This document shows, one piece after another, positions 1 through 40,691 of a DNA stretch of 40,691 bases. The translations under genes were made by a program, and so were the position numbers. The notes beneath the pieces are model-generated. The model was given only the letters and a program-made list of their open reading frames with translations, was not told the origin of the DNA and did no database searches. Source of the DNA: Chloroflexota bacterium (GTDB lineage: Bacteria > Chloroflexota > Dehalococcoidia > SZUA-161 > SpSt-899); assembly GCA_018657655.1 (NCBI GenBank), contig JABHWQ010000358.1:1-40691 (forward strand). Reading direction: 5' to 3'. Each line of letters begins with the position of its first letter. Positions within the stretch are counted from its first letter, which is position 1.

Positions 1-1
1 C

Positions 2-361
2 CAGGGATTCTGGGATGGAGTGAAGAACAGGAAACTGGTCTTCCAGCGATGCAAGGAATGCAGCACCTGGGTTCATCCCCAGAGACCTACCTGTCCCAAA
101 TGCAGGTCTCTGGAAAAAGAATGGGTTCCTTCCAGCGGAAAGGGGGCCGTTCATAGCTGGGTAGTCTACCGAGATGCGCCACACCCAGGGTTCATTGCGC
201 CGCATGTAGTGGTTCGGGTGGAACTGGAGGAAGGCGTGCGAATCATCAGCAACGTGGCAGAGGTGGAATTGGATGGAATTTACATTGGAATGCCGGTGGA
301 AGTAGTGTTCGAAAATGTGACCGAAGAACTCGCTCTTCCCAAATTCAAAAAGGCAGGTTAG
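2..361 (+). CDS. DUF35-type OB-fold / zinc-ribbon protein (acyl-CoA-associated); 5' end cut by window edge
   Basis: The frame is open back to base 2 (QGFWDGVKNRKLVFQRC...), so the GTG at 20 is probably internal. Two CxxC pairs (CKEC ... CPKC) are followed by an OB-fold-like segment. It lies directly upstream of the acyl-CoA dehydrogenases, 2 nt from the next start. Confidence 0.75.
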   Translation, partial: QGFWDGVKNRKLVFQRCKECSTWVHPQRPTCPKCRSLEKEWVPSSGKGAVHSWVVYRDAPHPGFIAPHVVVRVELEEGVRIISNVAEVELDGIYIGMPVEVVFENVTEELALPKFKKAG

Positions 362-363
362 AT

Positions 364-1491
364 ATGGACTTCTCACTCACTGAAGAACAGCAATTATTGA
401 AAAACTCGGCGCGCGATTTTCTGAATACGGAATGTCCGAAATCTGTGGTGAGGGAGCTGGAAGCTAGCGAATCCGGCCATTCCCCGGAACTTTGGAGGAA
501 GATGTCAGAGTTAGGGTGGATGGGGCTGCCACTGCCGGAGCAGTATGGCGGAGCAGAATTTAGCTTGTTGGACCTGGCGATTCTCTTTGAAGAGATAGGT
601 CGTGCAGCCATGCCCAGTCCCATGTTTAATAATGTGGTTCAGGGAGCACTGCCTATTCTTGATTGGGGAACAGAGGCCCAAAAGAGTTCGCTCTTGCCCA
701 AGGTGGCCAGCGGTGAAATGATCCTAACATTCGCGATGGCAGAACCTCAGGTAAATTACGATGCCAGATTTGTTGCCACCAAAGCTACACTTCAGGGTGA
801 TGGGTATTCGCTCTCCGGCACCAAGCTTTTTGTCTCTTATGCCCATATCTCGGACAAGATACTCACCGTAACCAGAACCAGTGGATCGCCTGGCGATGAA
901 AAAGGATTGACCGTCTTTATCGTCGATGCCAAAGCATCTGGTGTTACCGTGACTCAGCTTGAAAACATTGCTGCCGACAAAATATCCGAGGTTGTGTTGG
1001 ATGGAGTGTCAGTATCATCAAGCGATGTGCTGGGTAAGGTCGATGAGGGATTGGCAGTAGTTCAATCCATGCTGGCAAAGGCAGCTGCTATACGTTGTGC
1101 CGAAATGGTTGGCGGAGCACAGGTAGAGATCGAGATCACTGCCGACTATACCAAAACGAGACATCAATTCGATCGCCCTATTGGCACTTTTCAGGCTGTT
1201 CAACACAAGCTGGCTGATATGTTCATTGATGTTAATGGTGCACGCTGGGTTACCTATCAGGCGATATGGCGTCTAACTGAGGGACTGTCAGCGGAAAGGG
1301 AGTTGGCTATAGCCAAAGCCTTCACCGATATCGCTAGCCAACGGATAGCCCTTGGAGCTCAGCAATTGCATGCTGGCATCGGATTTGATAAGGACTACGA
1401 CATTCATTTCTACTACCGTCGTCAGAAGGCCTTCGATCTCAGGCTGGGTACCACTGCTGTTCATTTGGCAACACTTGCGGATCAAATTTGA
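364..1491 (+). CDS. acyl-CoA dehydrogenase family protein (atypical: no Glu at the canonical C-terminal catalytic position)
   Basis: 375 aa with ACAD-wide motifs (LPEQYGG, FQAVQHKLADM, C-terminal YYRRQKAFDLRLGTT). The Y-E-G-T position reads L-G-T. Confidence 0.9.
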   Translation: MDFSLTEEQQLLKNSARDFLNTECPKSVVRELEASESGHSPELWRKMSELGWMGLPLPEQYGGAEFSLLDLAILFEEIGRAAMPSPMFNNVVQGALPILDWGTEAQKSSLLPKVASGEMILTFAMAEPQVNYDARFVATKATLQGDGYSLSGTKLFVSYAHISDKILTVTRTSGSPGDEKGLTVFIVDAKASGVTVTQLENIAADKISEVVLDGVSVSSSDVLGKVDEGLAVVQSMLAKAAAIRCAEMVGGAQVEIEITADYTKTRHQFDRPIGTFQAVQHKLADMFIDVNGARWVTYQAIWRLTEGLSAERELAIAKAFTDIASQRIALGAQQLHAGIGFDKDYDIHFYYRRQKAFDLRLGTTAVHLATLADQI

Positions 1492-1523
1492 AGTTTTTCA
1501 GAACACCGGGTTTATCAATTCGC

Positions 1524-1559
1524 GTATCCCTCAACCATTAACGGTTGAGGGATACTTTT
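1524..1559 (+). terminator. rho-independent terminator after the first ACAD
   Basis: Perfect 13-bp stem: GTATCCCTCAACC (1524-1536) pairs with GGTTGAGGGATAC (1543-1555). The loop is 6 nt (ATTAAC) and the stem is followed by TTTT. Confidence 0.7.
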
Positions 1560-1675
1560 GTATGTTCGGTATATGCTCAAGTTAGTCAGCGTATTTCAAC
1601 CTCTCCCTTAGAATCTGCTATAATTATCCGGGTCTTAAAATCTCTACCAATACGATAAATTGAGGAGGTACAAAG

Positions 1676-2842
1676 ATGGATTTTGAATTACCCGAAGAAT
1701 TACGAATGCTGCGCAATATGGTTCGCGAATTCGCCGATGAGAAAATCGCCCCCTTCGCAGATGAATGGGACGAAAAACACTATGTCCCTTATGAAGAAGT
1801 AATCAAACCCATGGGTGAACTGGGCCTGTTCGGCACGGTGCTTCCGGAAGAATACGGTGGCAATGACATGGGTTGGCTGGCCGCCATGATTATCACTGAA
1901 GAGATAGCCCGAGCCTCCAGCGCTCTCCGCGTACAGATCAATATGGAGACTCTGGGTTGCGCTTTCACTATCTTTCGGTATGGGTCCGACGAACTCAAAC
2001 AAAAAGGCTATATCCAGAAACTTGTCTCCGCTGAATACATCGGCGGATTCGGTATCACCGAGCCGGAAGCCGGTTCTGACATGATGGCGATGAAGACTAC
2101 TGCTGTTGATAAGGGTGATCACTGGCTACTCAATGGCTCCAAGACCTGGATTTCCAACGCCAGCATCGCTGATGTGCTTATTTGCTATGCTTACACGGAC
2201 AGAGAGGCCAAGGGGAAGGGGCTTTCTGCTTTTATTATTGAGCCCAAAAACCATCCCGGTATTGCGACGAGTGACCTGGACAAGATGGGTACTCGTTCTA
2301 CCCCTACGGGAGAGGTGTTCCTGGAAGACGCCAAGATTCCCAAGGAGAACATTTTAGGCAAGCCGGGTGACGGTACCAAGATCGTTTTTAGTTCTCTTAA
2401 CCAGACCAGACTTTCGGCTGCGGCGGGTGGTATTGGTGTGGCCCAGGCGGCTTTGGATTCAGCTATTGCCTACTGTAAAGAGCGCAAGCAATTCGGCCAG
2501 TTTATCGGTGAGTATCAAATGAATCAGGATCTCATTGCACAGGTTGCCTGTGAGTTAGAGGCGGCGCGATATATGGTTTACAAAGCTGCGATACAGAAGG
2601 ACCAGGGCAATTTGGGGAATACTTATGAGGTAGCTGTGGCCAAATATCTCTCCGGCGAAATCGCCATGAAAGCCGCTCGCACCGCTATGAAGATTCTGGG
2701 CGCTTATGGTTATTCCACTGAATATCCGGTAGCCCGATACTATCGCGATGCGCCTCTTTATGAGATTGTTGAAGGATCATCCAATACCTGCAAGCGTATT
2801 GTGGCTATGGATTTACTCGATATTAGAAAAGCAAACAGGTAG
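1676..2842 (+). CDS. acyl-CoA dehydrogenase (short/medium-chain, butyryl-CoA dehydrogenase-like)
   Basis: 388 aa with a strong RBS (GAGGAGG) 7 nt upstream. Motifs: GFGITEPEAGSD, canonical C-terminal YYRDAPLYEIVEGSSN with the catalytic Glu, and QFGQFIGEYQMNQ. Confidence 0.93.
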   Translation: MDFELPEELRMLRNMVREFADEKIAPFADEWDEKHYVPYEEVIKPMGELGLFGTVLPEEYGGNDMGWLAAMIITEEIARASSALRVQINMETLGCAFTIFRYGSDELKQKGYIQKLVSAEYIGGFGITEPEAGSDMMAMKTTAVDKGDHWLLNGSKTWISNASIADVLICYAYTDREAKGKGLSAFIIEPKNHPGIATSDLDKMGTRSTPTGEVFLEDAKIPKENILGKPGDGTKIVFSSLNQTRLSAAAGGIGVAQAALDSAIAYCKERKQFGQFIGEYQMNQDLIAQVACELEAARYMVYKAAIQKDQGNLGNTYEVAVAKYLSGEIAMKAARTAMKILGAYGYSTEYPVARYYRDAPLYEIVEGSSNTCKRIVAMDLLDIRKANR

Positions 2843-2872
2843 TTCAAACACAATTCCTCAAATCGAGATTGT

Positions 2873-2901
2873 AAAAGGCCCGCTCATTGCGGGCCTTTTT
2901 T
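2873..2901 (+). terminator. rho-independent terminator ending the acyl-CoA locus
   Basis: AAAA-GGCCCGC (2877-2883), loop TCATT, GCGGGCC (2889-2895), then TTTTTT. This gives a perfect GC-rich 7-bp stem with A/T flanks. Confidence 0.8.
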
Positions 2902-3041
2902 ATGCTTTGGGGGGTTCTCCTCACTTTCCAGCTTCAAGACGATGATTATTTTATATATCTTCTCGATGAGGCCGAATTGAAGGCAATTGCCTGTTTCAAA
3001 ATTCCTGATGAATGTTTATGGGATTTTTATTCCAATTCATA

Positions 3042-3095
3042 GTACTAATGTACTATACTGTGTGTACTATGCTTCACTTAGCGTGTTAGGTGAAG
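3042..3095 (+). promoter_or_regulatory. candidate regulatory region upstream of the glycan island (GTACTA repeats plus hairpin)
   Basis: GTACTA occurs at 3042, 3050 and 3064, and TGTACTAT occurs twice 14 bp apart. A TATACT -10-like hexamer lies at 3054-3059. A 9-10 bp hairpin, CTTCACTTA...TTAGGTGAAG, spans 3072-3095. No convincing -35 element. Confidence 0.2.
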
Positions 3096-3152
3096 TGCTG
3101 GATGCCCGGTTTTGAAGGGGTGTTGAGGTTGACAGCCTCACGAAAAGCAGAA

Positions 3153-4946
3153 ATGATCGAGAAACGGACAGGTTGGGTGAAGATAGTTTGGTTTTTCCTC
3201 AAACCATATAAATACTATCTTCTTATCCTGTTGGGCCTCTGCTTGATCATTGGACTGCTGGAAACCCTACATATGGCATTGCTCTATCCCATTCTAAATG
3301 CCAGTTTGGAGAGTGGGGGGGTTGGAGACAACAATCTGTTTTTCAGGATTTTGAATGATGTAGCAGAAATCATTCCCGTTGATGATGTATTAGTATCAAG
3401 CTGTATTCTGTTCGTGATCCTCACTATTTTATATTCCGCTTCCCGACTACTCTACGCCAATCTCGCTCCTCGAGTTACGGCCAAAATTGTGAGAGAGTAC
3501 GAACAAGAAGTATTTCGGAAATATACAACATCGGACTATCGATTCTTTATCGATAATAGACAGGGAGATCTTATATATAGGGGATCGCAAGCTCCTCAAT
3601 TCATCGGCAATACAGTGATTGCCCTAGCCAGATCCGCAGTTGAGATCATCCTGGCAGTTTTTATATTGTTCTTGCTAGTTTCAATCTCATGGAAGGGTAC
3701 CATTGCCGTAGTACTGGCTGGAGCAGGGTACTACTATTTCACGCGATACTTGAGTAGCCGAATCTCGTATGTAACAGGCAAGGGAATGCGCCGAGCAATT
3801 GAGAATGAGAATGTGATCATGAATGAATACATCACCGGCGTCAAGCAAATACGCGCAACTCAGTCTTCGACCGAGTGGAGAAATAGATTCAACAAGGCAG
3901 CCACATCTAGATGGAAAAACTGGAGCAAGAACCAGTTTTGGAGTCAGGTTCCTGCTCGACTCCTTGAGCTCTTGATGTTTGGAACAATAGCCGTAATAGT
4001 CATCATAATAAAGGTGCAATACCCAGATCAGTTCTTCTCCATGATCCCCATGTTCGGTACGTTTGCATTCGCCGTATTTAAGCTATTGCCAAAGCTATCG
4101 GCTACAGGAACTACGCTGATGAACGTGGCGAACTGGATCCCAAATCTCGAATCAGTTCAGGAACTTCTCTCGGACAAAACCTATAGTCAAATCAAAAGCG
4201 GTACCACGAAGCTAACAAGATTCAAAAACAGTATCGAGTTCAAGGATGTAAGCTTCACCCACATAGGAAGGGCATCTACTCTGAACAATATTTCAAGTGG
4301 AATCAAAAAAGACAATATAACCGCAATAGCGGGATCATCCGGTTCCGGGAAGTCCACCATTGTGGATTTATTATTGCGCCTATATGATGTGGATGAAGGG
4401 CAAATACTAATAGATGGCATTAACATCAAAGATTACGATATATCCACATTTCTGGCTCAGGTTGGATTTGTAGGGCAAGAGACCTTCATCTTTAATGCAT
4501 CCATTCGTGACAATATAGCCTTTGGAGATGAGGCCTCTAATGATGAAATAATCGAGGCAGCTAGACTTGCAAATGCCCATGAATTCATCGAGCAGCTTCC
4601 GGAAGGATATGATACGATAGTAGGCGATCGAGGTTTGAGGCTTTCCGGCGGAGAAAAGCAGCGCATCGCTATTGCCAGAGCAATGGTGAGAAAGCCACAA
4701 ATACTCATACTGGATGAAGCCACAAGTTCGCTGGATAACGTCTCCGAAGCAATTGTACAAAAGGCGATTGACCGAGTGTCTGAAAGCTGTACTACCCTAG
4801 TGATCGCCCATCGGTTGTCAACCATTCGGAACGCCGACATAATATACGTTCTTGATAATGGGAAGATCGTTGAGAGCGGTACTCATGAGGAATTGATCAG
4901 CCAAAAAGGGAAGTACTGTGAACTATACAATAGGGAGGAAGCATAA
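3153..4946 (+). CDS. ABC transporter, fused permease/ATPase (type I exporter, MsbA/PglK-like; candidate glycolipid flippase/exporter)
   Basis: N-terminal multi-helix TMD, then Walker A GSSGSGKST, signature LSGGEKQR, Walker B ILILDEATS and H-loop VIAHRL. The ORF is open from GTG 3090, but that codon lies inside a hairpin. ATG 3153 (MIEKRTGWVKIVWFFLKPYKYY) gives a typical exporter N-terminus. Confidence 0.9.
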   Translation: MIEKRTGWVKIVWFFLKPYKYYLLILLGLCLIIGLLETLHMALLYPILNASLESGGVGDNNLFFRILNDVAEIIPVDDVLVSSCILFVILTILYSASRLLYANLAPRVTAKIVREYEQEVFRKYTTSDYRFFIDNRQGDLIYRGSQAPQFIGNTVIALARSAVEIILAVFILFLLVSISWKGTIAVVLAGAGYYYFTRYLSSRISYVTGKGMRRAIENENVIMNEYITGVKQIRATQSSTEWRNRFNKAATSRWKNWSKNQFWSQVPARLLELLMFGTIAVIVIIIKVQYPDQFFSMIPMFGTFAFAVFKLLPKLSATGTTLMNVANWIPNLESVQELLSDKTYSQIKSGTTKLTRFKNSIEFKDVSFTHIGRASTLNNISSGIKKDNITAIAGSSGSGKSTIVDLLLRLYDVDEGQILIDGINIKDYDISTFLAQVGFVGQETFIFNASIRDNIAFGDEASNDEIIEAARLANAHEFIEQLPEGYDTIVGDRGLRLSGGEKQRIAIARAMVRKPQILILDEATSSLDNVSEAIVQKAIDRVSESCTTLVIAHRLSTIRNADIIYVLDNGKIVESGTHEELISQKGKYCELYNREEA

Positions 4947-5000
4947 AGTCATGCATTTTTGTCCTAGTGTCCATTTTTCAAGAAATGCCAGGAAACCTTC

Positions 5001-5489
5001 ATGAAAAGACTTTTCATCCACATAGGAACACACAAAACAGGCTCAACAGCTTTACAACAAACATTCTTAGCCAACAATCGGTTATTGAGCAAATACGACT
5101 ATTGCTTCTTGTCACCCGATAAGACTCAGCATCGCAACGTCAAAGAGATAGCACGGGAAAATAGCAAGGAACTTAATAATGAAAAAAATCGGCTTTCCAA
5201 AATAATCCAGAAGCAATCAGCAACCAATATCATTCTCAGCAGCGAAGGATATTTTGGTAATTACATGAATGCTTACTCCGATATCAACCAGATAGCAAAT
5301 AACCTCAGATTTGTAACCCAACCATATGAAGCCAGAATAATGGTGTTACAACACGTAAAAAGTTCAGACACTATCAGAAGGTTGAGCACCGCTGAGAAAG
5401 CATTTTCTCAAATATTGGAGAAACTAAGATTGAAAAATATAGTACGAAAATCTCTAATACGTCTAACGTCAACCATTGAAAGTCACTAA
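5001..5489 (+). CDS. hypothetical protein with sulfotransferase-like N-terminal P-loop; probably C-terminally truncated
   Basis: The N-terminus MKRLFIHIGTHKTGSTALQ followed by LSSEGYF resembles the PAPS-binding start of small sulfotransferase-like proteins found in polysaccharide loci. At 162 aa it is short, with a low-complexity C-terminus, in a markedly AT-rich stretch. Confidence 0.4.
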   Translation: MKRLFIHIGTHKTGSTALQQTFLANNRLLSKYDYCFLSPDKTQHRNVKEIARENSKELNNEKNRLSKIIQKQSATNIILSSEGYFGNYMNAYSDINQIANNLRFVTQPYEARIMVLQHVKSSDTIRRLSTAEKAFSQILEKLRLKNIVRKSLIRLTSTIESH

Positions 5490-5538
5490 CTTGCACTAGA
5501 TTATATAATCTTTGTACATTCCTAAGTGAGGATACCAT

Positions 5539-6519
5539 ATGAGAGATTTCTATAAAGGCAAGCATATTCTGATCACTGGCGGTGCAGGATATATAGGCCA
5601 GTTATTAATAGAGCAACTGATTGAATTCAACCCTGCAGTCATCAGAATCCTTGATGTCCATGAAAATGGTCTCTTCAATTTGCGCCAAAAATATCAGGAA
5701 ACAGCCGAGGACAAGGTCAGGTTCCTTCTGGGAGATATCCGCAATATAAACAGGTTACGCTATGCATTAAATGGTGTTGATATTGTTTTCCACACAGCAG
5801 CATATAAACATGTAGTTGAATGTGAATATAACCCGATAGATGCTGTGGAGACTAACATAAATGGTACCTCCAACGTTATTCAAGCTGCTCTAGAGAGCAA
5901 TGTGGAAAGGGTCATTTTTACAAGTTCAGACAAAGCTGCAAACCCCTCAAACTCAATGGGAGCAACCAAGTTGCTTGCTGAAAAACTGATGATTGCTGCA
6001 AATGGTTACAGAGGTACGCATGGTACCATATTCGCCTGCTGTAGATTCGGGAATGTTGTACGTTCCAGCGGTTCAGTTGTCCCCTTATTCGAAGATCAAA
6101 TAAAACAAGGTAAGAGCATAACTCTGACAGATCCCAATATGACTCGATTTCTAATATCAAATAGCAAGGCCATTGAGCTGGTTTTAAGATCAGCGATGCT
6201 GGCTCATGGAGGAGAAGTTTTCATTTTTAAGATGCCATCGATAAACATAGGTGATCTTGCGAATGTAATGATGGAAAAATACGGAACAGTCCCAAAAGAG
6301 ATAATTGGTAAAAAAGCTGGCGAAAAAATGTATGAAGAGCTAATGACTGAAGAGGAGAAATCGAGAACGTTTGAAAACGAAGAAATGTATGTTATATCCC
6401 CTACAATAGCAGATAGCAAACATGTTAGTTATGAAGGATTTACCAAGGTAGCAGAAATCAATAATTCACGGGACGCAGATCGTATGAGCAAAGATGAAAT
6501 ACTGAGGTTAATCGAATGA
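5539..6519 (+). CDS. UDP-N-acetylglucosamine 4,6-dehydratase, PseB/CapD (FlaA1) family
   Basis: 326 aa. Motifs: GKHILITGGAGYIG, SSDKAANPSNSMGATKLLAEKL (Y/M-x3-K region), and RFGNVVRSSGSVVPLFEDQI...LTDPNMTRF, which is typical of the short CapD/PseB dehydratases. RBS GAGGA upstream. Confidence 0.85.
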   Translation: MRDFYKGKHILITGGAGYIGQLLIEQLIEFNPAVIRILDVHENGLFNLRQKYQETAEDKVRFLLGDIRNINRLRYALNGVDIVFHTAAYKHVVECEYNPIDAVETNINGTSNVIQAALESNVERVIFTSSDKAANPSNSMGATKLLAEKLMIAANGYRGTHGTIFACCRFGNVVRSSGSVVPLFEDQIKQGKSITLTDPNMTRFLISNSKAIELVLRSAMLAHGGEVFIFKMPSINIGDLANVMMEKYGTVPKEIIGKKAGEKMYEELMTEEEKSRTFENEEMYVISPTIADSKHVSYEGFTKVAEINNSRDADRMSKDEILRLIE

Positions 6520-7454
6520 ATGTTCTTGTGACCGGAGGAGCAGGTTTCATTGGGCGATGGGTTGTTAAAAAACTCCTGTCAGAAAACGTTAATGTCTGGG
6601 TATTAGACAACCTTTCGAACGGCAGTGAACAGAATTTGGTGGAATTTGATCAAATTAACAACTATCAAGGACTCACCATTGGAGATATCTCGGACATTTC
6701 ATGTGTTGAACGGGTATTCAAGACTCAGTTTGACGTATGCATCCATACAGCTGCGCAAATCAATGTTCAGGAAAGCCTAGACAATCCGCATAAGTCCTTC
6801 CGTGTCAACATGGTCGGCACCTACAATGTCCTCAGCTGTGCGCTAAAATCCAAGACCAAGGTTATACTCATCGGGACTTGCATGGTGTATGATATGGCCA
6901 CATCAGATGGGATATCGGAACTCTCATCAGTTAAACCTGCATCACCTTACTCAGGTTCCAAATTGGCTGCTGAAGAACTGGCCCTCTCCTATTACTATGG
7001 ATTTGGGCTCCCAGTCACTGTCTTGAGACCGTTCAATACCTATGGGCCTTTTCAGAAAACAAACATGGAAGGTGGCGTTGTTTCCATTTTTGTTCAGAAC
7101 CATATCGCTGGGGAAAACCTAAAAGTGTTTGGTGATGGAACACAAACCAGAGATCTGCTTTACGTGGAGGATTGCGCTGAATTCATTGTTCGAGCAGCAT
7201 TCTCTGAAAACTCTGCCGGAGAAGTGATCAACGCAGGAACCGGCAGAGATATCTCAATCAATGATCTTGCATTGCTAATTTGCAGGGACCTCAATAGAAT
7301 AGAGCACGTCAAACACCACCATCCTCAAAGTGAGATTCAGAAACTATTAGGCAGCTTTTCCAAAGCACAAAAGCTTTTGGGATGGAAACCAAAAACTCCG
7401 CTAGAAGAAGGCATTGCCAAAACTGAGCAATGGATAAAAACAGATTACTCATAA
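6516..7454 (+). CDS. NAD-dependent epimerase/dehydratase (extended SDR, GalE/RmlB-like)
   Basis: 312 aa. Motifs: VLVTGGAGFIG and the catalytic YSGSKLAAE. ATGA start/stop overlap with the upstream gene. Confidence 0.85.
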   Translation: MNVLVTGGAGFIGRWVVKKLLSENVNVWVLDNLSNGSEQNLVEFDQINNYQGLTIGDISDISCVERVFKTQFDVCIHTAAQINVQESLDNPHKSFRVNMVGTYNVLSCALKSKTKVILIGTCMVYDMATSDGISELSSVKPASPYSGSKLAAEELALSYYYGFGLPVTVLRPFNTYGPFQKTNMEGGVVSIFVQNHIAGENLKVFGDGTQTRDLLYVEDCAEFIVRAAFSENSAGEVINAGTGRDISINDLALLICRDLNRIEHVKHHHPQSEIQKLLGSFSKAQKLLGWKPKTPLEEGIAKTEQWIKTDYS

Positions 7455-9583
7455 CTGGTGGCAGTGGGCTATTGGGAAGCAATATTGCCCGGTCAGCGAT
7501 TCGTGAATTCGATGCCTACGCTACCTACAAGGATCATGAATCGCAGATTCCCGGATGTCATTTCTTACACATGGATATACTGGATCGAAAGGAGGTCTTT
7601 TCGACTATCAAATCGATCAGACCCAATCTGGTTATTCACACGGCAGGGCTAGTGAACGTCGACTATTGCGAGCAACACCCTAGTGAAGCTTGGGAAGCTA
7701 ACGTAAATGGTACTGTCAACGTCGTAGAGGCATGCCGCGAAGTTGATGCCAAGATGATCTATATATCCACCAACGCCGTATTTGATGGGGCGCGAGGAAT
7801 GTATTGCGAAGAGGACCGTCCTCACGTTCTAAGTGTATATGCTAAGACTAAACTGGAAGGTGAGATAAGAGTTCAACGTTGGTTACCTGAAAGTATAGTT
7901 GTTAGAACCGCCTTTTATGGTTGGAGCTTGCACAACAGGAACACTCTGGCTGAATGGGTTCTGAAAAATTTGAGACATGGGAAGACAATCAAGATGTTTA
8001 CCGATGCCTTTTTTTCTCCGGTACTAGCCAGTAATCTGGCTGAGGCGCTGATCGAGATGTATCGCCAAGGACTCACTGGGACATACCATGTCGATGGCAG
8101 TGAGAGGTGTAGCAAGTATGAGTTCGGGCGAGCAATTGCGCGAATCTTCAAACTGGATGAAAGCAATATCGAGGCTTCCTCGATCTCAGAATCTGGACTC
8201 GTAGCCCCCAGACCGAGGGACATTTCTCTGGATATTAGCAAAGTGTCGAAGGCCATAAGCACCAGTCTGCTTGGAGTGGAGGATGGCATAGCGTGGTTCA
8301 AGTCACTGGAAAATAGTCTTGGGGAAAGAGCAAAGGGAAAACCGATTCAGTCGCCCATGCAGGCGAAGGGTTTCATACAGTATGGGAGGCAGTGGATTGA
8401 TGACGAAGACATCCGCGCAGTGGTTGAAGTGCTCAGAAGCGAGGTAATCACGCAAGGGCCAAAGGTAGAGGAATTCGAGAAAGCGATAGCAGACTATTGC
8501 GAGACGAAATACGCGGTAGCTGTCAACTCCGGAACCTCCGCCCTCCATATTGCATGTCTGGCTTCTGGCATAAAAGAAGGCGATGAGGCGATCACCACAC
8601 CGATAACTTTTGTAGCGTCAGCCAACTGTGCCGCGTACTGTGGGGCAAAGCCCGTTTTTGCGGACATAAATAAACAAACGTACAATATTTCACCAAATGA
8701 GATGGGAAAAAAGATTACGCCGCAGACGCGGATAGTTATTCCTGTGCACTTTGCCGGTCAAAGTTGTGATATGGAAATCATCCATGATATTGTTAGGAAA
8801 GCAGAAGAGGAATATGGCCATAAGATTTTCATCCTGGAAGATGCCTGTCATGCTCTGGGCTCGTTGTACAAAGGGGAAAGGGTCGGCGGATGTCGATTCT
8901 CTGATATGGTCGTGATGAGCTTTCATCCGGTCAAACATGTTACCTCCGGTGAGGGGGGAATCGTGTTGACTAATGATGAGAGCTTGTATAAAAAGCTAAA
9001 GCTCTTTCGATCTCATGGCATCACAAGTGATCCAGATGAATTCGTGAACACTGCACTTGCCTTCGGATCTTCGGGGGATGAGTCCAATCCGATAGTAAAT
9101 CCATGGTACTACGAACAGTTGTTCCTTGGTCACAACTATCGGATTACGGATATCCAGTGCGCGCTGGGCCTCTCCCAGTTGAGAAAGCTAGACAGCTTTC
9201 AAAGACGAAGAAAGGAAATCGTCCACAGATACAACCAAGCCTTTCAAAATATCAAACATCTACAAGTACCTGTGGAATCGGTTAACTGCGAAAGTAATCT
9301 TCATCTGTACGTACTCCGCATTGATTTCACGAGTCTCGGTATTGATCGCGCTCGATTCATGCTCGATCTCAAAGACAAAGGCATACAGACACAGGTACAC
9401 TATATCCCCGTACACCTGCAACCGTTCTATAAAAATAGTTATGGAACTAACTGGGGCGATTGCCCCAACGCCGAACATTATTATGAGGAATGCCTTTCAA
9501 TTCCATTGTACCCAGCCATGACCGACCTCGATATTCATAGGGTAATCACAGAAATACAAACCGCTGTGGAAGGATCAACATGA
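7430..9583 (+). CDS. bifunctional fusion: RmlD-like 4-ketoreductase domain (aa ~1-295) plus PseC-type DegT/DnrJ/EryC1 aminotransferase domain (aa ~313-717)
   Basis: Single uninterrupted 717-aa ORF. N-terminal domain: LLITGGSGLLG, VIHTAGLVNVDYCEQHPSEAWEANVNG, ISTNAVFDG and YAKTKLEGE, matching the RmlD substrate-binding-domain pattern. A linker follows (LGERAKGKPIQSPMQAKG). C-terminal domain: FIQYGRQWIDDEDI...ITQGPKVEEFE, NSGTSALH, and MSFHPVKHVTSGEGG with the PLP lysine. Confidence 0.85.
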   Translation: MDKNRLLITGGSGLLGSNIARSAIREFDAYATYKDHESQIPGCHFLHMDILDRKEVFSTIKSIRPNLVIHTAGLVNVDYCEQHPSEAWEANVNGTVNVVEACREVDAKMIYISTNAVFDGARGMYCEEDRPHVLSVYAKTKLEGEIRVQRWLPESIVVRTAFYGWSLHNRNTLAEWVLKNLRHGKTIKMFTDAFFSPVLASNLAEALIEMYRQGLTGTYHVDGSERCSKYEFGRAIARIFKLDESNIEASSISESGLVAPRPRDISLDISKVSKAISTSLLGVEDGIAWFKSLENSLGERAKGKPIQSPMQAKGFIQYGRQWIDDEDIRAVVEVLRSEVITQGPKVEEFEKAIADYCETKYAVAVNSGTSALHIACLASGIKEGDEAITTPITFVASANCAAYCGAKPVFADINKQTYNISPNEMGKKITPQTRIVIPVHFAGQSCDMEIIHDIVRKAEEEYGHKIFILEDACHALGSLYKGERVGGCRFSDMVVMSFHPVKHVTSGEGGIVLTNDESLYKKLKLFRSHGITSDPDEFVNTALAFGSSGDESNPIVNPWYYEQLFLGHNYRITDIQCALGLSQLRKLDSFQRRRKEIVHRYNQAFQNIKHLQVPVESVNCESNLHLYVLRIDFTSLGIDRARFMLDLKDKGIQTQVHYIPVHLQPFYKNSYGTNWGDCPNAEHYYEECLSIPLYPAMTDLDIHRVITEIQTAVEGST

Positions 9584-10896
9584 ACTTAACAAAAAGCCTA
9601 GCGATGCAGGAACGGGCAAAGCGGCGAATTCCCGGTATGACTCAATTGCTATCGAAACGTCCGGATATGTTTTCTTCCGGGGTATGGCCCGGCTACTACA
9701 GCAAAGCGAAAGGTGTGGAGGTGTGGGACCTCGACGGTAACCGTTACATAGACATGAGTATCGGCGGGATCGGAGCCAATATTCTTGGGTATGCAGACCC
9801 TGACGTAGACGAAGCGGTGCACGCAGTTATAAAAAATGGAACAAGCAGTTCTTTGAATTGCCCCGAGGAAGTTGAACTGGCTGACATGCTCTGTGAGATT
9901 CATCCATGGGCTGAAATGGTTCGTTTTGCTCGCTCAGGCGGGGAATCCATGGCGATGGCAGTAAGAATTGCGCGTGCCTATACAGGAAAAGACAAGATCG
10001 CATTTTGCGGATATCATGGTTGGCATGACTGGTACCTATCAGCAAACCTGGGGACCGAGAACGCTTTAGGAGAGCATCTCCTGCCCGGTCTAAGCCCGGT
10101 TGGGGTTCCAAAAGGTCTTACCGGTACAGCTCTTCCGTTCAGATATAATCACATAGATGAGCTTGAAGCTATTGTGAGAGGCAACAAGGATGATTTAGCA
10201 GCTATTGTAATGGAACCGATTCGCAGCGAAAAACCGCAGGCAGCATTTCTTGAAGGAGCTCGTGCCTTAGCCGATGCAAGCAAAGCTGTTCTGATTATCG
10301 ACGAGATATCCGCTGGATTCAGGATGAACTCAGGCGGCGCTCATCTATTATTTAACCTGACTCCAGATATGGCCGTCTTCTCAAAAGCTTTGGGGAACGG
10401 ATACCCGATTGCAGCGATAATTGGCAGAAGTCATATAATGGAGTCGGCACAGAGTTCTTTCATTAGCAGCACAATGTGGACCGAACGTGTTGGGCCAACT
10501 GCGGCGCTGGCGACTATTAAGAAACACCAATCATTTGATGTTGGGAGTCATTTGATATCTATCGGGCAACTGGCACAGGAAGGCTGGCGACGGCTGGCGA
10601 CCAGGAATGATTTAAATATCCATATAGCGGGAATAGCTCCCGCAAGCCATTTCAATTTTGATTATGAAAATGCCATGTCTATGAAGGCTCTCTTCATTCA
10701 ATTTATGCTTGAAAGAGGGTTCCTGGCTTCAAATCTGTTTTATGTCATGTTCGCGCATCAAACCCAGCATGTCGACTCGTATTTACAGGCTGTTGATGAG
10801 GTTTTTTCACTTATAGCAGAGGCAAACAAGGACGGGACTGTGGAGAAGAGGTTGAAAGGTGAGCCGTCCATTTCCGGTTTCAAGAGGTTAGCCTAG
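9580..10896 (+). CDS. class-III PLP aminotransferase, glutamate-1-semialdehyde aminomutase (HemL)-like
   Basis: 438 aa. Motifs: GYHGWHDWY, IIDEISAGFR, and FSKALGNGYPIAA with the PLP lysine. ATGA overlap with the upstream gene. Confidence 0.8.
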   Translation: MNLTKSLAMQERAKRRIPGMTQLLSKRPDMFSSGVWPGYYSKAKGVEVWDLDGNRYIDMSIGGIGANILGYADPDVDEAVHAVIKNGTSSSLNCPEEVELADMLCEIHPWAEMVRFARSGGESMAMAVRIARAYTGKDKIAFCGYHGWHDWYLSANLGTENALGEHLLPGLSPVGVPKGLTGTALPFRYNHIDELEAIVRGNKDDLAAIVMEPIRSEKPQAAFLEGARALADASKAVLIIDEISAGFRMNSGGAHLLFNLTPDMAVFSKALGNGYPIAAIIGRSHIMESAQSSFISSTMWTERVGPTAALATIKKHQSFDVGSHLISIGQLAQEGWRRLATRNDLNIHIAGIAPASHFNFDYENAMSMKALFIQFMLERGFLASNLFYVMFAHQTQHVDSYLQAVDEVFSLIAEANKDGTVEKRLKGEPSISGFKRLA

Positions 10897-10911
10897 TTTG
10901 AGGGGACAGCC

Positions 10912-11805
10912 TTGCACGATATTCCGCTCGTTTTGGGAACTGTACAACTTGGAGTTTCGTACGGGGTAGCCAATAAAACTGGTTGTCCTGATCAATCAAG
11001 TGCGATTTCCATTGTACGTGAGGCGTGGGAAAATGGAATTCGCGAATTCGATACAGCACAAGGGTATGGGAAAAGTGAACGTGTCTTAGGCCAAGCTCTG
11101 GAGGTATTGGGATTTGCTCACGAGGCCAGAATTGTCACCAAATTTGACCCTAATCTGGATCACTTGGATGATAGAATCATGGCTAGCGCTTTGGACAAGT
11201 CCTTGGGCAATCTTGGCCAATCGAGTCTATATGCTATGATGCTGCACCGAGAGGATTTACTTTCTATATGGGATTGCGGATTGTCCGACGTGTTGGGAGG
11301 CTTTGTAGCTAGAGGAAAGATTGAGAAAGTGGGATTTTCAGTTTACTCACCAGATAAAGCGCTTGAAGCGTTAAACACTGATGGCGTAGATATTGTACAG
11401 CTTCCAACGAACGTTCTGGATCGACGATTTGAAACCGCTGGCGTTTTTCAACTGGCAATGGAAAAGCAGAAGATAGTGTATATCCGAAGCGTGTTTCTTC
11501 AGGGTTTAATCTTGATGGAGGAGGAAGAGATTCCGGAAAGAATGGCTTTCGCGAAGCCTTTCATTCGCAGATTTGAGTCCCTGTCAAAGGAGTTGGGATT
11601 TACTCGTCGCGAATTGGCATTGGGATACATAAAGCATGGATTTCCTGGCACAAAGTTGGTATTTGGCGCTGAGCTCTCCGGACAGGTGCGAGCCAACTGC
11701 TCAAGCTGGGAAAAGGAAATCCCTGCCTCATTAGTTCCTCTCATAAGGGAAAACTTCACAGATGTCGATCATCGAGTCCTGAATCCAAGTCTGTGGTCGA
11801 AATAA
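10912..11805 (+). CDS. aldo/keto reductase family oxidoreductase
   Basis: 297 aa with a TTG start preceded by GAGGGGA. Motifs: LGTVQLG and FDTAQGYGKSERVLGQAL (AKR Asp/Tyr region). Confidence 0.8.
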   Translation: MHDIPLVLGTVQLGVSYGVANKTGCPDQSSAISIVREAWENGIREFDTAQGYGKSERVLGQALEVLGFAHEARIVTKFDPNLDHLDDRIMASALDKSLGNLGQSSLYAMMLHREDLLSIWDCGLSDVLGGFVARGKIEKVGFSVYSPDKALEALNTDGVDIVQLPTNVLDRRFETAGVFQLAMEKQKIVYIRSVFLQGLILMEEEEIPERMAFAKPFIRRFESLSKELGFTRRELALGYIKHGFPGTKLVFGAELSGQVRANCSSWEKEIPASLVPLIRENFTDVDHRVLNPSLWSK

Positions 11806-11806
11806 T

Positions 11807-12574
11807 ATGATTGCCGCCATCATTCAAGCCCGCATGACGTCGAATCGGCTGCCTGGCAAGGTAATGAAGCAAGTAATGGGGAAACCTCTGCTGGGCTATT
11901 TGGTCGAACGGCTTCGGGCTTGCAGCCATCTCGATAACGTTATCATCGCCACAACAGTGAACGCTGAAGACGATGTAATCGCAAATTATGCCAACCAGGA
12001 AAAGATGCTTGTTTGCAGGGGATCCGAACACGATGTGCTATCAAGATATTATGAAAGTGCGAAGGAATTCGGTGTTGATCATATAGCAAGAATCACCTCC
12101 GATTGCCCTCTAAGTGATCCTGCGATTGTTGATAGAACCATCAAAACGTATCTGGAAGGCAAATACGACTATGTTCATTTAGCGCCTTCTTTTGCAGAAG
12201 GGCTCGATACGGAGATTTTCTCGCTGGCGGCTCTGGAGATTGCACATGGGAAGGCACGCCTGCGTTCTGAGAGGGAGCACGTTACACTCTATTTTTACAA
12301 CAATCCCGGGGCATTCAGAAAACTGGTGATAGAGAACGAAACTGACGATGGACACTATAGAATAACGGTAGACGAACCAGAGGACTTTGAAGTTGTTAAG
12401 GCTGTGATTGAAGCGCTATATGAAAAAGATTCCATTCCCTTTAGTTTTGGAACCATAAAATCCTTCCTGGATGATCATCCGGAAATACTCCGGAAGAATT
12501 CACACATAATCAGAAATGAAGGACTGCAGATATCTTTGATCAATGATGGGTTTATAGAAGACGATGAACGTTAG
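11807..12574 (+). CDS. cytidylyltransferase, SpsF / acylneuraminate-cytidylyltransferase-like (candidate CMP-nonulosonate synthetase)
   Basis: 255 aa. Motifs: MIAAIIQARMTSNRLPGKVM...GKPLL and RITSDCPLSDP, characteristic of the SpsF/CTP_transf_3 type. Confidence 0.8.
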   Translation: MIAAIIQARMTSNRLPGKVMKQVMGKPLLGYLVERLRACSHLDNVIIATTVNAEDDVIANYANQEKMLVCRGSEHDVLSRYYESAKEFGVDHIARITSDCPLSDPAIVDRTIKTYLEGKYDYVHLAPSFAEGLDTEIFSLAALEIAHGKARLRSEREHVTLYFYNNPGAFRKLVIENETDDGHYRITVDEPEDFEVVKAVIEALYEKDSIPFSFGTIKSFLDDHPEILRKNSHIIRNEGLQISLINDGFIEDDER

Positions 12575-12673
12575 TAAGGATTCTGTGTAGTTGCTATATC
12601 GGAAACTGCCAACACAAATCAATTATATCATTAGAAACACTATTGAAAGACATAATTCTCGGATAGTACATGA

Positions 12674-12702
12674 TTTACAATTGGCTGTTCCACAGATAAA
12701 TG
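12674..12702 (+). promoter_or_regulatory. weak sigma70-like promoter candidate in the 147-bp gap before the PseG-like gene
   Basis: TTTACA (12674-12679), 17-nt spacer, TAAATG (12697-12702). The leader would be very short and the taxon is unknown, so support is weak. Confidence 0.15.
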
Positions 12703-12721
12703 TTTTTCCGGTGAATGTAAA

Positions 12722-13834
12722 ATGTGTTTAGACCAAGAAGCGCCAAGTTTCAAATCCGTTATCCGCACATCCAGCACAATTTTGGTCAGAGTGGATGGTG
12801 CTCACCATTTGGGAATGGGACATGTGATCAGGTGTATTGCGCTCTGTTCTGCAATGAGACAGTGCGGAATTGGCGTCACATTTGTTATTCGAGACTATGA
12901 TGACAGAATCAGCAATCTGATTCGCACCCATGCATTTGATGTTGAGTTAGTAGACAGTCAAATCAGTCTCAAGGATGATGCAAGCCGCACGGCTGCTATT
13001 GCAGAAAAGCTCGGCGTGGATTGCATTCTGACCGACTTGAGTCACAGTGACAATCACTCACGGCTATCTGAGTATTATTCATTCTATGACATACTTCTTG
13101 AGTCCAATAGACATGTAGTTGTTGTTGATGATATTGAGAAAATTGACTTGCCGTTTGATGTCCAGATAATCCCATATTATGAGACAGAGCATCTGGATTA
13201 CATTCGGTTTGACAAGACGAAATATCTCTTGGGATGCTCCTATTTCATCGTTTCAGAGAAATTGGCTCGAGCAGCCAATTCGACCCGGGTCATAAGGCCA
13301 ATTGGAACGAGAGTTCTTGTTTCAATTGGAGGAAGTGATCCTACCAAGATGACGCCATTGGTAGCTAATGCAATTGCCAGATTGAGCCGTCCTGAAATGG
13401 AAGTGAAATTTATCTGTTGGGAAGGATTTTCCAGCGATGCCGCTCATCAAATTGAAGCTGCCATGCAGAATTACGATGGCGTATATGAATTGTGTTCAAG
13501 CCAAGATATCTCAGAATTCATGTTATGGTGCGATATTCTAGTATCTGCCGGAGGTTTAACGAAATATGAGGCTGCACTTACTGGAACACCGGATATCATC
13601 ATTTCGGGATCGGACCTTGAGATGAAGCGTGCAGATAGATTCGCCCAATCTGGTTGTGCATTCCATATCGGACACCAGGCAAATGTACATGCTGATGAAC
13701 TTTCAGAAATAATAGAACTGTTATCGGCAAACCACGATACACGGTTATCAATGTCTAACAGGGGGAAAGCTATGATTGATGGCAAAGGCACCGAAAGAAT
13801 CATAAACCAATTACCCGTGAGTTTGCCACAATGA
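12722..13834 (+). CDS. pseG: UDP-2,4-diacetamido-2,4,6-trideoxy-hexose hydrolase, PseG/SpsG family (GT-B-like)
   Basis: 370 aa. The N-terminus ILVRVDGAHHLGMGHVIRCIALCSAM matches the PseG/SpsG signature (R-x-D-x4-G-x-GH-x-x-RC). The C-terminal half has GGSDPT and SAGGLTKYEA. Confidence 0.75.
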   Translation: MCLDQEAPSFKSVIRTSSTILVRVDGAHHLGMGHVIRCIALCSAMRQCGIGVTFVIRDYDDRISNLIRTHAFDVELVDSQISLKDDASRTAAIAEKLGVDCILTDLSHSDNHSRLSEYYSFYDILLESNRHVVVVDDIEKIDLPFDVQIIPYYETEHLDYIRFDKTKYLLGCSYFIVSEKLARAANSTRVIRPIGTRVLVSIGGSDPTKMTPLVANAIARLSRPEMEVKFICWEGFSSDAAHQIEAAMQNYDGVYELCSSQDISEFMLWCDILVSAGGLTKYEAALTGTPDIIISGSDLEMKRADRFAQSGCAFHIGHQANVHADELSEIIELLSANHDTRLSMSNRGKAMIDGKGTERIINQLPVSLPQ

Positions 13835-14856
13835 AAGTCAACATCAAATTGGGAGATCGAATGGTCGGTGATGGAGAACCGACTCTCGTTATTGCCGAAA
13901 TCGGTTCAAATCACAATCAGAAGCTCTCACAAGCAAAGCAACTTATAGATGCCGCCGCCAAAGCCGGAGTTGATGCAGTCAAGTTCCAATTGTTCAAAGC
14001 TGAAGTATTGTACCCCAATAGGGATACCTACTATGACATAATGAAAGCCAATGAACTACCTCGGGAATGGGTAACAGAACTCGCAACTTACGCTAAACAA
14101 CACAATCTGCTATTTATGGCCAGCCCATTTGACTATGAAGCCATTGATATTCTCGATGAATTGGAAACTCCGGCATTGAAACTGGCCTCATCTGAAGCTG
14201 TGAACTGGCCCTTGGTACAATATGCTGCATCGAAAAAGCGCCCATTGATTGTCTCTACGGGCATGTGTGATTTGGCCGATGTATCTCAATTGGTTGAACT
14301 GGTTCGGAATACAGCGAATAACGAAGATGTCATTTTGCTTCAATGCACCGCACTGTATCCTCCAGAGCCGCGGCAAGTGAACTTGCGGGCTATGGAGACG
14401 ATGAGAAATGCTTTTCATTTGCTAATAGGCTTTTCTGACCATACACCTGGTATAACAATATCAGTGGCAGCTGTGGCAAGGGGAGCATGTATTATAGAAA
14501 AACACCTTACGTTGAATCGTGGAATGGAAGGGCCTGATCACGCATATGCACTTGAACCTGACGAGATGGGTACGTTGGTTAAGTCAATACGTACAGTAGA
14601 AGCAAGCCTCGGCTCACCAGTGAAAGATATGTTAACATCGGAAAGGTCCGTAGCAAGGAGAGAAAGCGTAACCGCAACGATTGACATTCCAAAATCCACA
14701 AAAATTACCCGAGACATGCTTGTCTGCAGTCGACCAGCTATCGGGATCAAACCTAAGTTTGTTGAAGCGGTAATCGGAAGTTCAAGCAACCAAGATATCA
14801 ACGCGGGCCAAGCCCTCACGTGGGATATGCTGAATGTGCGCTCGCGAGGAGATTGA
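13831..14856 (+). CDS. nonulosonic acid synthase, NeuB/PseI/LegI family (PEP-dependent condensing enzyme)
   Basis: 341 aa. Motifs: GEPTLVIAEIGSNHNQKLSQAKQLIDAAAKAGVDAVKFQ, FSDHTPG, IEKHLT, and a C-terminal SAF/antifreeze-like domain. ATGA overlap with the upstream gene. Confidence 0.9.
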   Translation: MKVNIKLGDRMVGDGEPTLVIAEIGSNHNQKLSQAKQLIDAAAKAGVDAVKFQLFKAEVLYPNRDTYYDIMKANELPREWVTELATYAKQHNLLFMASPFDYEAIDILDELETPALKLASSEAVNWPLVQYAASKKRPLIVSTGMCDLADVSQLVELVRNTANNEDVILLQCTALYPPEPRQVNLRAMETMRNAFHLLIGFSDHTPGITISVAAVARGACIIEKHLTLNRGMEGPDHAYALEPDEMGTLVKSIRTVEASLGSPVKDMLTSERSVARRESVTATIDIPKSTKITRDMLVCSRPAIGIKPKFVEAVIGSSSNQDINAGQALTWDMLNVRSRGD

Positions 14857-14857
14857 G

Positions 14858-15625
14858 ATGACTGAAAAGAATAGATTTGACTATCAAGGTGAGACGAAGG
14901 CTTCTGATGCCCAAATTGCCCATCGAGAGATCTTATACAAGCTCTTTCGTGAACGACCAATGCCTGACGACCAGTTACTCATCGTCCAAGGTCTCTATAT
15001 GCGAAGTTCAGCGCTAGCCAAGATACTGTTCCTCAACGAAATGTATGAACTGATTCTGGGTATCCCAGGCATCATCGTTGAGTTCGGTTGTTGGTGGGGG
15101 CAGAACGTGATTGTACTTGAGAACCTGCGCGCAATTTATGAACCTTTCAATCAAAGCCGCCGCATTGTTGGATTCGATACCTTCAGTGGTTATACATCCA
15201 TATCTGAGAAAGACCATCCGAGCAATACGATTAAATTTGGCGGTTACAATGTCACTGAATGCTATCGATCCTATTTAGAAGAGTTGATAGATTATCACGA
15301 GCAGAACAACGTTCTGGCAAACGTAAAAAAACACCGGGTGATAGAAGGGGATGTTGTGGAGACGGTGCCAAAGTTCTTTACGCAAAATTCGGAGACAGTT
15401 GTGGCATTGGCCTATTTTGATATGGCACTATACGAGCCCACAAAAGTATGCATGGAAACCATAAAGCCTCATTTGATACCCGGGAGTGTTATTATGCTGG
15501 ACGAGTTCAATTGTCCGGAATATCCAGGCGAAACCATTGCTTTCAGGGAAATCTTTGGACATATGTCATACGATATTCGGTGCTCCAGATTCATGAATGA
15601 CCGGACTTTTATAATAATCAGATAA
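14858..15625 (+). CDS. TylF/MycF-like class I SAM-dependent (O-)methyltransferase
   Basis: Motifs: GIIVEFGCWWGQNVI...RIVGFDTFSGY and EGDVVETVP...ALAYFDMALYEPT...PGSVIMLDEF, following the TylF pattern. I chose ATG 14858 (TGAGATG junction, GGAG upstream) over the ORF-maximal 14834. Confidence 0.65.
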   Translation: MTEKNRFDYQGETKASDAQIAHREILYKLFRERPMPDDQLLIVQGLYMRSSALAKILFLNEMYELILGIPGIIVEFGCWWGQNVIVLENLRAIYEPFNQSRRIVGFDTFSGYTSISEKDHPSNTIKFGGYNVTECYRSYLEELIDYHEQNNVLANVKKHRVIEGDVVETVPKFFTQNSETVVALAYFDMALYEPTKVCMETIKPHLIPGSVIMLDEFNCPEYPGETIAFREIFGHMSYDIRCSRFMNDRTFIIIR

Positions 15626-15643
15626 TGAACAGATAATTCGATC

Positions 15644-16327
15644 ATGAAAGAAATAATCATTTTCGGCACCGGAGAAATCGGGCAATTGGCATACTACTAT
15701 TTCACACACGACAGCCCTTATCAAGTCGCTGCATTTACCGCGGACAGTGAATTCATACAGGAACAGACATTGATGGGTCTTCCTGTGACACCCTTTGAGA
15801 ATATAATTGACACCTATCCACCGGAATATTTCGATATGTTTGTCGCTTTAAGCTACCGCAAAATGAATAGTATCCGAGCTGAAAAGTATAACGCAGCGAA
15901 AACCAAAGGTTACAAACTGGTTAGTTATGTGTGCTCCAAATCTGTACTCTGGGATGATCTGGCCATAGGTGATAATTGCCTCATTCTGGAAAACCAGACA
16001 ATTCAACCTACAGTTAGAATAGGATCTAACGTAATGATCTGGAGCGGAAATCATCTGGGTCATGGGAGTACTATCAACGATCACACTTACATCAGCAGCC
16101 ATGTATGTATCTCCGGGCACGTGGAGATTGGTACCAATTGCTTTGTTGGAGTGAACGCCGCCATTAAAGATTTCGTTAGAATCGGGAATGGCGTGTTTGT
16201 ATCCATGGGCGCTTTGGTTACCAAGGACATCGAAGACGGTGCCGTTGTTTTGGGATCGAGGGGAACAATACTTCCCTCTGACTCAGAGACAGCCACTAGC
16301 ATGAAAAGAATGTATTTCGGAATGTGA
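15644..16327 (+). CDS. NeuD/PglD-family sugar N/O-acetyltransferase (Rossmann-like N-domain plus left-handed beta-helix)
   Basis: 227 aa. N-terminus IIIFGTGEIGQLAYYY, then hexapeptide repeats (IGDNCLI, IGSNVMI, IGTNCFVGVNAAI, IGNGVFV). Confidence 0.8.
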   Translation: MKEIIIFGTGEIGQLAYYYFTHDSPYQVAAFTADSEFIQEQTLMGLPVTPFENIIDTYPPEYFDMFVALSYRKMNSIRAEKYNAAKTKGYKLVSYVCSKSVLWDDLAIGDNCLILENQTIQPTVRIGSNVMIWSGNHLGHGSTINDHTYISSHVCISGHVEIGTNCFVGVNAAIKDFVRIGNGVFVSMGALVTKDIEDGAVVLGSRGTILPSDSETATSMKRMYFGM

Positions 16328-16395
16328 TGCAACGCGAAAATATCCACTTCAAAACTGATAGAATCCTAATCAGGATTGTGTTAGGAGCCTGATTA

Positions 16396-17298
16396 ATGAA
16401 ATGGATCAAACAAGGATTGATAGTTCAACCACAATATGGTCTTGACTGGATGGTAACTCATGCAATGGTTCCTGTAGCCATGCACCTGCAAGATTATATT
16501 TATCGCATATACTTCTCAGGCAGAGATAAACATAATCGATCACATATTGGCTATGTTGAAATTGATATCAGAGAGCCCAGAAAAATTCTGAGGATTTCTG
16601 AACATCCCAGTCTCGGTTTGGGTGATTTAGGTTGTTTTGATGACAATGGCGTAACACCTTCATGGATTGTAGATCATAATAATAAACGATACCTGTTTTA
16701 CATCGGATGGAACATGGGATCAACCACTCGGATGGGATTGATCGCAGGGCTCGCGATTAGCTATGACGGAGGCACTTCTTTCCATAGAGTATCACGAGCA
16801 CCAATCCTTGAAAGAACTGATTCCGAACCATATTCATTGATGACCGGACCTTGTGTCATAATTGAAAATGATATCTGGCGAATGTGGTATGTTTCCGGTG
16901 TAGAATGGGCTAACAAAGATATGCCCCGATATAACATCAAGTATGCAGAATCAAAGGACGGAATCACATGGAACAGGAGTGGTCTAACTTGCATCGATTT
17001 TAAAGGGAAAGAGAATGCCCTAGCACGCCCATGCGTCCTCAAGGAAAACTCTATTTACAGGATGTGGTATTCATATAAAGGGGAGTACTATCGCATCGGT
17101 TATGCAGAATCCCCAGATGGTTTTGTATGGGAAAGAAAGGATGATGAAGTCGGTATAGACGTCTCGCCATCAAGTTGGGACTCGGAGATGATCGAATATG
17201 CATTTGTATTCGATCATAGAGATACGAAATATATGCTCTACAATGGCAATGATTATGGCACCGGTGGAATCGGTCTGGCCATTATGGAGGACGACTGA
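16396..17298 (+). CDS. five-bladed beta-propeller protein (GH32/43/68-like fold), function unknown
   Basis: 300 aa with internally repeated blade signatures: IYRIYFSG, IWRMWYVSG...IKYAESKDGITWNR, IYRMWYSY...IGYAESPDGFVWER, and KYMLYNGN. RBS AGGAG upstream. Confidence 0.5.
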   Translation: MKWIKQGLIVQPQYGLDWMVTHAMVPVAMHLQDYIYRIYFSGRDKHNRSHIGYVEIDIREPRKILRISEHPSLGLGDLGCFDDNGVTPSWIVDHNNKRYLFYIGWNMGSTTRMGLIAGLAISYDGGTSFHRVSRAPILERTDSEPYSLMTGPCVIIENDIWRMWYVSGVEWANKDMPRYNIKYAESKDGITWNRSGLTCIDFKGKENALARPCVLKENSIYRMWYSYKGEYYRIGYAESPDGFVWERKDDEVGIDVSPSSWDSEMIEYAFVFDHRDTKYMLYNGNDYGTGGIGLAIMEDD

Positions 17299-18012
17299 TT
17301 GAAACGAGTTGCAATTATGCAACCTACGTATCTCCCATGGCTTGGTTATTTTTCACTGATGGATCAGGTCGATACGTTTGTGTTCTTAGATTCGGTTCAA
17401 TTCAACAAACGCTCGTGGCAGCAGAGAAACCGAATAAAGACACCTCGAGGGGAACTGATGTTAACTGTACCAGTAAAAACCAAGGGCAGACGATACCAGA
17501 AATTGTGTGAAGTGGAAGTAGATAATGGACAAACATTTCAACACAAGCACTTGAAAGCCATGGAATACAGCTATTCCAAAGCATTCTATTTCTCCGTCTA
17601 TTGGGACGATATCCACCAAACACTGGGGCAGGATTATCGGTACCTAGTTGACTTGAACATTGCCATGATTGAGGAATTCAGAACCAAACTCGGTATTAAA
17701 GTTGAGTTACTCAGAAGTTCCTCATTGAATACTGAAGGGCGCAATGTTGAACTTCTTATAAACCTCTGCAGGTTACTCGGTGCAGACTCGTATCTGTCAC
17801 CCAAAGGTTCGAGCGTATACATCGAAGAAAATAATCTATTTCAAAAAAACGGTATCGAATTGCTATATCCAGACTACATTCATCCTCACTATCGGCAACT
17901 ATATAATAGCTTTGCACCCTATATGTCAATACTGGACCTGCTTATGAACGAGGGCGATAGGAGCCTCGATATAATAAGAATAGGACAAAACTGTATCAAT
18001 GAAAATCGTTAG
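17299..18012 (+). CDS. WbqC-family protein (uncharacterised glycan-tailoring family)
   Basis: The TTG start, preceded by GGAGGA, gives MKRVAIMQPTYLPWLGYFSLMDQVDTFVFLDSVQFNKRSWQQRNRI. This is the hallmark WbqC N-terminus. Confidence 0.75.
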   Translation: MKRVAIMQPTYLPWLGYFSLMDQVDTFVFLDSVQFNKRSWQQRNRIKTPRGELMLTVPVKTKGRRYQKLCEVEVDNGQTFQHKHLKAMEYSYSKAFYFSVYWDDIHQTLGQDYRYLVDLNIAMIEEFRTKLGIKVELLRSSSLNTEGRNVELLINLCRLLGADSYLSPKGSSVYIEENNLFQKNGIELLYPDYIHPHYRQLYNSFAPYMSILDLLMNEGDRSLDIIRIGQNCINENR

Positions 18013-19000
18013 GGCAAATTCTCTGGATTTCAATACACTCTGGAAGTGTTTGTTTGTGCAGCGTGATTTTCAACATCCACTTTATCAACCGTGTAACATC
18101 AAGTATTATGAAGCATATGTTCCTGAATCACAGTTTGAAGATTGTTCCTTTGTAGTTGAAGATAACGGATCGCCATTAGTCGGATTGCGTATGACCGCAA
18201 GTTCTACCCCTGAAGGTGATCGACAGCTTTCAGGATTCTGGCTACCTATTTTGTATTTGGAAAACAGAGATATCGAATATGCGAGATTTGGCAAATGCTA
18301 TAAGCTCGTGAAAGCCGAACTGCGCGACATCCAGAATGCCCACTCGATAACAAGAATCATTTATCAGGATTTCCTGGATGATGGGAAACTTTCATTTCTA
18401 GGAAAACACCTGCTGGACCAAGGTGGGCAAGCCACGCCCTATTTCACCCAGATAGTCGATCTATCATTGTCACATGACTCCTTACACAGTCAAATCCGCA
18501 AGAGCTACAAAAGCCTGATCAATCAGGGATCCAAAAACCTGACCATATTTGTGATAGACAATACAACAATCACACCTGAAGATATAGAGAATTTCCGGTT
18601 GTTACATCTTGAGGCATCAGGAAGAGAAACACGATCTCGGCATTCATGGCAGGTCCAGTATGAAATGGTCTGTCACAAAGAGGCATTTATCGTTTTCGGG
18701 TATCTTGAGGGAATATTGGTGACAGCTGGATTGTTTCCCTACAGTCCGAGGTGCTGTTTTTACGGAGTATCTGCTTCAAAAAGGGATTTGTTCGAAAAGC
18801 CTTTGTCACATGCGGTAATCTGGACTGCGATGCTCCACGCCAAAAAGCAGGGACTGGTGTTTTTTGAGCTTCCAGAAGTCCTCTTTCCAAATGAAGGAGA
18901 GCCTTTTCCCACTGAAAAAGAAATTGGCATTAGCACTTTCAAACGTGGTTTTGGGGGGCATACTCAAGTGAGGCTAAATATTCGCTGGCAGCTACATTAG
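17999..19000 (+). CDS. FemAB-like (tandem GNAT-fold) acyl/aminoacyl-transferase family protein
   Basis: 333 aa. Motifs: YFTQIVDLSLSHDSLHSQIRKSYKSLINQGSKN and the C-terminal GISTFKRGFGG, resembling the Fem/MurM-type pattern. 14-nt overlap with the WbqC gene. Confidence 0.55.
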   Translation: MKIVRANSLDFNTLWKCLFVQRDFQHPLYQPCNIKYYEAYVPESQFEDCSFVVEDNGSPLVGLRMTASSTPEGDRQLSGFWLPILYLENRDIEYARFGKCYKLVKAELRDIQNAHSITRIIYQDFLDDGKLSFLGKHLLDQGGQATPYFTQIVDLSLSHDSLHSQIRKSYKSLINQGSKNLTIFVIDNTTITPEDIENFRLLHLEASGRETRSRHSWQVQYEMVCHKEAFIVFGYLEGILVTAGLFPYSPRCCFYGVSASKRDLFEKPLSHAVIWTAMLHAKKQGLVFFELPEVLFPNEGEPFPTEKEIGISTFKRGFGGHTQVRLNIRWQLH

Positions 19001-19026
19001 TATGCCACTGAAAACGGATAAGAAAC

Positions 19027-20031
19027 ATGATCACCATTTATCCAACTCCTTCATCTGCGAATACCGACAGTACCCCGGTCTTTTTTGACGAGTTGAGAGA
19101 AACTATTGGATTAAACATGACACCTTTTTCATGCGGTCGCGCAGCGATGCTCTATGGCCTGCGTGCGCTTGGTTTGGGACGTATGGATCACATCCTTGTT
19201 CCGCCTTTTTTGGGTCATTGCGTCCTTTCCACAGTGTCAAAGACAGCATTCCCAACCATGACGCCAGTCAGTGCTGTAAAGGCGATTCTTGTCTATCACC
19301 AATTCGGCTATCCTCAGAAAATTGATGCCATCGAGAAGACTGCCCAGTATAATGGGTGGATAATACTAAACGATTGTGCCAATACATTCCTCACTTTGTA
19401 TAGACAGAAATCTGTTGTGGATTGGGGTGACTTTTCTGTTCTTAGTTTTTCTAAAATATATCCGTGTGTCCTCGGGGGTGCTCTTACATCACGCAATGAT
19501 CGATTATTAAACAGGATCAAAGGTGATTACACTTTCATGGCCGAACGCCATACAGCACGCGCTAATATGGCCTATTCGGTTATGGATAAGGCCTCCAAAG
19601 GACTCTTGGGAGACGATACTGGATTTGAAGTTGATGCTGTGTACGGTTATTTGCCAGAAGTTGTGGCGTTCCCCATAGAAGCATTCCGTGCATTGCCAGA
19701 TACCCGGCAAGAAATTAAAAAGGATGCTAATCATCGCAAAAGATTACTCGCCATAGTCACTTCATACTTTCCCGAAAGAGTTCCAGAGTGCTCTGAGTGT
19801 GAGGTGATCCCTTTCGCCATCCCGATTGCCAGCGATCCGTCACAAATGGAATCCATATCTGAAAGAATTCAGCGGCAAATGGATGTTGAAGTTCCAATCC
19901 TGCATTTTGATTTCGCCCGAAATATGCTAGAGCCTGACTATCGAAAAGCGCTGGTAATCGGTTGCCATGTGGGCTGGAATGAAGACATGGTTACCAGTAT
20001 TTGTGAAATCATGCGAGAGAGTATGCCATGA
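19027..20031 (+). CDS. divergent DegT/DnrJ/EryC1-like PLP-dependent enzyme (fold type I)
   Basis: 334 aa. SCGRAAMLYGLRALGLGRMDHILVPPF, ILNDCANTF (Asp region) and GDFSVLSFSKIYPCVLGGAL (candidate PLP Lys) follow the DegT order but are strongly diverged. Confidence 0.6.
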   Translation: MITIYPTPSSANTDSTPVFFDELRETIGLNMTPFSCGRAAMLYGLRALGLGRMDHILVPPFLGHCVLSTVSKTAFPTMTPVSAVKAILVYHQFGYPQKIDAIEKTAQYNGWIILNDCANTFLTLYRQKSVVDWGDFSVLSFSKIYPCVLGGALTSRNDRLLNRIKGDYTFMAERHTARANMAYSVMDKASKGLLGDDTGFEVDAVYGYLPEVVAFPIEAFRALPDTRQEIKKDANHRKRLLAIVTSYFPERVPECSECEVIPFAIPIASDPSQMESISERIQRQMDVEVPILHFDFARNMLEPDYRKALVIGCHVGWNEDMVTSICEIMRESMP

Positions 20032-21197
20032 ATCAATATGAAGTCTTTGTTGAAAGTGGTGAAATCAACCGAGAGGAAATTGTAGATTTTCTTTCACGGA
20101 TATATGGGCCCAATTACCATGATGCCCGCATAGTGCAAGGGACAACGATTGACAAGGAGCCCAGCACTAAACCAGAAAACTTCATACTTGCGCGTTCGAT
20201 GGGGGGAGAACTGATAGGAATCGTGCGTATTGTCGAGCGAACCATACTTGTCGATGGGATAGGTCTCAGTTGTGGTGGCATCTCCTCAGTTAGCGTGCAT
20301 CCGCAATGGAGAAACCAAAATGTGGCATCGGATTTGATGAACAAAGCCATAGAAGCTATGATTTCTCGCAATATGGACCTGTCAATTCTTCACGGAAGAC
20401 GTGCTGTCGATGGGTTGTACCTCCCATTCGGTTACTATGGGATTGGCCGTTATATCGATTTGGAAATCATCTCATCACCTCCCTCCCGAGAAACTGCCTT
20501 ACATGTGGTCCCGTTTGAAGAAGACCACCTCCAAACATGTATGCAACTCTACAATACTACTTACCAGAACCTGAGCGGATCATTTGTTAGAGATCAGCTT
20601 GTTTGGAGGTTCCTGCTGGCACGCACGGAAGTTAGTGGCGGTATGACTCGCGTAATGACGTGTATGTCGGATAATAATCCCGTTGGGTATCTTGTCTTAT
20701 CCGGGGAGAAATTAGTTGAGATTGCCATACCAGCAGAGTATTTCGCTTCTGTACCAAATTTGCTCTACACCCTAAACATCCAGTCAATTTCTGTGCATCC
20801 GCGCCACCCTCTGTATATCTTCTTGCGGGCAAACATGAACACGATGCAACGAGAAAGGTTTGCCCTTGATGGAGGATATATGGCCAGATTCTTGAATCCG
20901 GGGAAATTACTCAACAAACTAGCCCCAGTTCTTGCAGACAGAGCAAAAGCCGTGGGAGTATCTGACGATGTAATTCGGATACTGAATCATGAAATACACT
21001 TAGGCAACGGGCAAGTCTCAAAGACTCAGGAAAGAGACGATATCACATTTGACAAGATCGAAACCGCAATTCAATTGGTGCTGGGAGTAATTCAACCTGA
21101 AGACATTCTGGGTATACACTGGACGAGCAAAAACCCAAGGATCACCCATCTGTTTCCAAACCTTCACTATCACACCAGCGCCTGGGATGAGGTTTAA
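20028..21197 (+). CDS. GNAT acetyltransferase with long C-terminal extension (Eis-like architecture)
   Basis: 389 aa. GNAT motif A-like ISSVSVHPQWRNQNVASDLMNKAIEAM, followed by a ~230-aa extension as in Eis-type enzymes. ATGA overlap with the upstream gene. Confidence 0.6.
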   Translation: MNQYEVFVESGEINREEIVDFLSRIYGPNYHDARIVQGTTIDKEPSTKPENFILARSMGGELIGIVRIVERTILVDGIGLSCGGISSVSVHPQWRNQNVASDLMNKAIEAMISRNMDLSILHGRRAVDGLYLPFGYYGIGRYIDLEIISSPPSRETALHVVPFEEDHLQTCMQLYNTTYQNLSGSFVRDQLVWRFLLARTEVSGGMTRVMTCMSDNNPVGYLVLSGEKLVEIAIPAEYFASVPNLLYTLNIQSISVHPRHPLYIFLRANMNTMQRERFALDGGYMARFLNPGKLLNKLAPVLADRAKAVGVSDDVIRILNHEIHLGNGQVSKTQERDDITFDKIETAIQLVLGVIQPEDILGIHWTSKNPRITHLFPNLHYHTSAWDEV

Positions 21198-21203
21198 CTT
21201 TAC

Positions 21204-23171
21204 ATGCCGCTCAAGTTATCAAAACCAGGCGAAATTCGTTATAGGTGTGTTGTTTTTGAGACATTCGACCATGCTAACAAGAGTCTGGTGAAAAAATACA
21301 CTGACAACTCAGTGTCTGTTTTTGCCATCGAACCTTGCGTTGCTTACCATAGAATCAAAGGAGACATCACAGGATTCCCCAACGATTTTCCAGACTATGC
21401 ACAACAGCTTATTGATAAAGGGGCAATTCAATTGTTACTCGCATCCTCATTTGACGGAAAGTCGATTTATGCACAAGCATTGGACAAAGCCGTCGATGTC
21501 ATCGAGCCAGTCTTTCCGGTATACAAGGAAAATCATAAACAACTCATTAAATATGTTTGTAATACCTTGAATTCCCCCGACGCTGAAAAGGCATTTAAGA
21601 AATCCTTGTGTGAAAGATTAGCAACTTTCTATTCAATTAACATCCTTTTGCATCGGCTTAACAAACTACTTGGATATGGTCCGATTCTGACATATCCAGA
21701 TGCGAATATCAGATCATATATAGCCCTCAAAAAGCTACTGCTACAAAGTGAACAAGAGGTTTTTGAACACGATGACATTCAATTACCGACACGCATCCAT
21801 ATCTCCAGCTTCTGTGAAAATCTAAAAAGGAATCTAATCATCAATGCTCAATTATTGGCTCAAACCTCACTCAGCGTACTTTTAGGCTGGAAAAAGAATT
21901 CCTCAAGAAAAAGTATCCAACAATATACCTATGGCATAACGATAGTTGGCTCTCGGCAATTAGAAGATAATCGTCGTGGACCTGATTTTATTATTGATGA
22001 TAAGAAAATCGCGGGACGAAGTGTTGTCTATTTTCCTCGCTTTGATTTGACTACAGATCAGATCAAACGAGTGTCGGATATGCCAGGTACTATTTGGAAT
22101 CTACCGAAAGCCAAAAAATTCTTTTCTCATCCTGGCAAATGGAAACATCTTCTTTGGCTTTCGGTACGTCGCAACTTTGTGCGAAACGCTGAAGAAATGA
22201 ACATTGCTTCGGAGGCAGTTTTCCACTATTTTTGTTGGCTAAAAGTGTTAAATAGCATCAACATTCGCCATTTCATCACTCATGGTGATTTTGGAACAAG
22301 TCATATTGGACGCAATATTGCCTTAAAACAAGCTGGAATACAAACATGGTATTTCACGGATAGCATGAATTGCGGCAGTAATATGCAAGAAAAGGGTAAC
22401 AGAATGCGTCACCCCTTCTGGACATACTTGCATTACGACCGATTTGTTACTTGGAATACCCTTCTCGCGGAGTACTTCAGGTCTCATCCAGGTTCTTTTC
22501 AGAAAGCCGATATAGTAGGATGCCTTTGGAGTGACCATATAGTAAAAGGATTTCATGAAAAGAACCAAGCAAACATCCCCAGCCCAAAAACCACAGATCC
22601 CCTTTTCTTTATCGTGGTATTTGATACTACCTATTCAAGAAATGGCTTGGTCTCATATGCTGAAGGCATAGCTTTTGCCGAACATATTATTGACTTGGCC
22701 AATGAAAAACAAGGCATCCATGTTATCCTGAAAGAAAAAAAACACCGTAGTATCCATCGCATACTGGACCCAAAGCTCGGACCAGAGTTGCTCAGTTTGT
22801 ATAATAAAATGGATGCCCACCCCAAAATAACAGTCTATTTAAATGAGTCTGATGCGTCCGAATTGATTTCTATTTCAGATATGGTGATCTCATCCCCTTT
22901 CACCTCAACAACCTTTGAAACCTTGAGCGCTAACAAACCAGCTATCTGGCATGATCCAATGGGACTCTACAAACACACACCATATGGAATGGTCGGTGGG
23001 ATAACAACTCACAGCTATATTGAACTGAAGAAAAAAATGCTGGAAATAATGGAAATGAACTCTCCCCATTATAAAAACCCTTTGCCACCGGATTCCTCAT
23101 TAATAGACCCATATCGAGATGGGAAAGCAATCGATCGATTTAGGGACCTTCTTACGTATGAACAGGGTTAA
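21204..23171 (+). CDS. large 'PFTS-motif' polysaccharide biosynthesis protein; C-terminal GT-B/TagF-like domain (putative glycosyl- or glycosylphosphotransferase)
   Basis: 655 aa. The C-terminal ~160 aa read HVILKEKKH...AHPK...ASELISISDMVISSPFTSTTFETLSANKPAIW. This contains a literal PFTS motif and the nucleotide-sugar-binding half of a GT-B fold. The N-terminal ~450 aa have no motif I recognise. Confidence 0.55.
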   Translation: MPLKLSKPGEIRYRCVVFETFDHANKSLVKKYTDNSVSVFAIEPCVAYHRIKGDITGFPNDFPDYAQQLIDKGAIQLLLASSFDGKSIYAQALDKAVDVIEPVFPVYKENHKQLIKYVCNTLNSPDAEKAFKKSLCERLATFYSINILLHRLNKLLGYGPILTYPDANIRSYIALKKLLLQSEQEVFEHDDIQLPTRIHISSFCENLKRNLIINAQLLAQTSLSVLLGWKKNSSRKSIQQYTYGITIVGSRQLEDNRRGPDFIIDDKKIAGRSVVYFPRFDLTTDQIKRVSDMPGTIWNLPKAKKFFSHPGKWKHLLWLSVRRNFVRNAEEMNIASEAVFHYFCWLKVLNSINIRHFITHGDFGTSHIGRNIALKQAGIQTWYFTDSMNCGSNMQEKGNRMRHPFWTYLHYDRFVTWNTLLAEYFRSHPGSFQKADIVGCLWSDHIVKGFHEKNQANIPSPKTTDPLFFIVVFDTTYSRNGLVSYAEGIAFAEHIIDLANEKQGIHVILKEKKHRSIHRILDPKLGPELLSLYNKMDAHPKITVYLNESDASELISISDMVISSPFTSTTFETLSANKPAIWHDPMGLYKHTPYGMVGGITTHSYIELKKKMLEIMEMNSPHYKNPLPPDSSLIDPYRDGKAIDRFRDLLTYEQG

Positions 23172-23226
23172 CTAATGCTACCAACGGGAAATGCGGCGAT
23201 TCTCGGAAAGCTCACATATTTTTTAA

Positions 23227-24066
23227 GACAACCGTGCTATTGTTAATGATGAGACACTTGGAGGCTGCTTATCCAATTTGTGTCCTAGTAAAAGTCAGTT
23301 TCATAGCTGTCTATCTATATATGGGCACAAGGATCGATGTTATCACCCGGGAAAATCTGGGCATAATAACCGGTTTCTTAAGAAGACCACAGGATATTGC
23401 TCGCCCATAGTTCAAACCGCCAATATTATGTTATATAATGACGTGATCGGTGGTTTTGAAAATTGGCTGGTGGATAAAATATGAAAGCTATACTGTCACT
23501 GAGTGATTCAAAGCTGCAACGTTTTTTGATGGGTCGCACACAACATATTGGCTATATCTATATGGGGCAAAAGAATGGAGGAATTCCCACAGATAGTCAT
23601 AATTTTGAAAGAAAAGAGGTCTGCGGAGCAGACTCTGGCACTATACCAACGTTTTGGTGGGAGTACAGAGATTTATTATGATGCATATAAACCAGCATTA
23701 GACGAGTTAAGAAGACATCCTCGTTGCTATGTACCTGGATACAAGTGTGATTCGTCCGAAGTTATCGCTATGAGTCATTTGACTGTTTCAAGGGCTTTCA
23801 ACTCTCCTGCCGTTGAAGCTTTAAGTGCCAGAAAACGGGCGATATATTTTGACGCCTGTGGGCATTGGCGAGGTTGTATATATGATAACATTCCGGGGTT
23901 TGTGGTGCATGATTACGAGGAACTTAGGGTTCAGGTGCAAAAGTTACTCTATGATACAACCGATGCGGAATATAATCCGTTCTTGGAAACCCATATAAGA
24001 AACACGATTGACACTTACTTGGATGGCCGCGCAATAGCCCATTTTCGGCAGCTCCCTAGTGAATGA
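23227..24066 (+). pseudogene. decayed, 5'-truncated paralogue of the upstream PFTS-motif gene (intact C-terminal piece 23548/23575..24066)
   Basis: The 172-aa ORF aligns by eye with the last ~155 aa of the 21204..23171 product: IVIILKEK / IHVILKEK, RRHPR / DAHPK, SSEVIAMSHLTVSRAFNSPAVEALSARKRAIYFD / ASELISISDMVISSPFTSTTFETLSANKPAIWHD, and DTYLDGRAIAHFRQL / DPYRDGKAIDRFRDLL. The same frame stays open upstream to 23227 except for three in-frame TGA codons (23482, 23500, 23527). Similarity in that upstream part (YHPGKS vs SHPGSF) is only tentative. Confidence 0.45.
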
Positions 24067-24069
24067 TTT

Positions 24070-25698
24070 ATGAAAACAATTTTGTACTATGTGCAAGGAC
24101 CGGTACATCTCCGCAATCTTGGTTTAATTGCGAATGAGATGCCGGGTTGGAAATTCCGTATGGTCTACGAAGCGGGAGTCTCACACTTTGATTCAAAGGT
24201 ACTATCTGATTTACCTTTCGAGAAGGTGCCCTTAAAAAAGGATAGAATCCCCCCAGAAGTATGGGACGGGAATGTTCGAGCCATCATCTTTTCAGCTATC
24301 CAACCGCGTCAGGGTCCTCTTAATCTTATAAAATCCGCATTGTTACGCCAAATTCCTATGGTTGCTATTGAGGAATCAAATCAAATTGCCTTAAATCTCG
24401 GTATTTCTTCGAATAACAATTATTTAGCCCCCACAGAACATGTGCTAGTAGCATCGCAAATCGAGCGTGATTATCTAGTTGACATGGGAGTTCCTGGACA
24501 TCGAGTAAAATGTACTGGTTGGCCATTCTATACAGGCCCAACCGGGAAAACCAATCAGACTGAAAAACGTCATATGAAGGAACGTTTTGGCCTTGATCCA
24601 GACCGCCCTGTTGCCGCATTGGCATTGACAGCATATGGCGATTCTGGAGAAAACCATGAAAAGCGCCGGCAACAACTATATTTGGTCGCACAAGGGATGC
24701 CGGACGAGTACCAGTTGGTAGTTAAAGCGCATCCAATAGAGAATTTGAGCACTGTGACGCCAATTGTACAGAGCATTATACCCAAAGCAACTGTGCTCGA
24801 AAGCAATGTTCCTATCGCAGATTTAATCACTGCTTCCGACGTCCTGATCAATAGAGGGGTTTCTCAGGCAGGAATAGAATCACTTCTACAGGGAGTTCCA
24901 GTAGTCGTTCTATCAATTGGGCACTGGACACCGTTCCATGAGGATGCTCCCGATGTGGTGGTACAAAACGGGGAAGAACTTAACAGAGCCTTGGTAAGGT
25001 TGATAACGGAAAGTAACCCCATGCATGCTTATGACAATTTCTTAAAAAGGCATGTTCCTTATTCCCCAACAGAAGCAAGACGTTTTACATGCCAGTCCAT
25101 TGATGAGATTGCAACGAGAGGTTTGTTGGATCCAAATCCCAAAGAACAATGGCTCGATTTGGCTCTGTTTCAAGCTTGGAAATTAAAAGCAAATATCGCA
25201 CTTGAATCCCTGAAATTATGTTCAAACAGCGGGTACAGCAGCATATCTCAATCATTGAGTGATCTTGTGCAATGCCGCGCCAGCCGGCACCAATTGCATG
25301 AATTGCGACATTGGTCACAGGGAACTTTCCGGGAAGAAATTCTACGTTCTCTATGGATTTCTCAGTTTTATCAAACGAAAAGCGACATTAGTGAAGAGGA
25401 CTTGGTATGGATGGATACTTATCCCCCTCAAAAGAACACTCCTCTTCACTTTGACTGCGTTTGGCGCTGGATTGATGTTCTGATTCGATCAGGTTATTAT
25501 GATAGGGCGGAGCAATTGGCTCAGAAGATGCACCATGAATATAGTTACAATCCGATTATGCATAGCCTTCCGTTTTGGATTGAGCGCTACAGAGCAAATC
25601 GATACGGCCGTATCCAATATAAAATGTGGCTGAGATGGATGCAAATTCGTCCCAGGCTATCACAACTCCATGTACAATTGAAGGAGCTGCGGGCCTAG
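24070..25698 (+). CDS. GT-B fold (TagF/KpsS/sialyltransferase-like) putative transferase with Trp-rich helical C-terminal extension
   Basis: 542 aa. Motif LVVKAHPIEN...IADLITASDVLINRGVSQAGIESLLQGVPVVVL (K-x-HP plus the S/T loop of CMP/CDP-donor GT-B enzymes). The last ~180 aa are helical and W/R-rich. Confidence 0.5.
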   Translation: MKTILYYVQGPVHLRNLGLIANEMPGWKFRMVYEAGVSHFDSKVLSDLPFEKVPLKKDRIPPEVWDGNVRAIIFSAIQPRQGPLNLIKSALLRQIPMVAIEESNQIALNLGISSNNNYLAPTEHVLVASQIERDYLVDMGVPGHRVKCTGWPFYTGPTGKTNQTEKRHMKERFGLDPDRPVAALALTAYGDSGENHEKRRQQLYLVAQGMPDEYQLVVKAHPIENLSTVTPIVQSIIPKATVLESNVPIADLITASDVLINRGVSQAGIESLLQGVPVVVLSIGHWTPFHEDAPDVVVQNGEELNRALVRLITESNPMHAYDNFLKRHVPYSPTEARRFTCQSIDEIATRGLLDPNPKEQWLDLALFQAWKLKANIALESLKLCSNSGYSSISQSLSDLVQCRASRHQLHELRHWSQGTFREEILRSLWISQFYQTKSDISEEDLVWMDTYPPQKNTPLHFDCVWRWIDVLIRSGYYDRAEQLAQKMHHEYSYNPIMHSLPFWIERYRANRYGRIQYKMWLRWMQIRPRLSQLHVQLKELRA

Positions 25699-25714
25699 AC
25701 TGCTAATACTTTTC

Positions 25715-26506
25715 ATGAAAGCAGTTCTATTAACGAGAAAATCTCCTCCTCAGTGCTACTGTGCCAACATGTTATTTCAGAGTGGTATTATATCTAGCAC
25801 TGTGTTAGATATACCACTTTCAAAGAAGAGGACTACTACCTTCTGCAACGCAGTTTTGGGATATATTGTTCACCCTATAGTTGCTATTCGTAAAGCCAGA
25901 AATGTTGTTTTTCATGAAAGGTTCTTTGGGGATCGAGAATATCACAACAATAGGATATTGCGACACAACTATAAAACCATTGATCCAGAACTTGCAGCAG
26001 TCTCATTTAATGATATCAACGATGAAGATTGTGTATCCTGGATAGGCCAATATAAACCTGATTTTGTTTTTGTTTTTGGAACTTGCTTGATTAGACGCAG
26101 ATTACTTGAAGCTTTTCAATGTCCTGTTGTGAACATGCATTGGGGATGGTCACCAGACTATAGAGCCGAAGGCATTGTTTCAGCTCTTGCAACGGGAGGT
26201 TCGAAGGACCTCGGTGTGACTGTACATCTTTTAGACATAAGTGTTGATGGTGGAGATATTCTCTATCAGGAACGAATTGTGATTGATATACACGATAATT
26301 TCTATTCAATCGGACTGAAACTTGCATTGCGTGGAACTGAGTTGTTTATCCGTAGCTACCAGAATTTTGAAAAAGATGGATCACTTGCAGGAATGAAGCA
26401 GGATACCTCACGAGGGAAGTTGTATTCGGGTGAGTTTATGAGACGTCATCCACAGTTGTACTATCAGGCTTGGAAGAATCTTTCCGCAGAACAAGGTAGA
26501 TTGTAA
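25715..26506 (+). CDS. formyltransferase-family protein (Formyl_trans_N-like; candidate sugar N-formyl/acyl transferase)
   Basis: 263 aa. Motifs: PDFVFVFGTCLIRRRLLE...VVNMHWGWSPDYRAEG (N-x-H retained, canonical SLLP replaced by GWSP) and GVTVHLLDISVDGGDILYQ (catalytic Asp region). It lacks the FMT C-terminal domain. Confidence 0.7.
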   Translation: MKAVLLTRKSPPQCYCANMLFQSGIISSTVLDIPLSKKRTTTFCNAVLGYIVHPIVAIRKARNVVFHERFFGDREYHNNRILRHNYKTIDPELAAVSFNDINDEDCVSWIGQYKPDFVFVFGTCLIRRRLLEAFQCPVVNMHWGWSPDYRAEGIVSALATGGSKDLGVTVHLLDISVDGGDILYQERIVIDIHDNFYSIGLKLALRGTELFIRSYQNFEKDGSLAGMKQDTSRGKLYSGEFMRRHPQLYYQAWKNLSAEQGRL

Positions 26507-26509
26507 ATA

Positions 26510-27481
26510 GTGTTTAAAAACCTCGCGAAGAAGTGTATCCGATCCAAACCGGTTCAAGCATTGCTTGCTGCTGATATTGTTTTTAACCAAGCCTGCAAGA
26601 ACTCGGTTGTAATTCTTCTATACCATGATGTTTCGGAACATCCTGGTGAATTTAGTCGCATATATAATCTGAATGTACCACCAAATGTATTTGATCAGCA
26701 AATAAAAATACTAAGCAAATTATTCAACGTCATTACACCACAGCAATTAATTGCGGGAGAATATGAAACACCGGCAGCTCTGATTACCTTTGACGATGGA
26801 ATGGTAGGTTATTTCGAAAATGCTGTTCCCATTATGAAGCTTTATCAGTGCCCATCAACAGTCTTTCTGAATATGGGCCCGGTAAATGGAGATATCTTTT
26901 GGGCGGGATTAGTAACCTATCTTTGCGAATATGATCAGCGCTTTCTGGAAGCTCTAATAGACTATTATAAAGGAGCGGTTCCAAAACCGCACCATCTATA
27001 CTGTGCACGTCAAATGGTCGAGGAGTATTTGGCTGAGAATGACCAAAACAGTATATATCAAGCTGCTCGGAACTTCTACGGTGGATTCGCTACAAGACAA
27101 CACCTCGATTCGGTAGATAATGATGAGTTGGTATATTTTGGCAATCATCTCTACAATCACTATAACGCTACCATGCTATTTGATAACGAATTGAAGGAAT
27201 CTTACCTAAAAAATCGAGACGAACTTTTACAATTTAATAATAGTGTGGAGCTTTTTAGTTATCCCTTTGGCCAACCAGGTAGCTGCTACAACCAGAATAC
27301 AGATTCTTTGATCTCCGATTGTGGATCTCAGAAACTATTCACAGCTAAACCAGCCGTCAATTCGGATATGACGCGAAACATAATGCATAGAATTCCGTTA
27401 ATCGGTGATATGTGTTTTGAACAGGACATCAAGTCTGTTGTATCCTATTGGAAACTGAGGAGATTTATCGATCGTGACTAG
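26510..27481 (+). CDS. polysaccharide deacetylase (NodB/CE4 family)
   Basis: 323 aa with a GTG start after AAGGTAG. Motif 1 is ALITFDDGMVGY. Downstream His-containing motifs include YFGNHLYNHY. Confidence 0.75.
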   Translation: MFKNLAKKCIRSKPVQALLAADIVFNQACKNSVVILLYHDVSEHPGEFSRIYNLNVPPNVFDQQIKILSKLFNVITPQQLIAGEYETPAALITFDDGMVGYFENAVPIMKLYQCPSTVFLNMGPVNGDIFWAGLVTYLCEYDQRFLEALIDYYKGAVPKPHHLYCARQMVEEYLAENDQNSIYQAARNFYGGFATRQHLDSVDNDELVYFGNHLYNHYNATMLFDNELKESYLKNRDELLQFNNSVELFSYPFGQPGSCYNQNTDSLISDCGSQKLFTAKPAVNSDMTRNIMHRIPLIGDMCFEQDIKSVVSYWKLRRFIDRD

Positions 27482-27692
27482 TTGAATTTAAACATAGATC
27501 GCAAAGTGCTATAATTATTATCCAATGAGAGCCATGTTTTAAATTAGGGTCAAACGAACGTGATATAACAATCGAGAGTCATATGGTCGTCTCAACCATC
27601 CCAAAAGATATTGTGGGAGTTACAATTACACAAATGATGTACAGGAACTCGAGGATCTGTTTATCCAAATTTATGTTAAGGCGCAATTGTTG

Positions 27693-28736
27693 ATGGGAAA
27701 CGCACTTAAAGCCGGTATAGTTGGCTATGGATATATGGGGCAAATTCGTAAGACTGTAATCGAGGAACACCCCAATTTGGAGCTATCTGCAATATGCGAT
27801 GCGAATTTGCTATTAGCTGACTCGGATTTTGGATGTCCGATTTTCACAGACTATCGGGATATTCTCGAAAAGGATGTTGATATTGTCTTCGTATGTACTC
27901 CCAATGCTTTCTCCCCTGAAATAGTCATAAGCAGTCTGAATCAAGGAAAGCATGTATTCTGTGAGAAACCGCCCGGAAGGTCGATCGATGATATCAGAGA
28001 CATCATCGAAGCTGAAAAGGCGAATACACCAGCAAAGCTGATGTTTGGATTTAACCATCGCTATCACCCGTGTGTCAACGAAGCAAAGGTGTTGGTTGAT
28101 AGTGGGAGATACGGAAAGATACTCTCTCTGAGAGGCGTCTACGGGAAATCGGGAGGATTGGGTTTTGAGGACTCCTGGCGCAACAAAAAAGAGATTTCAG
28201 GGGGCGGGATTTTATTGGATCAAGGAATCCATATGATGGATCTATTCAGGCTATTCTGCGGAGACTTCCAGGAAGTAAAGGGTTTCGTGACGAATTCATA
28301 CTGGAATATCGATATGGAAGATAATGCTTTCGCGATGCTGCGAAATGAGCAAGGCCAGGTGGCGACGCTACATTCATCTGCAACCCTATGGAAGCATACG
28401 TTCCGTTTAGAAGTTTTCATGGAACAAGGCTATTTTGTGATATCGGGTTTGTTATCCAAGACGGGCAGCTATGGCCGAGAAACGTTAGTAGTTGGGAAAC
28501 GGCAATTTGAGGATGAGACATTCGCATTAGGGAATCCTCGGGAAGAGGTGACCTATTTTGACCGCGATCTTTCATGGATTACCGAGGTGAGTGACTTCGT
28601 GGATTGTATTCAAAATGACAAGTGCGTTACCAACAGTTCATCCACTGATGCTTTGAAAGTTATGGAACTCATTGGCCGGATATATGGTGATGACCCAAAA
28701 TACAAAGTGGAGAGATTTGGGGGAGGAGGGGAATGA
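27693..28736 (+). CDS. Gfo/Idh/MocA family NAD(P)-dependent oxidoreductase
   Basis: Motifs: LKAGIVGYGYMGQ (Rossmann fold), HVFCEKPPGRS (EKP motif) and FNHRYHP. The ORF is open from TTG 27687, but the ATG at 27693 is more likely. Confidence 0.85.
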   Translation: MGNALKAGIVGYGYMGQIRKTVIEEHPNLELSAICDANLLLADSDFGCPIFTDYRDILEKDVDIVFVCTPNAFSPEIVISSLNQGKHVFCEKPPGRSIDDIRDIIEAEKANTPAKLMFGFNHRYHPCVNEAKVLVDSGRYGKILSLRGVYGKSGGLGFEDSWRNKKEISGGGILLDQGIHMMDLFRLFCGDFQEVKGFVTNSYWNIDMEDNAFAMLRNEQGQVATLHSSATLWKHTFRLEVFMEQGYFVISGLLSKTGSYGRETLVVGKRQFEDETFALGNPREEVTYFDRDLSWITEVSDFVDCIQNDKCVTNSSSTDALKVMELIGRIYGDDPKYKVERFGGGGE

Positions 28737-29746
28737 AGACCACTGTTCAGTATGACGATATAAGAGAGTTTGAGTTCAAACCCGGCACAACTCTGAGTTC
28801 ATATCTGCAACTTACGCGAGATGATGTGAAATCGTATTTTCTCAGTGGGTCCTCTTTGGTGGATTGTAGCTGCCCTGCATGTCTCAGCCATGAGCGCAGT
28901 GAGGCTTTTTCCAAGTTCGGATTGAACTATCAGGAGTGCTCTAATTGCCAGACACTCTACGTTTCCCCCCGACCCGATGAAAACGCGATTGATGAATACT
29001 ATCGGAAATCAAAGGCCCGTGAATTCTGGAACCAGCATCTACTAACAGAGACCGAAGCAAAACGTCGAGAGAAACTATTTAAACCGAGAGTCCAGTGGAT
29101 CATTGAGACCGTTGAAGAATACTTCCCTTCCGCACAGCGTTTTTCCAGTATTAACAGTGTTCATCCCCCGTTCCTTCAGGAACTGGTTGAAAGCGACTAT
29201 TTTAAAAAGATACGCATCGTCACTCCAAGGGCTGATTTGAGCCATGTTAACTGTGAGAAGGATGGCGTCCAGGTTGTTAATGATGCAATTGGCGCTTTCT
29301 CGAATCCAACAGATGCTGTTACTCTTTTTGAAGTGATCGATCGGCTTTCCGATGTCAATGCTTTCGCCGGGGCTCTTGATAAAATGCTGGTTCCAGGTGG
29401 ATTGTGTTTTTTGACTACAATCTCTATTAGTGGATTTGATCTACAGGTACTGTGGGACAAGTCCAATAGCATATTCCCTCCGGATCGAATGAATGTGCTT
29501 TCCACAGAAGGTTTAATGCTCTTGTTTGAAAGACACGGTTTTGAATGCATTGAACTAAGTACTCCCGGGCTGCTGGATGTTCAGATCGTTGCCAATGCAT
29601 ATAAAGAAAATGCTTCGATTGAAATACCGCGATTTGTACGATACCTTATGGAGCAAAGGGATAACGATACCCTTCAGACATTTCAGGAATTTTTACAGAT
29701 GAATCGGTTGAGTTCATTTGCTCGGGCTGTGTTCCAGAAGAAATAG
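28733..29746 (+). CDS. Zn-ribbon plus class I methyltransferase-fold protein with a degenerate SAM-binding loop
   Basis: 337 aa. Zn ribbon: CPACLS...CSNCQTLYVSPRP. MT motifs II/III: DAVTLFEVIDRLSDVNAFAGALDKMLVPGGLCFLTT. Where LDxGCGxG is expected the sequence reads FSSINSVHPPFL, with no glycine. Confidence 0.6.
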   Translation: MKTTVQYDDIREFEFKPGTTLSSYLQLTRDDVKSYFLSGSSLVDCSCPACLSHERSEAFSKFGLNYQECSNCQTLYVSPRPDENAIDEYYRKSKAREFWNQHLLTETEAKRREKLFKPRVQWIIETVEEYFPSAQRFSSINSVHPPFLQELVESDYFKKIRIVTPRADLSHVNCEKDGVQVVNDAIGAFSNPTDAVTLFEVIDRLSDVNAFAGALDKMLVPGGLCFLTTISISGFDLQVLWDKSNSIFPPDRMNVLSTEGLMLLFERHGFECIELSTPGLLDVQIVANAYKENASIEIPRFVRYLMEQRDNDTLQTFQEFLQMNRLSSFARAVFQKK

Positions 29747-29760
29747 GGGAGGGAGATTCA

Positions 29761-30360
29761 GTGTCCTACGTTAGTGAATATTTGGATGAAGTCAAGAAAG
29801 TTGTCGATGGAATAGACCAGTCCGTGATAGATAAGATGGTCGATCTGCTTGTCGGTATTAGAGAGAGCGGAGGTCGCCTTTTCTTTCTTGGAGTAGGTGG
29901 TGGCGCGGGTAATGCATCCCACGCTGTCAATGACTTTCGCAAAATCGCGGGAATTGAATCCTACTCACCGAGCGATAATGTCTCTGAGCTAACTGCACGG
30001 ACAAACGATGACGGGTGGGACACGGTATTTGTGGAATGGCTCAAAGGTTCCAGGCTCAATCAGAAAGACGGGGTATTCGTCTTCTCTGTTGGTGGTGGAG
30101 ATGCAGAACGAAACATCAGTGCAAACCTGGTTCGTGCGCTAGAATATGCCCAAACTAAGGGGTCGAGAATAATGGGCATCGTTGGTCGTGACGGTGGGTA
30201 TGCCGGCAAGATAGGAGATGCATGCCTGATTATACCAACAGTCAACCCAAATACAATAACCACTCATACTGAAGCCTTCCAGAGTGTTATCTGGCATCTG
30301 GTAGTGTCTCATCCGAAGGTACAGGTTTCAGAAATGAAGTGGGAATCAACGACGGAGTGA
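29761..30360 (+). CDS. SIS-domain sugar-phosphate isomerase, GmhA-like (single domain, no CBS)
   Basis: 199 aa with a GTG start after a strong RBS (GGGAGGGAG). Motifs: GGRLFFLGVGGGAGNASHAVNDF, VFSVGGG, RIMGIVGRDGG. Confidence 0.75.
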   Translation: MSYVSEYLDEVKKVVDGIDQSVIDKMVDLLVGIRESGGRLFFLGVGGGAGNASHAVNDFRKIAGIESYSPSDNVSELTARTNDDGWDTVFVEWLKGSRLNQKDGVFVFSVGGGDAERNISANLVRALEYAQTKGSRIMGIVGRDGGYAGKIGDACLIIPTVNPNTITTHTEAFQSVIWHLVVSHPKVQVSEMKWESTTE

Positions 30361-30364
30361 GCAA

Positions 30365-31048
30365 ATGCCGATTTTCTTAGATACCGGGAATATTAGTGAT
30401 ATTGAGAAATACCTTAAGATGGGGATCATCCGAGGCGTAACCACAAACCCTACCATTCTGCTCCAGGCTGGTGTTACTGGTGGAATGAAAGGGATCAAGG
30501 AAAGATCGGTGGAAATCGCCAACCTGGTTGATCCTTACCCCCTTTCAGTGGAAGTGACAACGAATGATCCTAAGATGATGTTGGAGCAGGCACAAGAGTT
30601 TGCAGGGTGGGCCAAGAACATCAATGTAAAAATAACGATCCACGGACCGAAGGGTGAACTAGACAATCTGGAAATCGTGCATGAATTGGAAAACAAGCAT
30701 GATATTCGCGTCAATGTGACTGCGATGATGAGTGCTCAACAGTGTCTTCTGGCTGCGATGGCGGGCGCTACGTATGTATCATTATTTGGTGGACGGGTGA
30801 ATAACATGGGCTACAACTCCTGTGAAGAAATCAGAAAACTCCGCACGGTCCTTGATGATTTCTCATTGGATGCTAGTATTATTATCGGTTCCACGCGCGA
30901 GGTGCTTAATATCATAGAGTGGCTTGAAGCTGGTGCGCATTTGGTAACCGTAGTTCCCAAATTACTTGAGGGAATGATCGTTCACCCTTACAGTAAAGAG
31001 ACTGTACAGATGTTCCTGGATGACGCTGCCAAAACTGAGAAGGCATAG
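30365..31048 (+). CDS. fructose-6-phosphate aldolase / transaldolase subfamily 3B (FSA/TalC-like, class I aldolase)
   Basis: 227 aa. Motifs: MPIFLDTGNISDIEKY...IRGVTTNPTIL, NINVKIT (Schiff-base Lys region), VNVTAMMS and YVSLFGGR. Confidence 0.85.
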   Translation: MPIFLDTGNISDIEKYLKMGIIRGVTTNPTILLQAGVTGGMKGIKERSVEIANLVDPYPLSVEVTTNDPKMMLEQAQEFAGWAKNINVKITIHGPKGELDNLEIVHELENKHDIRVNVTAMMSAQQCLLAAMAGATYVSLFGGRVNNMGYNSCEEIRKLRTVLDDFSLDASIIIGSTREVLNIIEWLEAGAHLVTVVPKLLEGMIVHPYSKETVQMFLDDAAKTEKA

Positions 31049-31056
31049 CATTAACT

Positions 31057-31851
31057 ATGGCAAACTTAAATGAGAAGCGACGTGATCTGCGAGCAAAGTT
31101 GAGAAACCGTGAGCGGGTCTTTGCCGCTTGGACGTCTCTAGCGCACCCTTCGATATCCGAGGTTTTCTGCAGAATTGGCGTGGACTTTGTCGGAATTGAT
31201 ATTGAACATAGCACCATTAGCCAGGAACAGTCACAGCGAATCATCGCTGCTTGTCAGGGGAACGGTAGTTTATGCTTGCCAAGAGTAGCTTCTCACAATA
31301 TGGAGATGATCAAACGGTTACTGGATTCTGGCGCAGATGGCCTGATAGTACCGACTGTGTCTACACCTCAAGAAGTCGAACAGTTGATCTCATGGTGTAA
31401 ATATTCACCTATTGGGAAGCGTGGATTTGGAATCGCACGTGCGCAGGGGTATGGTTTTGACTTCGACCAATATACCTCGGAATGGAATGATATTTCATCT
31501 CTTATCATCCAAATAGAAACGATCCAGGGTGTTGAGAATATCGATGATTTATTGAAATATGAAGAGGTTGATGCGGCAATGGTGGGGCCCTATGATCTTT
31601 CAGCTTCGTTGGGTGTTCCGGGTGAATTGGAGCATCCCAAAGTGGAAGAGGCCTGTAAACGCATTATTGATGCCTGTGTCAGACATGGCAAGGCGTGTGG
31701 TACCCAGTTAGTCGAACCTGATCGTGAGAATCTGAAGAAGAGTTTTTCTTCAGGATATACATTTGCAGTTCTGGCCTCGGATGTCTTCCTTCTATGGAAG
31801 TGGGGCGACCGGATGAAATCGCTTGTTACGGAGCTAAGGCCAGAGGCATAG
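31057..31851 (+). CDS. HpcH/HpaI-family class II (metal-dependent) pyruvate aldolase
   Basis: 264 aa. Motifs: WTSLAHPSISEVFCRIGVDFVGIDIEHS, IIQIETIQGVENIDDL (Glu ligand) and AAMVGPYDLSASLG (Asp ligand). Confidence 0.8.
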   Translation: MANLNEKRRDLRAKLRNRERVFAAWTSLAHPSISEVFCRIGVDFVGIDIEHSTISQEQSQRIIAACQGNGSLCLPRVASHNMEMIKRLLDSGADGLIVPTVSTPQEVEQLISWCKYSPIGKRGFGIARAQGYGFDFDQYTSEWNDISSLIIQIETIQGVENIDDLLKYEEVDAAMVGPYDLSASLGVPGELEHPKVEEACKRIIDACVRHGKACGTQLVEPDRENLKKSFSSGYTFAVLASDVFLLWKWGDRMKSLVTELRPEA

Positions 31852-32511
31852 GTGCTGATGACGATCAAAACGATAGTTCTCGATTTTGATGGTGTCATTG
31901 TTGAATCGGAGGAGATTAAGAACCAGGCATTTCGAGACCTGTTCAGTAATTATCCGCAATATGTTGACCAAATCATGAGTTATCATCTGGCGCACAAAAC
32001 AACATCACGATATGATAAATTCGAATATATAGTGACCCATATTCTTGGTGAGACTTGCGATGAAGCAAGAGCATCCGATATAGACTCCCGGTTTTCGCCC
32101 CTTATTCGCCAACGAATAATCGAATGCTCGTTTGTCCGGGGTGCAGAGGAATTTCTTGAGTATTTTTCCACAAGCTTGCCGTTATATTTGGCTTCAGCTA
32201 CTCCGCAGGAGGAACTGGAGAGCATCATTAAGGCCAGAACGATAGATTCTTATTTCGCAGGCGTATATGGTAATCCGTGGCAAAAAACTGATGCGATCCG
32301 ACAGATACTGGAATTAGAATGTGTTAGTCCGGATTCCGCAGTCTATGTTGGAGACACCAGGGATGACTATGAGGTCGCTGAAGCGTTAGGAGTTATCTTT
32401 GTGGGCCGGACGAATCAGCAAACCTTTGATGATCTGGAAATCATGGCTTATAGTGACTTAATTGAAGTTAAAGCATGCGTCCAGAAAATGATGGGAGGAG
32501 CTGCGTACTGA
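31852..32511 (+). CDS. HAD-superfamily hydrolase, subfamily IA (phosphatase; phosphoglycolate phosphatase/beta-PGM-like)
   Basis: 219 aa. Motifs: IVLDFDGVIVESE (DxDG motif I), LASATP, VYVGDTRDDYEVA. The start is GTG 31852 or ATG 31858. Confidence 0.8.
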   Translation: MLMTIKTIVLDFDGVIVESEEIKNQAFRDLFSNYPQYVDQIMSYHLAHKTTSRYDKFEYIVTHILGETCDEARASDIDSRFSPLIRQRIIECSFVRGAEEFLEYFSTSLPLYLASATPQEELESIIKARTIDSYFAGVYGNPWQKTDAIRQILELECVSPDSAVYVGDTRDDYEVAEALGVIFVGRTNQQTFDDLEIMAYSDLIEVKACVQKMMGGAAY

Positions 32512-32539
32512 TTCGTAGGCCGGATAGGGTATATACGGA

Positions 32540-33319
32540 ATGTCAGACTATTTATCAGATCTTTTTAAACTGGAGGGAAAAGTGGCCATTGTCATCGGTG
32601 CTGCTGGTTTGCTTTGCAGTGAGATGGCATCAGCACTTGCCAAGGCAGGCGTGAAAGTCTGTGTGGCAGACAGGAATGTTGATGGACTTAAAGGTATCGT
32701 TGATGCCATTGTTGCCGATGGCGGAACTGTGACGAACTTCAGTTTGGATGTAACTCATAAAAGCGAACACGAGCGGCTACTGGCAGAGGTGCTTCAGGTT
32801 TATGGCAGAATAGATATCCTGATTAACGGAGCCGGAATCAACGCTCCCACACCGGTGCTGGATATTTCTGAGGACGAATGGCAGAGTATTCTGGATACGA
32901 ACTTGAAGGGTACCCTCTTCGCATGCCAGGTTTTTGGGGGGCATATGCTTAGTAATGGGCGGGGATCTATCATCAATATCTCATCAGCTTCGTCCGGCCC
33001 GCCGCTGTCAAAAGCTTTCACCTATTCTGTATCGAAAGCGGGCGTTAAGAATCTTACACAGAACCTGGCTCGAGAGTGGGCACCGTTTAACGTCCGTGTA
33101 AATGCGTTGCGACCAGGCTTTTTCCCAACGGAATGGAGTCGCCAGAATTTCATTTCACCAGACAGGGGAAAGTACATTTTGGGGCATACACCTATGGGGC
33201 GCTATGGAGAGCCTGTAGAGCTTGTGGGAGCCGTTCTCTGGCTTGCCTCCGATGCGGCAAGTTTCGTAACCGGTGCGGAGATTGCTGTTGACGGTGGTTT
33301 TACCGCTATGACAATCTAG
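32540..33319 (+). CDS. short-chain dehydrogenase/reductase (classical SDR)
   Basis: 259 aa. Motifs: VAIVIGAAGLL, NGAG, the catalytic YSVSKAG, and PGFFPTE. Confidence 0.85.
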   Translation: MSDYLSDLFKLEGKVAIVIGAAGLLCSEMASALAKAGVKVCVADRNVDGLKGIVDAIVADGGTVTNFSLDVTHKSEHERLLAEVLQVYGRIDILINGAGINAPTPVLDISEDEWQSILDTNLKGTLFACQVFGGHMLSNGRGSIINISSASSGPPLSKAFTYSVSKAGVKNLTQNLAREWAPFNVRVNALRPGFFPTEWSRQNFISPDRGKYILGHTPMGRYGEPVELVGAVLWLASDAASFVTGAEIAVDGGFTAMTI

Positions 33320-33392
33320 AACATTTGAAGCGCCATTTGGACATTATTCATTTCATTCCAATCAGAAAACATATCAACTGAAGGTCATTATA

Positions 33393-34160
33393 GTGAACAA
33401 AGAGTCGGCTGAAAAACGTACAGTCATTATTACTGGCGGAACCACAGGGATTGGTGCTGCAGTATCTCAGGCTTTTTACGCGCAGGGCGCAAATGTCCTC
33501 ATCGCCGCACGTAATGATAATGGGATTGCGGAATCTCTGGGAGAGAGGGCCCATTTTCAACAAGCTGATGTAAAAGAGCAGGTGCATCATCAATCGCTGG
33601 TGAAGACGGCTCTCGAATGGACAGGCCGACTTGATGTCTATGTTAACTGTGCCGGATATTCCGAATGGCGGCCGATAATTAGGGTCGATGAGACTTTTTG
33701 GAACGACATGATAGATACCAATCTTAAAGGAACGTATTGGGGTTGTAAGGCTGCTGCCGAACGAATGGAAAGGGGCGGATGTATTATCAATGTATCCAGT
33801 CTTGCGGGTAAACGTGGTAGCGCGAACAATACCGTTTACTGTGCGTCCAAGTTTGGTGTCAATGGCGTAACCCAGGCATTGGCGAAGGAACTGGGCCCGA
33901 GAGGTATCCGAGTTAATGCAGTATGCCCCGTGTATGTGGATACCGACGGCTTACAAAAGGCTCTGATTGATAAGGAATCACCTTCACAAGGTGAAGACGT
34001 CGGATGTTTTTTAGGGAAATTTGCCATCGAGAATTCAGCGTTATGCAGAATTCCGTCGGCGGATGAGGTCGCTAACCTTTGTGTGTTTTTATCCTCTTCG
34101 GAGGCATCTGCTATCACTGGGCAGTGCATAAACGTAGATTGCGGAGTTCTACCTCAATAG
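33393..34160 (+). CDS. short-chain dehydrogenase/reductase (FabG-like SDR)
   Basis: 255 aa with a GTG start. Motifs: VIITGGTTGIGAA, NCAG, the catalytic YCASKFG, and CPVYVDT. Confidence 0.85.
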   Translation: MNKESAEKRTVIITGGTTGIGAAVSQAFYAQGANVLIAARNDNGIAESLGERAHFQQADVKEQVHHQSLVKTALEWTGRLDVYVNCAGYSEWRPIIRVDETFWNDMIDTNLKGTYWGCKAAAERMERGGCIINVSSLAGKRGSANNTVYCASKFGVNGVTQALAKELGPRGIRVNAVCPVYVDTDGLQKALIDKESPSQGEDVGCFLGKFAIENSALCRIPSADEVANLCVFLSSSEASAITGQCINVDCGVLPQ

Positions 34161-34179
34161 ACTGTTAAGATTAAAGCCT

Positions 34180-34953
34180 ATGCCTACTAAGAAAGTCACC
34201 GTGATTATCCCCGCGCGGATGGGCTCCTCCAGATTCCCCGGCAAACCTTTGGCCAAGATACTTGATCTACCGATGATTGAACATGTACGAAGACGAGTCA
34301 CCATCTGTGGTATTGCCGATGAAATCTATGTTGCCACTTGTGATGATGAAATCAAGGAAGTTGTTGAGTCGTATGGGGGAAAAGTTATCATGACTGCCCA
34401 CACGCATGAAAGATGTACCGATCGGATAGAGGAAGCTGCCTCGGTCATTAATGCGGACATCGTGGTCAATGTGCAAGGGGACGAACCTTTACTATTCTCT
34501 GGGGCGGTTCGTGATGTTGCTCAGCCCTTGGTAGAAAGCAGTGATACATCTTGCTCCTGTTTGGTTTATCCCATTGTTGACCTAGCGGAATTGGGTAATA
34601 TCAACGTTGTGAAATCGGTCCTCTCCCAAAACAATCAAATCATGTACTTGTCTCGATCGCCTATTCCCCATTTCGAGGAAAATGAAAATTACCCTCTTTA
34701 CAAGCAATCAGGGATAATGGCGTTTCAGAAAAACTTTCTGCATAAATACTCACGCCTTGCGCCGACTCCTCTGGAAAAGGCAGAGTCCGTGGATATGTTG
34801 CGGATACTGGAACATGGATACGATATTCTAGGAGTTGTTACACCATACGAAACTCAGGGGGTTGACGTACCGGAAGATATCCAAAGAGTCGAACGAATAT
34901 TGTCCGAAGATGAAACACAGCGAAATCTCTATGAGAGGATACTGAATCTGTGA
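34180..34953 (+). CDS. KdsB-family cytidylyltransferase (CMP-3-deoxy-ulosonate synthetase-like)
   Basis: 257 aa. Motifs: VIIPARMGSSRFPGKPLAKILDLPMIEHV and VVNVQGDEPLL, the two KdsB hallmark motifs. Confidence 0.8.
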   Translation: MPTKKVTVIIPARMGSSRFPGKPLAKILDLPMIEHVRRRVTICGIADEIYVATCDDEIKEVVESYGGKVIMTAHTHERCTDRIEEAASVINADIVVNVQGDEPLLFSGAVRDVAQPLVESSDTSCSCLVYPIVDLAELGNINVVKSVLSQNNQIMYLSRSPIPHFEENENYPLYKQSGIMAFQKNFLHKYSRLAPTPLEKAESVDMLRILEHGYDILGVVTPYETQGVDVPEDIQRVERILSEDETQRNLYERILNL

Positions 34954-35873
34954 AGCCGAAGATATTCGTAGCGCTATCGACGTTTGCGGAATTCGGGGAT
35001 GCACCTCTCAAGCTTCTTGATAAGAGTGGAATAGAGTATTCCTTAAATACACTAGGGCGACGCTTAGTCAGAGAGGAAACCGTTGAGATGGGCAGGGATT
35101 ACGAAGGGATTATTGCTGGTGTCGAGCCTTACGATGACTATGTTCTCGATCGACTTCCTAGACTGCGTTGTATCAGCCGCTGTGGTGTTGGCGTAGATAA
35201 CATAGCTTTAGAGAAAGCCAAAAAGAACGGAATAGTCGTTAGAAATACACCGGATGTAGTAGTATTGCCTGTTGTTGAATTGACGATTGCTATGATCTTT
35301 GACCTGCTTCGCAAATTGTCATATCATACGAGTTTGCTGAGATCGAAGCGTTGGGAAAAGAAAGCGGGTAATTTACTGACCGGCAAAACTGTAGGAGTTG
35401 TAGGTCTGGGAAGGATCGGTAAAAGGGTTGCCGAGACTCTGAAGAAATTAGACGCCGATGTATGCGGGGCGGATCTGTTTCCGGATTTGGATTGGGCGAA
35501 AAGGGTGGGTGTCCGAATCATTTCTACAGAATCGCTGTTGAGCGAATGCGATCTCGTGAGTATTCATGTTTCGCTTCTGGCAGATCAGAGGTTCGTCCTG
35601 GGTCAAAAAGAAATCGCAAGTATGAGAGAGGGCTCATTTGTTGTCAATGTTTCCCGGGGTGGCGTCATCGATGAAAATGCATTGTACAATGCATTGAAAG
35701 TACATCATCTCGAAGGTGCGGCATTAGATGTATTTCAAGAAGAACCATATACTGGTCCATTGTGCGATCTCGATAATGTTGTGTTGACTCCCCATTTGGC
35801 AACTTTGACACGGGAATCAAGGGTACAGATGGAAACTGAAGCGGTAGAAAATTTACTGGATGCGTTGAAATAA
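34950..35873 (+). CDS. D-isomer-specific 2-hydroxyacid dehydrogenase (phosphoglycerate/glycerate dehydrogenase-like)
   Basis: 307 aa. Motifs: GKTVGVVGLGRIGKRVA, VSRGGVIDENAL, LDVFQEEP and TPHLA (Arg/Glu/His triad context). GTGA overlap with the KdsB-like gene. Confidence 0.85.
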   Translation: MKPKIFVALSTFAEFGDAPLKLLDKSGIEYSLNTLGRRLVREETVEMGRDYEGIIAGVEPYDDYVLDRLPRLRCISRCGVGVDNIALEKAKKNGIVVRNTPDVVVLPVVELTIAMIFDLLRKLSYHTSLLRSKRWEKKAGNLLTGKTVGVVGLGRIGKRVAETLKKLDADVCGADLFPDLDWAKRVGVRIISTESLLSECDLVSIHVSLLADQRFVLGQKEIASMREGSFVVNVSRGGVIDENALYNALKVHHLEGAALDVFQEEPYTGPLCDLDNVVLTPHLATLTRESRVQMETEAVENLLDALK

Positions 35874-35925
35874 CAACAAGACATTATTGAAGAGATGAAT
35901 CAGTCTGATACATGAGGAAGACGAA

Positions 35926-37341
35926 ATGAACATTTTGCTAATCTTTCCGGATATCCATTCTTTTCATGATGATCCCTACACCCCTGGGCTCGATTGTATT
36001 GCAACGTATCTAAAATCCTTTGGGCATGAAGTGAGATTAGAATACGTGTCATCCACCGATCAATTTAAGGATGTTGTCGATACTGTTAAAAGCTTCGCTC
36101 CCAGGATAGTCGGGTTCACCTCTGTAGAAACCCAGTTTCGATATGTCAAAGTGCTTTCCAGATTGATAAAGGAAAACCATGAATGCATCACCGTTTGTGG
36201 CGGGGTCTTTGTGACGCTTTTTCCTGAAGTAATACGAGAAGCGGAAAATCTTGATGGTGTAATAGTAGGAGAGGGTGAGATTGCTTTCGCTGAACTTATA
36301 GAAAAGGTGGGGAAAGGAGAGGCCTATCGCGATATCAATAACTACTGCTACTATGATAAGTCATCTGACCAAATCGTGAAAAACCCCTTGAATCCAATAG
36401 TAGAGAATTTAGATCGATTTCCGTTTCCGAATAGATCGATTTTTGATTTTCAACGTATCATAGATACCAAGGATTACGTACCTTTTTATTTTAGCCGTGG
36501 ATGTCCGTATAGTTGTAGTTACTGTTGTAATCACGCTCTTGGGAAAGTATATGGGGGCAGTGTTAACAAAGTCAGACGTAGAAGCGTAGCTAATTGCATG
36601 GAAGAAATCGAACATGTTTTTTCGAATCACAACATACCCAAAAGTGCGTTTCTCTTGTTTGGTGATGATCTCTTTACCCAAGATAAGAAATGGCTTGGAG
36701 AATTCTTAGGAGAGTACAAGAAGAACTATCGACTCCCATTTTCTTGTAGCACTCGATCGAACATCTGTTCTGACGATATGTTCGCTAGCCTTAAAGATGC
36801 AGGGTGTCTAAGGGTATTGATGAGCATAGAATCAGGAAATGATTTTATCAGGAATGAAGTGATGAAGCGGAGTATATCGAAAGAACAGATATTCAATTCC
36901 TTCAAGTGGGCCCATAAAAATGGCATAAAGACGAACGGTATATGTGTAATTGGAGTTCCTTGTGAGACACGGGAGATGATCGAAGAAACTATTGATGTGG
37001 TGGCGAAAACATACACTGAAGGCTGTGGTGTCAATGTGTTTTATCCCTATAAAGGCACGGAGTTGCATAGAATCTGTGAGGAAAACAACTTTTTGCCCGA
37101 TACTATAGGGGACCTCGAAGAAAGGAAAGAATCGATGCTGAATTTACCAACGATTTCTAAAGAGGAATTGGTCTATTTTCATGACAATTGGAAGAGACTG
37201 ATTGTCAAACGCAGGTCTTTATCGTACAGAGTCAAATATCGAGCTAAGAACATACCACATTTCTTCTTTCGGAAGATATCTCAGATTAGTCCCGGACTAG
37301 CAAAATTCATAAAGAAAATAGTAAAACGGAAGCCGTTCTAA
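35926..37341 (+). CDS. B12-binding-domain radical SAM enzyme (class B radical SAM methyltransferase-like)
   Basis: 471 aa. The N-terminus has a cobalamin-binding-type Rossmann segment (MNILLIFPD...IVGFTSVETQ...VCGG). This is followed by FYFSRGCPYSCSYCCNH (CxxxCxxC) and IESGND. RBS GAGGAAG upstream. Confidence 0.85.
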   Translation: MNILLIFPDIHSFHDDPYTPGLDCIATYLKSFGHEVRLEYVSSTDQFKDVVDTVKSFAPRIVGFTSVETQFRYVKVLSRLIKENHECITVCGGVFVTLFPEVIREAENLDGVIVGEGEIAFAELIEKVGKGEAYRDINNYCYYDKSSDQIVKNPLNPIVENLDRFPFPNRSIFDFQRIIDTKDYVPFYFSRGCPYSCSYCCNHALGKVYGGSVNKVRRRSVANCMEEIEHVFSNHNIPKSAFLLFGDDLFTQDKKWLGEFLGEYKKNYRLPFSCSTRSNICSDDMFASLKDAGCLRVLMSIESGNDFIRNEVMKRSISKEQIFNSFKWAHKNGIKTNGICVIGVPCETREMIEETIDVVAKTYTEGCGVNVFYPYKGTELHRICEENNFLPDTIGDLEERKESMLNLPTISKEELVYFHDNWKRLIVKRRSLSYRVKYRAKNIPHFFFRKISQISPGLAKFIKKIVKRKPF

Positions 37342-37403
37342 TAGCACGTTTTGGGCTTGGTTGTGGGAGATAACAGTATTATAGAATAGCAAGGTGTATT
37401 AGC

Positions 37404-37790
37404 ATGACAGAATCCCGACATAAAATCGCCTTTATTGTTCCCACAAGAAATCGTTTTGAACTTCCGACCCAACTGTTAGACAGCCTTCAGATCCAAAGTA
37501 TTCAAGCTGATCAGGTTGTTGTGTCAGATGGGAGCTATGAACCTATAGAACCTAATATCAGAGGGTTTCTTTCCCCCAATATTGAATGTATGAGGGCATT
37601 CCCTCCCGGATTGACCAAGCAACGCAACGCAGGGATTCGGGCATTGGGGGCGGATATAACGCTGGCTGGTTTTTTGGACGATGACATGGTTTTTGGAAAT
37701 GATGCGATTGAGTCCATGCTGCGTTTTTGGGAGCACTGTGAGGATGCTGAAGGTACTTGGATTCGTGCTTTGTGCAAACGAAAACAATAG
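37404..37790 (+). pseudogene. 5' fragment (128 codons) of a GT2 glycosyltransferase, paralogous to 39561..40505
   Basis: MTESRHKIAFIVPTRNRFEL...VVVSDGS...FPPGLTKQRNAGI...ITLAGFLDDDMVF...MLRFWEHC aligns residue-for-residue with the N-terminus of the downstream GT2. That is roughly 55-60% identity by eye over ~117 aa. The frame then diverges and stops, and the next gene starts 38 nt later, leaving no room for the missing ~200 aa. Confidence 0.6.
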
Positions 37791-37827
37791 CCGCGAAACA
37801 TAGTCAGAGGCTATAAATGTAACTGAT

Positions 37828-38448
37828 ATGAAATATGCTAATCCTGTGAATCTCACCAAAGTCCTGCTAAATGAACTCCGCGCAGTTAGTTCGTTTTGGC
37901 TGAAGTGGATGCCCGGAAATGTTGGCGCTAAGTTGAGATATTCAATTTACAAGAGGAGATTCAAATCCTGTGGGGAAAGAGTCGATATTCCAGAAGGATG
38001 CACGATTTGGGGATTCCAAAACATAGAGGTGGGTAGTGGTATTGGGATGGGCCAGGGCTCTCTGATTTATGCTGGTTTACATGGGGGTAGCGAAAGGATC
38101 GTAATTGGCAACAAGGTTTCTTTGAATTCGAATGTAATGATCAACGCGGATAAAGGCGGTGAAATTATTATTGGTGATAACACAATTATTGGGCCAAATG
38201 TCGTGATAAGAGCCAGCAATCATCATTATGAGAAAACTGATATTCCGATAAAAGGTCAGGGGCACCTATCCGGAACAATAAATATCAAAGAGGATGTTTG
38301 GATTGGAGCAAATGCGGTCGTTTTACCAAACGTAAACATTGGGAAGGGTGCAATCATTGCTGCTGGCGCTGTAGTTGTCAAAGATATCGATGTCTATGAA
38401 ATTGTAGGAGGAGTTCCTGCGAATCGAATTGGCTCAAGGATAAAATAG
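37828..38448 (+). CDS. hexapeptide-repeat (left-handed beta-helix) O-acetyltransferase, WbbJ/LacA/Maa-like
   Basis: 206 aa. Motifs: [64 protein letters not shown]. Confidence 0.85.
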
Positions 38449-38482
38449 GTTTGAAGCCCTGAAGAATTGCAGCTAGAGTCTG

Positions 38483-39499
38483 GTGCGAGAAAAGGAAATG
38501 GGAACAACGGAAATAGTCAATGAACTTTATGATCGCTACTATATCCACGATAGTACGCCTGAAGATGTCATTTCATCTCATTGGAAACATTACCAGAGCC
38601 AGGTAAAAGTTCGTATCTCTGAAGGGAATATCGAGTCACTTGTTGGGAGTGCTTTTGGAGATTTGGAACAGCGGGCTATTACTAACCGAATGTTATCATG
38701 GCTGACTATTGGTAGCTACTGGCTAAGATTGCCACGCAAAAAGGAGATTTTGCAGCTGATCAAGTCTTCGATTGATCTTACCAAAAGAATGGGGCTACCG
38801 TTTACATATGATTGCTTTCGCCAGGTTTGTTCATTAGTGCGTGTGAACCAATACATCACTGAAAAGAACTTGGATGCCAATCCAAATGTCATAATCATTG
38901 GTGATGGTTATGGTTTTCTTGCTTCACTAATTAAAGAAATATATCCGGGCTCAACTATTTTGTTAGTTGATCTTGGTAGGATTTTGCTGTTTCAAGCCTA
39001 TTATTGTGGCAAGGCACATCCTCACCGATCCCACTTCTTGATGAAGGGAATTGAAGAATTCGATCAAAAAGATTCAAGCCATGATTTTGTGTACTGTCCG
39101 GCAGAACATCTGAGATTTGCGAAGAACCAGTCATTTGACCTGGCAATAAATATCGCATCTATGCAAGAAATGAACCAACAGTCCATTTTGGGATATTTCT
39201 CTTTCTTACGCGAACATCTGAATCCGGATAACCTCTTCTATTGCTGCAATCGGGAAGAAAAGACTATGCCTGGAGGCGAGATATCGAGATTCCTTGAATA
39301 TCCCTGGCGTGAAAAGGATGTCCATTTGGTTGACGAATACTGCCACTGGTACAGATATTTTCTATCGCTTCATAGAACACAGAATGGGCCCAAAATCCTG
39401 AATTCTAGGATTCCATTGGTTAATTACTTCGATGGGCTCATCAGGCATAGACTGACTGTTCTTGAAACGACTGATGATTGTAACATCGGAGAGGAGTGA
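38483..39499 (+). CDS. putative sugar O-methyltransferase-like protein (class I MTase fold, uncharacterised family)
   Basis: 338 aa. Motifs: VIIIGDGYGFLASLIK...ILLVDLGRIL (GxGxG plus an acidic residue at the end of beta-2) and DLAINIASMQEM. An alternative start at ATG 38498 has a better RBS (AAAGGAA). Confidence 0.5.
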   Translation: MREKEMGTTEIVNELYDRYYIHDSTPEDVISSHWKHYQSQVKVRISEGNIESLVGSAFGDLEQRAITNRMLSWLTIGSYWLRLPRKKEILQLIKSSIDLTKRMGLPFTYDCFRQVCSLVRVNQYITEKNLDANPNVIIIGDGYGFLASLIKEIYPGSTILLVDLGRILLFQAYYCGKAHPHRSHFLMKGIEEFDQKDSSHDFVYCPAEHLRFAKNQSFDLAINIASMQEMNQQSILGYFSFLREHLNPDNLFYCCNREEKTMPGGEISRFLEYPWREKDVHLVDEYCHWYRYFLSLHRTQNGPKILNSRIPLVNYFDGLIRHRLTVLETTDDCNIGEE

Positions 39500-39560
39500 G
39501 TACAGAAGAAAAGCTGTTCACATACCGCAGGCAGTATTCCAAGCGAGGTACAAATGGACC

Positions 39561-40505
39561 ATGACTGAATTCCGTCATCGAATTGCCCTCATCATTCCTA
39601 CAAGGAATCGGCCTGAACTTCTAGAGAAATTGCTGCAAAGCCTCCAACACCAGACGGTCCATGCCAGTCAGGTAATTGTTGTAGATGGAAGTGACGAGCC
39701 AGTAGAAACAGTCACAAAGCGGTTTGCTATCCCTGGTATTTCTTATGTAAGAGTTTTCCCGCCCAGCTTAGCGAAGCAACGAAACGAGGGCATCAAAACT
39801 CTGAATGATGATATCACACTGGCTGGCTATCTAGATGACGACATCATACTTGACAAAGACGCTATCGAAGCTATGCTTCGTTATTGGGAAGAATGCCCTG
39901 ATGATGTGGGAGGCAGTTCGTTTCACATTACCAACAACGAGCTGGCCAGCCCATTGGTGAGAATACCTGGGAAATTGCTGGGAAAACTATTCTGGTGCGA
40001 TGATTTCGGGCAAGGCAAAGTCCTCAGGTCCGGGTTCGCGACGCCGGTTATACCGGTGCTGAAAGATACCTATACGGAATGGCTATGCGGAGGAGCTACC
40101 GTTTGGAAAAAGGAGATTCTAGAAGACTCGAAATACGATGAAAAGTTGGGAGGTTCATCCTACGTCGAAGATATCGACTTTAGTTTTAGAGCGGCCAAAC
40201 ACTACAGATTAGTAGTTATACATGGTGCAAAAGTGCAACATTACCCTCCCCCATTTAATCCAAGGAAAAGTTATTTAATGGGGAGAATGAATGTGCATCA
40301 CCACTACCATTTTGTAAGAAAGAACCCTGAGCTTTCGGTACCTTTATTCTATTGGGCGATACTCGGCGAGGCTATCATTCTTCTTTTTGCCAGTATCCCA
40401 AGACGCAGTTCCTATGGGATTTACAAAGCGTTTGGGAACATAGCTGGGTTGTTTGATTTGATGCGGAGAAGACACTTCCAAACAGACCAGGAGTTCAGAA
40501 AATAG
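39561..40505 (+). CDS. family 2 glycosyltransferase (GT-A fold)
   Basis: Motifs: IALIIPTRNRPELLEKLLQSLQHQT, VIVVDGSDEP, and LAGYLDDDIIL (DxD). A hydrophobic C-terminal helix is present. I chose ATG 39561 (GAGG 12 nt upstream, and the same MTE-x-RH start as the paralogous fragment) over the ORF-maximal TTG 39462. Confidence 0.75.
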   Translation: MTEFRHRIALIIPTRNRPELLEKLLQSLQHQTVHASQVIVVDGSDEPVETVTKRFAIPGISYVRVFPPSLAKQRNEGIKTLNDDITLAGYLDDDIILDKDAIEAMLRYWEECPDDVGGSSFHITNNELASPLVRIPGKLLGKLFWCDDFGQGKVLRSGFATPVIPVLKDTYTEWLCGGATVWKKEILEDSKYDEKLGGSSYVEDIDFSFRAAKHYRLVVIHGAKVQHYPPPFNPRKSYLMGRMNVHHHYHFVRKNPELSVPLFYWAILGEAIILLFASIPRRSSYGIYKAFGNIAGLFDLMRRRHFQTDQEFRK

Positions 40506-40570
40506 GGGCGCACGCCTACGTAAACATGCTGGTTACTTTGCGATCCCTATCTGTTTTTGGCAACTAAAAA

Positions 40571-40605
40571 GGGACCCACCTTCGGCCATTATAAGGGGGA
40601 CCACC
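40571..40605. repeat. imperfect direct repeat GGGACC(C)ACCT, two copies 26 bp apart, downstream of the putative istB stop
   Basis: GGGACCCACCT at 40571-40581 and GGGACCACCT at 40597-40606. Their position between the end of the glycan island and the minus-strand IstB-like tail fits IS21-type multiple terminal repeats, but that link is inference. Confidence 0.35.
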
Positions 40606-40625
40606 TAACAGGTTAAAGTTAGCCA

Positions 40626-40691
40626 TCAAGTCATTGTGCATTCCCTCAATCTCAGGTTTTCCTTGAAGCGGTAGCTGTCACCGTTCATTTC
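40626..40691 (-). CDS. istB: C-terminal 21 codons of an IS21-family IstB-like transposition helper ATPase (partial; continues beyond the window)
   Basis: The reverse complement of 40626..40691 translates to EMNGDSYRFKENLRLRECTMT*. The string E-M-N-G-[DE]-S-Y-R-[FL]-[KR] is the conserved C-terminal signature of IstB proteins. Only 21 aa are visible. Confidence 0.45.
   Translation of the reverse strand, partial: EMNGDSYRFKENLRLRECTMT

Follow-up and report, generated by a model that had tools for sequence, protein, structure and literature searches.

Nonulosonic acids (NulOs), pseudaminic acid among them, are found as decorations on flagella, capsules, S-layers and extracellular polymers. To our knowledge, none of the known NulO pathways includes a reductase acting at the 4-keto node. 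The characterised aminotransferases PseC (H. pylori HP0366, PDB 2fnu) and Pam (B. thuringiensis) are single-domain proteins of about 375-390 aa that carry their PLP lysine in an SFHPVK motif, follow a PseB-type or Pen/Pal dehydratase step and belong with PseG-like, NeuB and cytidylyltransferase proteins. In the Pen/Pal route of B. thuringiensis (PDB 6bwc and 6bwl) the genes run in the order pen, pal, aminotransferase. The RmlD family is known for the reduction of NDP-4-keto-6-deoxyhexoses. The window analysed here, a stretch of 40,691 nucleotides from a Chloroflexota bacterium (contig JABHWQ010000358.1), has the B. thuringiensis gene order, but whereas that operon has no third SDR, the window and our type-B loci hold an RmlD-like domain between Pal and the aminotransferase, and the window protein thereby adds an N-terminal SDR of ~300 aa to PseC.

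The fusion is encoded as a single 717-aa ORF without internal stop at 7430-9583 on the + strand, as are all features given below. Its translation contains every motif quoted in the initial annotation, namely GGSGLLG (aa 10-16; 7457-7477), STNAVFDG (aa 113-120) and YAKTK (aa 137-141) in the N domain and YGRQ (aa 318-321), ITQGP (aa 340-344) and SFHPVKH (aa 497-503) in the C domain. The two complete enzymes described there as fused are indeed both found in this ORF: RmlD_sub_bind (PF04321; aa 5-280, 188 bits) marks an N-terminal extended-SDR domain of the RmlD-like 4-ketoreductase family, clade B (aa 1-297; 7430-8320), and DegT_DnrJ_EryC1 (PF01041; aa 323-709, 398 bits) a C-terminal PseC domain, UDP-4-amino-4,6-dideoxy-N-acetyl-beta-L-altrosamine transaminase (aa 313-717 plus stop; 8366-9583). 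The Lys/Pro/Gln-rich linker could be placed at aa 298-312 (GERAKGKPIQSPMQA; 8321-8365), where neither clade A nor clade B has a consensus at the level of at least 60%. With a pLDDT below 50 it is the only extended region of low confidence that separates the domains in the AlphaFold2 model, which shows two well-folded domains (pLDDT mostly above 90 in the N domain) with a disordered linker and predicts no interface between them with confidence (pTM 0.56). In this model the domains fold as separate globular units joined by a flexible tether.

The C domain scores 493.6 bits over aa 316-711 against the NCBIfam PseC equivalog TIGR03588 (cut-off 423.5), and two other fused relatives also pass (P0068, 498.8; P0097, 486). 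Its PLP lysine K502 (8933-8935), in SFHPVKH, is invariant in fused homologues, and Foldseek matched the domain, which has the DegT/AAT type I fold, to ArnB (top), perosamine synthase and PseC with TMt of 0.87-0.89. The operon is that expected for PseC, with Pen-like, Pal, fusion, CTP_transf_3, PseG-like and NeuB genes all within 5539-14856. These sequence comparisons identify the C domain as PseC in clades A and B alike, with strong support from the equivalog score, the PLP lysine and the context.

The gene itself is real. The sequence from 7300 to 9700 occurs in contigs of three independent seawater metagenomes with 0 differences and 0 gaps, and a 270-nt metatranscriptome contig covering 8174-8443 spans the junction. 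These identical assemblies, the junction-spanning RNA contig and the fused homologues elsewhere rule out an assembly or frameshift artefact. The architecture is not rare but common in metagenomes: both domains are present in 120 of the 120 best homologue clusters, more than 120 clusters share the architecture, and about 25 end-to-end representatives at 50% identity span many phyla, some of them just 30-40% identical to the query. Annotated matches include Chloroflexota, Thermodesulfobacteriota, Nitrospirae, Planctomycetes including Ca. Scalindua, Omnitrophota and Ca. Uhrbacteria, and we assembled a set of 24 unique fused loci. In IMG the family already bears a bifunctional label, PseC/dTDP-4-dehydrorhamnose reductase. 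That the initial annotation knew of no characterised enzyme of this kind agrees with our literature searches, which found no paper on an RmlD-like-PseC fusion, and with Foldseek, which found no solved structure of this architecture. All 61 fused homologues examined share G16, S113, Y137, K141 and K502, whereas G10, S12 and G13 are at least 90% conserved; the Rossmann motif is kept in both N-domain clades. Because each clade has both fused and standalone members, and because unfused RmlD-like and PseC genes stand in the order of the fusion at L152 and L161, sequence comparison indicates that the fusion arose recurrently; the gene in the window combines an N domain of clade B with a C domain of clade A and is thus itself a mosaic. 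The fusion gene is thus a real, widespread and uncharacterised two-domain enzyme.

The N domain has the fold, the GxxGxxG motif and the S/T-Y-K triad of extended SDRs, the latter as S113 (7766-7768), Y137 (7838-7840) and K141 (7850-7852), spanning 7766-7852. It shares these features and the Pfam family with RmlD and with RmlD-like UDP-4-keto-6-deoxy-HexNAc 4-reductases such as WbvR of the L-RhaNAc/L-QuiNAc route, and like RmlD- and WbvR-like enzymes it is encoded directly after a PseB/FnlA-family 4,6-dehydratase; the likeness to WbvR is drawn from fold, family and gene position, and the standalone relatives of the N domain are linked to NeuB instead of O-antigen 2-epimerases. The best PDB match is the RmlD-like 2ggs (E 1e-36). 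A genuine dTDP-4-dehydrorhamnose reductase of rhamnose synthesis, fused to PseC by chance, would fit the RmlD_sub_bind match, the rank of rmlD TIGR01214 as best SDR-type model and the IMG family name. However, the N domain reaches only 189.2 bits against the TIGR01214 cut-off of 224.05 and every relative tested also falls below it (161-208 bits). Among the window ORFs scanned we detected no rmlA, rmlB or rmlC and no NTP_transferase, dTDP-glucose dehydratase or dTDP_sugar_isom gene, and the substrate motif reads STNAVFDG instead of the STDYVFDG of 2ggs. A rhamnose enzyme or an artefact is therefore extremely improbable, effectively refuted by the scores, the missing rmlABC context, the altered motif, the identical assemblies and the RNA contig. 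On sequence grounds the N domain belongs to a two-clade group of RmlD-like proteins and falls short of the RmlD equivalog.

The clade consensus of the substrate motif is ISTDsVFDG or ISTD.VYDG, and the window has N115/A116 where the clade has D-S and true RmlD has D-Y, which counts against a branch-point enzyme. It would suit, as would the score below the RmlD equivalog cut-off, a non-catalytic N domain acting as an NAD(P)(H)-binding scaffold or regulator that stabilises or regulates PseC, much like MAT2B, a regulatory subunit of RmlD fold that ranks with the best PDB sequence matches (E about 6e-26). We consider this quite improbable, as the fused N domains, only 32-39% identical, all keep S113, Y137, K141 and the Rossmann glycines, the triad does not vary between the window N domain and 34 standalone relatives either, family members stand alone in hundreds of clusters, and the model gives no confident interface between the domains.

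Upstream of the fusion the initial annotation had assumed a single dehydratase; there are in fact two genes. The first (5539-6519; PF02719, Polysacc_synt_2, 318 bits) encodes a Pen-like UDP-GlcNAc dehydratase, which matches Pen (6bwc, 269 bits) better than FlaA1/PseB (2gn4, 231 bits) and stays below the PseB equivalog cut-off (307.9 vs 407.75). The second (6516-7454) is an SDR orthologous to Pal, matching PDB 6bwl end to end (E 6.7e-114, 384 bits). According to Li et al. 2015 (cited in PMC5109656 and PMC8987622), Pal turns the product of Pen into UDP-4-keto-6-deoxy-L-AltNAc. The Pen and Pal pair is also found at L003, L005, L089, L090 and L096; the fusion follows a true PseB in type-A loci (487.7 vs 407.75), whereas in type-B loci, as in the window, it follows Pen and Pal. 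Overall PseB/Pen or Pal is the upstream neighbour of 19 of 23 fused genes and of 32 of 63 standalone genes.

These data lead us to a best explanation to which we give about an even chance: a bifunctional enzyme that works at a branch point, the 4-keto node of a pseudaminic-acid-type NulO pathway, with UDP-4-keto-6-deoxy-L-AltNAc as its substrate. By homology to characterised enzymes, the Pen-like protein and Pal would convert UDP-GlcNAc to this keto-sugar (UDP-2-acetamido-2,6-dideoxy-beta-L-arabino-hexos-4-ulose). The PseC domain would transaminate it at C4 to UDP-4-amino-4,6-dideoxy-L-AltNAc, which an acetyltransferase, the PseG-like hydrolase, NeuB and the cytidylyltransferase could then carry on to a CMP-Pse derivative. 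From family, triad and gene context, the N domain would be an NAD(P)H-dependent 4-ketoreductase turning the same keto-sugar into a UDP-2-acetamido-2,6-dideoxy-L-hexose, either 6-deoxy-L-AltNAc or its C4 epimer. Related clusters suggest that the reduced sugar may undergo hydrolysis, NeuB condensation and CMP activation to a 5-acetamido-7-hydroxy-9-deoxy NulO; alternatively it may serve directly as a glycosyl donor. The fusion would fix a 1:1 dose of two enzymes competing for one labile intermediate, and the protein would therefore act as a branch point, probably directing a single activated keto-sugar into two different bacterial surface sugars. The branch point already suggested in the initial annotation gains from the gene context, with standalone relatives lying directly after PseB and usually ahead of NeuB, in many cases with no aminotransferase gene in view; the reductase activity, substrate and stereochemistry of the N domain and the fate of its product are what we infer from family, triad and gene context.

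The standalone relatives are 40-74% identical and fall in hundreds of clusters. True PseB precedes them (501.2 and 492.8 bits, cut-off 407.75), and in 26 of 63 cases NeuB follows immediately. One cassette (L127) consists of PseB, CTP_transf_3, RmlD-like, NeuB and GT4-like genes, and its available sequence shows neither an aminotransferase nor an acetyltransferase; L109 and L125 are similar. At L086 the reductase lies beside a 50-aa DegT remnant, and at L092 PseB is paired with the reductase in a glycan locus with neither NeuB nor PseC within the 17.7 kb fetched. These contexts suggest that the reductase can work without PseC. They also bear on the idea that the N domain cleans up after the dehydratase. 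PseB-type enzymes slowly form a C5-epimerised by-product, and the N domain, tethered to PseC directly after the dehydratase and with its catalytic residues conserved, might convert off-pathway 4-keto sugars such as C5-epimerised UDP-4-keto-6-deoxy-D-GlcNAc into UDP-QuiNAc- or FucNAc-type sugars, preventing the build-up of labile keto-sugar near PseC. Yet the tight linkage of standalone members to NeuB and the cassettes in which the reductase appears to be the sole route from PseB to NeuB argue for a biosynthetic rather than a salvage role, and such proofreading seems improbable.

Downstream of the fusion lie a class-III (GSA-aminomutase-like) aminotransferase (9580-10896; PF00202) with PDB matches to GSAM (166 bits) and sugar C-6' aminotransferases, an aldo/keto reductase (AKR; 10912-11805; PF00248), its usual partner, replaced by GFO/IDH/MocA in other loci, a CTP_transf_3 cytidylyltransferase (11807-12574; PF02348, 108.7 bits) in the PseF position of canonical clusters and with a putative PseF-type role, a PseG-like UDP-sugar hydrolase (12722-13834; TIGR03590, 131 bits, below the cut-off of 153.55) and a NeuB-family nonulosonic acid synthase (13831-14856; PF03102, 266 bits) that scores 333.6 with NeuB_NnaB and 292.5 with PseI, both below their own cut-offs. 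The class-III aminotransferase is the most constant neighbour of the fusion, present in all 13 fused loci of at least 12 kb against 14 of 50 unfused ones (p = 2e-6, the loci not being phylogenetically independent), and it lies immediately downstream in 13 of 22 fused loci. This strongest statistical partner of the fused form is left unexplained by a branch point.

The same association would fit an N domain that acts later in the same pathway, for example reducing a keto group on the free or CMP-linked NulO after AKR/GFO oxidation to give a C4 or C8 epimer, or aiding the class-III aminotransferase in late-stage tailoring, with no competition with PseC. A reductase recruited for a different step was the other reading offered in the initial annotation. 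Of the 13 fused loci, 11 include an AKR or GFO partner, standalone cassettes likewise hold GFO together with a DegT-like or class-III aminotransferase, and most fused loci have one NeuB only. Stop-free ORFs joining CTP_transf_3 to an aminotransferase, AKR or GFO (L009, L021, L102, L104, L110, L120, L144) place these enzymes at the CMP-NulO stage. ArnA (formyltransferase / UDP-GlcA decarboxylating SDR) provides an analogy, its two domains catalysing non-adjacent steps of one route; as in the window, an SDR domain is fused in a nucleotide-sugar pathway around a DegT-family aminotransferase, ArnB. In ArnA, however, the aminotransferase is a protein of its own and the two fused activities catalyse steps before and after it, whereas in the window the aminotransferase itself is fused, and the ArnA SDR is an oxidative decarboxylase whereas that of the window is a predicted reductase. 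Against a later step, the N-domain gene, fused or standalone, lies directly after the dehydratase and away from the late enzymes, and the known chemistry of the family is reduction at the NDP-sugar level. Moreover, in the sequence fetched for L127, L109, L125 and L092/L093 we detected the reductase but neither an aminotransferase nor an AKR or GFO, and 14 loci, about half of those with a class-III aminotransferase, have this module without any RmlD-like gene. We regard a later step as unlikely.

The loci that have a class-III aminotransferase but no RmlD-like gene also weigh against the branch-point enzyme that we prefer, as do two further points. Near the fusion the window and most type-A loci have one NeuB and one hydrolase, so that the downstream enzymes would have to be promiscuous for a second NulO to be made. 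It is also unusual for two competing enzymes to be fused, fusions more often joining steps of one route. In favour of two routes in one locus, two NeuB genes were found in 4 of 13 fused loci and in 0 of 50 unfused ones. Tentatively, and thinking it somewhat doubtful, we propose that the family marks an undescribed and widespread second pseudaminic-type NulO branch. Here the PseB/Pal keto-sugar would be reduced instead of aminated and pass through a PseG-like or GT4-like hydrolase, NeuB and a cytidylyltransferase to a CMP-5-acetamido-7-hydroxy-9-deoxy NulO, which in many loci would then be oxidised (GFO/AKR) and transaminated (class-III/DegT-like) at the CMP-sugar stage, while repeated independent fusion to PseC would set the product split. 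If this were correct, late transamination would leave a free amine for diverse acylation.

The fusion is a directly testable enzyme, since known Pse enzymes can make all of its substrates, and better annotation would follow because these proteins are now named plain PseC or RmlD. Taken together, the recurrent reductase-PseC fusion and the hundreds of standalone relatives between PseB and NeuB point to a reductive route, and probably to a new 7-hydroxy or late-aminated class of NulO in many uncultured phyla.

The open reading frame at 7430-9583 (+) runs uninterrupted over 717 aa, and all the motifs quoted in the initial annotation were found in its translation. Pfam RmlD_sub_bind covers aa 5-280 (188 bits) within the N-terminal domain (aa 1-297) and DegT_DnrJ_EryC1 covers aa 323-709 (398 bits) within the C-terminal domain (aa 313-717). 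The C domain scored 493.6 against NCBIfam PseC (TIGR03588), above the curated cut-off of 423.5, and on all testable criteria belongs to the PseC family; the N domain scored 189.2 against RmlD (TIGR01214), below the cut-off of 224.05. The ATG at 7430 creates a 25-nt overlap with the stop of the preceding Pal gene, and the database copy of the protein (P0001) has 703 aa, which fits a TTG start at codon 15. Between the two starts (7430-7474) lies the greater part of the NAD(P)-binding (Rossmann) motif GGSGLLG, which the TTG would cut away, so the ATG is to be preferred; the TTG in P0001 may have been chosen to avoid the overlap. An assembly artefact or frameshift was ruled out at the junction: positions 7300-9700 were recovered on 30-35 kb contigs from three independent seawater metagenome runs with 0 differences and 0 gaps, and a 270-nt metatranscriptome contig spans 8174-8443. 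Metagenomes from seawater and marine sources contain the window sequence, and among named relatives the one nearest to the fusion gene comes from a Chloroflexota MAG (L005). An AlphaFold2 model with 61 homologues as input showed two well folded domains (mean pLDDT 86.8) with the linker (aa 298-312) as the sole long disordered stretch between them, and its pTM of 0.56 gives no confident packing of one domain on the other. Foldseek against the PDB matched the C domain alone (ArnB, perosamine synthase and PseC; TMq at most 0.48) and returned no solved structure with the fused architecture.

The same fusion occurs in other genomes. Each of the 120 top-ranked clusters of homologues (clustered at 90% identity) carries both Pfam domains in 677-757 aa, with annotated members in Desulfobacteraceae, Nitrospirae, Ca. 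Scalindua and Chloroflexota, and IMG names the family 'UDP-4-amino-4,6-dideoxy-N-acetyl-beta-L-altrosamine transaminase/dTDP-4-dehydrorhamnose reductase'. A library of representatives at 50% identity yielded about 25 proteins, 680-720 aa long, that aligned end to end, some of them only 30-40% identical; 6 further fragments cross the junction. From these clusters and distant representatives the fusion is therefore old, diverse and frequent among uncultured bacteria. Many 'full-length' tblastn matches in cultured Bacillales and Clostridia were rejected at the ORF level as a separate Pen/PseB or Pal gene beside a standalone PseC, an error that arose because SDRs cross-match, so that neighbouring genes were joined; real fusions in that genome-contig scan were confined to loci L005-L011 and L017. 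We met no description of the fusion in the literature searched, in agreement with the earlier remark that no characterised enzyme of this architecture was known. PseC is also joined to partners other than the N-domain SDR, being found in further proteins of 500-780 aa (P0382, P0412, P0428, P0503, P0510 and others), N-terminally in some and C-terminally in others.

A single upstream dehydratase had been proposed to supply the substrate. PDB sequence matches replace it with two genes, one at 5539-6519 (+) that is nearest to Pen (6bwc, 269 bits versus 231 for PseB 2gn4) and a clear Pal orthologue at 6516-7454 (+) (6bwl, E 7e-114). As summarised in PMC5109656 and PMC8987622, Pen and Pal of B. thuringiensis jointly produce the substrate of PseC, UDP-4-keto-6-deoxy-L-AltNAc (Li et al. 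2015). Identity to the window protein, taken per domain, is bimodal among the homologues. Most (type A) share 32-39% in the N domain and 62-69% in the C domain; 12 of 120 (type B) share 57-81% and 47-49%. Type-B loci have the Pen-Pal-fusion order of the window; in type-A loci one dehydratase alone takes this place, scoring above the PseB equivalog cut-off (487.7 versus 407.75). In 19 of 23 fused loci, of both types, the N domain directly follows the gene or genes whose products make the 4-keto sugar. The N domain is therefore no replacement for Pal, since type-A loci with a true PseB have no need of one and type-B loci and the window hold Pal besides the N domain; the two match each other at E 1.6e-6 only.

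In 61 fused sequences from both N-domain clades there is no variation at G16 of the Rossmann motif, at S113, Y137 and K141 of the SDR triad or at the PLP lysine K502, and an alignment of the window N domain with 34 standalone relatives shows the triad unchanged as well. The window reads STNAVFDG, against a clade consensus of ISTDsVFDG and STDYVFDG in RmlD-type proteins, a difference that fits a substrate other than dTDP-4-dehydrorhamnose. The sub-cut-off score, the genomic context and this altered motif rule out a true RmlD, and we infer that the N domain is a 4-ketoreductase of RmlD/WbvR type, yet not RmlD.

The nearest relatives of the window N domain are the minority type-B fusions (81% to P0003) and those of its C domain the majority type-A fusions and standalone PseCs; by sequence comparison the protein is a mosaic, and its changeover at the linker suggests recombination there. 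The window-like homologue P0002 (58% in the N domain, 72% in the C domain) is likewise a mosaic of a type-B N domain and a type-A C domain, and its locus (L089) has flanking acyl-CoA dehydrogenases and an ABC exporter in common with the window. In the window this flank of the glycan locus (20-4946) comprises ChsH2-like OB-fold proteins, two acyl-CoA dehydrogenases and an MsbA/HepA-like ABC exporter; L089 (1-6787) repeats this flank, with thiolases beside the ChsH2-like OB-fold proteins. Standalone proteins of ~300 aa are roughly as numerous as fused ones, or more so, in each N-domain clade (top identity 63% in clade B and 74% in clade A), standalone PseCs (L012-L016) and type-A fusions lie equally near the C domain of the window, and two loci (L152, L161) have an unfused RmlD-like gene followed by PseC in the order of the fusion. 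This clade mixing, the standalone PseCs and the unfused pairs therefore mean that fusion, fission or linker recombination took place repeatedly; a crude count (p-distance UPGMA with Fitch) gave up to 35 changes. The recurrence argues for a functional tie between reductase and PseC activities.

The evidence from standalone relatives is the most informative on function. Where the RmlD-like gene stands alone on genome and metagenome contigs, it is preceded by a true PseB (501.2 and 492.8 bits). NeuB follows it immediately in 26 of 63 non-edge cases, and 44 of 76 loci contain a NeuB at some position. A frequent cassette consists of PseB, the RmlD-like gene, NeuB, a GT4-like gene, a GFO/IDH/MocA oxidoreductase and CTP_transf_3, and closes with an aminotransferase of DegT-like or class-III type. 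The shorter cassette of L127 (PseB, CTP_transf_3, RmlD-like, NeuB, GT4-like) has no aminotransferase or acetyltransferase in the available sequence; L109 and L125 resemble it, the latter with one extra methyltransferase. In L092/L093 a glycan locus contains PseB together with the reductase, with neither NeuB nor PseC in the 17.7 kb examined. In L086, PseB and the standalone RmlD-like gene are separated by a 50-aa remnant of DegT/PseC (7744-7896); here the aminotransferase looks to have decayed while the reductase route stayed. The GT4-like gene (Glycos_transf_1) adjoins NeuB in standalone cassettes (L085, L087, L088, L063, L116, L118, L120, L129, L130, L139 and others). It is nearly mutually exclusive with PseG (24 loci versus 2), which probably makes its product the UDP-sugar hydrolase, perhaps as a non-homologous stand-in for PseG.

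The simplest reading is that the N-domain SDR would reduce the PseB product at C4 to a UDP-6-deoxy-HexNAc, which would serve as a glycosyl donor or be hydrolysed to a NeuB substrate for a 7-hydroxy-9-deoxy nonulosonic acid (NulO). PseC occurs without the reductase in canonical Pse clusters and the reductase without PseC in the cassettes described here, so the two activities would be parallel outlets of one node. Genomic context thus lends support to the branch point first proposed, with reduction by the N domain as its predicted step. Two NeuB genes are present in 4 of 13 fused loci versus 0 of 50 unfused loci, which fits two routes per locus. The window has one NeuB near the fusion, so only promiscuous downstream enzymes could deliver a second product.

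The main rival possibility is that the N domain itself takes part in late tailoring together with a class-III aminotransferase module. A GSA-aminomutase-like class-III aminotransferase is found in 13 of 13 fused loci of at least 12 kb versus 14 of 50 unfused loci (Fisher p = 2e-6, the loci not being phylogenetically independent), a link that parallel outlets leave without explanation. It is mostly the next gene after the fusion, accompanied by an aldo/keto reductase (AKR) or GFO oxidoreductase. PDB sequence searches matched the aminotransferase to GSAM and sugar C-6' aminotransferases only, and the aldo/keto reductase to nothing at E 1e-12. Single stop-free ORFs unite CTP_transf_3 with the class-III aminotransferase, AKR or GFO (L009 8691+, L021 13128+, L144 155+, L110 2+, L102 7012+, L104 7009+, L108 7359+, L120 6661+), L110 apparently with GFO, CTP_transf_3 and aminotransferase together. 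Fused ORFs of this kind suggest that oxidation and transamination form a module acting at or around the CMP-NulO stage, and one possibility is that the NulO of the reductase branch is oxidised and transaminated late.

Other modules accompany these loci. A trio of methyltransferase, metallophosphoesterase and PylC-like ATP-grasp ligase recurs with the fusion (L002 15351-17018, L009, L010, L027, L089, L090, L134) and may put an amino-acyl or other group on a free amine of the nonulosonate. A second acid-sugar module in the window (29761-35873) holds a SIS isomerase, a transaldolase/FSA-type aldolase, an HpcH/HpaI aldolase, a HAD phosphatase, two classical SDRs, a D-2-hydroxyacid dehydrogenase and a second CTP_transf_3 (34180-34953) that is more canonical than the first. 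As a whole it resembles a Kdo-like pathway, or one for another ulosonic acid, in which the aldolase is unusual.

The literature searched contained neither a NulO route from PseB and a 4-reductase nor a natural 7-hydroxy-9-deoxy NulO. The fusion is real and its earlier interpretation partly supported.

Follow-up and report, generated by a model that had tools for sequence, protein, structure and literature searches.

Tailoring genes beside a pseudaminic-acid-type pathway in a Chloroflexota bacterium: a possible junction of two amino-sugar cassettes

The five genes at positions 16396-21197 of a Chloroflexota contig (GCA_018657655.1 JABHWQ010000358.1:1-40691; this whole stretch of 40,691 nucleotides is called the window below) encode a β-propeller, a WbqC protein, a FemAB-like protein, a DegT-like PLP protein and an Eis-like GNAT. 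While a preliminary description of the sequence took them as one tailoring module, our analysis points to the junction of two separate and independently inherited cassettes, called A and B. Both most likely decorate amino groups of a pseudaminic-acid-type (Pse-type) surface sugar, and one of them probably adds an amino acid. With cassette B operating by aminoacylation followed by N-acetylation, this is the best overall explanation that we can offer; taken whole, including the chemistry, it is a tentative one, to which we give somewhat less than an even chance.

Locus and gene structure

The genes are part of a surface-glycan locus of ca 35 kb, all on a single strand, with a pseudaminic-acid-type nonulosonate pathway whose core consists of PseB, a PseC fusion, a PseG-like protein, NeuB and a cytidylyltransferase. 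The genes discussed here are:

14834-15625, + strand, TylF-like SAM methyltransferase (PF05711, E=5.8e-6)
15644-16327, + strand, NeuD/PglB/VioB-type left-handed β-helix sugar N-acyltransferase (TIGR03570, 178 bits vs cutoff 160.8)
16396-17298, + strand, GH43/GH130-like propeller, 300 aa
17299-18012, + strand, WbqC, 237 aa, TTG start
17999-19000, + strand, FemAB-like, 333 aa
19027-20031, + strand, DegT-like PLP protein, 334 aa
20028-21197, + strand, Eis-like GNAT, 389 aa
21204-23171, + strand, PFTS-motif polysaccharide biosynthesis protein (TIGR04417, 130.3 bits vs cutoff 100)

The coordinates of the five reading frames and their tight packing were all reproduced. The stop codon of the propeller gene is followed directly by the start codon of WbqC (TGA/TTG, 17296-17301), with a GGAGG 8 nt 5' of the TTG. 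The WbqC and FemAB-like genes overlap by 14 nt (17999-18012) and the DegT-like and GNAT genes by an ATGA (20028-20031), while gaps of 26 nt and 6 nt separate the FemAB-like gene from the DegT-like one and the GNAT gene from the next gene, respectively. In public gene calls on independent metagenome contigs that contain the same protein, the identical five products are found, including the 237-aa WbqC from TTG. Matches to promoter and terminator consensus sequences in 12000-25000 did not exceed chance level, and no tRNA or aminoacyl-tRNA synthetase genes were found in the window.

All five family assignments were upheld by profile and structure searches. The block does not, as had been suggested, follow the nonulosonate core directly: after NeuB, the TylF-like and the NeuD-type genes intervene.

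Cassette A

Cassette A combines the propeller and WbqC with a NeuD/VioB-type acyltransferase and, in some cases, a TylF-like methyltransferase. Its first gene, NeuD, is outside the five genes originally singled out. Searching contigs from one genome per species for propeller relatives gave 304 of them, and the cassette is present in at least 304 species. Neighbourhoods were counted for the best 80 of these 304 loci. There, 76 have NeuD adjoining the propeller, 72 have WbqC and 61 a DegT aminotransferase, while only 16 contain NeuB. Since most clusters that contain the cassette have a neighbouring DegT aminotransferase and no NeuB, the cassette is not nonulosonate-specific. It is rather a general amino-sugar cassette, found mostly in 6-deoxy-aminohexose clusters that lack NeuB. 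One locus, in Vibrio bivalvicida, combines RmlB, RmlA and WbqC with a hexapeptide-repeat acyltransferase, the propeller, methyltransferases and DegT. The TylF-like methyltransferase is a frequent extra member. Homologues with 57-65% identity are located near NeuD and the propeller in loci L054, L059 and L063 (between the two in L054 and L059), and more distant ones occur in L056, L067, L158, L195, L237 and L258.

The propeller assignment is supported by the family profile, which matches a GH130 phosphorylase in the PDB with E=6.5e-12, followed by GH117, GH43 and GH32 structures. The protein is accordingly predicted to be a five-bladed β-propeller of the GH43/GH130/GH117/GH32 superfamily, with a likeness at the fold level only, and cytoplasmic; its N-terminus has no hydrophobic signal-like stretch. 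It differs from these enzymes in that it falls under every family cutoff (the single-sequence Pfam scores for GH130/GH43 are 20.3 vs 32.2 bits and 17.2 vs 26 bits) and in its nucleotide-sugar biosynthesis context. Its own conserved motifs are FDD at 81-83 (F81 and D82 invariant) and WDSEMIEY at 261-268 (WDSEM invariant). The family comprises at least 7827 protein clusters, annotated as hypothetical or as GH43/DUF377.

The WbqC call is secure, with a match to PF08889 of E=2.1e-74 (250.5 bits vs a gathering threshold of 21.3) that covers model positions 1-216 of 218. WbqC had been called a family without a biochemically defined reaction, and our literature search agrees, as it found none. In addition, no solved relative was found in the PDB by sequence, and a fold search of the PDB with the AlphaFold model (pLDDT 92) gave nothing better than E=0.07.

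The preliminary description had also stated that Cj1324 (PtmG) of Campylobacter jejuni is genetically required for acetamidino-type legionaminic acid, and the published genetics agree. Legionaminic acid in its acetimidoyl and N-methyl-acetimidoyl forms depends on PtmG and the methyltransferase PtmH (Cj1325/6), and metabolomics from Campylobacter have been interpreted as a conversion of CMP-Leg5Ac7Ac to CMP-Leg5Am7Ac. By analogy, PtmG/PtmH would be the sole genetic precedent for cassette A. PtmG, from the flagellin island of C. jejuni and C. coli, is said to be of WbqC type, and its immediate neighbours likewise include a methyltransferase and a NeuB-type synthase. The PtmG system is, however, legionaminic, whereas the pathway in the window is of pseudaminic type, and the Campylobacter flagellin glycosylation island is not known to have a propeller gene. 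Campylobacter was absent among the WbqC-motif matches listed in the genome scan.

In the present locus, the target of cassette A would be an amine or an N-acetyl group, either on the Pse precursor or on the product. It would modify an amine made by an aminotransferase, possibly to an amidine, as proposed for PtmG. Among the residues that are invariant throughout the WbqC family there is neither a Cys, His or Lys nor a nucleotide-binding loop, so that they lend no support to any specific amidine-forming chemistry.

An alternative is that WbqC itself loads the aminotransferase-made amine with an acyl, aminoacyl or imidoyl group, instead of remodelling an N-acetyl group, and that neither the propeller nor the NeuD-type enzyme is more than an optional helper. 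We judge this somewhat unlikely. Among 112 WbqC loci sampled by motif, of which 6 have NeuB, the immediate same-strand neighbour is a DegT aminotransferase in 49, and for many of these 49 no NeuD- or propeller-like gene was detected in the vicinity. Moreover, about half of the WbqC-bearing FemAB-like loci are without a propeller, and in Streptomyces the operon of WbqC also contains a paralogue of ProRS, a dedicated tRNA and a deacetylase of the LmbE type. On the other hand, the lack of any solved fold resembling WbqC and the above interpretation of the Campylobacter metabolomics both speak against this reading.

Cassette B

Cassette B consists of the FemAB-like, PLP_IMCC1989-like, Eis-like GNAT and PFTS genes, the last of which lies beyond the five genes. 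The PFTS gene comes directly after the PLP/GNAT genes in L005, L006, L014 and L134, and two genes further down in L009. Its product has a weak C-terminal match to BFO_1060-type glycosyltransferases and is probably the glycosyltransferase of the cassette.

The trio of curated models TIGR04421 (FemAB_IMCC1989), TIGR04422 (PLP_IMCC1989) and TIGR04417 (PFTS_polysacc) represents the same protein types in the same order as in the window, and loci such as L006, L009, L010 and L014 look like its founding cassette. The families of cassette B are already defined, by models that have no experimentally defined function. The FemAB-like protein matches TIGR04421 over nearly its full length (E=3.7e-38, 131.6 bits vs 250) and the PLP protein scores 46.4 bits against TIGR04422 (cutoff 75). 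As both are below the trusted cutoffs, they appear to be sister clades of the trio: the FemAB-like protein is related to FemAB_IMCC1989 without being a member, and the PLP protein would belong to the PLP_IMCC1989 kind.

The FemAB-like call is supported by the TIGR04421 match and by the predicted fold, while matches at the level of Pfam and of solved Fem sequences were absent. Specifically, no Pfam family was matched, FemAB (PF02388) included, and PDB searches with the sequence alone, with the family profile and with the C-terminal half did not match any solved Fem protein. With the AlphaFold model (pLDDT 96), Foldseek returned FemX (1ne9) first, with E=3e-14 and a TM-score of 0.70, and then the streptothricin-type peptide synthases Sba18/Sbb17 (9wqy, 9wqx), FemA and FemX. 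The best 11 PDB matches (E from 3e-14 to 4e-11) are all aminoacyl-tRNA-dependent transferases. The tandem-GNAT fold is common to the FemABX proteins (1ne9, 4ii9, 1lrz, 6snr), and like FemX of Weissella viridescens the protein has ca 330 residues and no coiled-coil insert. The identity to FemABX and Sba18/Sbb17 is only 12-15%, and the context is nonulosonate rather than cell wall or antibiotic biosynthesis. Throughout the family, of which at least 1096 clusters at 50% identity were counted at E<=1e-30, a Lys within the C-terminal motif FKRGFGG is invariant; this motif resembles the one of the Fem family that contains Lys305 of FemX. On the basis of the model, the product is a putative aminoacyl transferase with the tandem-GNAT fold of FemX, encoded by the first gene of cassette B.

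It could also be considered that this protein is an acyl-CoA-dependent tandem GNAT that adds an acyl group other than an amino acid, for example hydroxybutyryl or glyceroyl. Acyl-CoA-using tandem GNATs (2wpw/2wpx, 7q3a and VipF) do match the model, with E of ca 1e-10 to 1e-11, a few family members carry PF13480, and there is no tRNA or synthetase gene nearby. However, besides the ranking of the fold matches, an R/Q-x-x-G-x-G/A acetyl-CoA motif is missing from the family consensus of the second GNAT domain, the family having the invariant Lys instead, and the dependent PLP and N-acetyltransferase partners suit an acyl group that bears an amine. An acyl-CoA donor is in our view unlikely.

For the DegT-like protein, a strongly diverged active site had been suggested, which is not borne out: the Schiff-base Lys and the Asp that binds the PLP pyridine are kept in 14 of 14 aligned relatives. 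The Asp (in NDCAN) and the Lys (in SFSK) align with ED(A/G)xHA and SFHPVK of four PseC proteins. In the alignment, the N-terminus is without the pre-core segment of the PseC proteins, and two residues are deleted before the Lys. PF01041 is matched only at model positions 113-196 of 360, with no full-length match, and a PF27889 match is on record for the identical product.

The Eis-like GNAT assignment is supported by PF13527 (E=5.7e-15) and by the family profile, which matches 2ozg (E=1e-17) and 3n7z (E=8e-13) in the PDB over residues 11-335. The protein has the same length and domain layout as Eis and the Eis-like three-domain GNATs (2ozg, 3n7z and Eis2, 6rft). It differs from Eis in the sugar-biosynthesis context, in an identity of about 20% or less, and in a degenerate acetyl-CoA motif, RNQNVA, where most relatives have RGxGxS.

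Of 47 FemAB-like loci, 34 have NeuB within 10 kb, 33 a class-III aminotransferase and 32 genes of PseC type; in 12, PseC is the immediate upstream neighbour. Fifteen loci (14 by HMM count) contain the PLP gene, which comes directly after the FemAB-like gene in 9; seen from the PLP side, 7 of 10 loci have the FemAB-like gene as a direct neighbour. The GNAT is found in 7, only where the PLP gene is present too. In many of the loci, moreover, PseG is fused to a PseH-like GNAT or has one as its neighbour. This makes the FemAB-like protein an additional acyltransferase, whose acceptor amine the context does not fix.

Proposed chemistry

Unlike cassette A, cassette B is specific to loci for nonulosonates. 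While the gene structure, the folds, the conserved residues and the co-occurrence come from the analysis itself, we infer the substrates, the tRNA donor and the order of the steps as follows. The FemX-fold enzyme would attach an amino acid, with aminoacyl-tRNA as its most likely source, to a free amine of the nucleotide-linked precursor; this is probably the amine that PseC introduces at C4 and that later becomes N7. Next, the PLP enzyme would bind the new α-amino group and epimerise or transaminate the residue, after which the GNAT would cap the α-amino group by N-acetylation and the PFTS protein would transfer the finished sugar. Aminoacylation from tRNA followed by N-acetylation, as had been proposed, is plausible.

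Weissella viridescens FemX accepts a soluble UDP-linked acceptor. An amino acid is likewise attached to a sugar amine in the Wbp/Vim pathway of Porphyromonas gingivalis and Tannerella forsythia, which involves VimA/VimE. There, as seen by cross-species complementation, VimA sets whether Ser or Gly is amide-linked to the 2-amine of the sugar (PMC7468200). The acceptor is different, namely a 2,3-diamino uronic acid after deacetylation, and VimA is likened to the present protein by function only. A further precedent is the type B flagellin glycan locus of C. difficile, which carries a FemAB-superfamily gene.

A more far-reaching reading would be that the FemAB-like family is the missing aminoacyl-tRNA-dependent maker of N-aminoacyl nonulosonic acids, that the DegT-like enzyme acts on a sugar-bound amino acid, and that WbqC and the propeller perform a new amine modification on nucleotide sugars. 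It is doubtful that all three parts hold jointly. If they did, the truncated DegT-like enzyme would catalyse, for example, an L-to-D epimerisation or a transamination. We know of no reaction on a sugar-bound amino acid in the DegT family.

One module or two

The five genes could instead form a single sequential module that rebuilds one of the nonulosonate's N-acyl groups, at either C5 or C7. The tight gene coupling, including the 14-nt overlap, is in line with this, and the order WbqC, FemAB-like, PLP, GNAT, PFTS recurs in a Thermodesulfovibrionia genome (L134). In most genomes, however, the halves are apart. The FemAB-like gene is present in only 5 of the best 80 propeller loci and in none of the 112 sampled WbqC loci. 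Conversely, of the 47 FemAB-like loci only 11 have WbqC and only 5 the propeller, and in L006 and L010 the halves are kilobases from each other and in a different order. The propeller and WbqC go with the NeuD-type gene upstream of them, in loci most of which lack NeuB, and the FemAB-like, PLP and GNAT genes with the downstream PFTS gene. This makes a single module quite improbable. Both cassettes are widely shared among genomes, and the five genes add members to known but uncharacterised kinds.

Finally, the target could be peptidoglycan precursors, on which the classical Fem enzymes act, or a second keto-acid sugar, whose pathway with a KdsB-like cytidylyltransferase is downstream in the same gene run (27687-35873), but this is very improbable: no locus examined has mur or fem neighbours, the genes of the KdsB-like pathway are almost absent from the 47 FemAB-like loci (HpcH in 2, HAD in 1), the cytidylyltransferase query matched only 5 loci, with partial coverage wherever reported, and it is NeuB and PseC that the FemAB-like loci carry elsewhere.

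Two abutting cassettes

The five genes at 16396-21197, previously described as one tailoring module, belong to two cassettes that abut in this window and come apart in other genomes, each of them running past these limits. Cassette A comprises the genes for a NeuD-type acyltransferase, the propeller protein and WbqC, sometimes with a TylF-like methyltransferase, while cassette B comprises those for the FemAB-like, PLP, GNAT and PFTS-motif proteins. This division is based on locus scans started from the FemAB-like, propeller, PLP and WbqC genes.

Genes discussed in the text, from the uninterrupted + strand gene run at 364-40505
5539-6519, +, PseB-like dehydratase
6516-7454, +, second SDR
7430-9583, +, RmlD-like reductase/PseC fusion (493 bits with the PseC model, above its cutoff)
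9580-10896, +, class-III aminotransferase, glutamate-1-semialdehyde aminomutase-like
10912-11805, +, aldo/keto reductase
11807-12574, +, SpsF-like cytidylyltransferase
12722-13834, +, PseG-like protein
13831-14856, +, NeuB
14834-15625, +, TylF-like methyltransferase
15644-16327, +, NeuD/PglB/VioB-type acetyltransferase (above its cutoff)
16396-17298, +, propeller protein
17299-18012, +, WbqC (TTG start)
17999-19000, +, FemAB-like protein
19027-20031, +, DegT-like PLP protein
20028-21197, +, Eis-like GNAT
21204-23171, +, PFTS-motif protein (TIGR04417, above cutoff)
25715-27481, +, formyltransferase, then CE4 polysaccharide deacetylase
27687-37341, +, second keto-acid sugar pathway
34180-34953, +, KdsB-like cytidylyltransferase (above NCBIfam cutoffs)

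The ORF coordinates are identical to those in the preliminary description, and the junctions reported there were also found: TGA followed by TTG between propeller and WbqC (17296-17301), a 14-nt overlap of WbqC and the FemAB-like gene (17999-18012), and an ATGA overlap of the PLP and GNAT genes (20028-20031). A GGAGG sits 8 nt 5' of the WbqC TTG start, and the spacing is 26 nt between the FemAB-like and PLP genes and 6 nt between the GNAT and PFTS genes. Independent metagenome assemblies with an identical FemAB-like protein give identical gene calls. Promoter-like and terminator-like matches at 12000-25000 are at chance level only, and tRNA genes, sought across the window, were not found. A pseudaminic-acid-type pathway lies 5' of the block (5539-14856). 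However, the block does not directly follow NeuB, as had been stated, because the methyltransferase and NeuD-type genes lie in between.

Three scans, with one genome per species, were seeded from the FemAB-like, propeller and PLP genes. The first gave 47 loci. Within 10 kb of the FemAB-like gene there is a NeuB gene in 34 of these, a PseC-type gene in 32, and, from the trio found here at 9580-12574, the class-III aminotransferase in 33, the aldo/keto reductase in 24 and the SpsF-like gene in 24. PseC is the immediate 5' neighbour in 12 of the 47. The PLP gene is present in 15 loci, or 14 when counted by HMM (immediate 3' neighbour in 9), and the Eis-like GNAT in 7, each time with the PLP gene, while PFTS, WbqC and propeller genes occur in 4, 11 and 5, respectively. 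Cassette B is nested: the FemAB-like gene is always there, the PLP gene sometimes, and the GNAT gene only alongside the latter.

The propeller seed yielded 304 relatives. Among the best 80 of these 304 loci, NeuD-type genes are found in 76, WbqC in 72 and a DegT aminotransferase in 61, with NeuB in only 16 and a FemAB-like gene in 5, and the majority of these 80 have the four-gene set WbqC, NeuD, propeller and DegT. Vibrio bivalvicida has this set together with RmlA and RmlB, that is, in a dTDP-aminosugar context. For the PLP scan the profile was built from a 4-member subgroup, a 14-member alignment being too divergent; the FemAB-like gene adjoins in 7 of 10 loci, the remaining three being short contigs. 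Finally, 112 WbqC genes were drawn by a degenerate DNA motif scan. Among the matches listed, the commonest partner is a sugar aminotransferase: in 49 of 112 a DegT gene is the immediate neighbour, in the same orientation. Propeller-like genes are nearby in 26, NeuB in 6, a FemAB-like gene in none, and no Campylobacter locus is represented. The FemAB-like/PLP/GNAT set is specific to nonulosonate loci, and the WbqC/propeller/NeuD set is a general amino-sugar device of hundreds of species.

Some individual loci can be mentioned here. Polaromonas (L006) is a relative with both cassettes, and a Methylophaga (L009) has cassette B and WbqC. A Thermodesulfovibrionia genome (L134, FemAB-like gene at 5992-7005) repeats the order WbqC, FemAB-like, PLP, GNAT, PFTS. 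Identity to the window is 25% for its FemAB-like protein and 23% for the divergent PFTS protein, compared to 43-63% for the other neighbours. The low FemAB-like value relative to most neighbours suggests that this lineage has been swapped, perhaps with a changed amino-acid specificity. In Deltaproteobacteria bacterium TL4 (L005, 6370-10160, on a contig shared with a further locus, L133), two FemAB-like ORFs, one of them truncated, are separated by a short WbqC fragment and lie 5' of GNAT, PLP and PFTS genes. The RmlD-like/PseC fusion also appears to occur directly 5' of a PLP_IMCC1989-like gene at another locus (L138, 668-2890; 84% query coverage).

Proteins of cassette B

The FemAB-like protein had no match in a Pfam search, and it scores below the 250 cutoff against TIGR04421 (E=3.7e-38, 131.6 bits). 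At a threshold of E<=1e-30, its family numbers at least 1096 clusters of 50% identity. The 11 best PDB matches of the predicted model (pLDDT 96) are FemX, the aminoacyl-tRNA-dependent peptide synthases Sba18/Sbb17, FemA and S. aureus FemX, followed by acyl-CoA tandem GNATs and aminoacyl-phosphatidylglycerol synthases. Since sequence searches against solved structures gave no match (single sequence, 23-sequence profile and C-terminal half), we can only infer that the invariant C-terminal Lys is equivalent to FemX Lys305. A literature search found no link between FemAB-type proteins and nonulosonic acids.

The DegT-like protein covers only the PF01041 core and, judged by its sequence, would belong near PLP_IMCC1989. 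Its active site had been called strongly diverged, but neither the PLP aspartate nor the Schiff-base lysine changes anywhere in an alignment with 13 relatives and four PseC proteins. The differences lie in the N-terminus and in the substrate-binding parts. The GNAT has an N-terminal Acetyltransf_9 domain, and its family profile matches structures of Eis-type three-domain GNATs over residues 11-335. Its acetyl-CoA-binding motif (residues 102-107), which is RGxGxS in most relatives, is RNQNVA in this copy.

Proteins of cassette A

WbqC is a full-length PF08889 member. No relative was found by sequence among solved structures, and the predicted model (pLDDT 92) matches no PDB fold at E<0.001; in the fold search it is common only to five unnamed viral proteins. 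The residues invariant in 190 diverse members are Q8, P13, G16, Y17, F18, D25, D31, W40, R43, N44, P58, Y165, Y198 and D213. None of these is a Cys, His or Lys, and there is no nucleotide-binding loop.

A single-sequence search with the propeller protein gave GH43, GH130 and mannobiose phosphorylase models, all below their cutoffs, so that membership in a glycosidase family is without support. A five-bladed fold is nevertheless supported by the family profile (26 sequences), which matches GH130, GH117, GH43 and GH32 structures with E down to 6.5e-12.

A possible connection between WbqC and N-acetylglycine in E. coli O121 was considered and set aside. A BLASTN search of the Vibrio cassette A copy against all complete E. 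coli genomes, seeking the annotated O121 wbqC, gave no match, and our literature search found no description of O121 N-acetylglycyl-viosamine genes.

Proposed mechanism

Surface antigens include nonulosonic acids whose N-acyl groups are of alanyl, glycyl-type, acetimidoyl, glyceroyl or similar kinds. To our knowledge, the enzymes installing most of these groups are not known. For both cassettes we infer the following mechanism. The nesting of cassette B fits a first step that installs an amine-bearing group, followed by optional processing. The fold indicates aminoacyl-tRNA as the probable donor for the FemAB-like protein, and, as the FemAB-like gene repeatedly comes right after PseC, the candidate acceptor is the C4 amine of the UDP-sugar, which becomes N7 of the nonulosonate. 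The PLP enzyme, with its lysine intact, could then bind the alpha-amine of the attached residue as an aldimine, so as to epimerise or transaminate the residue, and the GNAT would subsequently N-acetylate it. Attachment of amino acids to sugar amines has two precedents: VimA, on which it depends whether a sugar 2-amine carries Ser or Gly (PMC7468200), and a gene of the FemAB superfamily in the flagellin locus of C. difficile type B (PMC5207246).

A role in peptidoglycan is rejected on the genomic context of the FemAB-like loci. Replacement of PseH is rejected as well, since Bacteroidota loci retain a PseH-like GNAT, fused to or beside PseG; the FemAB-like protein is thus one more acyltransferase besides it.

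For cassette A, the sole functional lead is genetic, namely that Campylobacter needs Cj1324/PtmG to make legionaminic acid with an acetimidoyl group, and PtmH to make the N-methyl form; in the window, cassette A likewise has a methyltransferase companion. The Streptomyces WbqC locus also has genes for an LmbE deacetylase and a ProRS paralogue, along with a special tRNA (PMC10404621). By analogy with this context, and as its commonest partner is an aminotransferase, WbqC may load the free amine directly.

Each gene is within or beside a named family, curated models from the marine gammaproteobacterium IMCC1989 already cover the FemAB/PLP/PFTS trio, and both cassettes are spread over hundreds of species. 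The locus is therefore of known, biochemically uncharacterised kinds, and no new system was discovered. With the cassettes separated, each merits independent study, and the remaining interest is in the enzymology rather than in this particular locus: acceptor and donor candidates for assays are now concrete, and WbqC, without structural precedent, is part of the sharpened question.

Surrounding genes

The class-III aminotransferase, aldo/keto reductase and SpsF-like trio is also listed for the Legionella pneumophila Sg6/Sg12 LPS locus. A 2026 preprint describes a deacetylase together with a formyltransferase, both in a nonulosonate cluster, for the CMP-nonulosonates that occur in de-N-acetylated and N-formyl forms in Kuenenia. 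Weak C-terminal likeness to BFO_1060-type glycosyltransferases is seen in both the PFTS protein and a 542-aa ORF (24070-25698), which suggests two candidate nonulosonate transferases. The second keto-acid sugar pathway, in the same gene run, contains a GFO-type oxidoreductase, a methyltransferase, a SIS isomerase, a transaldolase/FSA-type aldolase, an HpcH aldolase, a HAD phosphatase, two SDRs, the KdsB-like cytidylyltransferase, a 2-hydroxyacid dehydrogenase and a B12-binding radical SAM enzyme. A hint at a Desulfobacterota-like host comes from the short name, GlutCoADH_Des, of the glutaryl-CoA dehydrogenase Acd model NF045552, which one of two acyl-CoA dehydrogenase genes at the left edge (364-2842) matches with a full score.

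Follow-up and report, generated by a model that had tools for sequence, protein, structure and literature searches.

Gene content and borders of the block

The window (the whole 40,691-nucleotide stretch of Chloroflexota DNA that was analysed) carries a nonulosonic acid island, and inside this island positions 27693–37341 hold eleven tightly packed open reading frames (ORFs), all on the + strand, with inter-gene gaps of −4 to +73 nt in the ORF listing. Metagenome gene calls for this contig match the eleven ORFs, including the ATG at 27693. A NeuB-made nonulosonic acid is encoded upstream. The proteins of the block were assigned to families with Pfam and NCBIfam models, and the features of the block and its flanks are as follows:

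27487..27515, + strand: promoter-like site TTTAAA-17-TG-TATAAT (10/12 matches, extended −10)
27693..28736, + strand: Gfo/Idh/MocA NAD(P) oxidoreductase, core cassette gene (Pfam/NCBIfam and PDB matches)
28733..29746, + strand: SAM methyltransferase, Methyltransf_23, with an N-terminal CxxC...CxxC (4-Cys) motif
29761..30360, + strand: SIS-domain sugar-phosphate isomerase, distantly GmhA-like (SIS_2; 46 bits against a cut-off of 209)
30365..31048, + strand: transaldolase-type class I enzyme (TAL_FSA; best match Thermoplasma transaldolase 3S0C, 113 bits)
31057..31851, + strand: HpcH/HpaI class II (metal-dependent) pyruvate aldolase (HpcH_HpaI family match)
31852..32511, + strand: HAD-IA phosphatase (TIGR01549, 31.9, above 23.3)
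32540..33319, + strand: first SDR (classical), optional tailoring (NF006132, 253 bits against a cut-off of 281)
33393..34160, + strand: second SDR, glucose 1-dehydrogenase/FabG-like, optional tailoring (Pfam/NCBIfam)
34180..34953, + strand: KdsB-family cytidylyltransferase (NF009905, 284, above 255; TIGR00466, 164, above 155)
34950..35873, + strand: D-2-hydroxyacid dehydrogenase (2-HADH), core gene (Pyrococcus horikoshii 1WWK, 179 bits)
35926..37341, + strand: B12-binding radical SAM enzyme, class B, methyltransferase-like (matches far under equivalog cut-offs)
37404..37790, + strand: 128-aa truncated GT2 fragment (paralogous to the N-terminus of the 39462–40505 product)
37828..38448, + strand: left-handed beta-helix O-acetyltransferase, recurrent neighbour (family in 13 cassette loci)
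38483..39499, + strand: NanM-type putative sugar O-methyltransferase, recurrent neighbour (TIGR04371, 59, above 44; family in 10 loci)
39462..40505, + strand: GT2 glycosyltransferase, recurrent neighbour (gene calls begin at 39561)

The ORFs and model matches agree with the original prediction of eleven co-directional genes of the families it named, except for the "FSA" label discussed below, and Pfam/NCBIfam models together with a synthase search found no KdsA- or NeuB-type gene inside the block, as had been claimed. The proposed borders fared less well. The interval 27482–27692, described as the sole non-coding gap of the island, has similar-sized counterparts at 2843–3089, 12575–12721 and 23172–23547. 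The promoter-like site lies in the 205-nt gap before the block, and it is weak evidence for a start, because counts of such sites in the region show no excess over shuffles. Position 37341 had been taken as the end of the unit; since the acetyltransferase, NanM-like O-methyltransferase and GT2 genes recur beside the cassette elsewhere and no terminator-like site was found after 37341, the unit is longer, and the downstream genes to about 40505 belong to it. The GT2 fragment at 37404..37790 is a probable rearrangement scar.

The block as a widespread cassette

The co-occurrence search proposed with the original prediction showed that KdsB-like, HpcH and SIS genes travel together in a syntenic cassette. 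Ten of the eleven belong to it, the exception being the B12-radical SAM gene, and its carriers are 40 species-level genomes spread over about a dozen phyla, one archaeon and one CPR bacterium among them; a Topo VI A gene in the flank confirmed the archaeal origin of one cassette contig. A KdsB-like gene is present in 29 of the 32 informative loci, defined as those in which the sequence continues for 4.5 kb or more downstream of the aldolase, and the identities of the cassette genes co-vary with aldolase identity (r = 0.71–0.91). The block thus appears to be a single copy of a mobile biosynthetic cassette that is widespread and has moved horizontally.

Minimal versions consist of aldolase, cytidylyltransferase, 2-HADH, Gfo and a phosphatase (HAD or IMPase), and adjoin Maf/MptE-like and NanQ-like (DUF386, YhcH/NanQ family) genes. 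Across the loci, neighbours include GT2, GT4 and GT-B-like genes, ABC exporters or Wzx flippases, and Maf/MptE-like genes; the MptE/Maf-like, DUF386 and NanM-like O-methyltransferase genes are linked to ulosonic acids. With a validated query, KdsA was found neither in the window nor in 121 related loci. NeuB is encoded in just six of those 121, in addition to the window, and most cassette loci lack it within 10 kb.

These surroundings bear on the reading of the block as a catabolic or central-metabolism sugar-acid operon that landed in a glycan island by chance. Sugar-acid catabolism typically draws on the HpcH, KduD-like SDR, Gfo and 2-HADH families; however, the cassette is always tied to cytidylyltransferase, methyltransferase, glycosyltransferase and exporter genes, it lacks the transporter, kinase, dehydratase and regulator typical of catabolic operons, and no copy was seen as such an operon without glycan genes. 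A catabolic function is largely refuted by this context and is extremely unlikely.

The Methyltransf_23 gene of the 28733..29746 family always follows the Gfo gene. Its product matches no NCBIfam model and its family profile retrieves from the PDB, weakly, only the O-methyltransferases StiD/StiE and UbiG; it is probably an O-methyltransferase. The B12-radical SAM enzyme, included in the originally predicted route, falls outside the conserved core and is a lineage-specific accessory: in 14 other loci its slot is filled by an ordinary Methyltransf_23 SAM methyltransferase gene. Unrelated B12-radical SAM genes recur beside aldolase and cytidylyltransferase pairs.

Sugar-phosphate enzymes, aldolase and phosphatase

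The SIS protein is similar to phosphoheptose isomerases only, with E values of about 1e-8 to 1e-12 that are under cut-offs. Its His and acidic residues align with the metal and catalytic positions of GmhA, and it has no CBS domains, which makes it GmhA-like rather than KdsD-like. It may convert a ketose phosphate to an aldose phosphate, an assignment weakened by its marginal similarity to any characterised isomerase. The next gene product had been called an FSA; it carries the Glu, Lys and Phe of transaldolases (SVEV, VKI and SLF motifs) and not the Gln and Tyr of FSA, and also keeps the phosphate-binding Arg and Ser-x-Arg. This transaldolase-type enzyme is proposed to supply or build a ketose or aldose phosphate. 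Its gene is an optional member of the cassette, missing in loci L009, L012, L029 and L035.

In the aldolase, H51, R76, E154 and D180 (HpaI H45, R70, E149 and D175) are invariant across 14 orthologues. Among solved structures, GarL (1DXE) and YfaU (2VWS) are the closest to it, but it scores about 137 bits against NCBIfam HpaI/GarL/RhmA equivalog cut-offs of 369–441 and therefore represents a separate subfamily, a clade of its own that sits within glycan loci. We propose from these sequence features that it would form the C–C bond in the pathway. The reading of PEP-independent synthesis is weakened by the catabolic function that pyruvate aldolases normally have and by their poorer thermodynamics in comparison with PEP synthases.

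The HAD phosphatase gene always lies immediately 3′ of the aldolase gene, and its product may strip the terminal phosphate from an intermediate. An IMPase-family phosphatase takes its place in 14 minimal cassettes. HAD, IMPase and an in-cassette AroB-related phospholyase stand in for one another across loci, and a phosphate-removing enzyme is encoded in 47 of 60 loci with both aldolase and cytidylyltransferase.

A divergent KdsB-family cytidylyltransferase

The cassette cytidylyltransferases form a distinct clade within the KdsB family. The enzyme of the block keeps the QGDEP, SRSPIP and GVDxPED motifs, most resembles the capsule enzyme KpsU (1GQ9, 158 bits) and appears to make a CMP-activated ulosonic acid. 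In all of about 50 cassette members, Escherichia coli H181, Y185, E210 and Q211 are replaced by Q, (S, M or I), D and (F or M), respectively, at positions that we take to be Kdo contacts on the sugar side in KpsU/KdsB structures. Some minimal cassettes have a NeuA-like enzyme instead. The hosts include Kiloniella, Halopseudomonas and Pseudodesulfovibrio, diderms in which the standard pathway is expected to provide ordinary Kdo; for this reason, we infer that the cassette enzyme is a KdsB paralogue with another job.

Authentic CMP-Kdo, supplied without PEP for a Kdo-containing capsule or glycan, is therefore very unlikely to be the product. Such a route would run from Ru5P to A5P (SIS), through condensation of A5P with pyruvate to Kdo8P, to dephosphorylation and CMP activation; the enzyme set formally parallels KdsD/KdsA/KdsC/KdsB, and the cytidylyltransferase scores above the NCBIfam KdsB cut-offs. 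Besides the conserved replacement at all four presumed contact positions, it is opposed by the GmhA-like isomerase devoid of CBS domains, by an HAD of type IA rather than KdsC type, by five extra conserved oxidoreductases and methyltransferases that would be superfluous, and by the standard pathway that diderm carriers presumably have.

Oxidoreductases and the possible role of 2-HADH

The first SDR is nearest to sugar-acid oxidoreductases (D-mannonate oxidoreductase, KduD and gluconate 5-dehydrogenase), and its gene, missing from loci L007, L009 and L012, is always paired with that of the second SDR. The two most conserved oxidoreductases are Gfo and 2-HADH. The Gfo gene is kept in 61 related loci, with identity tracking that of the aldolase (r = 0.86); in the PDB, the protein matches inositol dehydrogenase 3CEA best (100 bits) and also the sialic-acid oxidoreductase YjhC (6O15; 63 bits), and the enzyme is probably a sugar ring-hydroxyl or C1 dehydrogenase. 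The start of the 2-HADH gene overlaps the cytidylyltransferase stop. The 2-HADH keeps the catalytic Arg and His, and the PGDH "VRS" anion site is replaced family-wide by "A-G[VL]EP", on which ground identification as a phosphoglycerate dehydrogenase was rejected. Gfo and 2-HADH had been regarded as generic redox tailoring enzymes; both stay even where the cassette has shrunk to five genes, which suggests that their role is a core one. A simple pathway scheme is weakened at this point, as it assigns neither a necessary role, and 2-HADH acting on the aldolase product would remove the 2-oxo group needed by a KdsB-type enzyme.

2-HADH and the phosphatase, which are always present, would both have a central function if the phosphatase freed D-glycerate from a phosphoglycerate and 2-HADH oxidised it to hydroxypyruvate, the aldolase donor; the product would then be a 3-hydroxy-2-ulosonic (Ko-like) acid and not a 3-deoxy acid. 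The SIS, 2-HADH and phosphatase genes are adjacent in minimal cassettes, 2-HADH is nearest to PGDH and glyoxylate/hydroxypyruvate reductases, the hydroxyketoacid aldolase 6R62 is a precedent in the HpcH family, and the altered sugar pocket of the cytidylyltransferase suits a non-Kdo substrate. However, the replaced phosphate-binding motif makes 3-phosphoglycerate itself an unlikely substrate, the HAD gene adjoins the aldolase gene and not that of 2-HADH in the full cassette, and sequence cannot tell the two donors apart. We consider this route unlikely.

Alternatively, aldolase, 2-HADH, phosphatase and methyltransferase could make a reduced, O-methylated 3-deoxy-aldonic acid that is attached to an amino sugar, for example the nonulosonic acid of the island, rather than serving as a glycosyl donor. 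The original prediction held a glycerate-type acyl substituent in reserve, and the idea of an acyl group gains from the flagellin of Treponema denticola, whose nonulosonic acid bears a 2-methoxy-4,5,6-trihydroxyhexanoyl group (PMC13439194), a reduced, O-methylated 2-keto-3-deoxyhexonate that is formally pyruvate plus glyceraldehyde, reduced at C2. An uncultured Treponema contig has a minimal cassette beside a Maf-like gene, the block itself lies in a nonulosonic acid island, and 2-HADH combines intact catalytic residues with a neutral or acidic pocket at the PGDH phosphate site. Against this, most cassette loci lack NeuB, and no ligase, ATP-grasp, ACP or CoA-transferase gene co-occurs with the cassette, which weakens the acyl fallback; the cytidylyltransferase, DUF386 and MptE-like genes would have no role unless an unprecedented acyl-CMP were made. 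Aldolase patterns and a protein search did not recover T. denticola or a genetic link between the cassette and its glycan. An acyl product is quite unlikely.

Proposed pathway

The reading that we favour, with slightly better than even confidence, is a PEP-independent, aldolase-based route to a second CMP-activated 2-ulosonic acid for a surface glycan, besides the NeuB-made nonulosonic acid. The transaldolase-type enzyme would supply or build a ketose phosphate from the pentose-phosphate pool, and the GmhA-like SIS isomerase would turn this into an aldose phosphate. To the latter, the class II HpcH aldolase would attach a C3 2-oxo acid (pyruvate, or possibly hydroxypyruvate), giving a 4-hydroxy-2-oxo acid with a terminal phosphate, i.e. 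a (3-deoxy-)2-ulosonate phosphate, from which the adjacent HAD phosphatase would remove the phosphate. Tailoring by Gfo, the two SDRs, methyltransferases and, in the present lineage, the B12-radical SAM enzyme would precede CMP coupling by the divergent KdsB-family enzyme. Nearby transferases would install the sugar, and the downstream acetyltransferase and O-methyltransferase would decorate it.

Substrates, step order and the pathway roles of Gfo and 2-HADH are deduced from the enzyme families. The chain length would be C7 to C11, our guess being a C8–C10 acid, and the product appears to be an undescribed acidic sugar resembling Kdo or sialic acid. What stands of the original aldolase-based CMP-sugar route is a biosynthetic glycan module in which an intact aldolase is co-inherited with a KdsB-family gene and no PEP synthase; its FSA has become a transaldolase-type enzyme, its radical SAM enzyme an accessory, and its Gfo and 2-HADH candidates for a core role.

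Comparison with known systems

No published description of a pathway with such a composition was found in the literature. A close parallel is the Kdo pathway (KdsD-KdsA-KdsC-KdsB; capsule paralogues KpsF/KpsU), which likewise proceeds from isomerase to C3 plus aldose-phosphate condensation, phosphatase and CMP-transferase, and the cassette cytidylyltransferase is by score a true KdsB-family member. However, the cassette would condense by a class II pyruvate aldolase, PEP-dependent KdsA not being found; its isomerase is GmhA-like and not KdsD, its phosphatase HAD-IA or IMPase and not KdsC, its cytidylyltransferase has replaced sugar-side residues, and it adds conserved oxidoreductases and methyltransferases. 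Nonulosonic acid pathways (NeuB/PseI/LegI with NeuA/PseF/LegF; Kdn-9-phosphate synthase/phosphatase) end in the same class, a CMP-activated ulosonic acid, and share as neighbours NanM-like O-methyltransferase, Maf/MptE-like, DUF386 and PFTS-motif proteins; in some minimal cassettes a NeuA-like cytidylyltransferase takes the place of the KdsB-like one. In contrast to them, the cassette has no NeuB-type synthase, would start from sugar phosphates and lacks the UDP/GDP-HexNAc dehydratase, aminotransferase and acetyltransferase steps.

The 2-keto-3-deoxy sugar acid aldolases GarL, RhmA/YfaU and HpaI have the fold and catalytic residues of the cassette aldolase but are catabolic, whereas the latter forms its own clade in glycan loci. 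The acyl skeleton of the T. denticola flagellin glycan fits pyruvate aldolase, 2-oxo reduction and O-methylation, all cassette activities; the cassette, however, has a cytidylyltransferase and no acyl-activating enzyme. The octose module of lincosamide biosynthesis lacks an aldolase or ulosonic acid step and uses GDP rather than CMP activation. Compared by gene roles, its LmbR transaldolase and LmbN isomerase build a higher sugar phosphate within the cluster, followed by the LmbK phosphatase and nucleotide activation by LmbO (PMC5854111, PMC12945683), and this precedent for a transaldolase, isomerase, phosphatase and nucleotidyltransferase building a higher sugar supports our reading of the cassette.

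Organization of the gene block and the surrounding island

The window forms a single large co-directional surface-glycan island, and its source metagenome contig is 93.8 kb long (JGI 3300024259 / ENA ERZ27250158). The predicted block of eleven ORFs at 27693–37341 on the + strand was borne out, with intergenic distances of −4 to +73 nt and concurring independent gene calls of the contig. Pfam and NCBIfam agreed with the families proposed for its genes, apart from the FSA identity of one of them. All genes of the block except the last one constitute what we refer to as the cassette.

Genes located 5′ of the block and, in their order, the genes of the block (+ strand)
5′ of the block: ABC exporter
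5′ of the block: PseB-like dehydratase, epimerases and aminotransferases
11807–12574: cytidylyltransferase of the nonulosonic acid pathway, with the NeuB-family synthase
13831–14856: NeuB-family synthase of the nonulosonic acid pathway, with the cytidylyltransferase at 11807–12574
5′ of the block: WbqC-, GNAT-, formyltransferase- and deacetylase-like tailoring genes
5′ of the block: large 'PFTS motif' and 'surface carbohydrate biosynthesis' proteins
27693–28736, +: Gfo/Idh/MocA oxidoreductase (Gfo)
second gene, +: Methyltransf_23 protein
29761–30360, +: SIS_2 protein (SIS), distantly GmhA-like
30365–31048, +: TAL_FSA protein
31057–31851, +: HpcH/HpaI aldolase
sixth gene, +: HAD-IA phosphatase
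seventh and eighth genes, +: SDR and SDR
ninth gene, +: KdsB-family cytidylyltransferase
34950–35873, +: D-2-hydroxyacid dehydrogenase (2-HADH)
35926–37341, +: B12-binding radical SAM protein

The interval 27482–27692, originally held to be the only real non-coding gap, has three counterparts of similar size elsewhere in the island. The 205-nt gap ahead of the block holds a good extended −10 promoter-like site, although overall counts in the promoter and terminator scans were at chance level. The unit had been proposed to end at 37341; the terminator scan found no terminator-like site 3′ of this position, so the unit is longer than the block.

Several further features of the island were observed. 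At the window start, immediately before the ABC exporter, two neighboring acyl-CoA dehydrogenase genes (364–2842) may be an unrelated flank or may be tied to an acyl substituent. The nonulosonic acid part contains an unusual architecture, in which an RmlD-like reductase domain and a DegT-type aminotransferase are fused into one 717-aa protein (7430–9583). The 655-aa protein encoded at 21204–23171 belongs to the 'PFTS motif' polysaccharide proteins (TIGR04417, 130 bits versus a cut-off of 100) and has homologues upstream of the cassette in two loci of other genomes (L008 and L013); past a 376-nt gap, a 172-aa ORF (23548–24066) repeats its C-terminus in truncated form (31% identity) and has the appearance of a remnant of duplication or decay. 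Immediately upstream of the block (25715–27481), a formyltransferase-domain gene adjoins a polysaccharide-deacetylase-like gene. The same pair in the legionaminic-acid cluster of Ca. Kuenenia was tied, in a 2026 preprint, to CMP-nonulosonic acids with one amine free and one formylated, and by analogy the NeuB-made sugar of the island may be likewise modified. Downstream of the block, a 128-aa GT2 fragment (37404–37790) repeats the N-terminal part of the complete GT2 encoded two genes on (39462–40505). The closest relative, locus L001, has the order 2-HADH, methyltransferase, acetyltransferase, GT2; in the window, the B12-radical SAM gene and the GT2 fragment replace the methyltransferase, and a NanM-like methyltransferase is inserted, which suggests a recombination event.

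Distribution and gene order of the cassette

One genome per GTDB species was searched, first with the aldolase as the query and then with an alignment of aldolase orthologues, and 40 loci were recovered in which aldolase identity is 50% or higher. Most of them share the gene order (tblastn) Gfo, methyltransferase, SIS, transaldolase, aldolase, HAD, SDR, SDR, cytidylyltransferase, 2-HADH. The nearest cassette aldolase outside the window is from Chloroflexota (86% identity). According to record titles, the hosts are Chloroflexota, Thermodesulfobacteriota, Desulfobacterota, Elusimicrobia, Omnitrophota, Aminicenantes, Eubacteriales, SAR324, Bdellovibrionota, Planctomycetota, Acidobacteriota and Alpha- and Gammaproteobacteria (among them Kiloniella laminariae, which is cultured, and Halopseudomonas aestusnigri, represented by a MAG), together with one Uhrbacteria (CPR) MAG (JACQSF01) and one Methanomicrobiaceae MAG (JAFGKW01). 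On the contig of the last one, a topoisomerase VI subunit A gene (L010:145–1242) flanks the cassette, which supports a genuinely archaeal host and thus inter-domain transfer of the cassette. At least one carrier, Kiloniella laminariae G21630-S1 (NZ_JAPWGY010000007, locus L021), is cultured; the Halopseudomonas and Pseudodesulfovibrio loci are from MAGs.

Sequence of 4.5 kb or more downstream of the aldolase is available for 32 loci, 29 of which contain a KdsB-like gene, and the identities of cassette genes co-vary with that of the aldolase (r = 0.71–0.91; 0.44 for the transaldolase). Gene-family clustering revealed three sub-modules, occasionally permuted: Gfo, methyltransferase and SIS; transaldolase, aldolase and HAD; and both SDRs, cytidylyltransferase and 2-HADH. 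The transaldolase and the SDR pair are optional. Of the co-occurrence anticipated in the original prediction, the association of KdsB-like, aldolase, TAL_FSA-family and SIS genes recurs, but the B12-radical SAM gene is not kept at its position. Its slot is taken by a second Methyltransf_23 gene in 14 loci, and unrelated B12-radical SAM genes recur next to aldolase and cytidylyltransferase pairs.

Recurrent neighbors include genes for a hexapeptide acetyltransferase (13 loci), a NanM-type O-methyltransferase (10 loci), GT2 proteins and an ABC exporter. Immediately upstream of Gfo in ∼12 loci, and missing from the window, is a gene for a ∼610-aa GT-B-like protein (family F11, found at L004:4727–6583 and in 12 further loci) that belongs to no Pfam family and contains an invariant 'TYENNPWE...GYQHTVVP' region. 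The family profile gave no significant match in the PDB and only sub-threshold matches to 'surface carbohydrate biosynthesis protein' models in NCBIfam. Among possible cognate transferases, this protein is the strongest candidate.

Reduced cassettes

Aldolases that are 33–48% identical to that of the window sit in shorter cassettes, found in SAR86, Nitrospina, Polynucleobacter, Sulfitobacter, Bacteroidota, Actinomycetota, Oscillospiraceae, Lachnospiraceae, Selenomonadales and uncultured Treponema. The recurring set comprises the aldolase, a cytidylyltransferase (KdsB-like, at times NeuA-like), 2-HADH, Gfo, a phosphatase and often SIS, and reduced loci carry MptE/Maf-like genes (flagellin nonulosonic-acid transferase family). 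Gfo and 2-HADH are kept even in five-gene cassettes and therefore probably do more than decorate the product.

Among 60 loci with the aldolase and cytidylyltransferase, the phosphatase shows non-orthologous replacement (HAD in 30, IMPase-family in 14). Three related gut-anaerobe loci without either type (L050:10338–11411, L128:12231–13280 and L049) contain within the cassette an AroB-related 'sugar phosphate phospholyase (cyclizing)' (TIGR04425, 428 bits). DHQS-type enzymes act on DAHP, a 3-deoxy-ulosonate omega-phosphate, so this substitution, effectively from one lineage, fits a phosphorylated ulosonate intermediate that would be formed from an aldose phosphate and a C3 acid. In L128, a DUF386 gene (YhcH/NanQ family) adjoins the phospholyase gene; such genes, like the MptE/Maf-like ones, are associated with ulosonic acids in other settings. 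In an Oscillospiraceae locus (L129:2587–7982), the cassette immediately follows a complete ADP-heptose-type module (HldD-like, HldE-like, GmhA, GmhB-like and heptosyltransferase-like), and the locus has two different SIS_2 isomerases.

The aldolase as candidate for C–C bond formation

When E. coli KdsA (PEP-dependent Kdo8P synthase) was used as a tblastn query, no match was obtained in the window or in 121 loci (the query was validated as DAHP_synth_1, PF00793, at 241 bits), and homologues of the window NeuB were found by tblastn in only 6 of the 121 loci. The archaeon, Chloroflexota, CPR and Eubacteriales among the hosts are presumably not makers of LPS Kdo, and diderm Proteobacteria carrying the cassette are presumably owners of standard Kdo genes. 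With this host range and the near absence of synthases from the loci, the aldolase is, within the searched loci, the sole candidate for the C–C bond-forming enzyme that would supply the substrate of the cytidylyltransferase.

The aldolase belongs to the HpcH/HpaI class II family (PF03328, 104 bits), and its closest solved relatives are GarL and YfaU, which are 2-keto-3-deoxy sugar acid aldolases. Residues H51, R76, E154 and D180 (catalytic His, Arg and two acidic metal ligands) are invariant in 14 of 14 orthologues and align with GarL and YfaU; we take them to correspond to H45, R70, E149 and D175 of HpaI. Assignment as an HpaI, GarL or RhmA equivalog was rejected (116–137 bits versus cut-offs of 369–441).

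The cytidylyltransferase

The cytidylyltransferase is a KdsB-family member with the CTP_transf_3 fold (PF02348, 164 bits; NF009905, 284 bits versus a cut-off of 255; TIGR00466, 164 versus 155), and its best PDB match is KpsU (1GQ9, 158 bits). Alignments show that the nucleotide- and Mg-binding motifs PAR..S.R.PGKPL, QGDEP and GVDxPED are kept. We take His181, Tyr185, Glu210 and Gln211 of E. coli KdsB to be the Kdo contacts in KpsU/KdsB structures. All four positions are replaced in a conserved manner in the window protein and all ∼50 cassette-linked cytidylyltransferases.

Presumed Kdo-contact residues of E. coli KdsB and their replacements in cassette enzymes
His181 (canonical motif H-[ILV]-G-I-Y-[AG]-Y): Gln
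Tyr185 (canonical motif H-[ILV]-G-I-Y-[AG]-Y): Ser, Met or Ile
Glu210 (canonical motif L-E-Q-L-R): Asp
Gln211 (canonical motif L-E-Q-L-R): Phe or Met

The enzyme, a KdsB-family member, is thus probably not a Kdo enzyme. The same four replacements occur in full and minimal cassettes alike, which argues for one related, non-Kdo substrate common to all versions of the cassette.

Remaining enzymes and alternative roles of 2-HADH

The FSA identity originally given to the TAL_FSA protein was not upheld, as Glu60, the Schiff-base Lys86 and Phe132 are kept as in the Thermoplasma transaldolase (TacTal, 3S0C), with the Glu of SVEV and the Phe of SLF aligning with TacTal E60 and F132. E. coli FSA has Gln59 and Tyr131 where transaldolases have Glu and Phe, and in the same alignment output the PDB FSA-mimic variant 4XZ9 differs at precisely these two positions. 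The phosphate-binding Arg and Ser-x-Arg are also kept, and the protein is of the short TalC/TacTal transaldolase type (146 bits versus an equivalog cut-off of 246).

SIS was rejected both as a GmhA (sedoheptulose-7-phosphate isomerase) equivalog (46 bits versus 209; PDB E ∼4e-8) and as a KdsD-type enzyme, since it matches only SIS_2 and GmhA models and lacks CBS domains. C. jejuni PtmF was discarded as an analogue of this isomerase: PtmF is annotated as an oxidoreductase, and PtmA as a 254-aa flagella modification protein. The phosphatase is HAD-IA and not KdsC-type HAD-IIIA. The radical SAM protein has PF02310 (B12-binding) and PF04055 domains, CxxxCxxC as CPYSCSYC and a class B architecture, for which methyl transfer is predicted; it matched no NCBIfam equivalog. 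For the Methyltransf_23 protein, the single-sequence PDB search and NCBIfam models gave no match, and the family profile gave only weak O-methyltransferase matches in the PDB. None of the cassette proteins falls under a curated NCBIfam equivalog.

2-HADH has its closest relatives among short PGDHs (1WWK, 179 bits) and keeps the catalytic Arg and His in a motif alignment across the family. However, it is not a D-3-phosphoglycerate dehydrogenase, because the anion-binding 'VRS' is replaced family-wide by 'A-G[VL]EP' (TIGR01327, 236 versus 454), which also rules out that it acts as a PGDH supplying 3-phosphohydroxypyruvate to the pathway; human PHGDH was the reference in this comparison. The likely substrate is a non-phosphorylated, hydroxylated 2-oxo or 2-hydroxy acid, which would allow several roles. 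Possibly, 2-HADH makes hydroxypyruvate as the aldol donor, giving a 3-hydroxy-ulosonic acid. It is also possible that 2-HADH and Gfo oxidize an aldose to an aldonate and then to a 2-keto-aldonate, and a Pgl/NagB-family protein encoded in 3 loci fits the lactonase step of such a route.

The main non-glycosyl alternative is that 2-HADH reduces the aldol product to a 3-deoxy-aldonic acid, which would be O-methylated and attached as an acyl group. Such an acid has the skeleton of the 2-methoxy-4,5,6-trihydroxyhexanoyl group of the Treponema denticola flagellin sugar (PMC13439194). However, the cassette is not accompanied by an acyl-activating enzyme, its loci usually lack NeuB, and this alternative assigns no function to the ulosonate-type cytidylyltransferase, so we rank this alternative lower than a CMP-ulosonic acid made by the aldolase. 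T. denticola was not recovered in pattern scans with the Treponema/Selenomonadales/Lachnospiraceae aldolase alignment, and a search of 5.8 billion proteins for a link to this species yielded nothing but generically named proteins from MAGs and metagenomes.

Proposed pathway and relation to known systems

Comparative genomics supports the originally proposed PEP-independent aldolase route to a CMP-sugar, the biochemical side of which is predicted. That the cassette makes a CMP-ulosonic acid, with the aldolase replacing the PEP synthase, is on balance the probable general mechanism. The transaldolase-type enzyme would supply or build a ketose phosphate, which SIS would convert to an aldose phosphate; the class II aldolase would join it with pyruvate to form an ulosonate phosphate, from which the phosphatase would remove the phosphate. 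Redox and methyl tailoring would follow, the cytidylyltransferase would couple the sugar to CMP, and transferases would install it, with O-acetylation and O-methylation of the sugar. These steps do not account for the retention of Gfo and 2-HADH in five-gene cassettes.

Candidate acceptors and the resulting chain lengths
E4P: C7, DAHP-like
A5P or R5P: C8
hexose 6-P: C9, Kdn-like
heptose 7-P (GmhA is the only family that the SIS protein resembles): C10
octose 8-P: C11

A narrower reading, which we put forward tentatively and consider rather unlikely in its full form, is an undescribed CMP-ulosonic acid family with a C10/C11 skeleton built by the aldolase from heptose 7-phosphate or octose 8-phosphate (transaldolase/GmhA-like pair), or C-methyl-extended where the B12-radical SAM enzyme is present. 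This family would have spread horizontally through at least 12 bacterial phyla, CPR and methanogen-related archaea and could explain some unassigned higher-carbon alpha-keto acids, for instance the CMP-linked C10 species of Magnetospirillum.

To our knowledge, every characterized CMP-ulosonic acid route (Kdo, Kdn, sialic, pseudaminic, legionaminic) uses a PEP-dependent NeuB/KdsA-type synthase, and NeuB/KdsA-type genes are accordingly the markers in genome surveys for these sugars. If the aldolase route is correct, an entire class of acidic surface sugars would escape such surveys in uncultivated phyla, archaea, marine SAR86 and gut anaerobes. It would also offer a new enzymatic entry for chemoenzymatic ulosonic acid synthesis and a gene set to compare with unassigned alpha-keto acid sugars from mass spectrometry. 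The cassette is widespread, unannotated and mechanistically unorthodox, and the question is directly testable because a cultured carrier is available. Undescribed CMP-ulosonic acids do exist, as shown by the unassigned CMP-linked C10 alpha-keto acids that a 2026 preprint reports from mass spectrometry of Magnetospirillum (bioRxiv 10.64898/2026.04.20.719630); their source, Magnetospirillum gryphiswaldense, is absent from the 80 best aldolase loci. A full-text literature search returned no description of glycan biosynthesis in which an HpcH aldolase is paired with an enzyme of the KdsB or NeuA type.

The cassette differs from the canonical Kdo pathway in having no KdsA at the searched loci, no KdsD-type isomerase and no KdsC-type phosphatase. 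In the lincosamide octose module, the transaldolase LmbR transfers a C3 unit from F6P or S7P onto R5P and LmbN isomerizes the product, with a phosphatase and a nucleotidyltransferase acting next (PMC5854111, PMC12945683). It is to this module that the front end of the cassette is similar, the likeness being in enzyme-class composition only.
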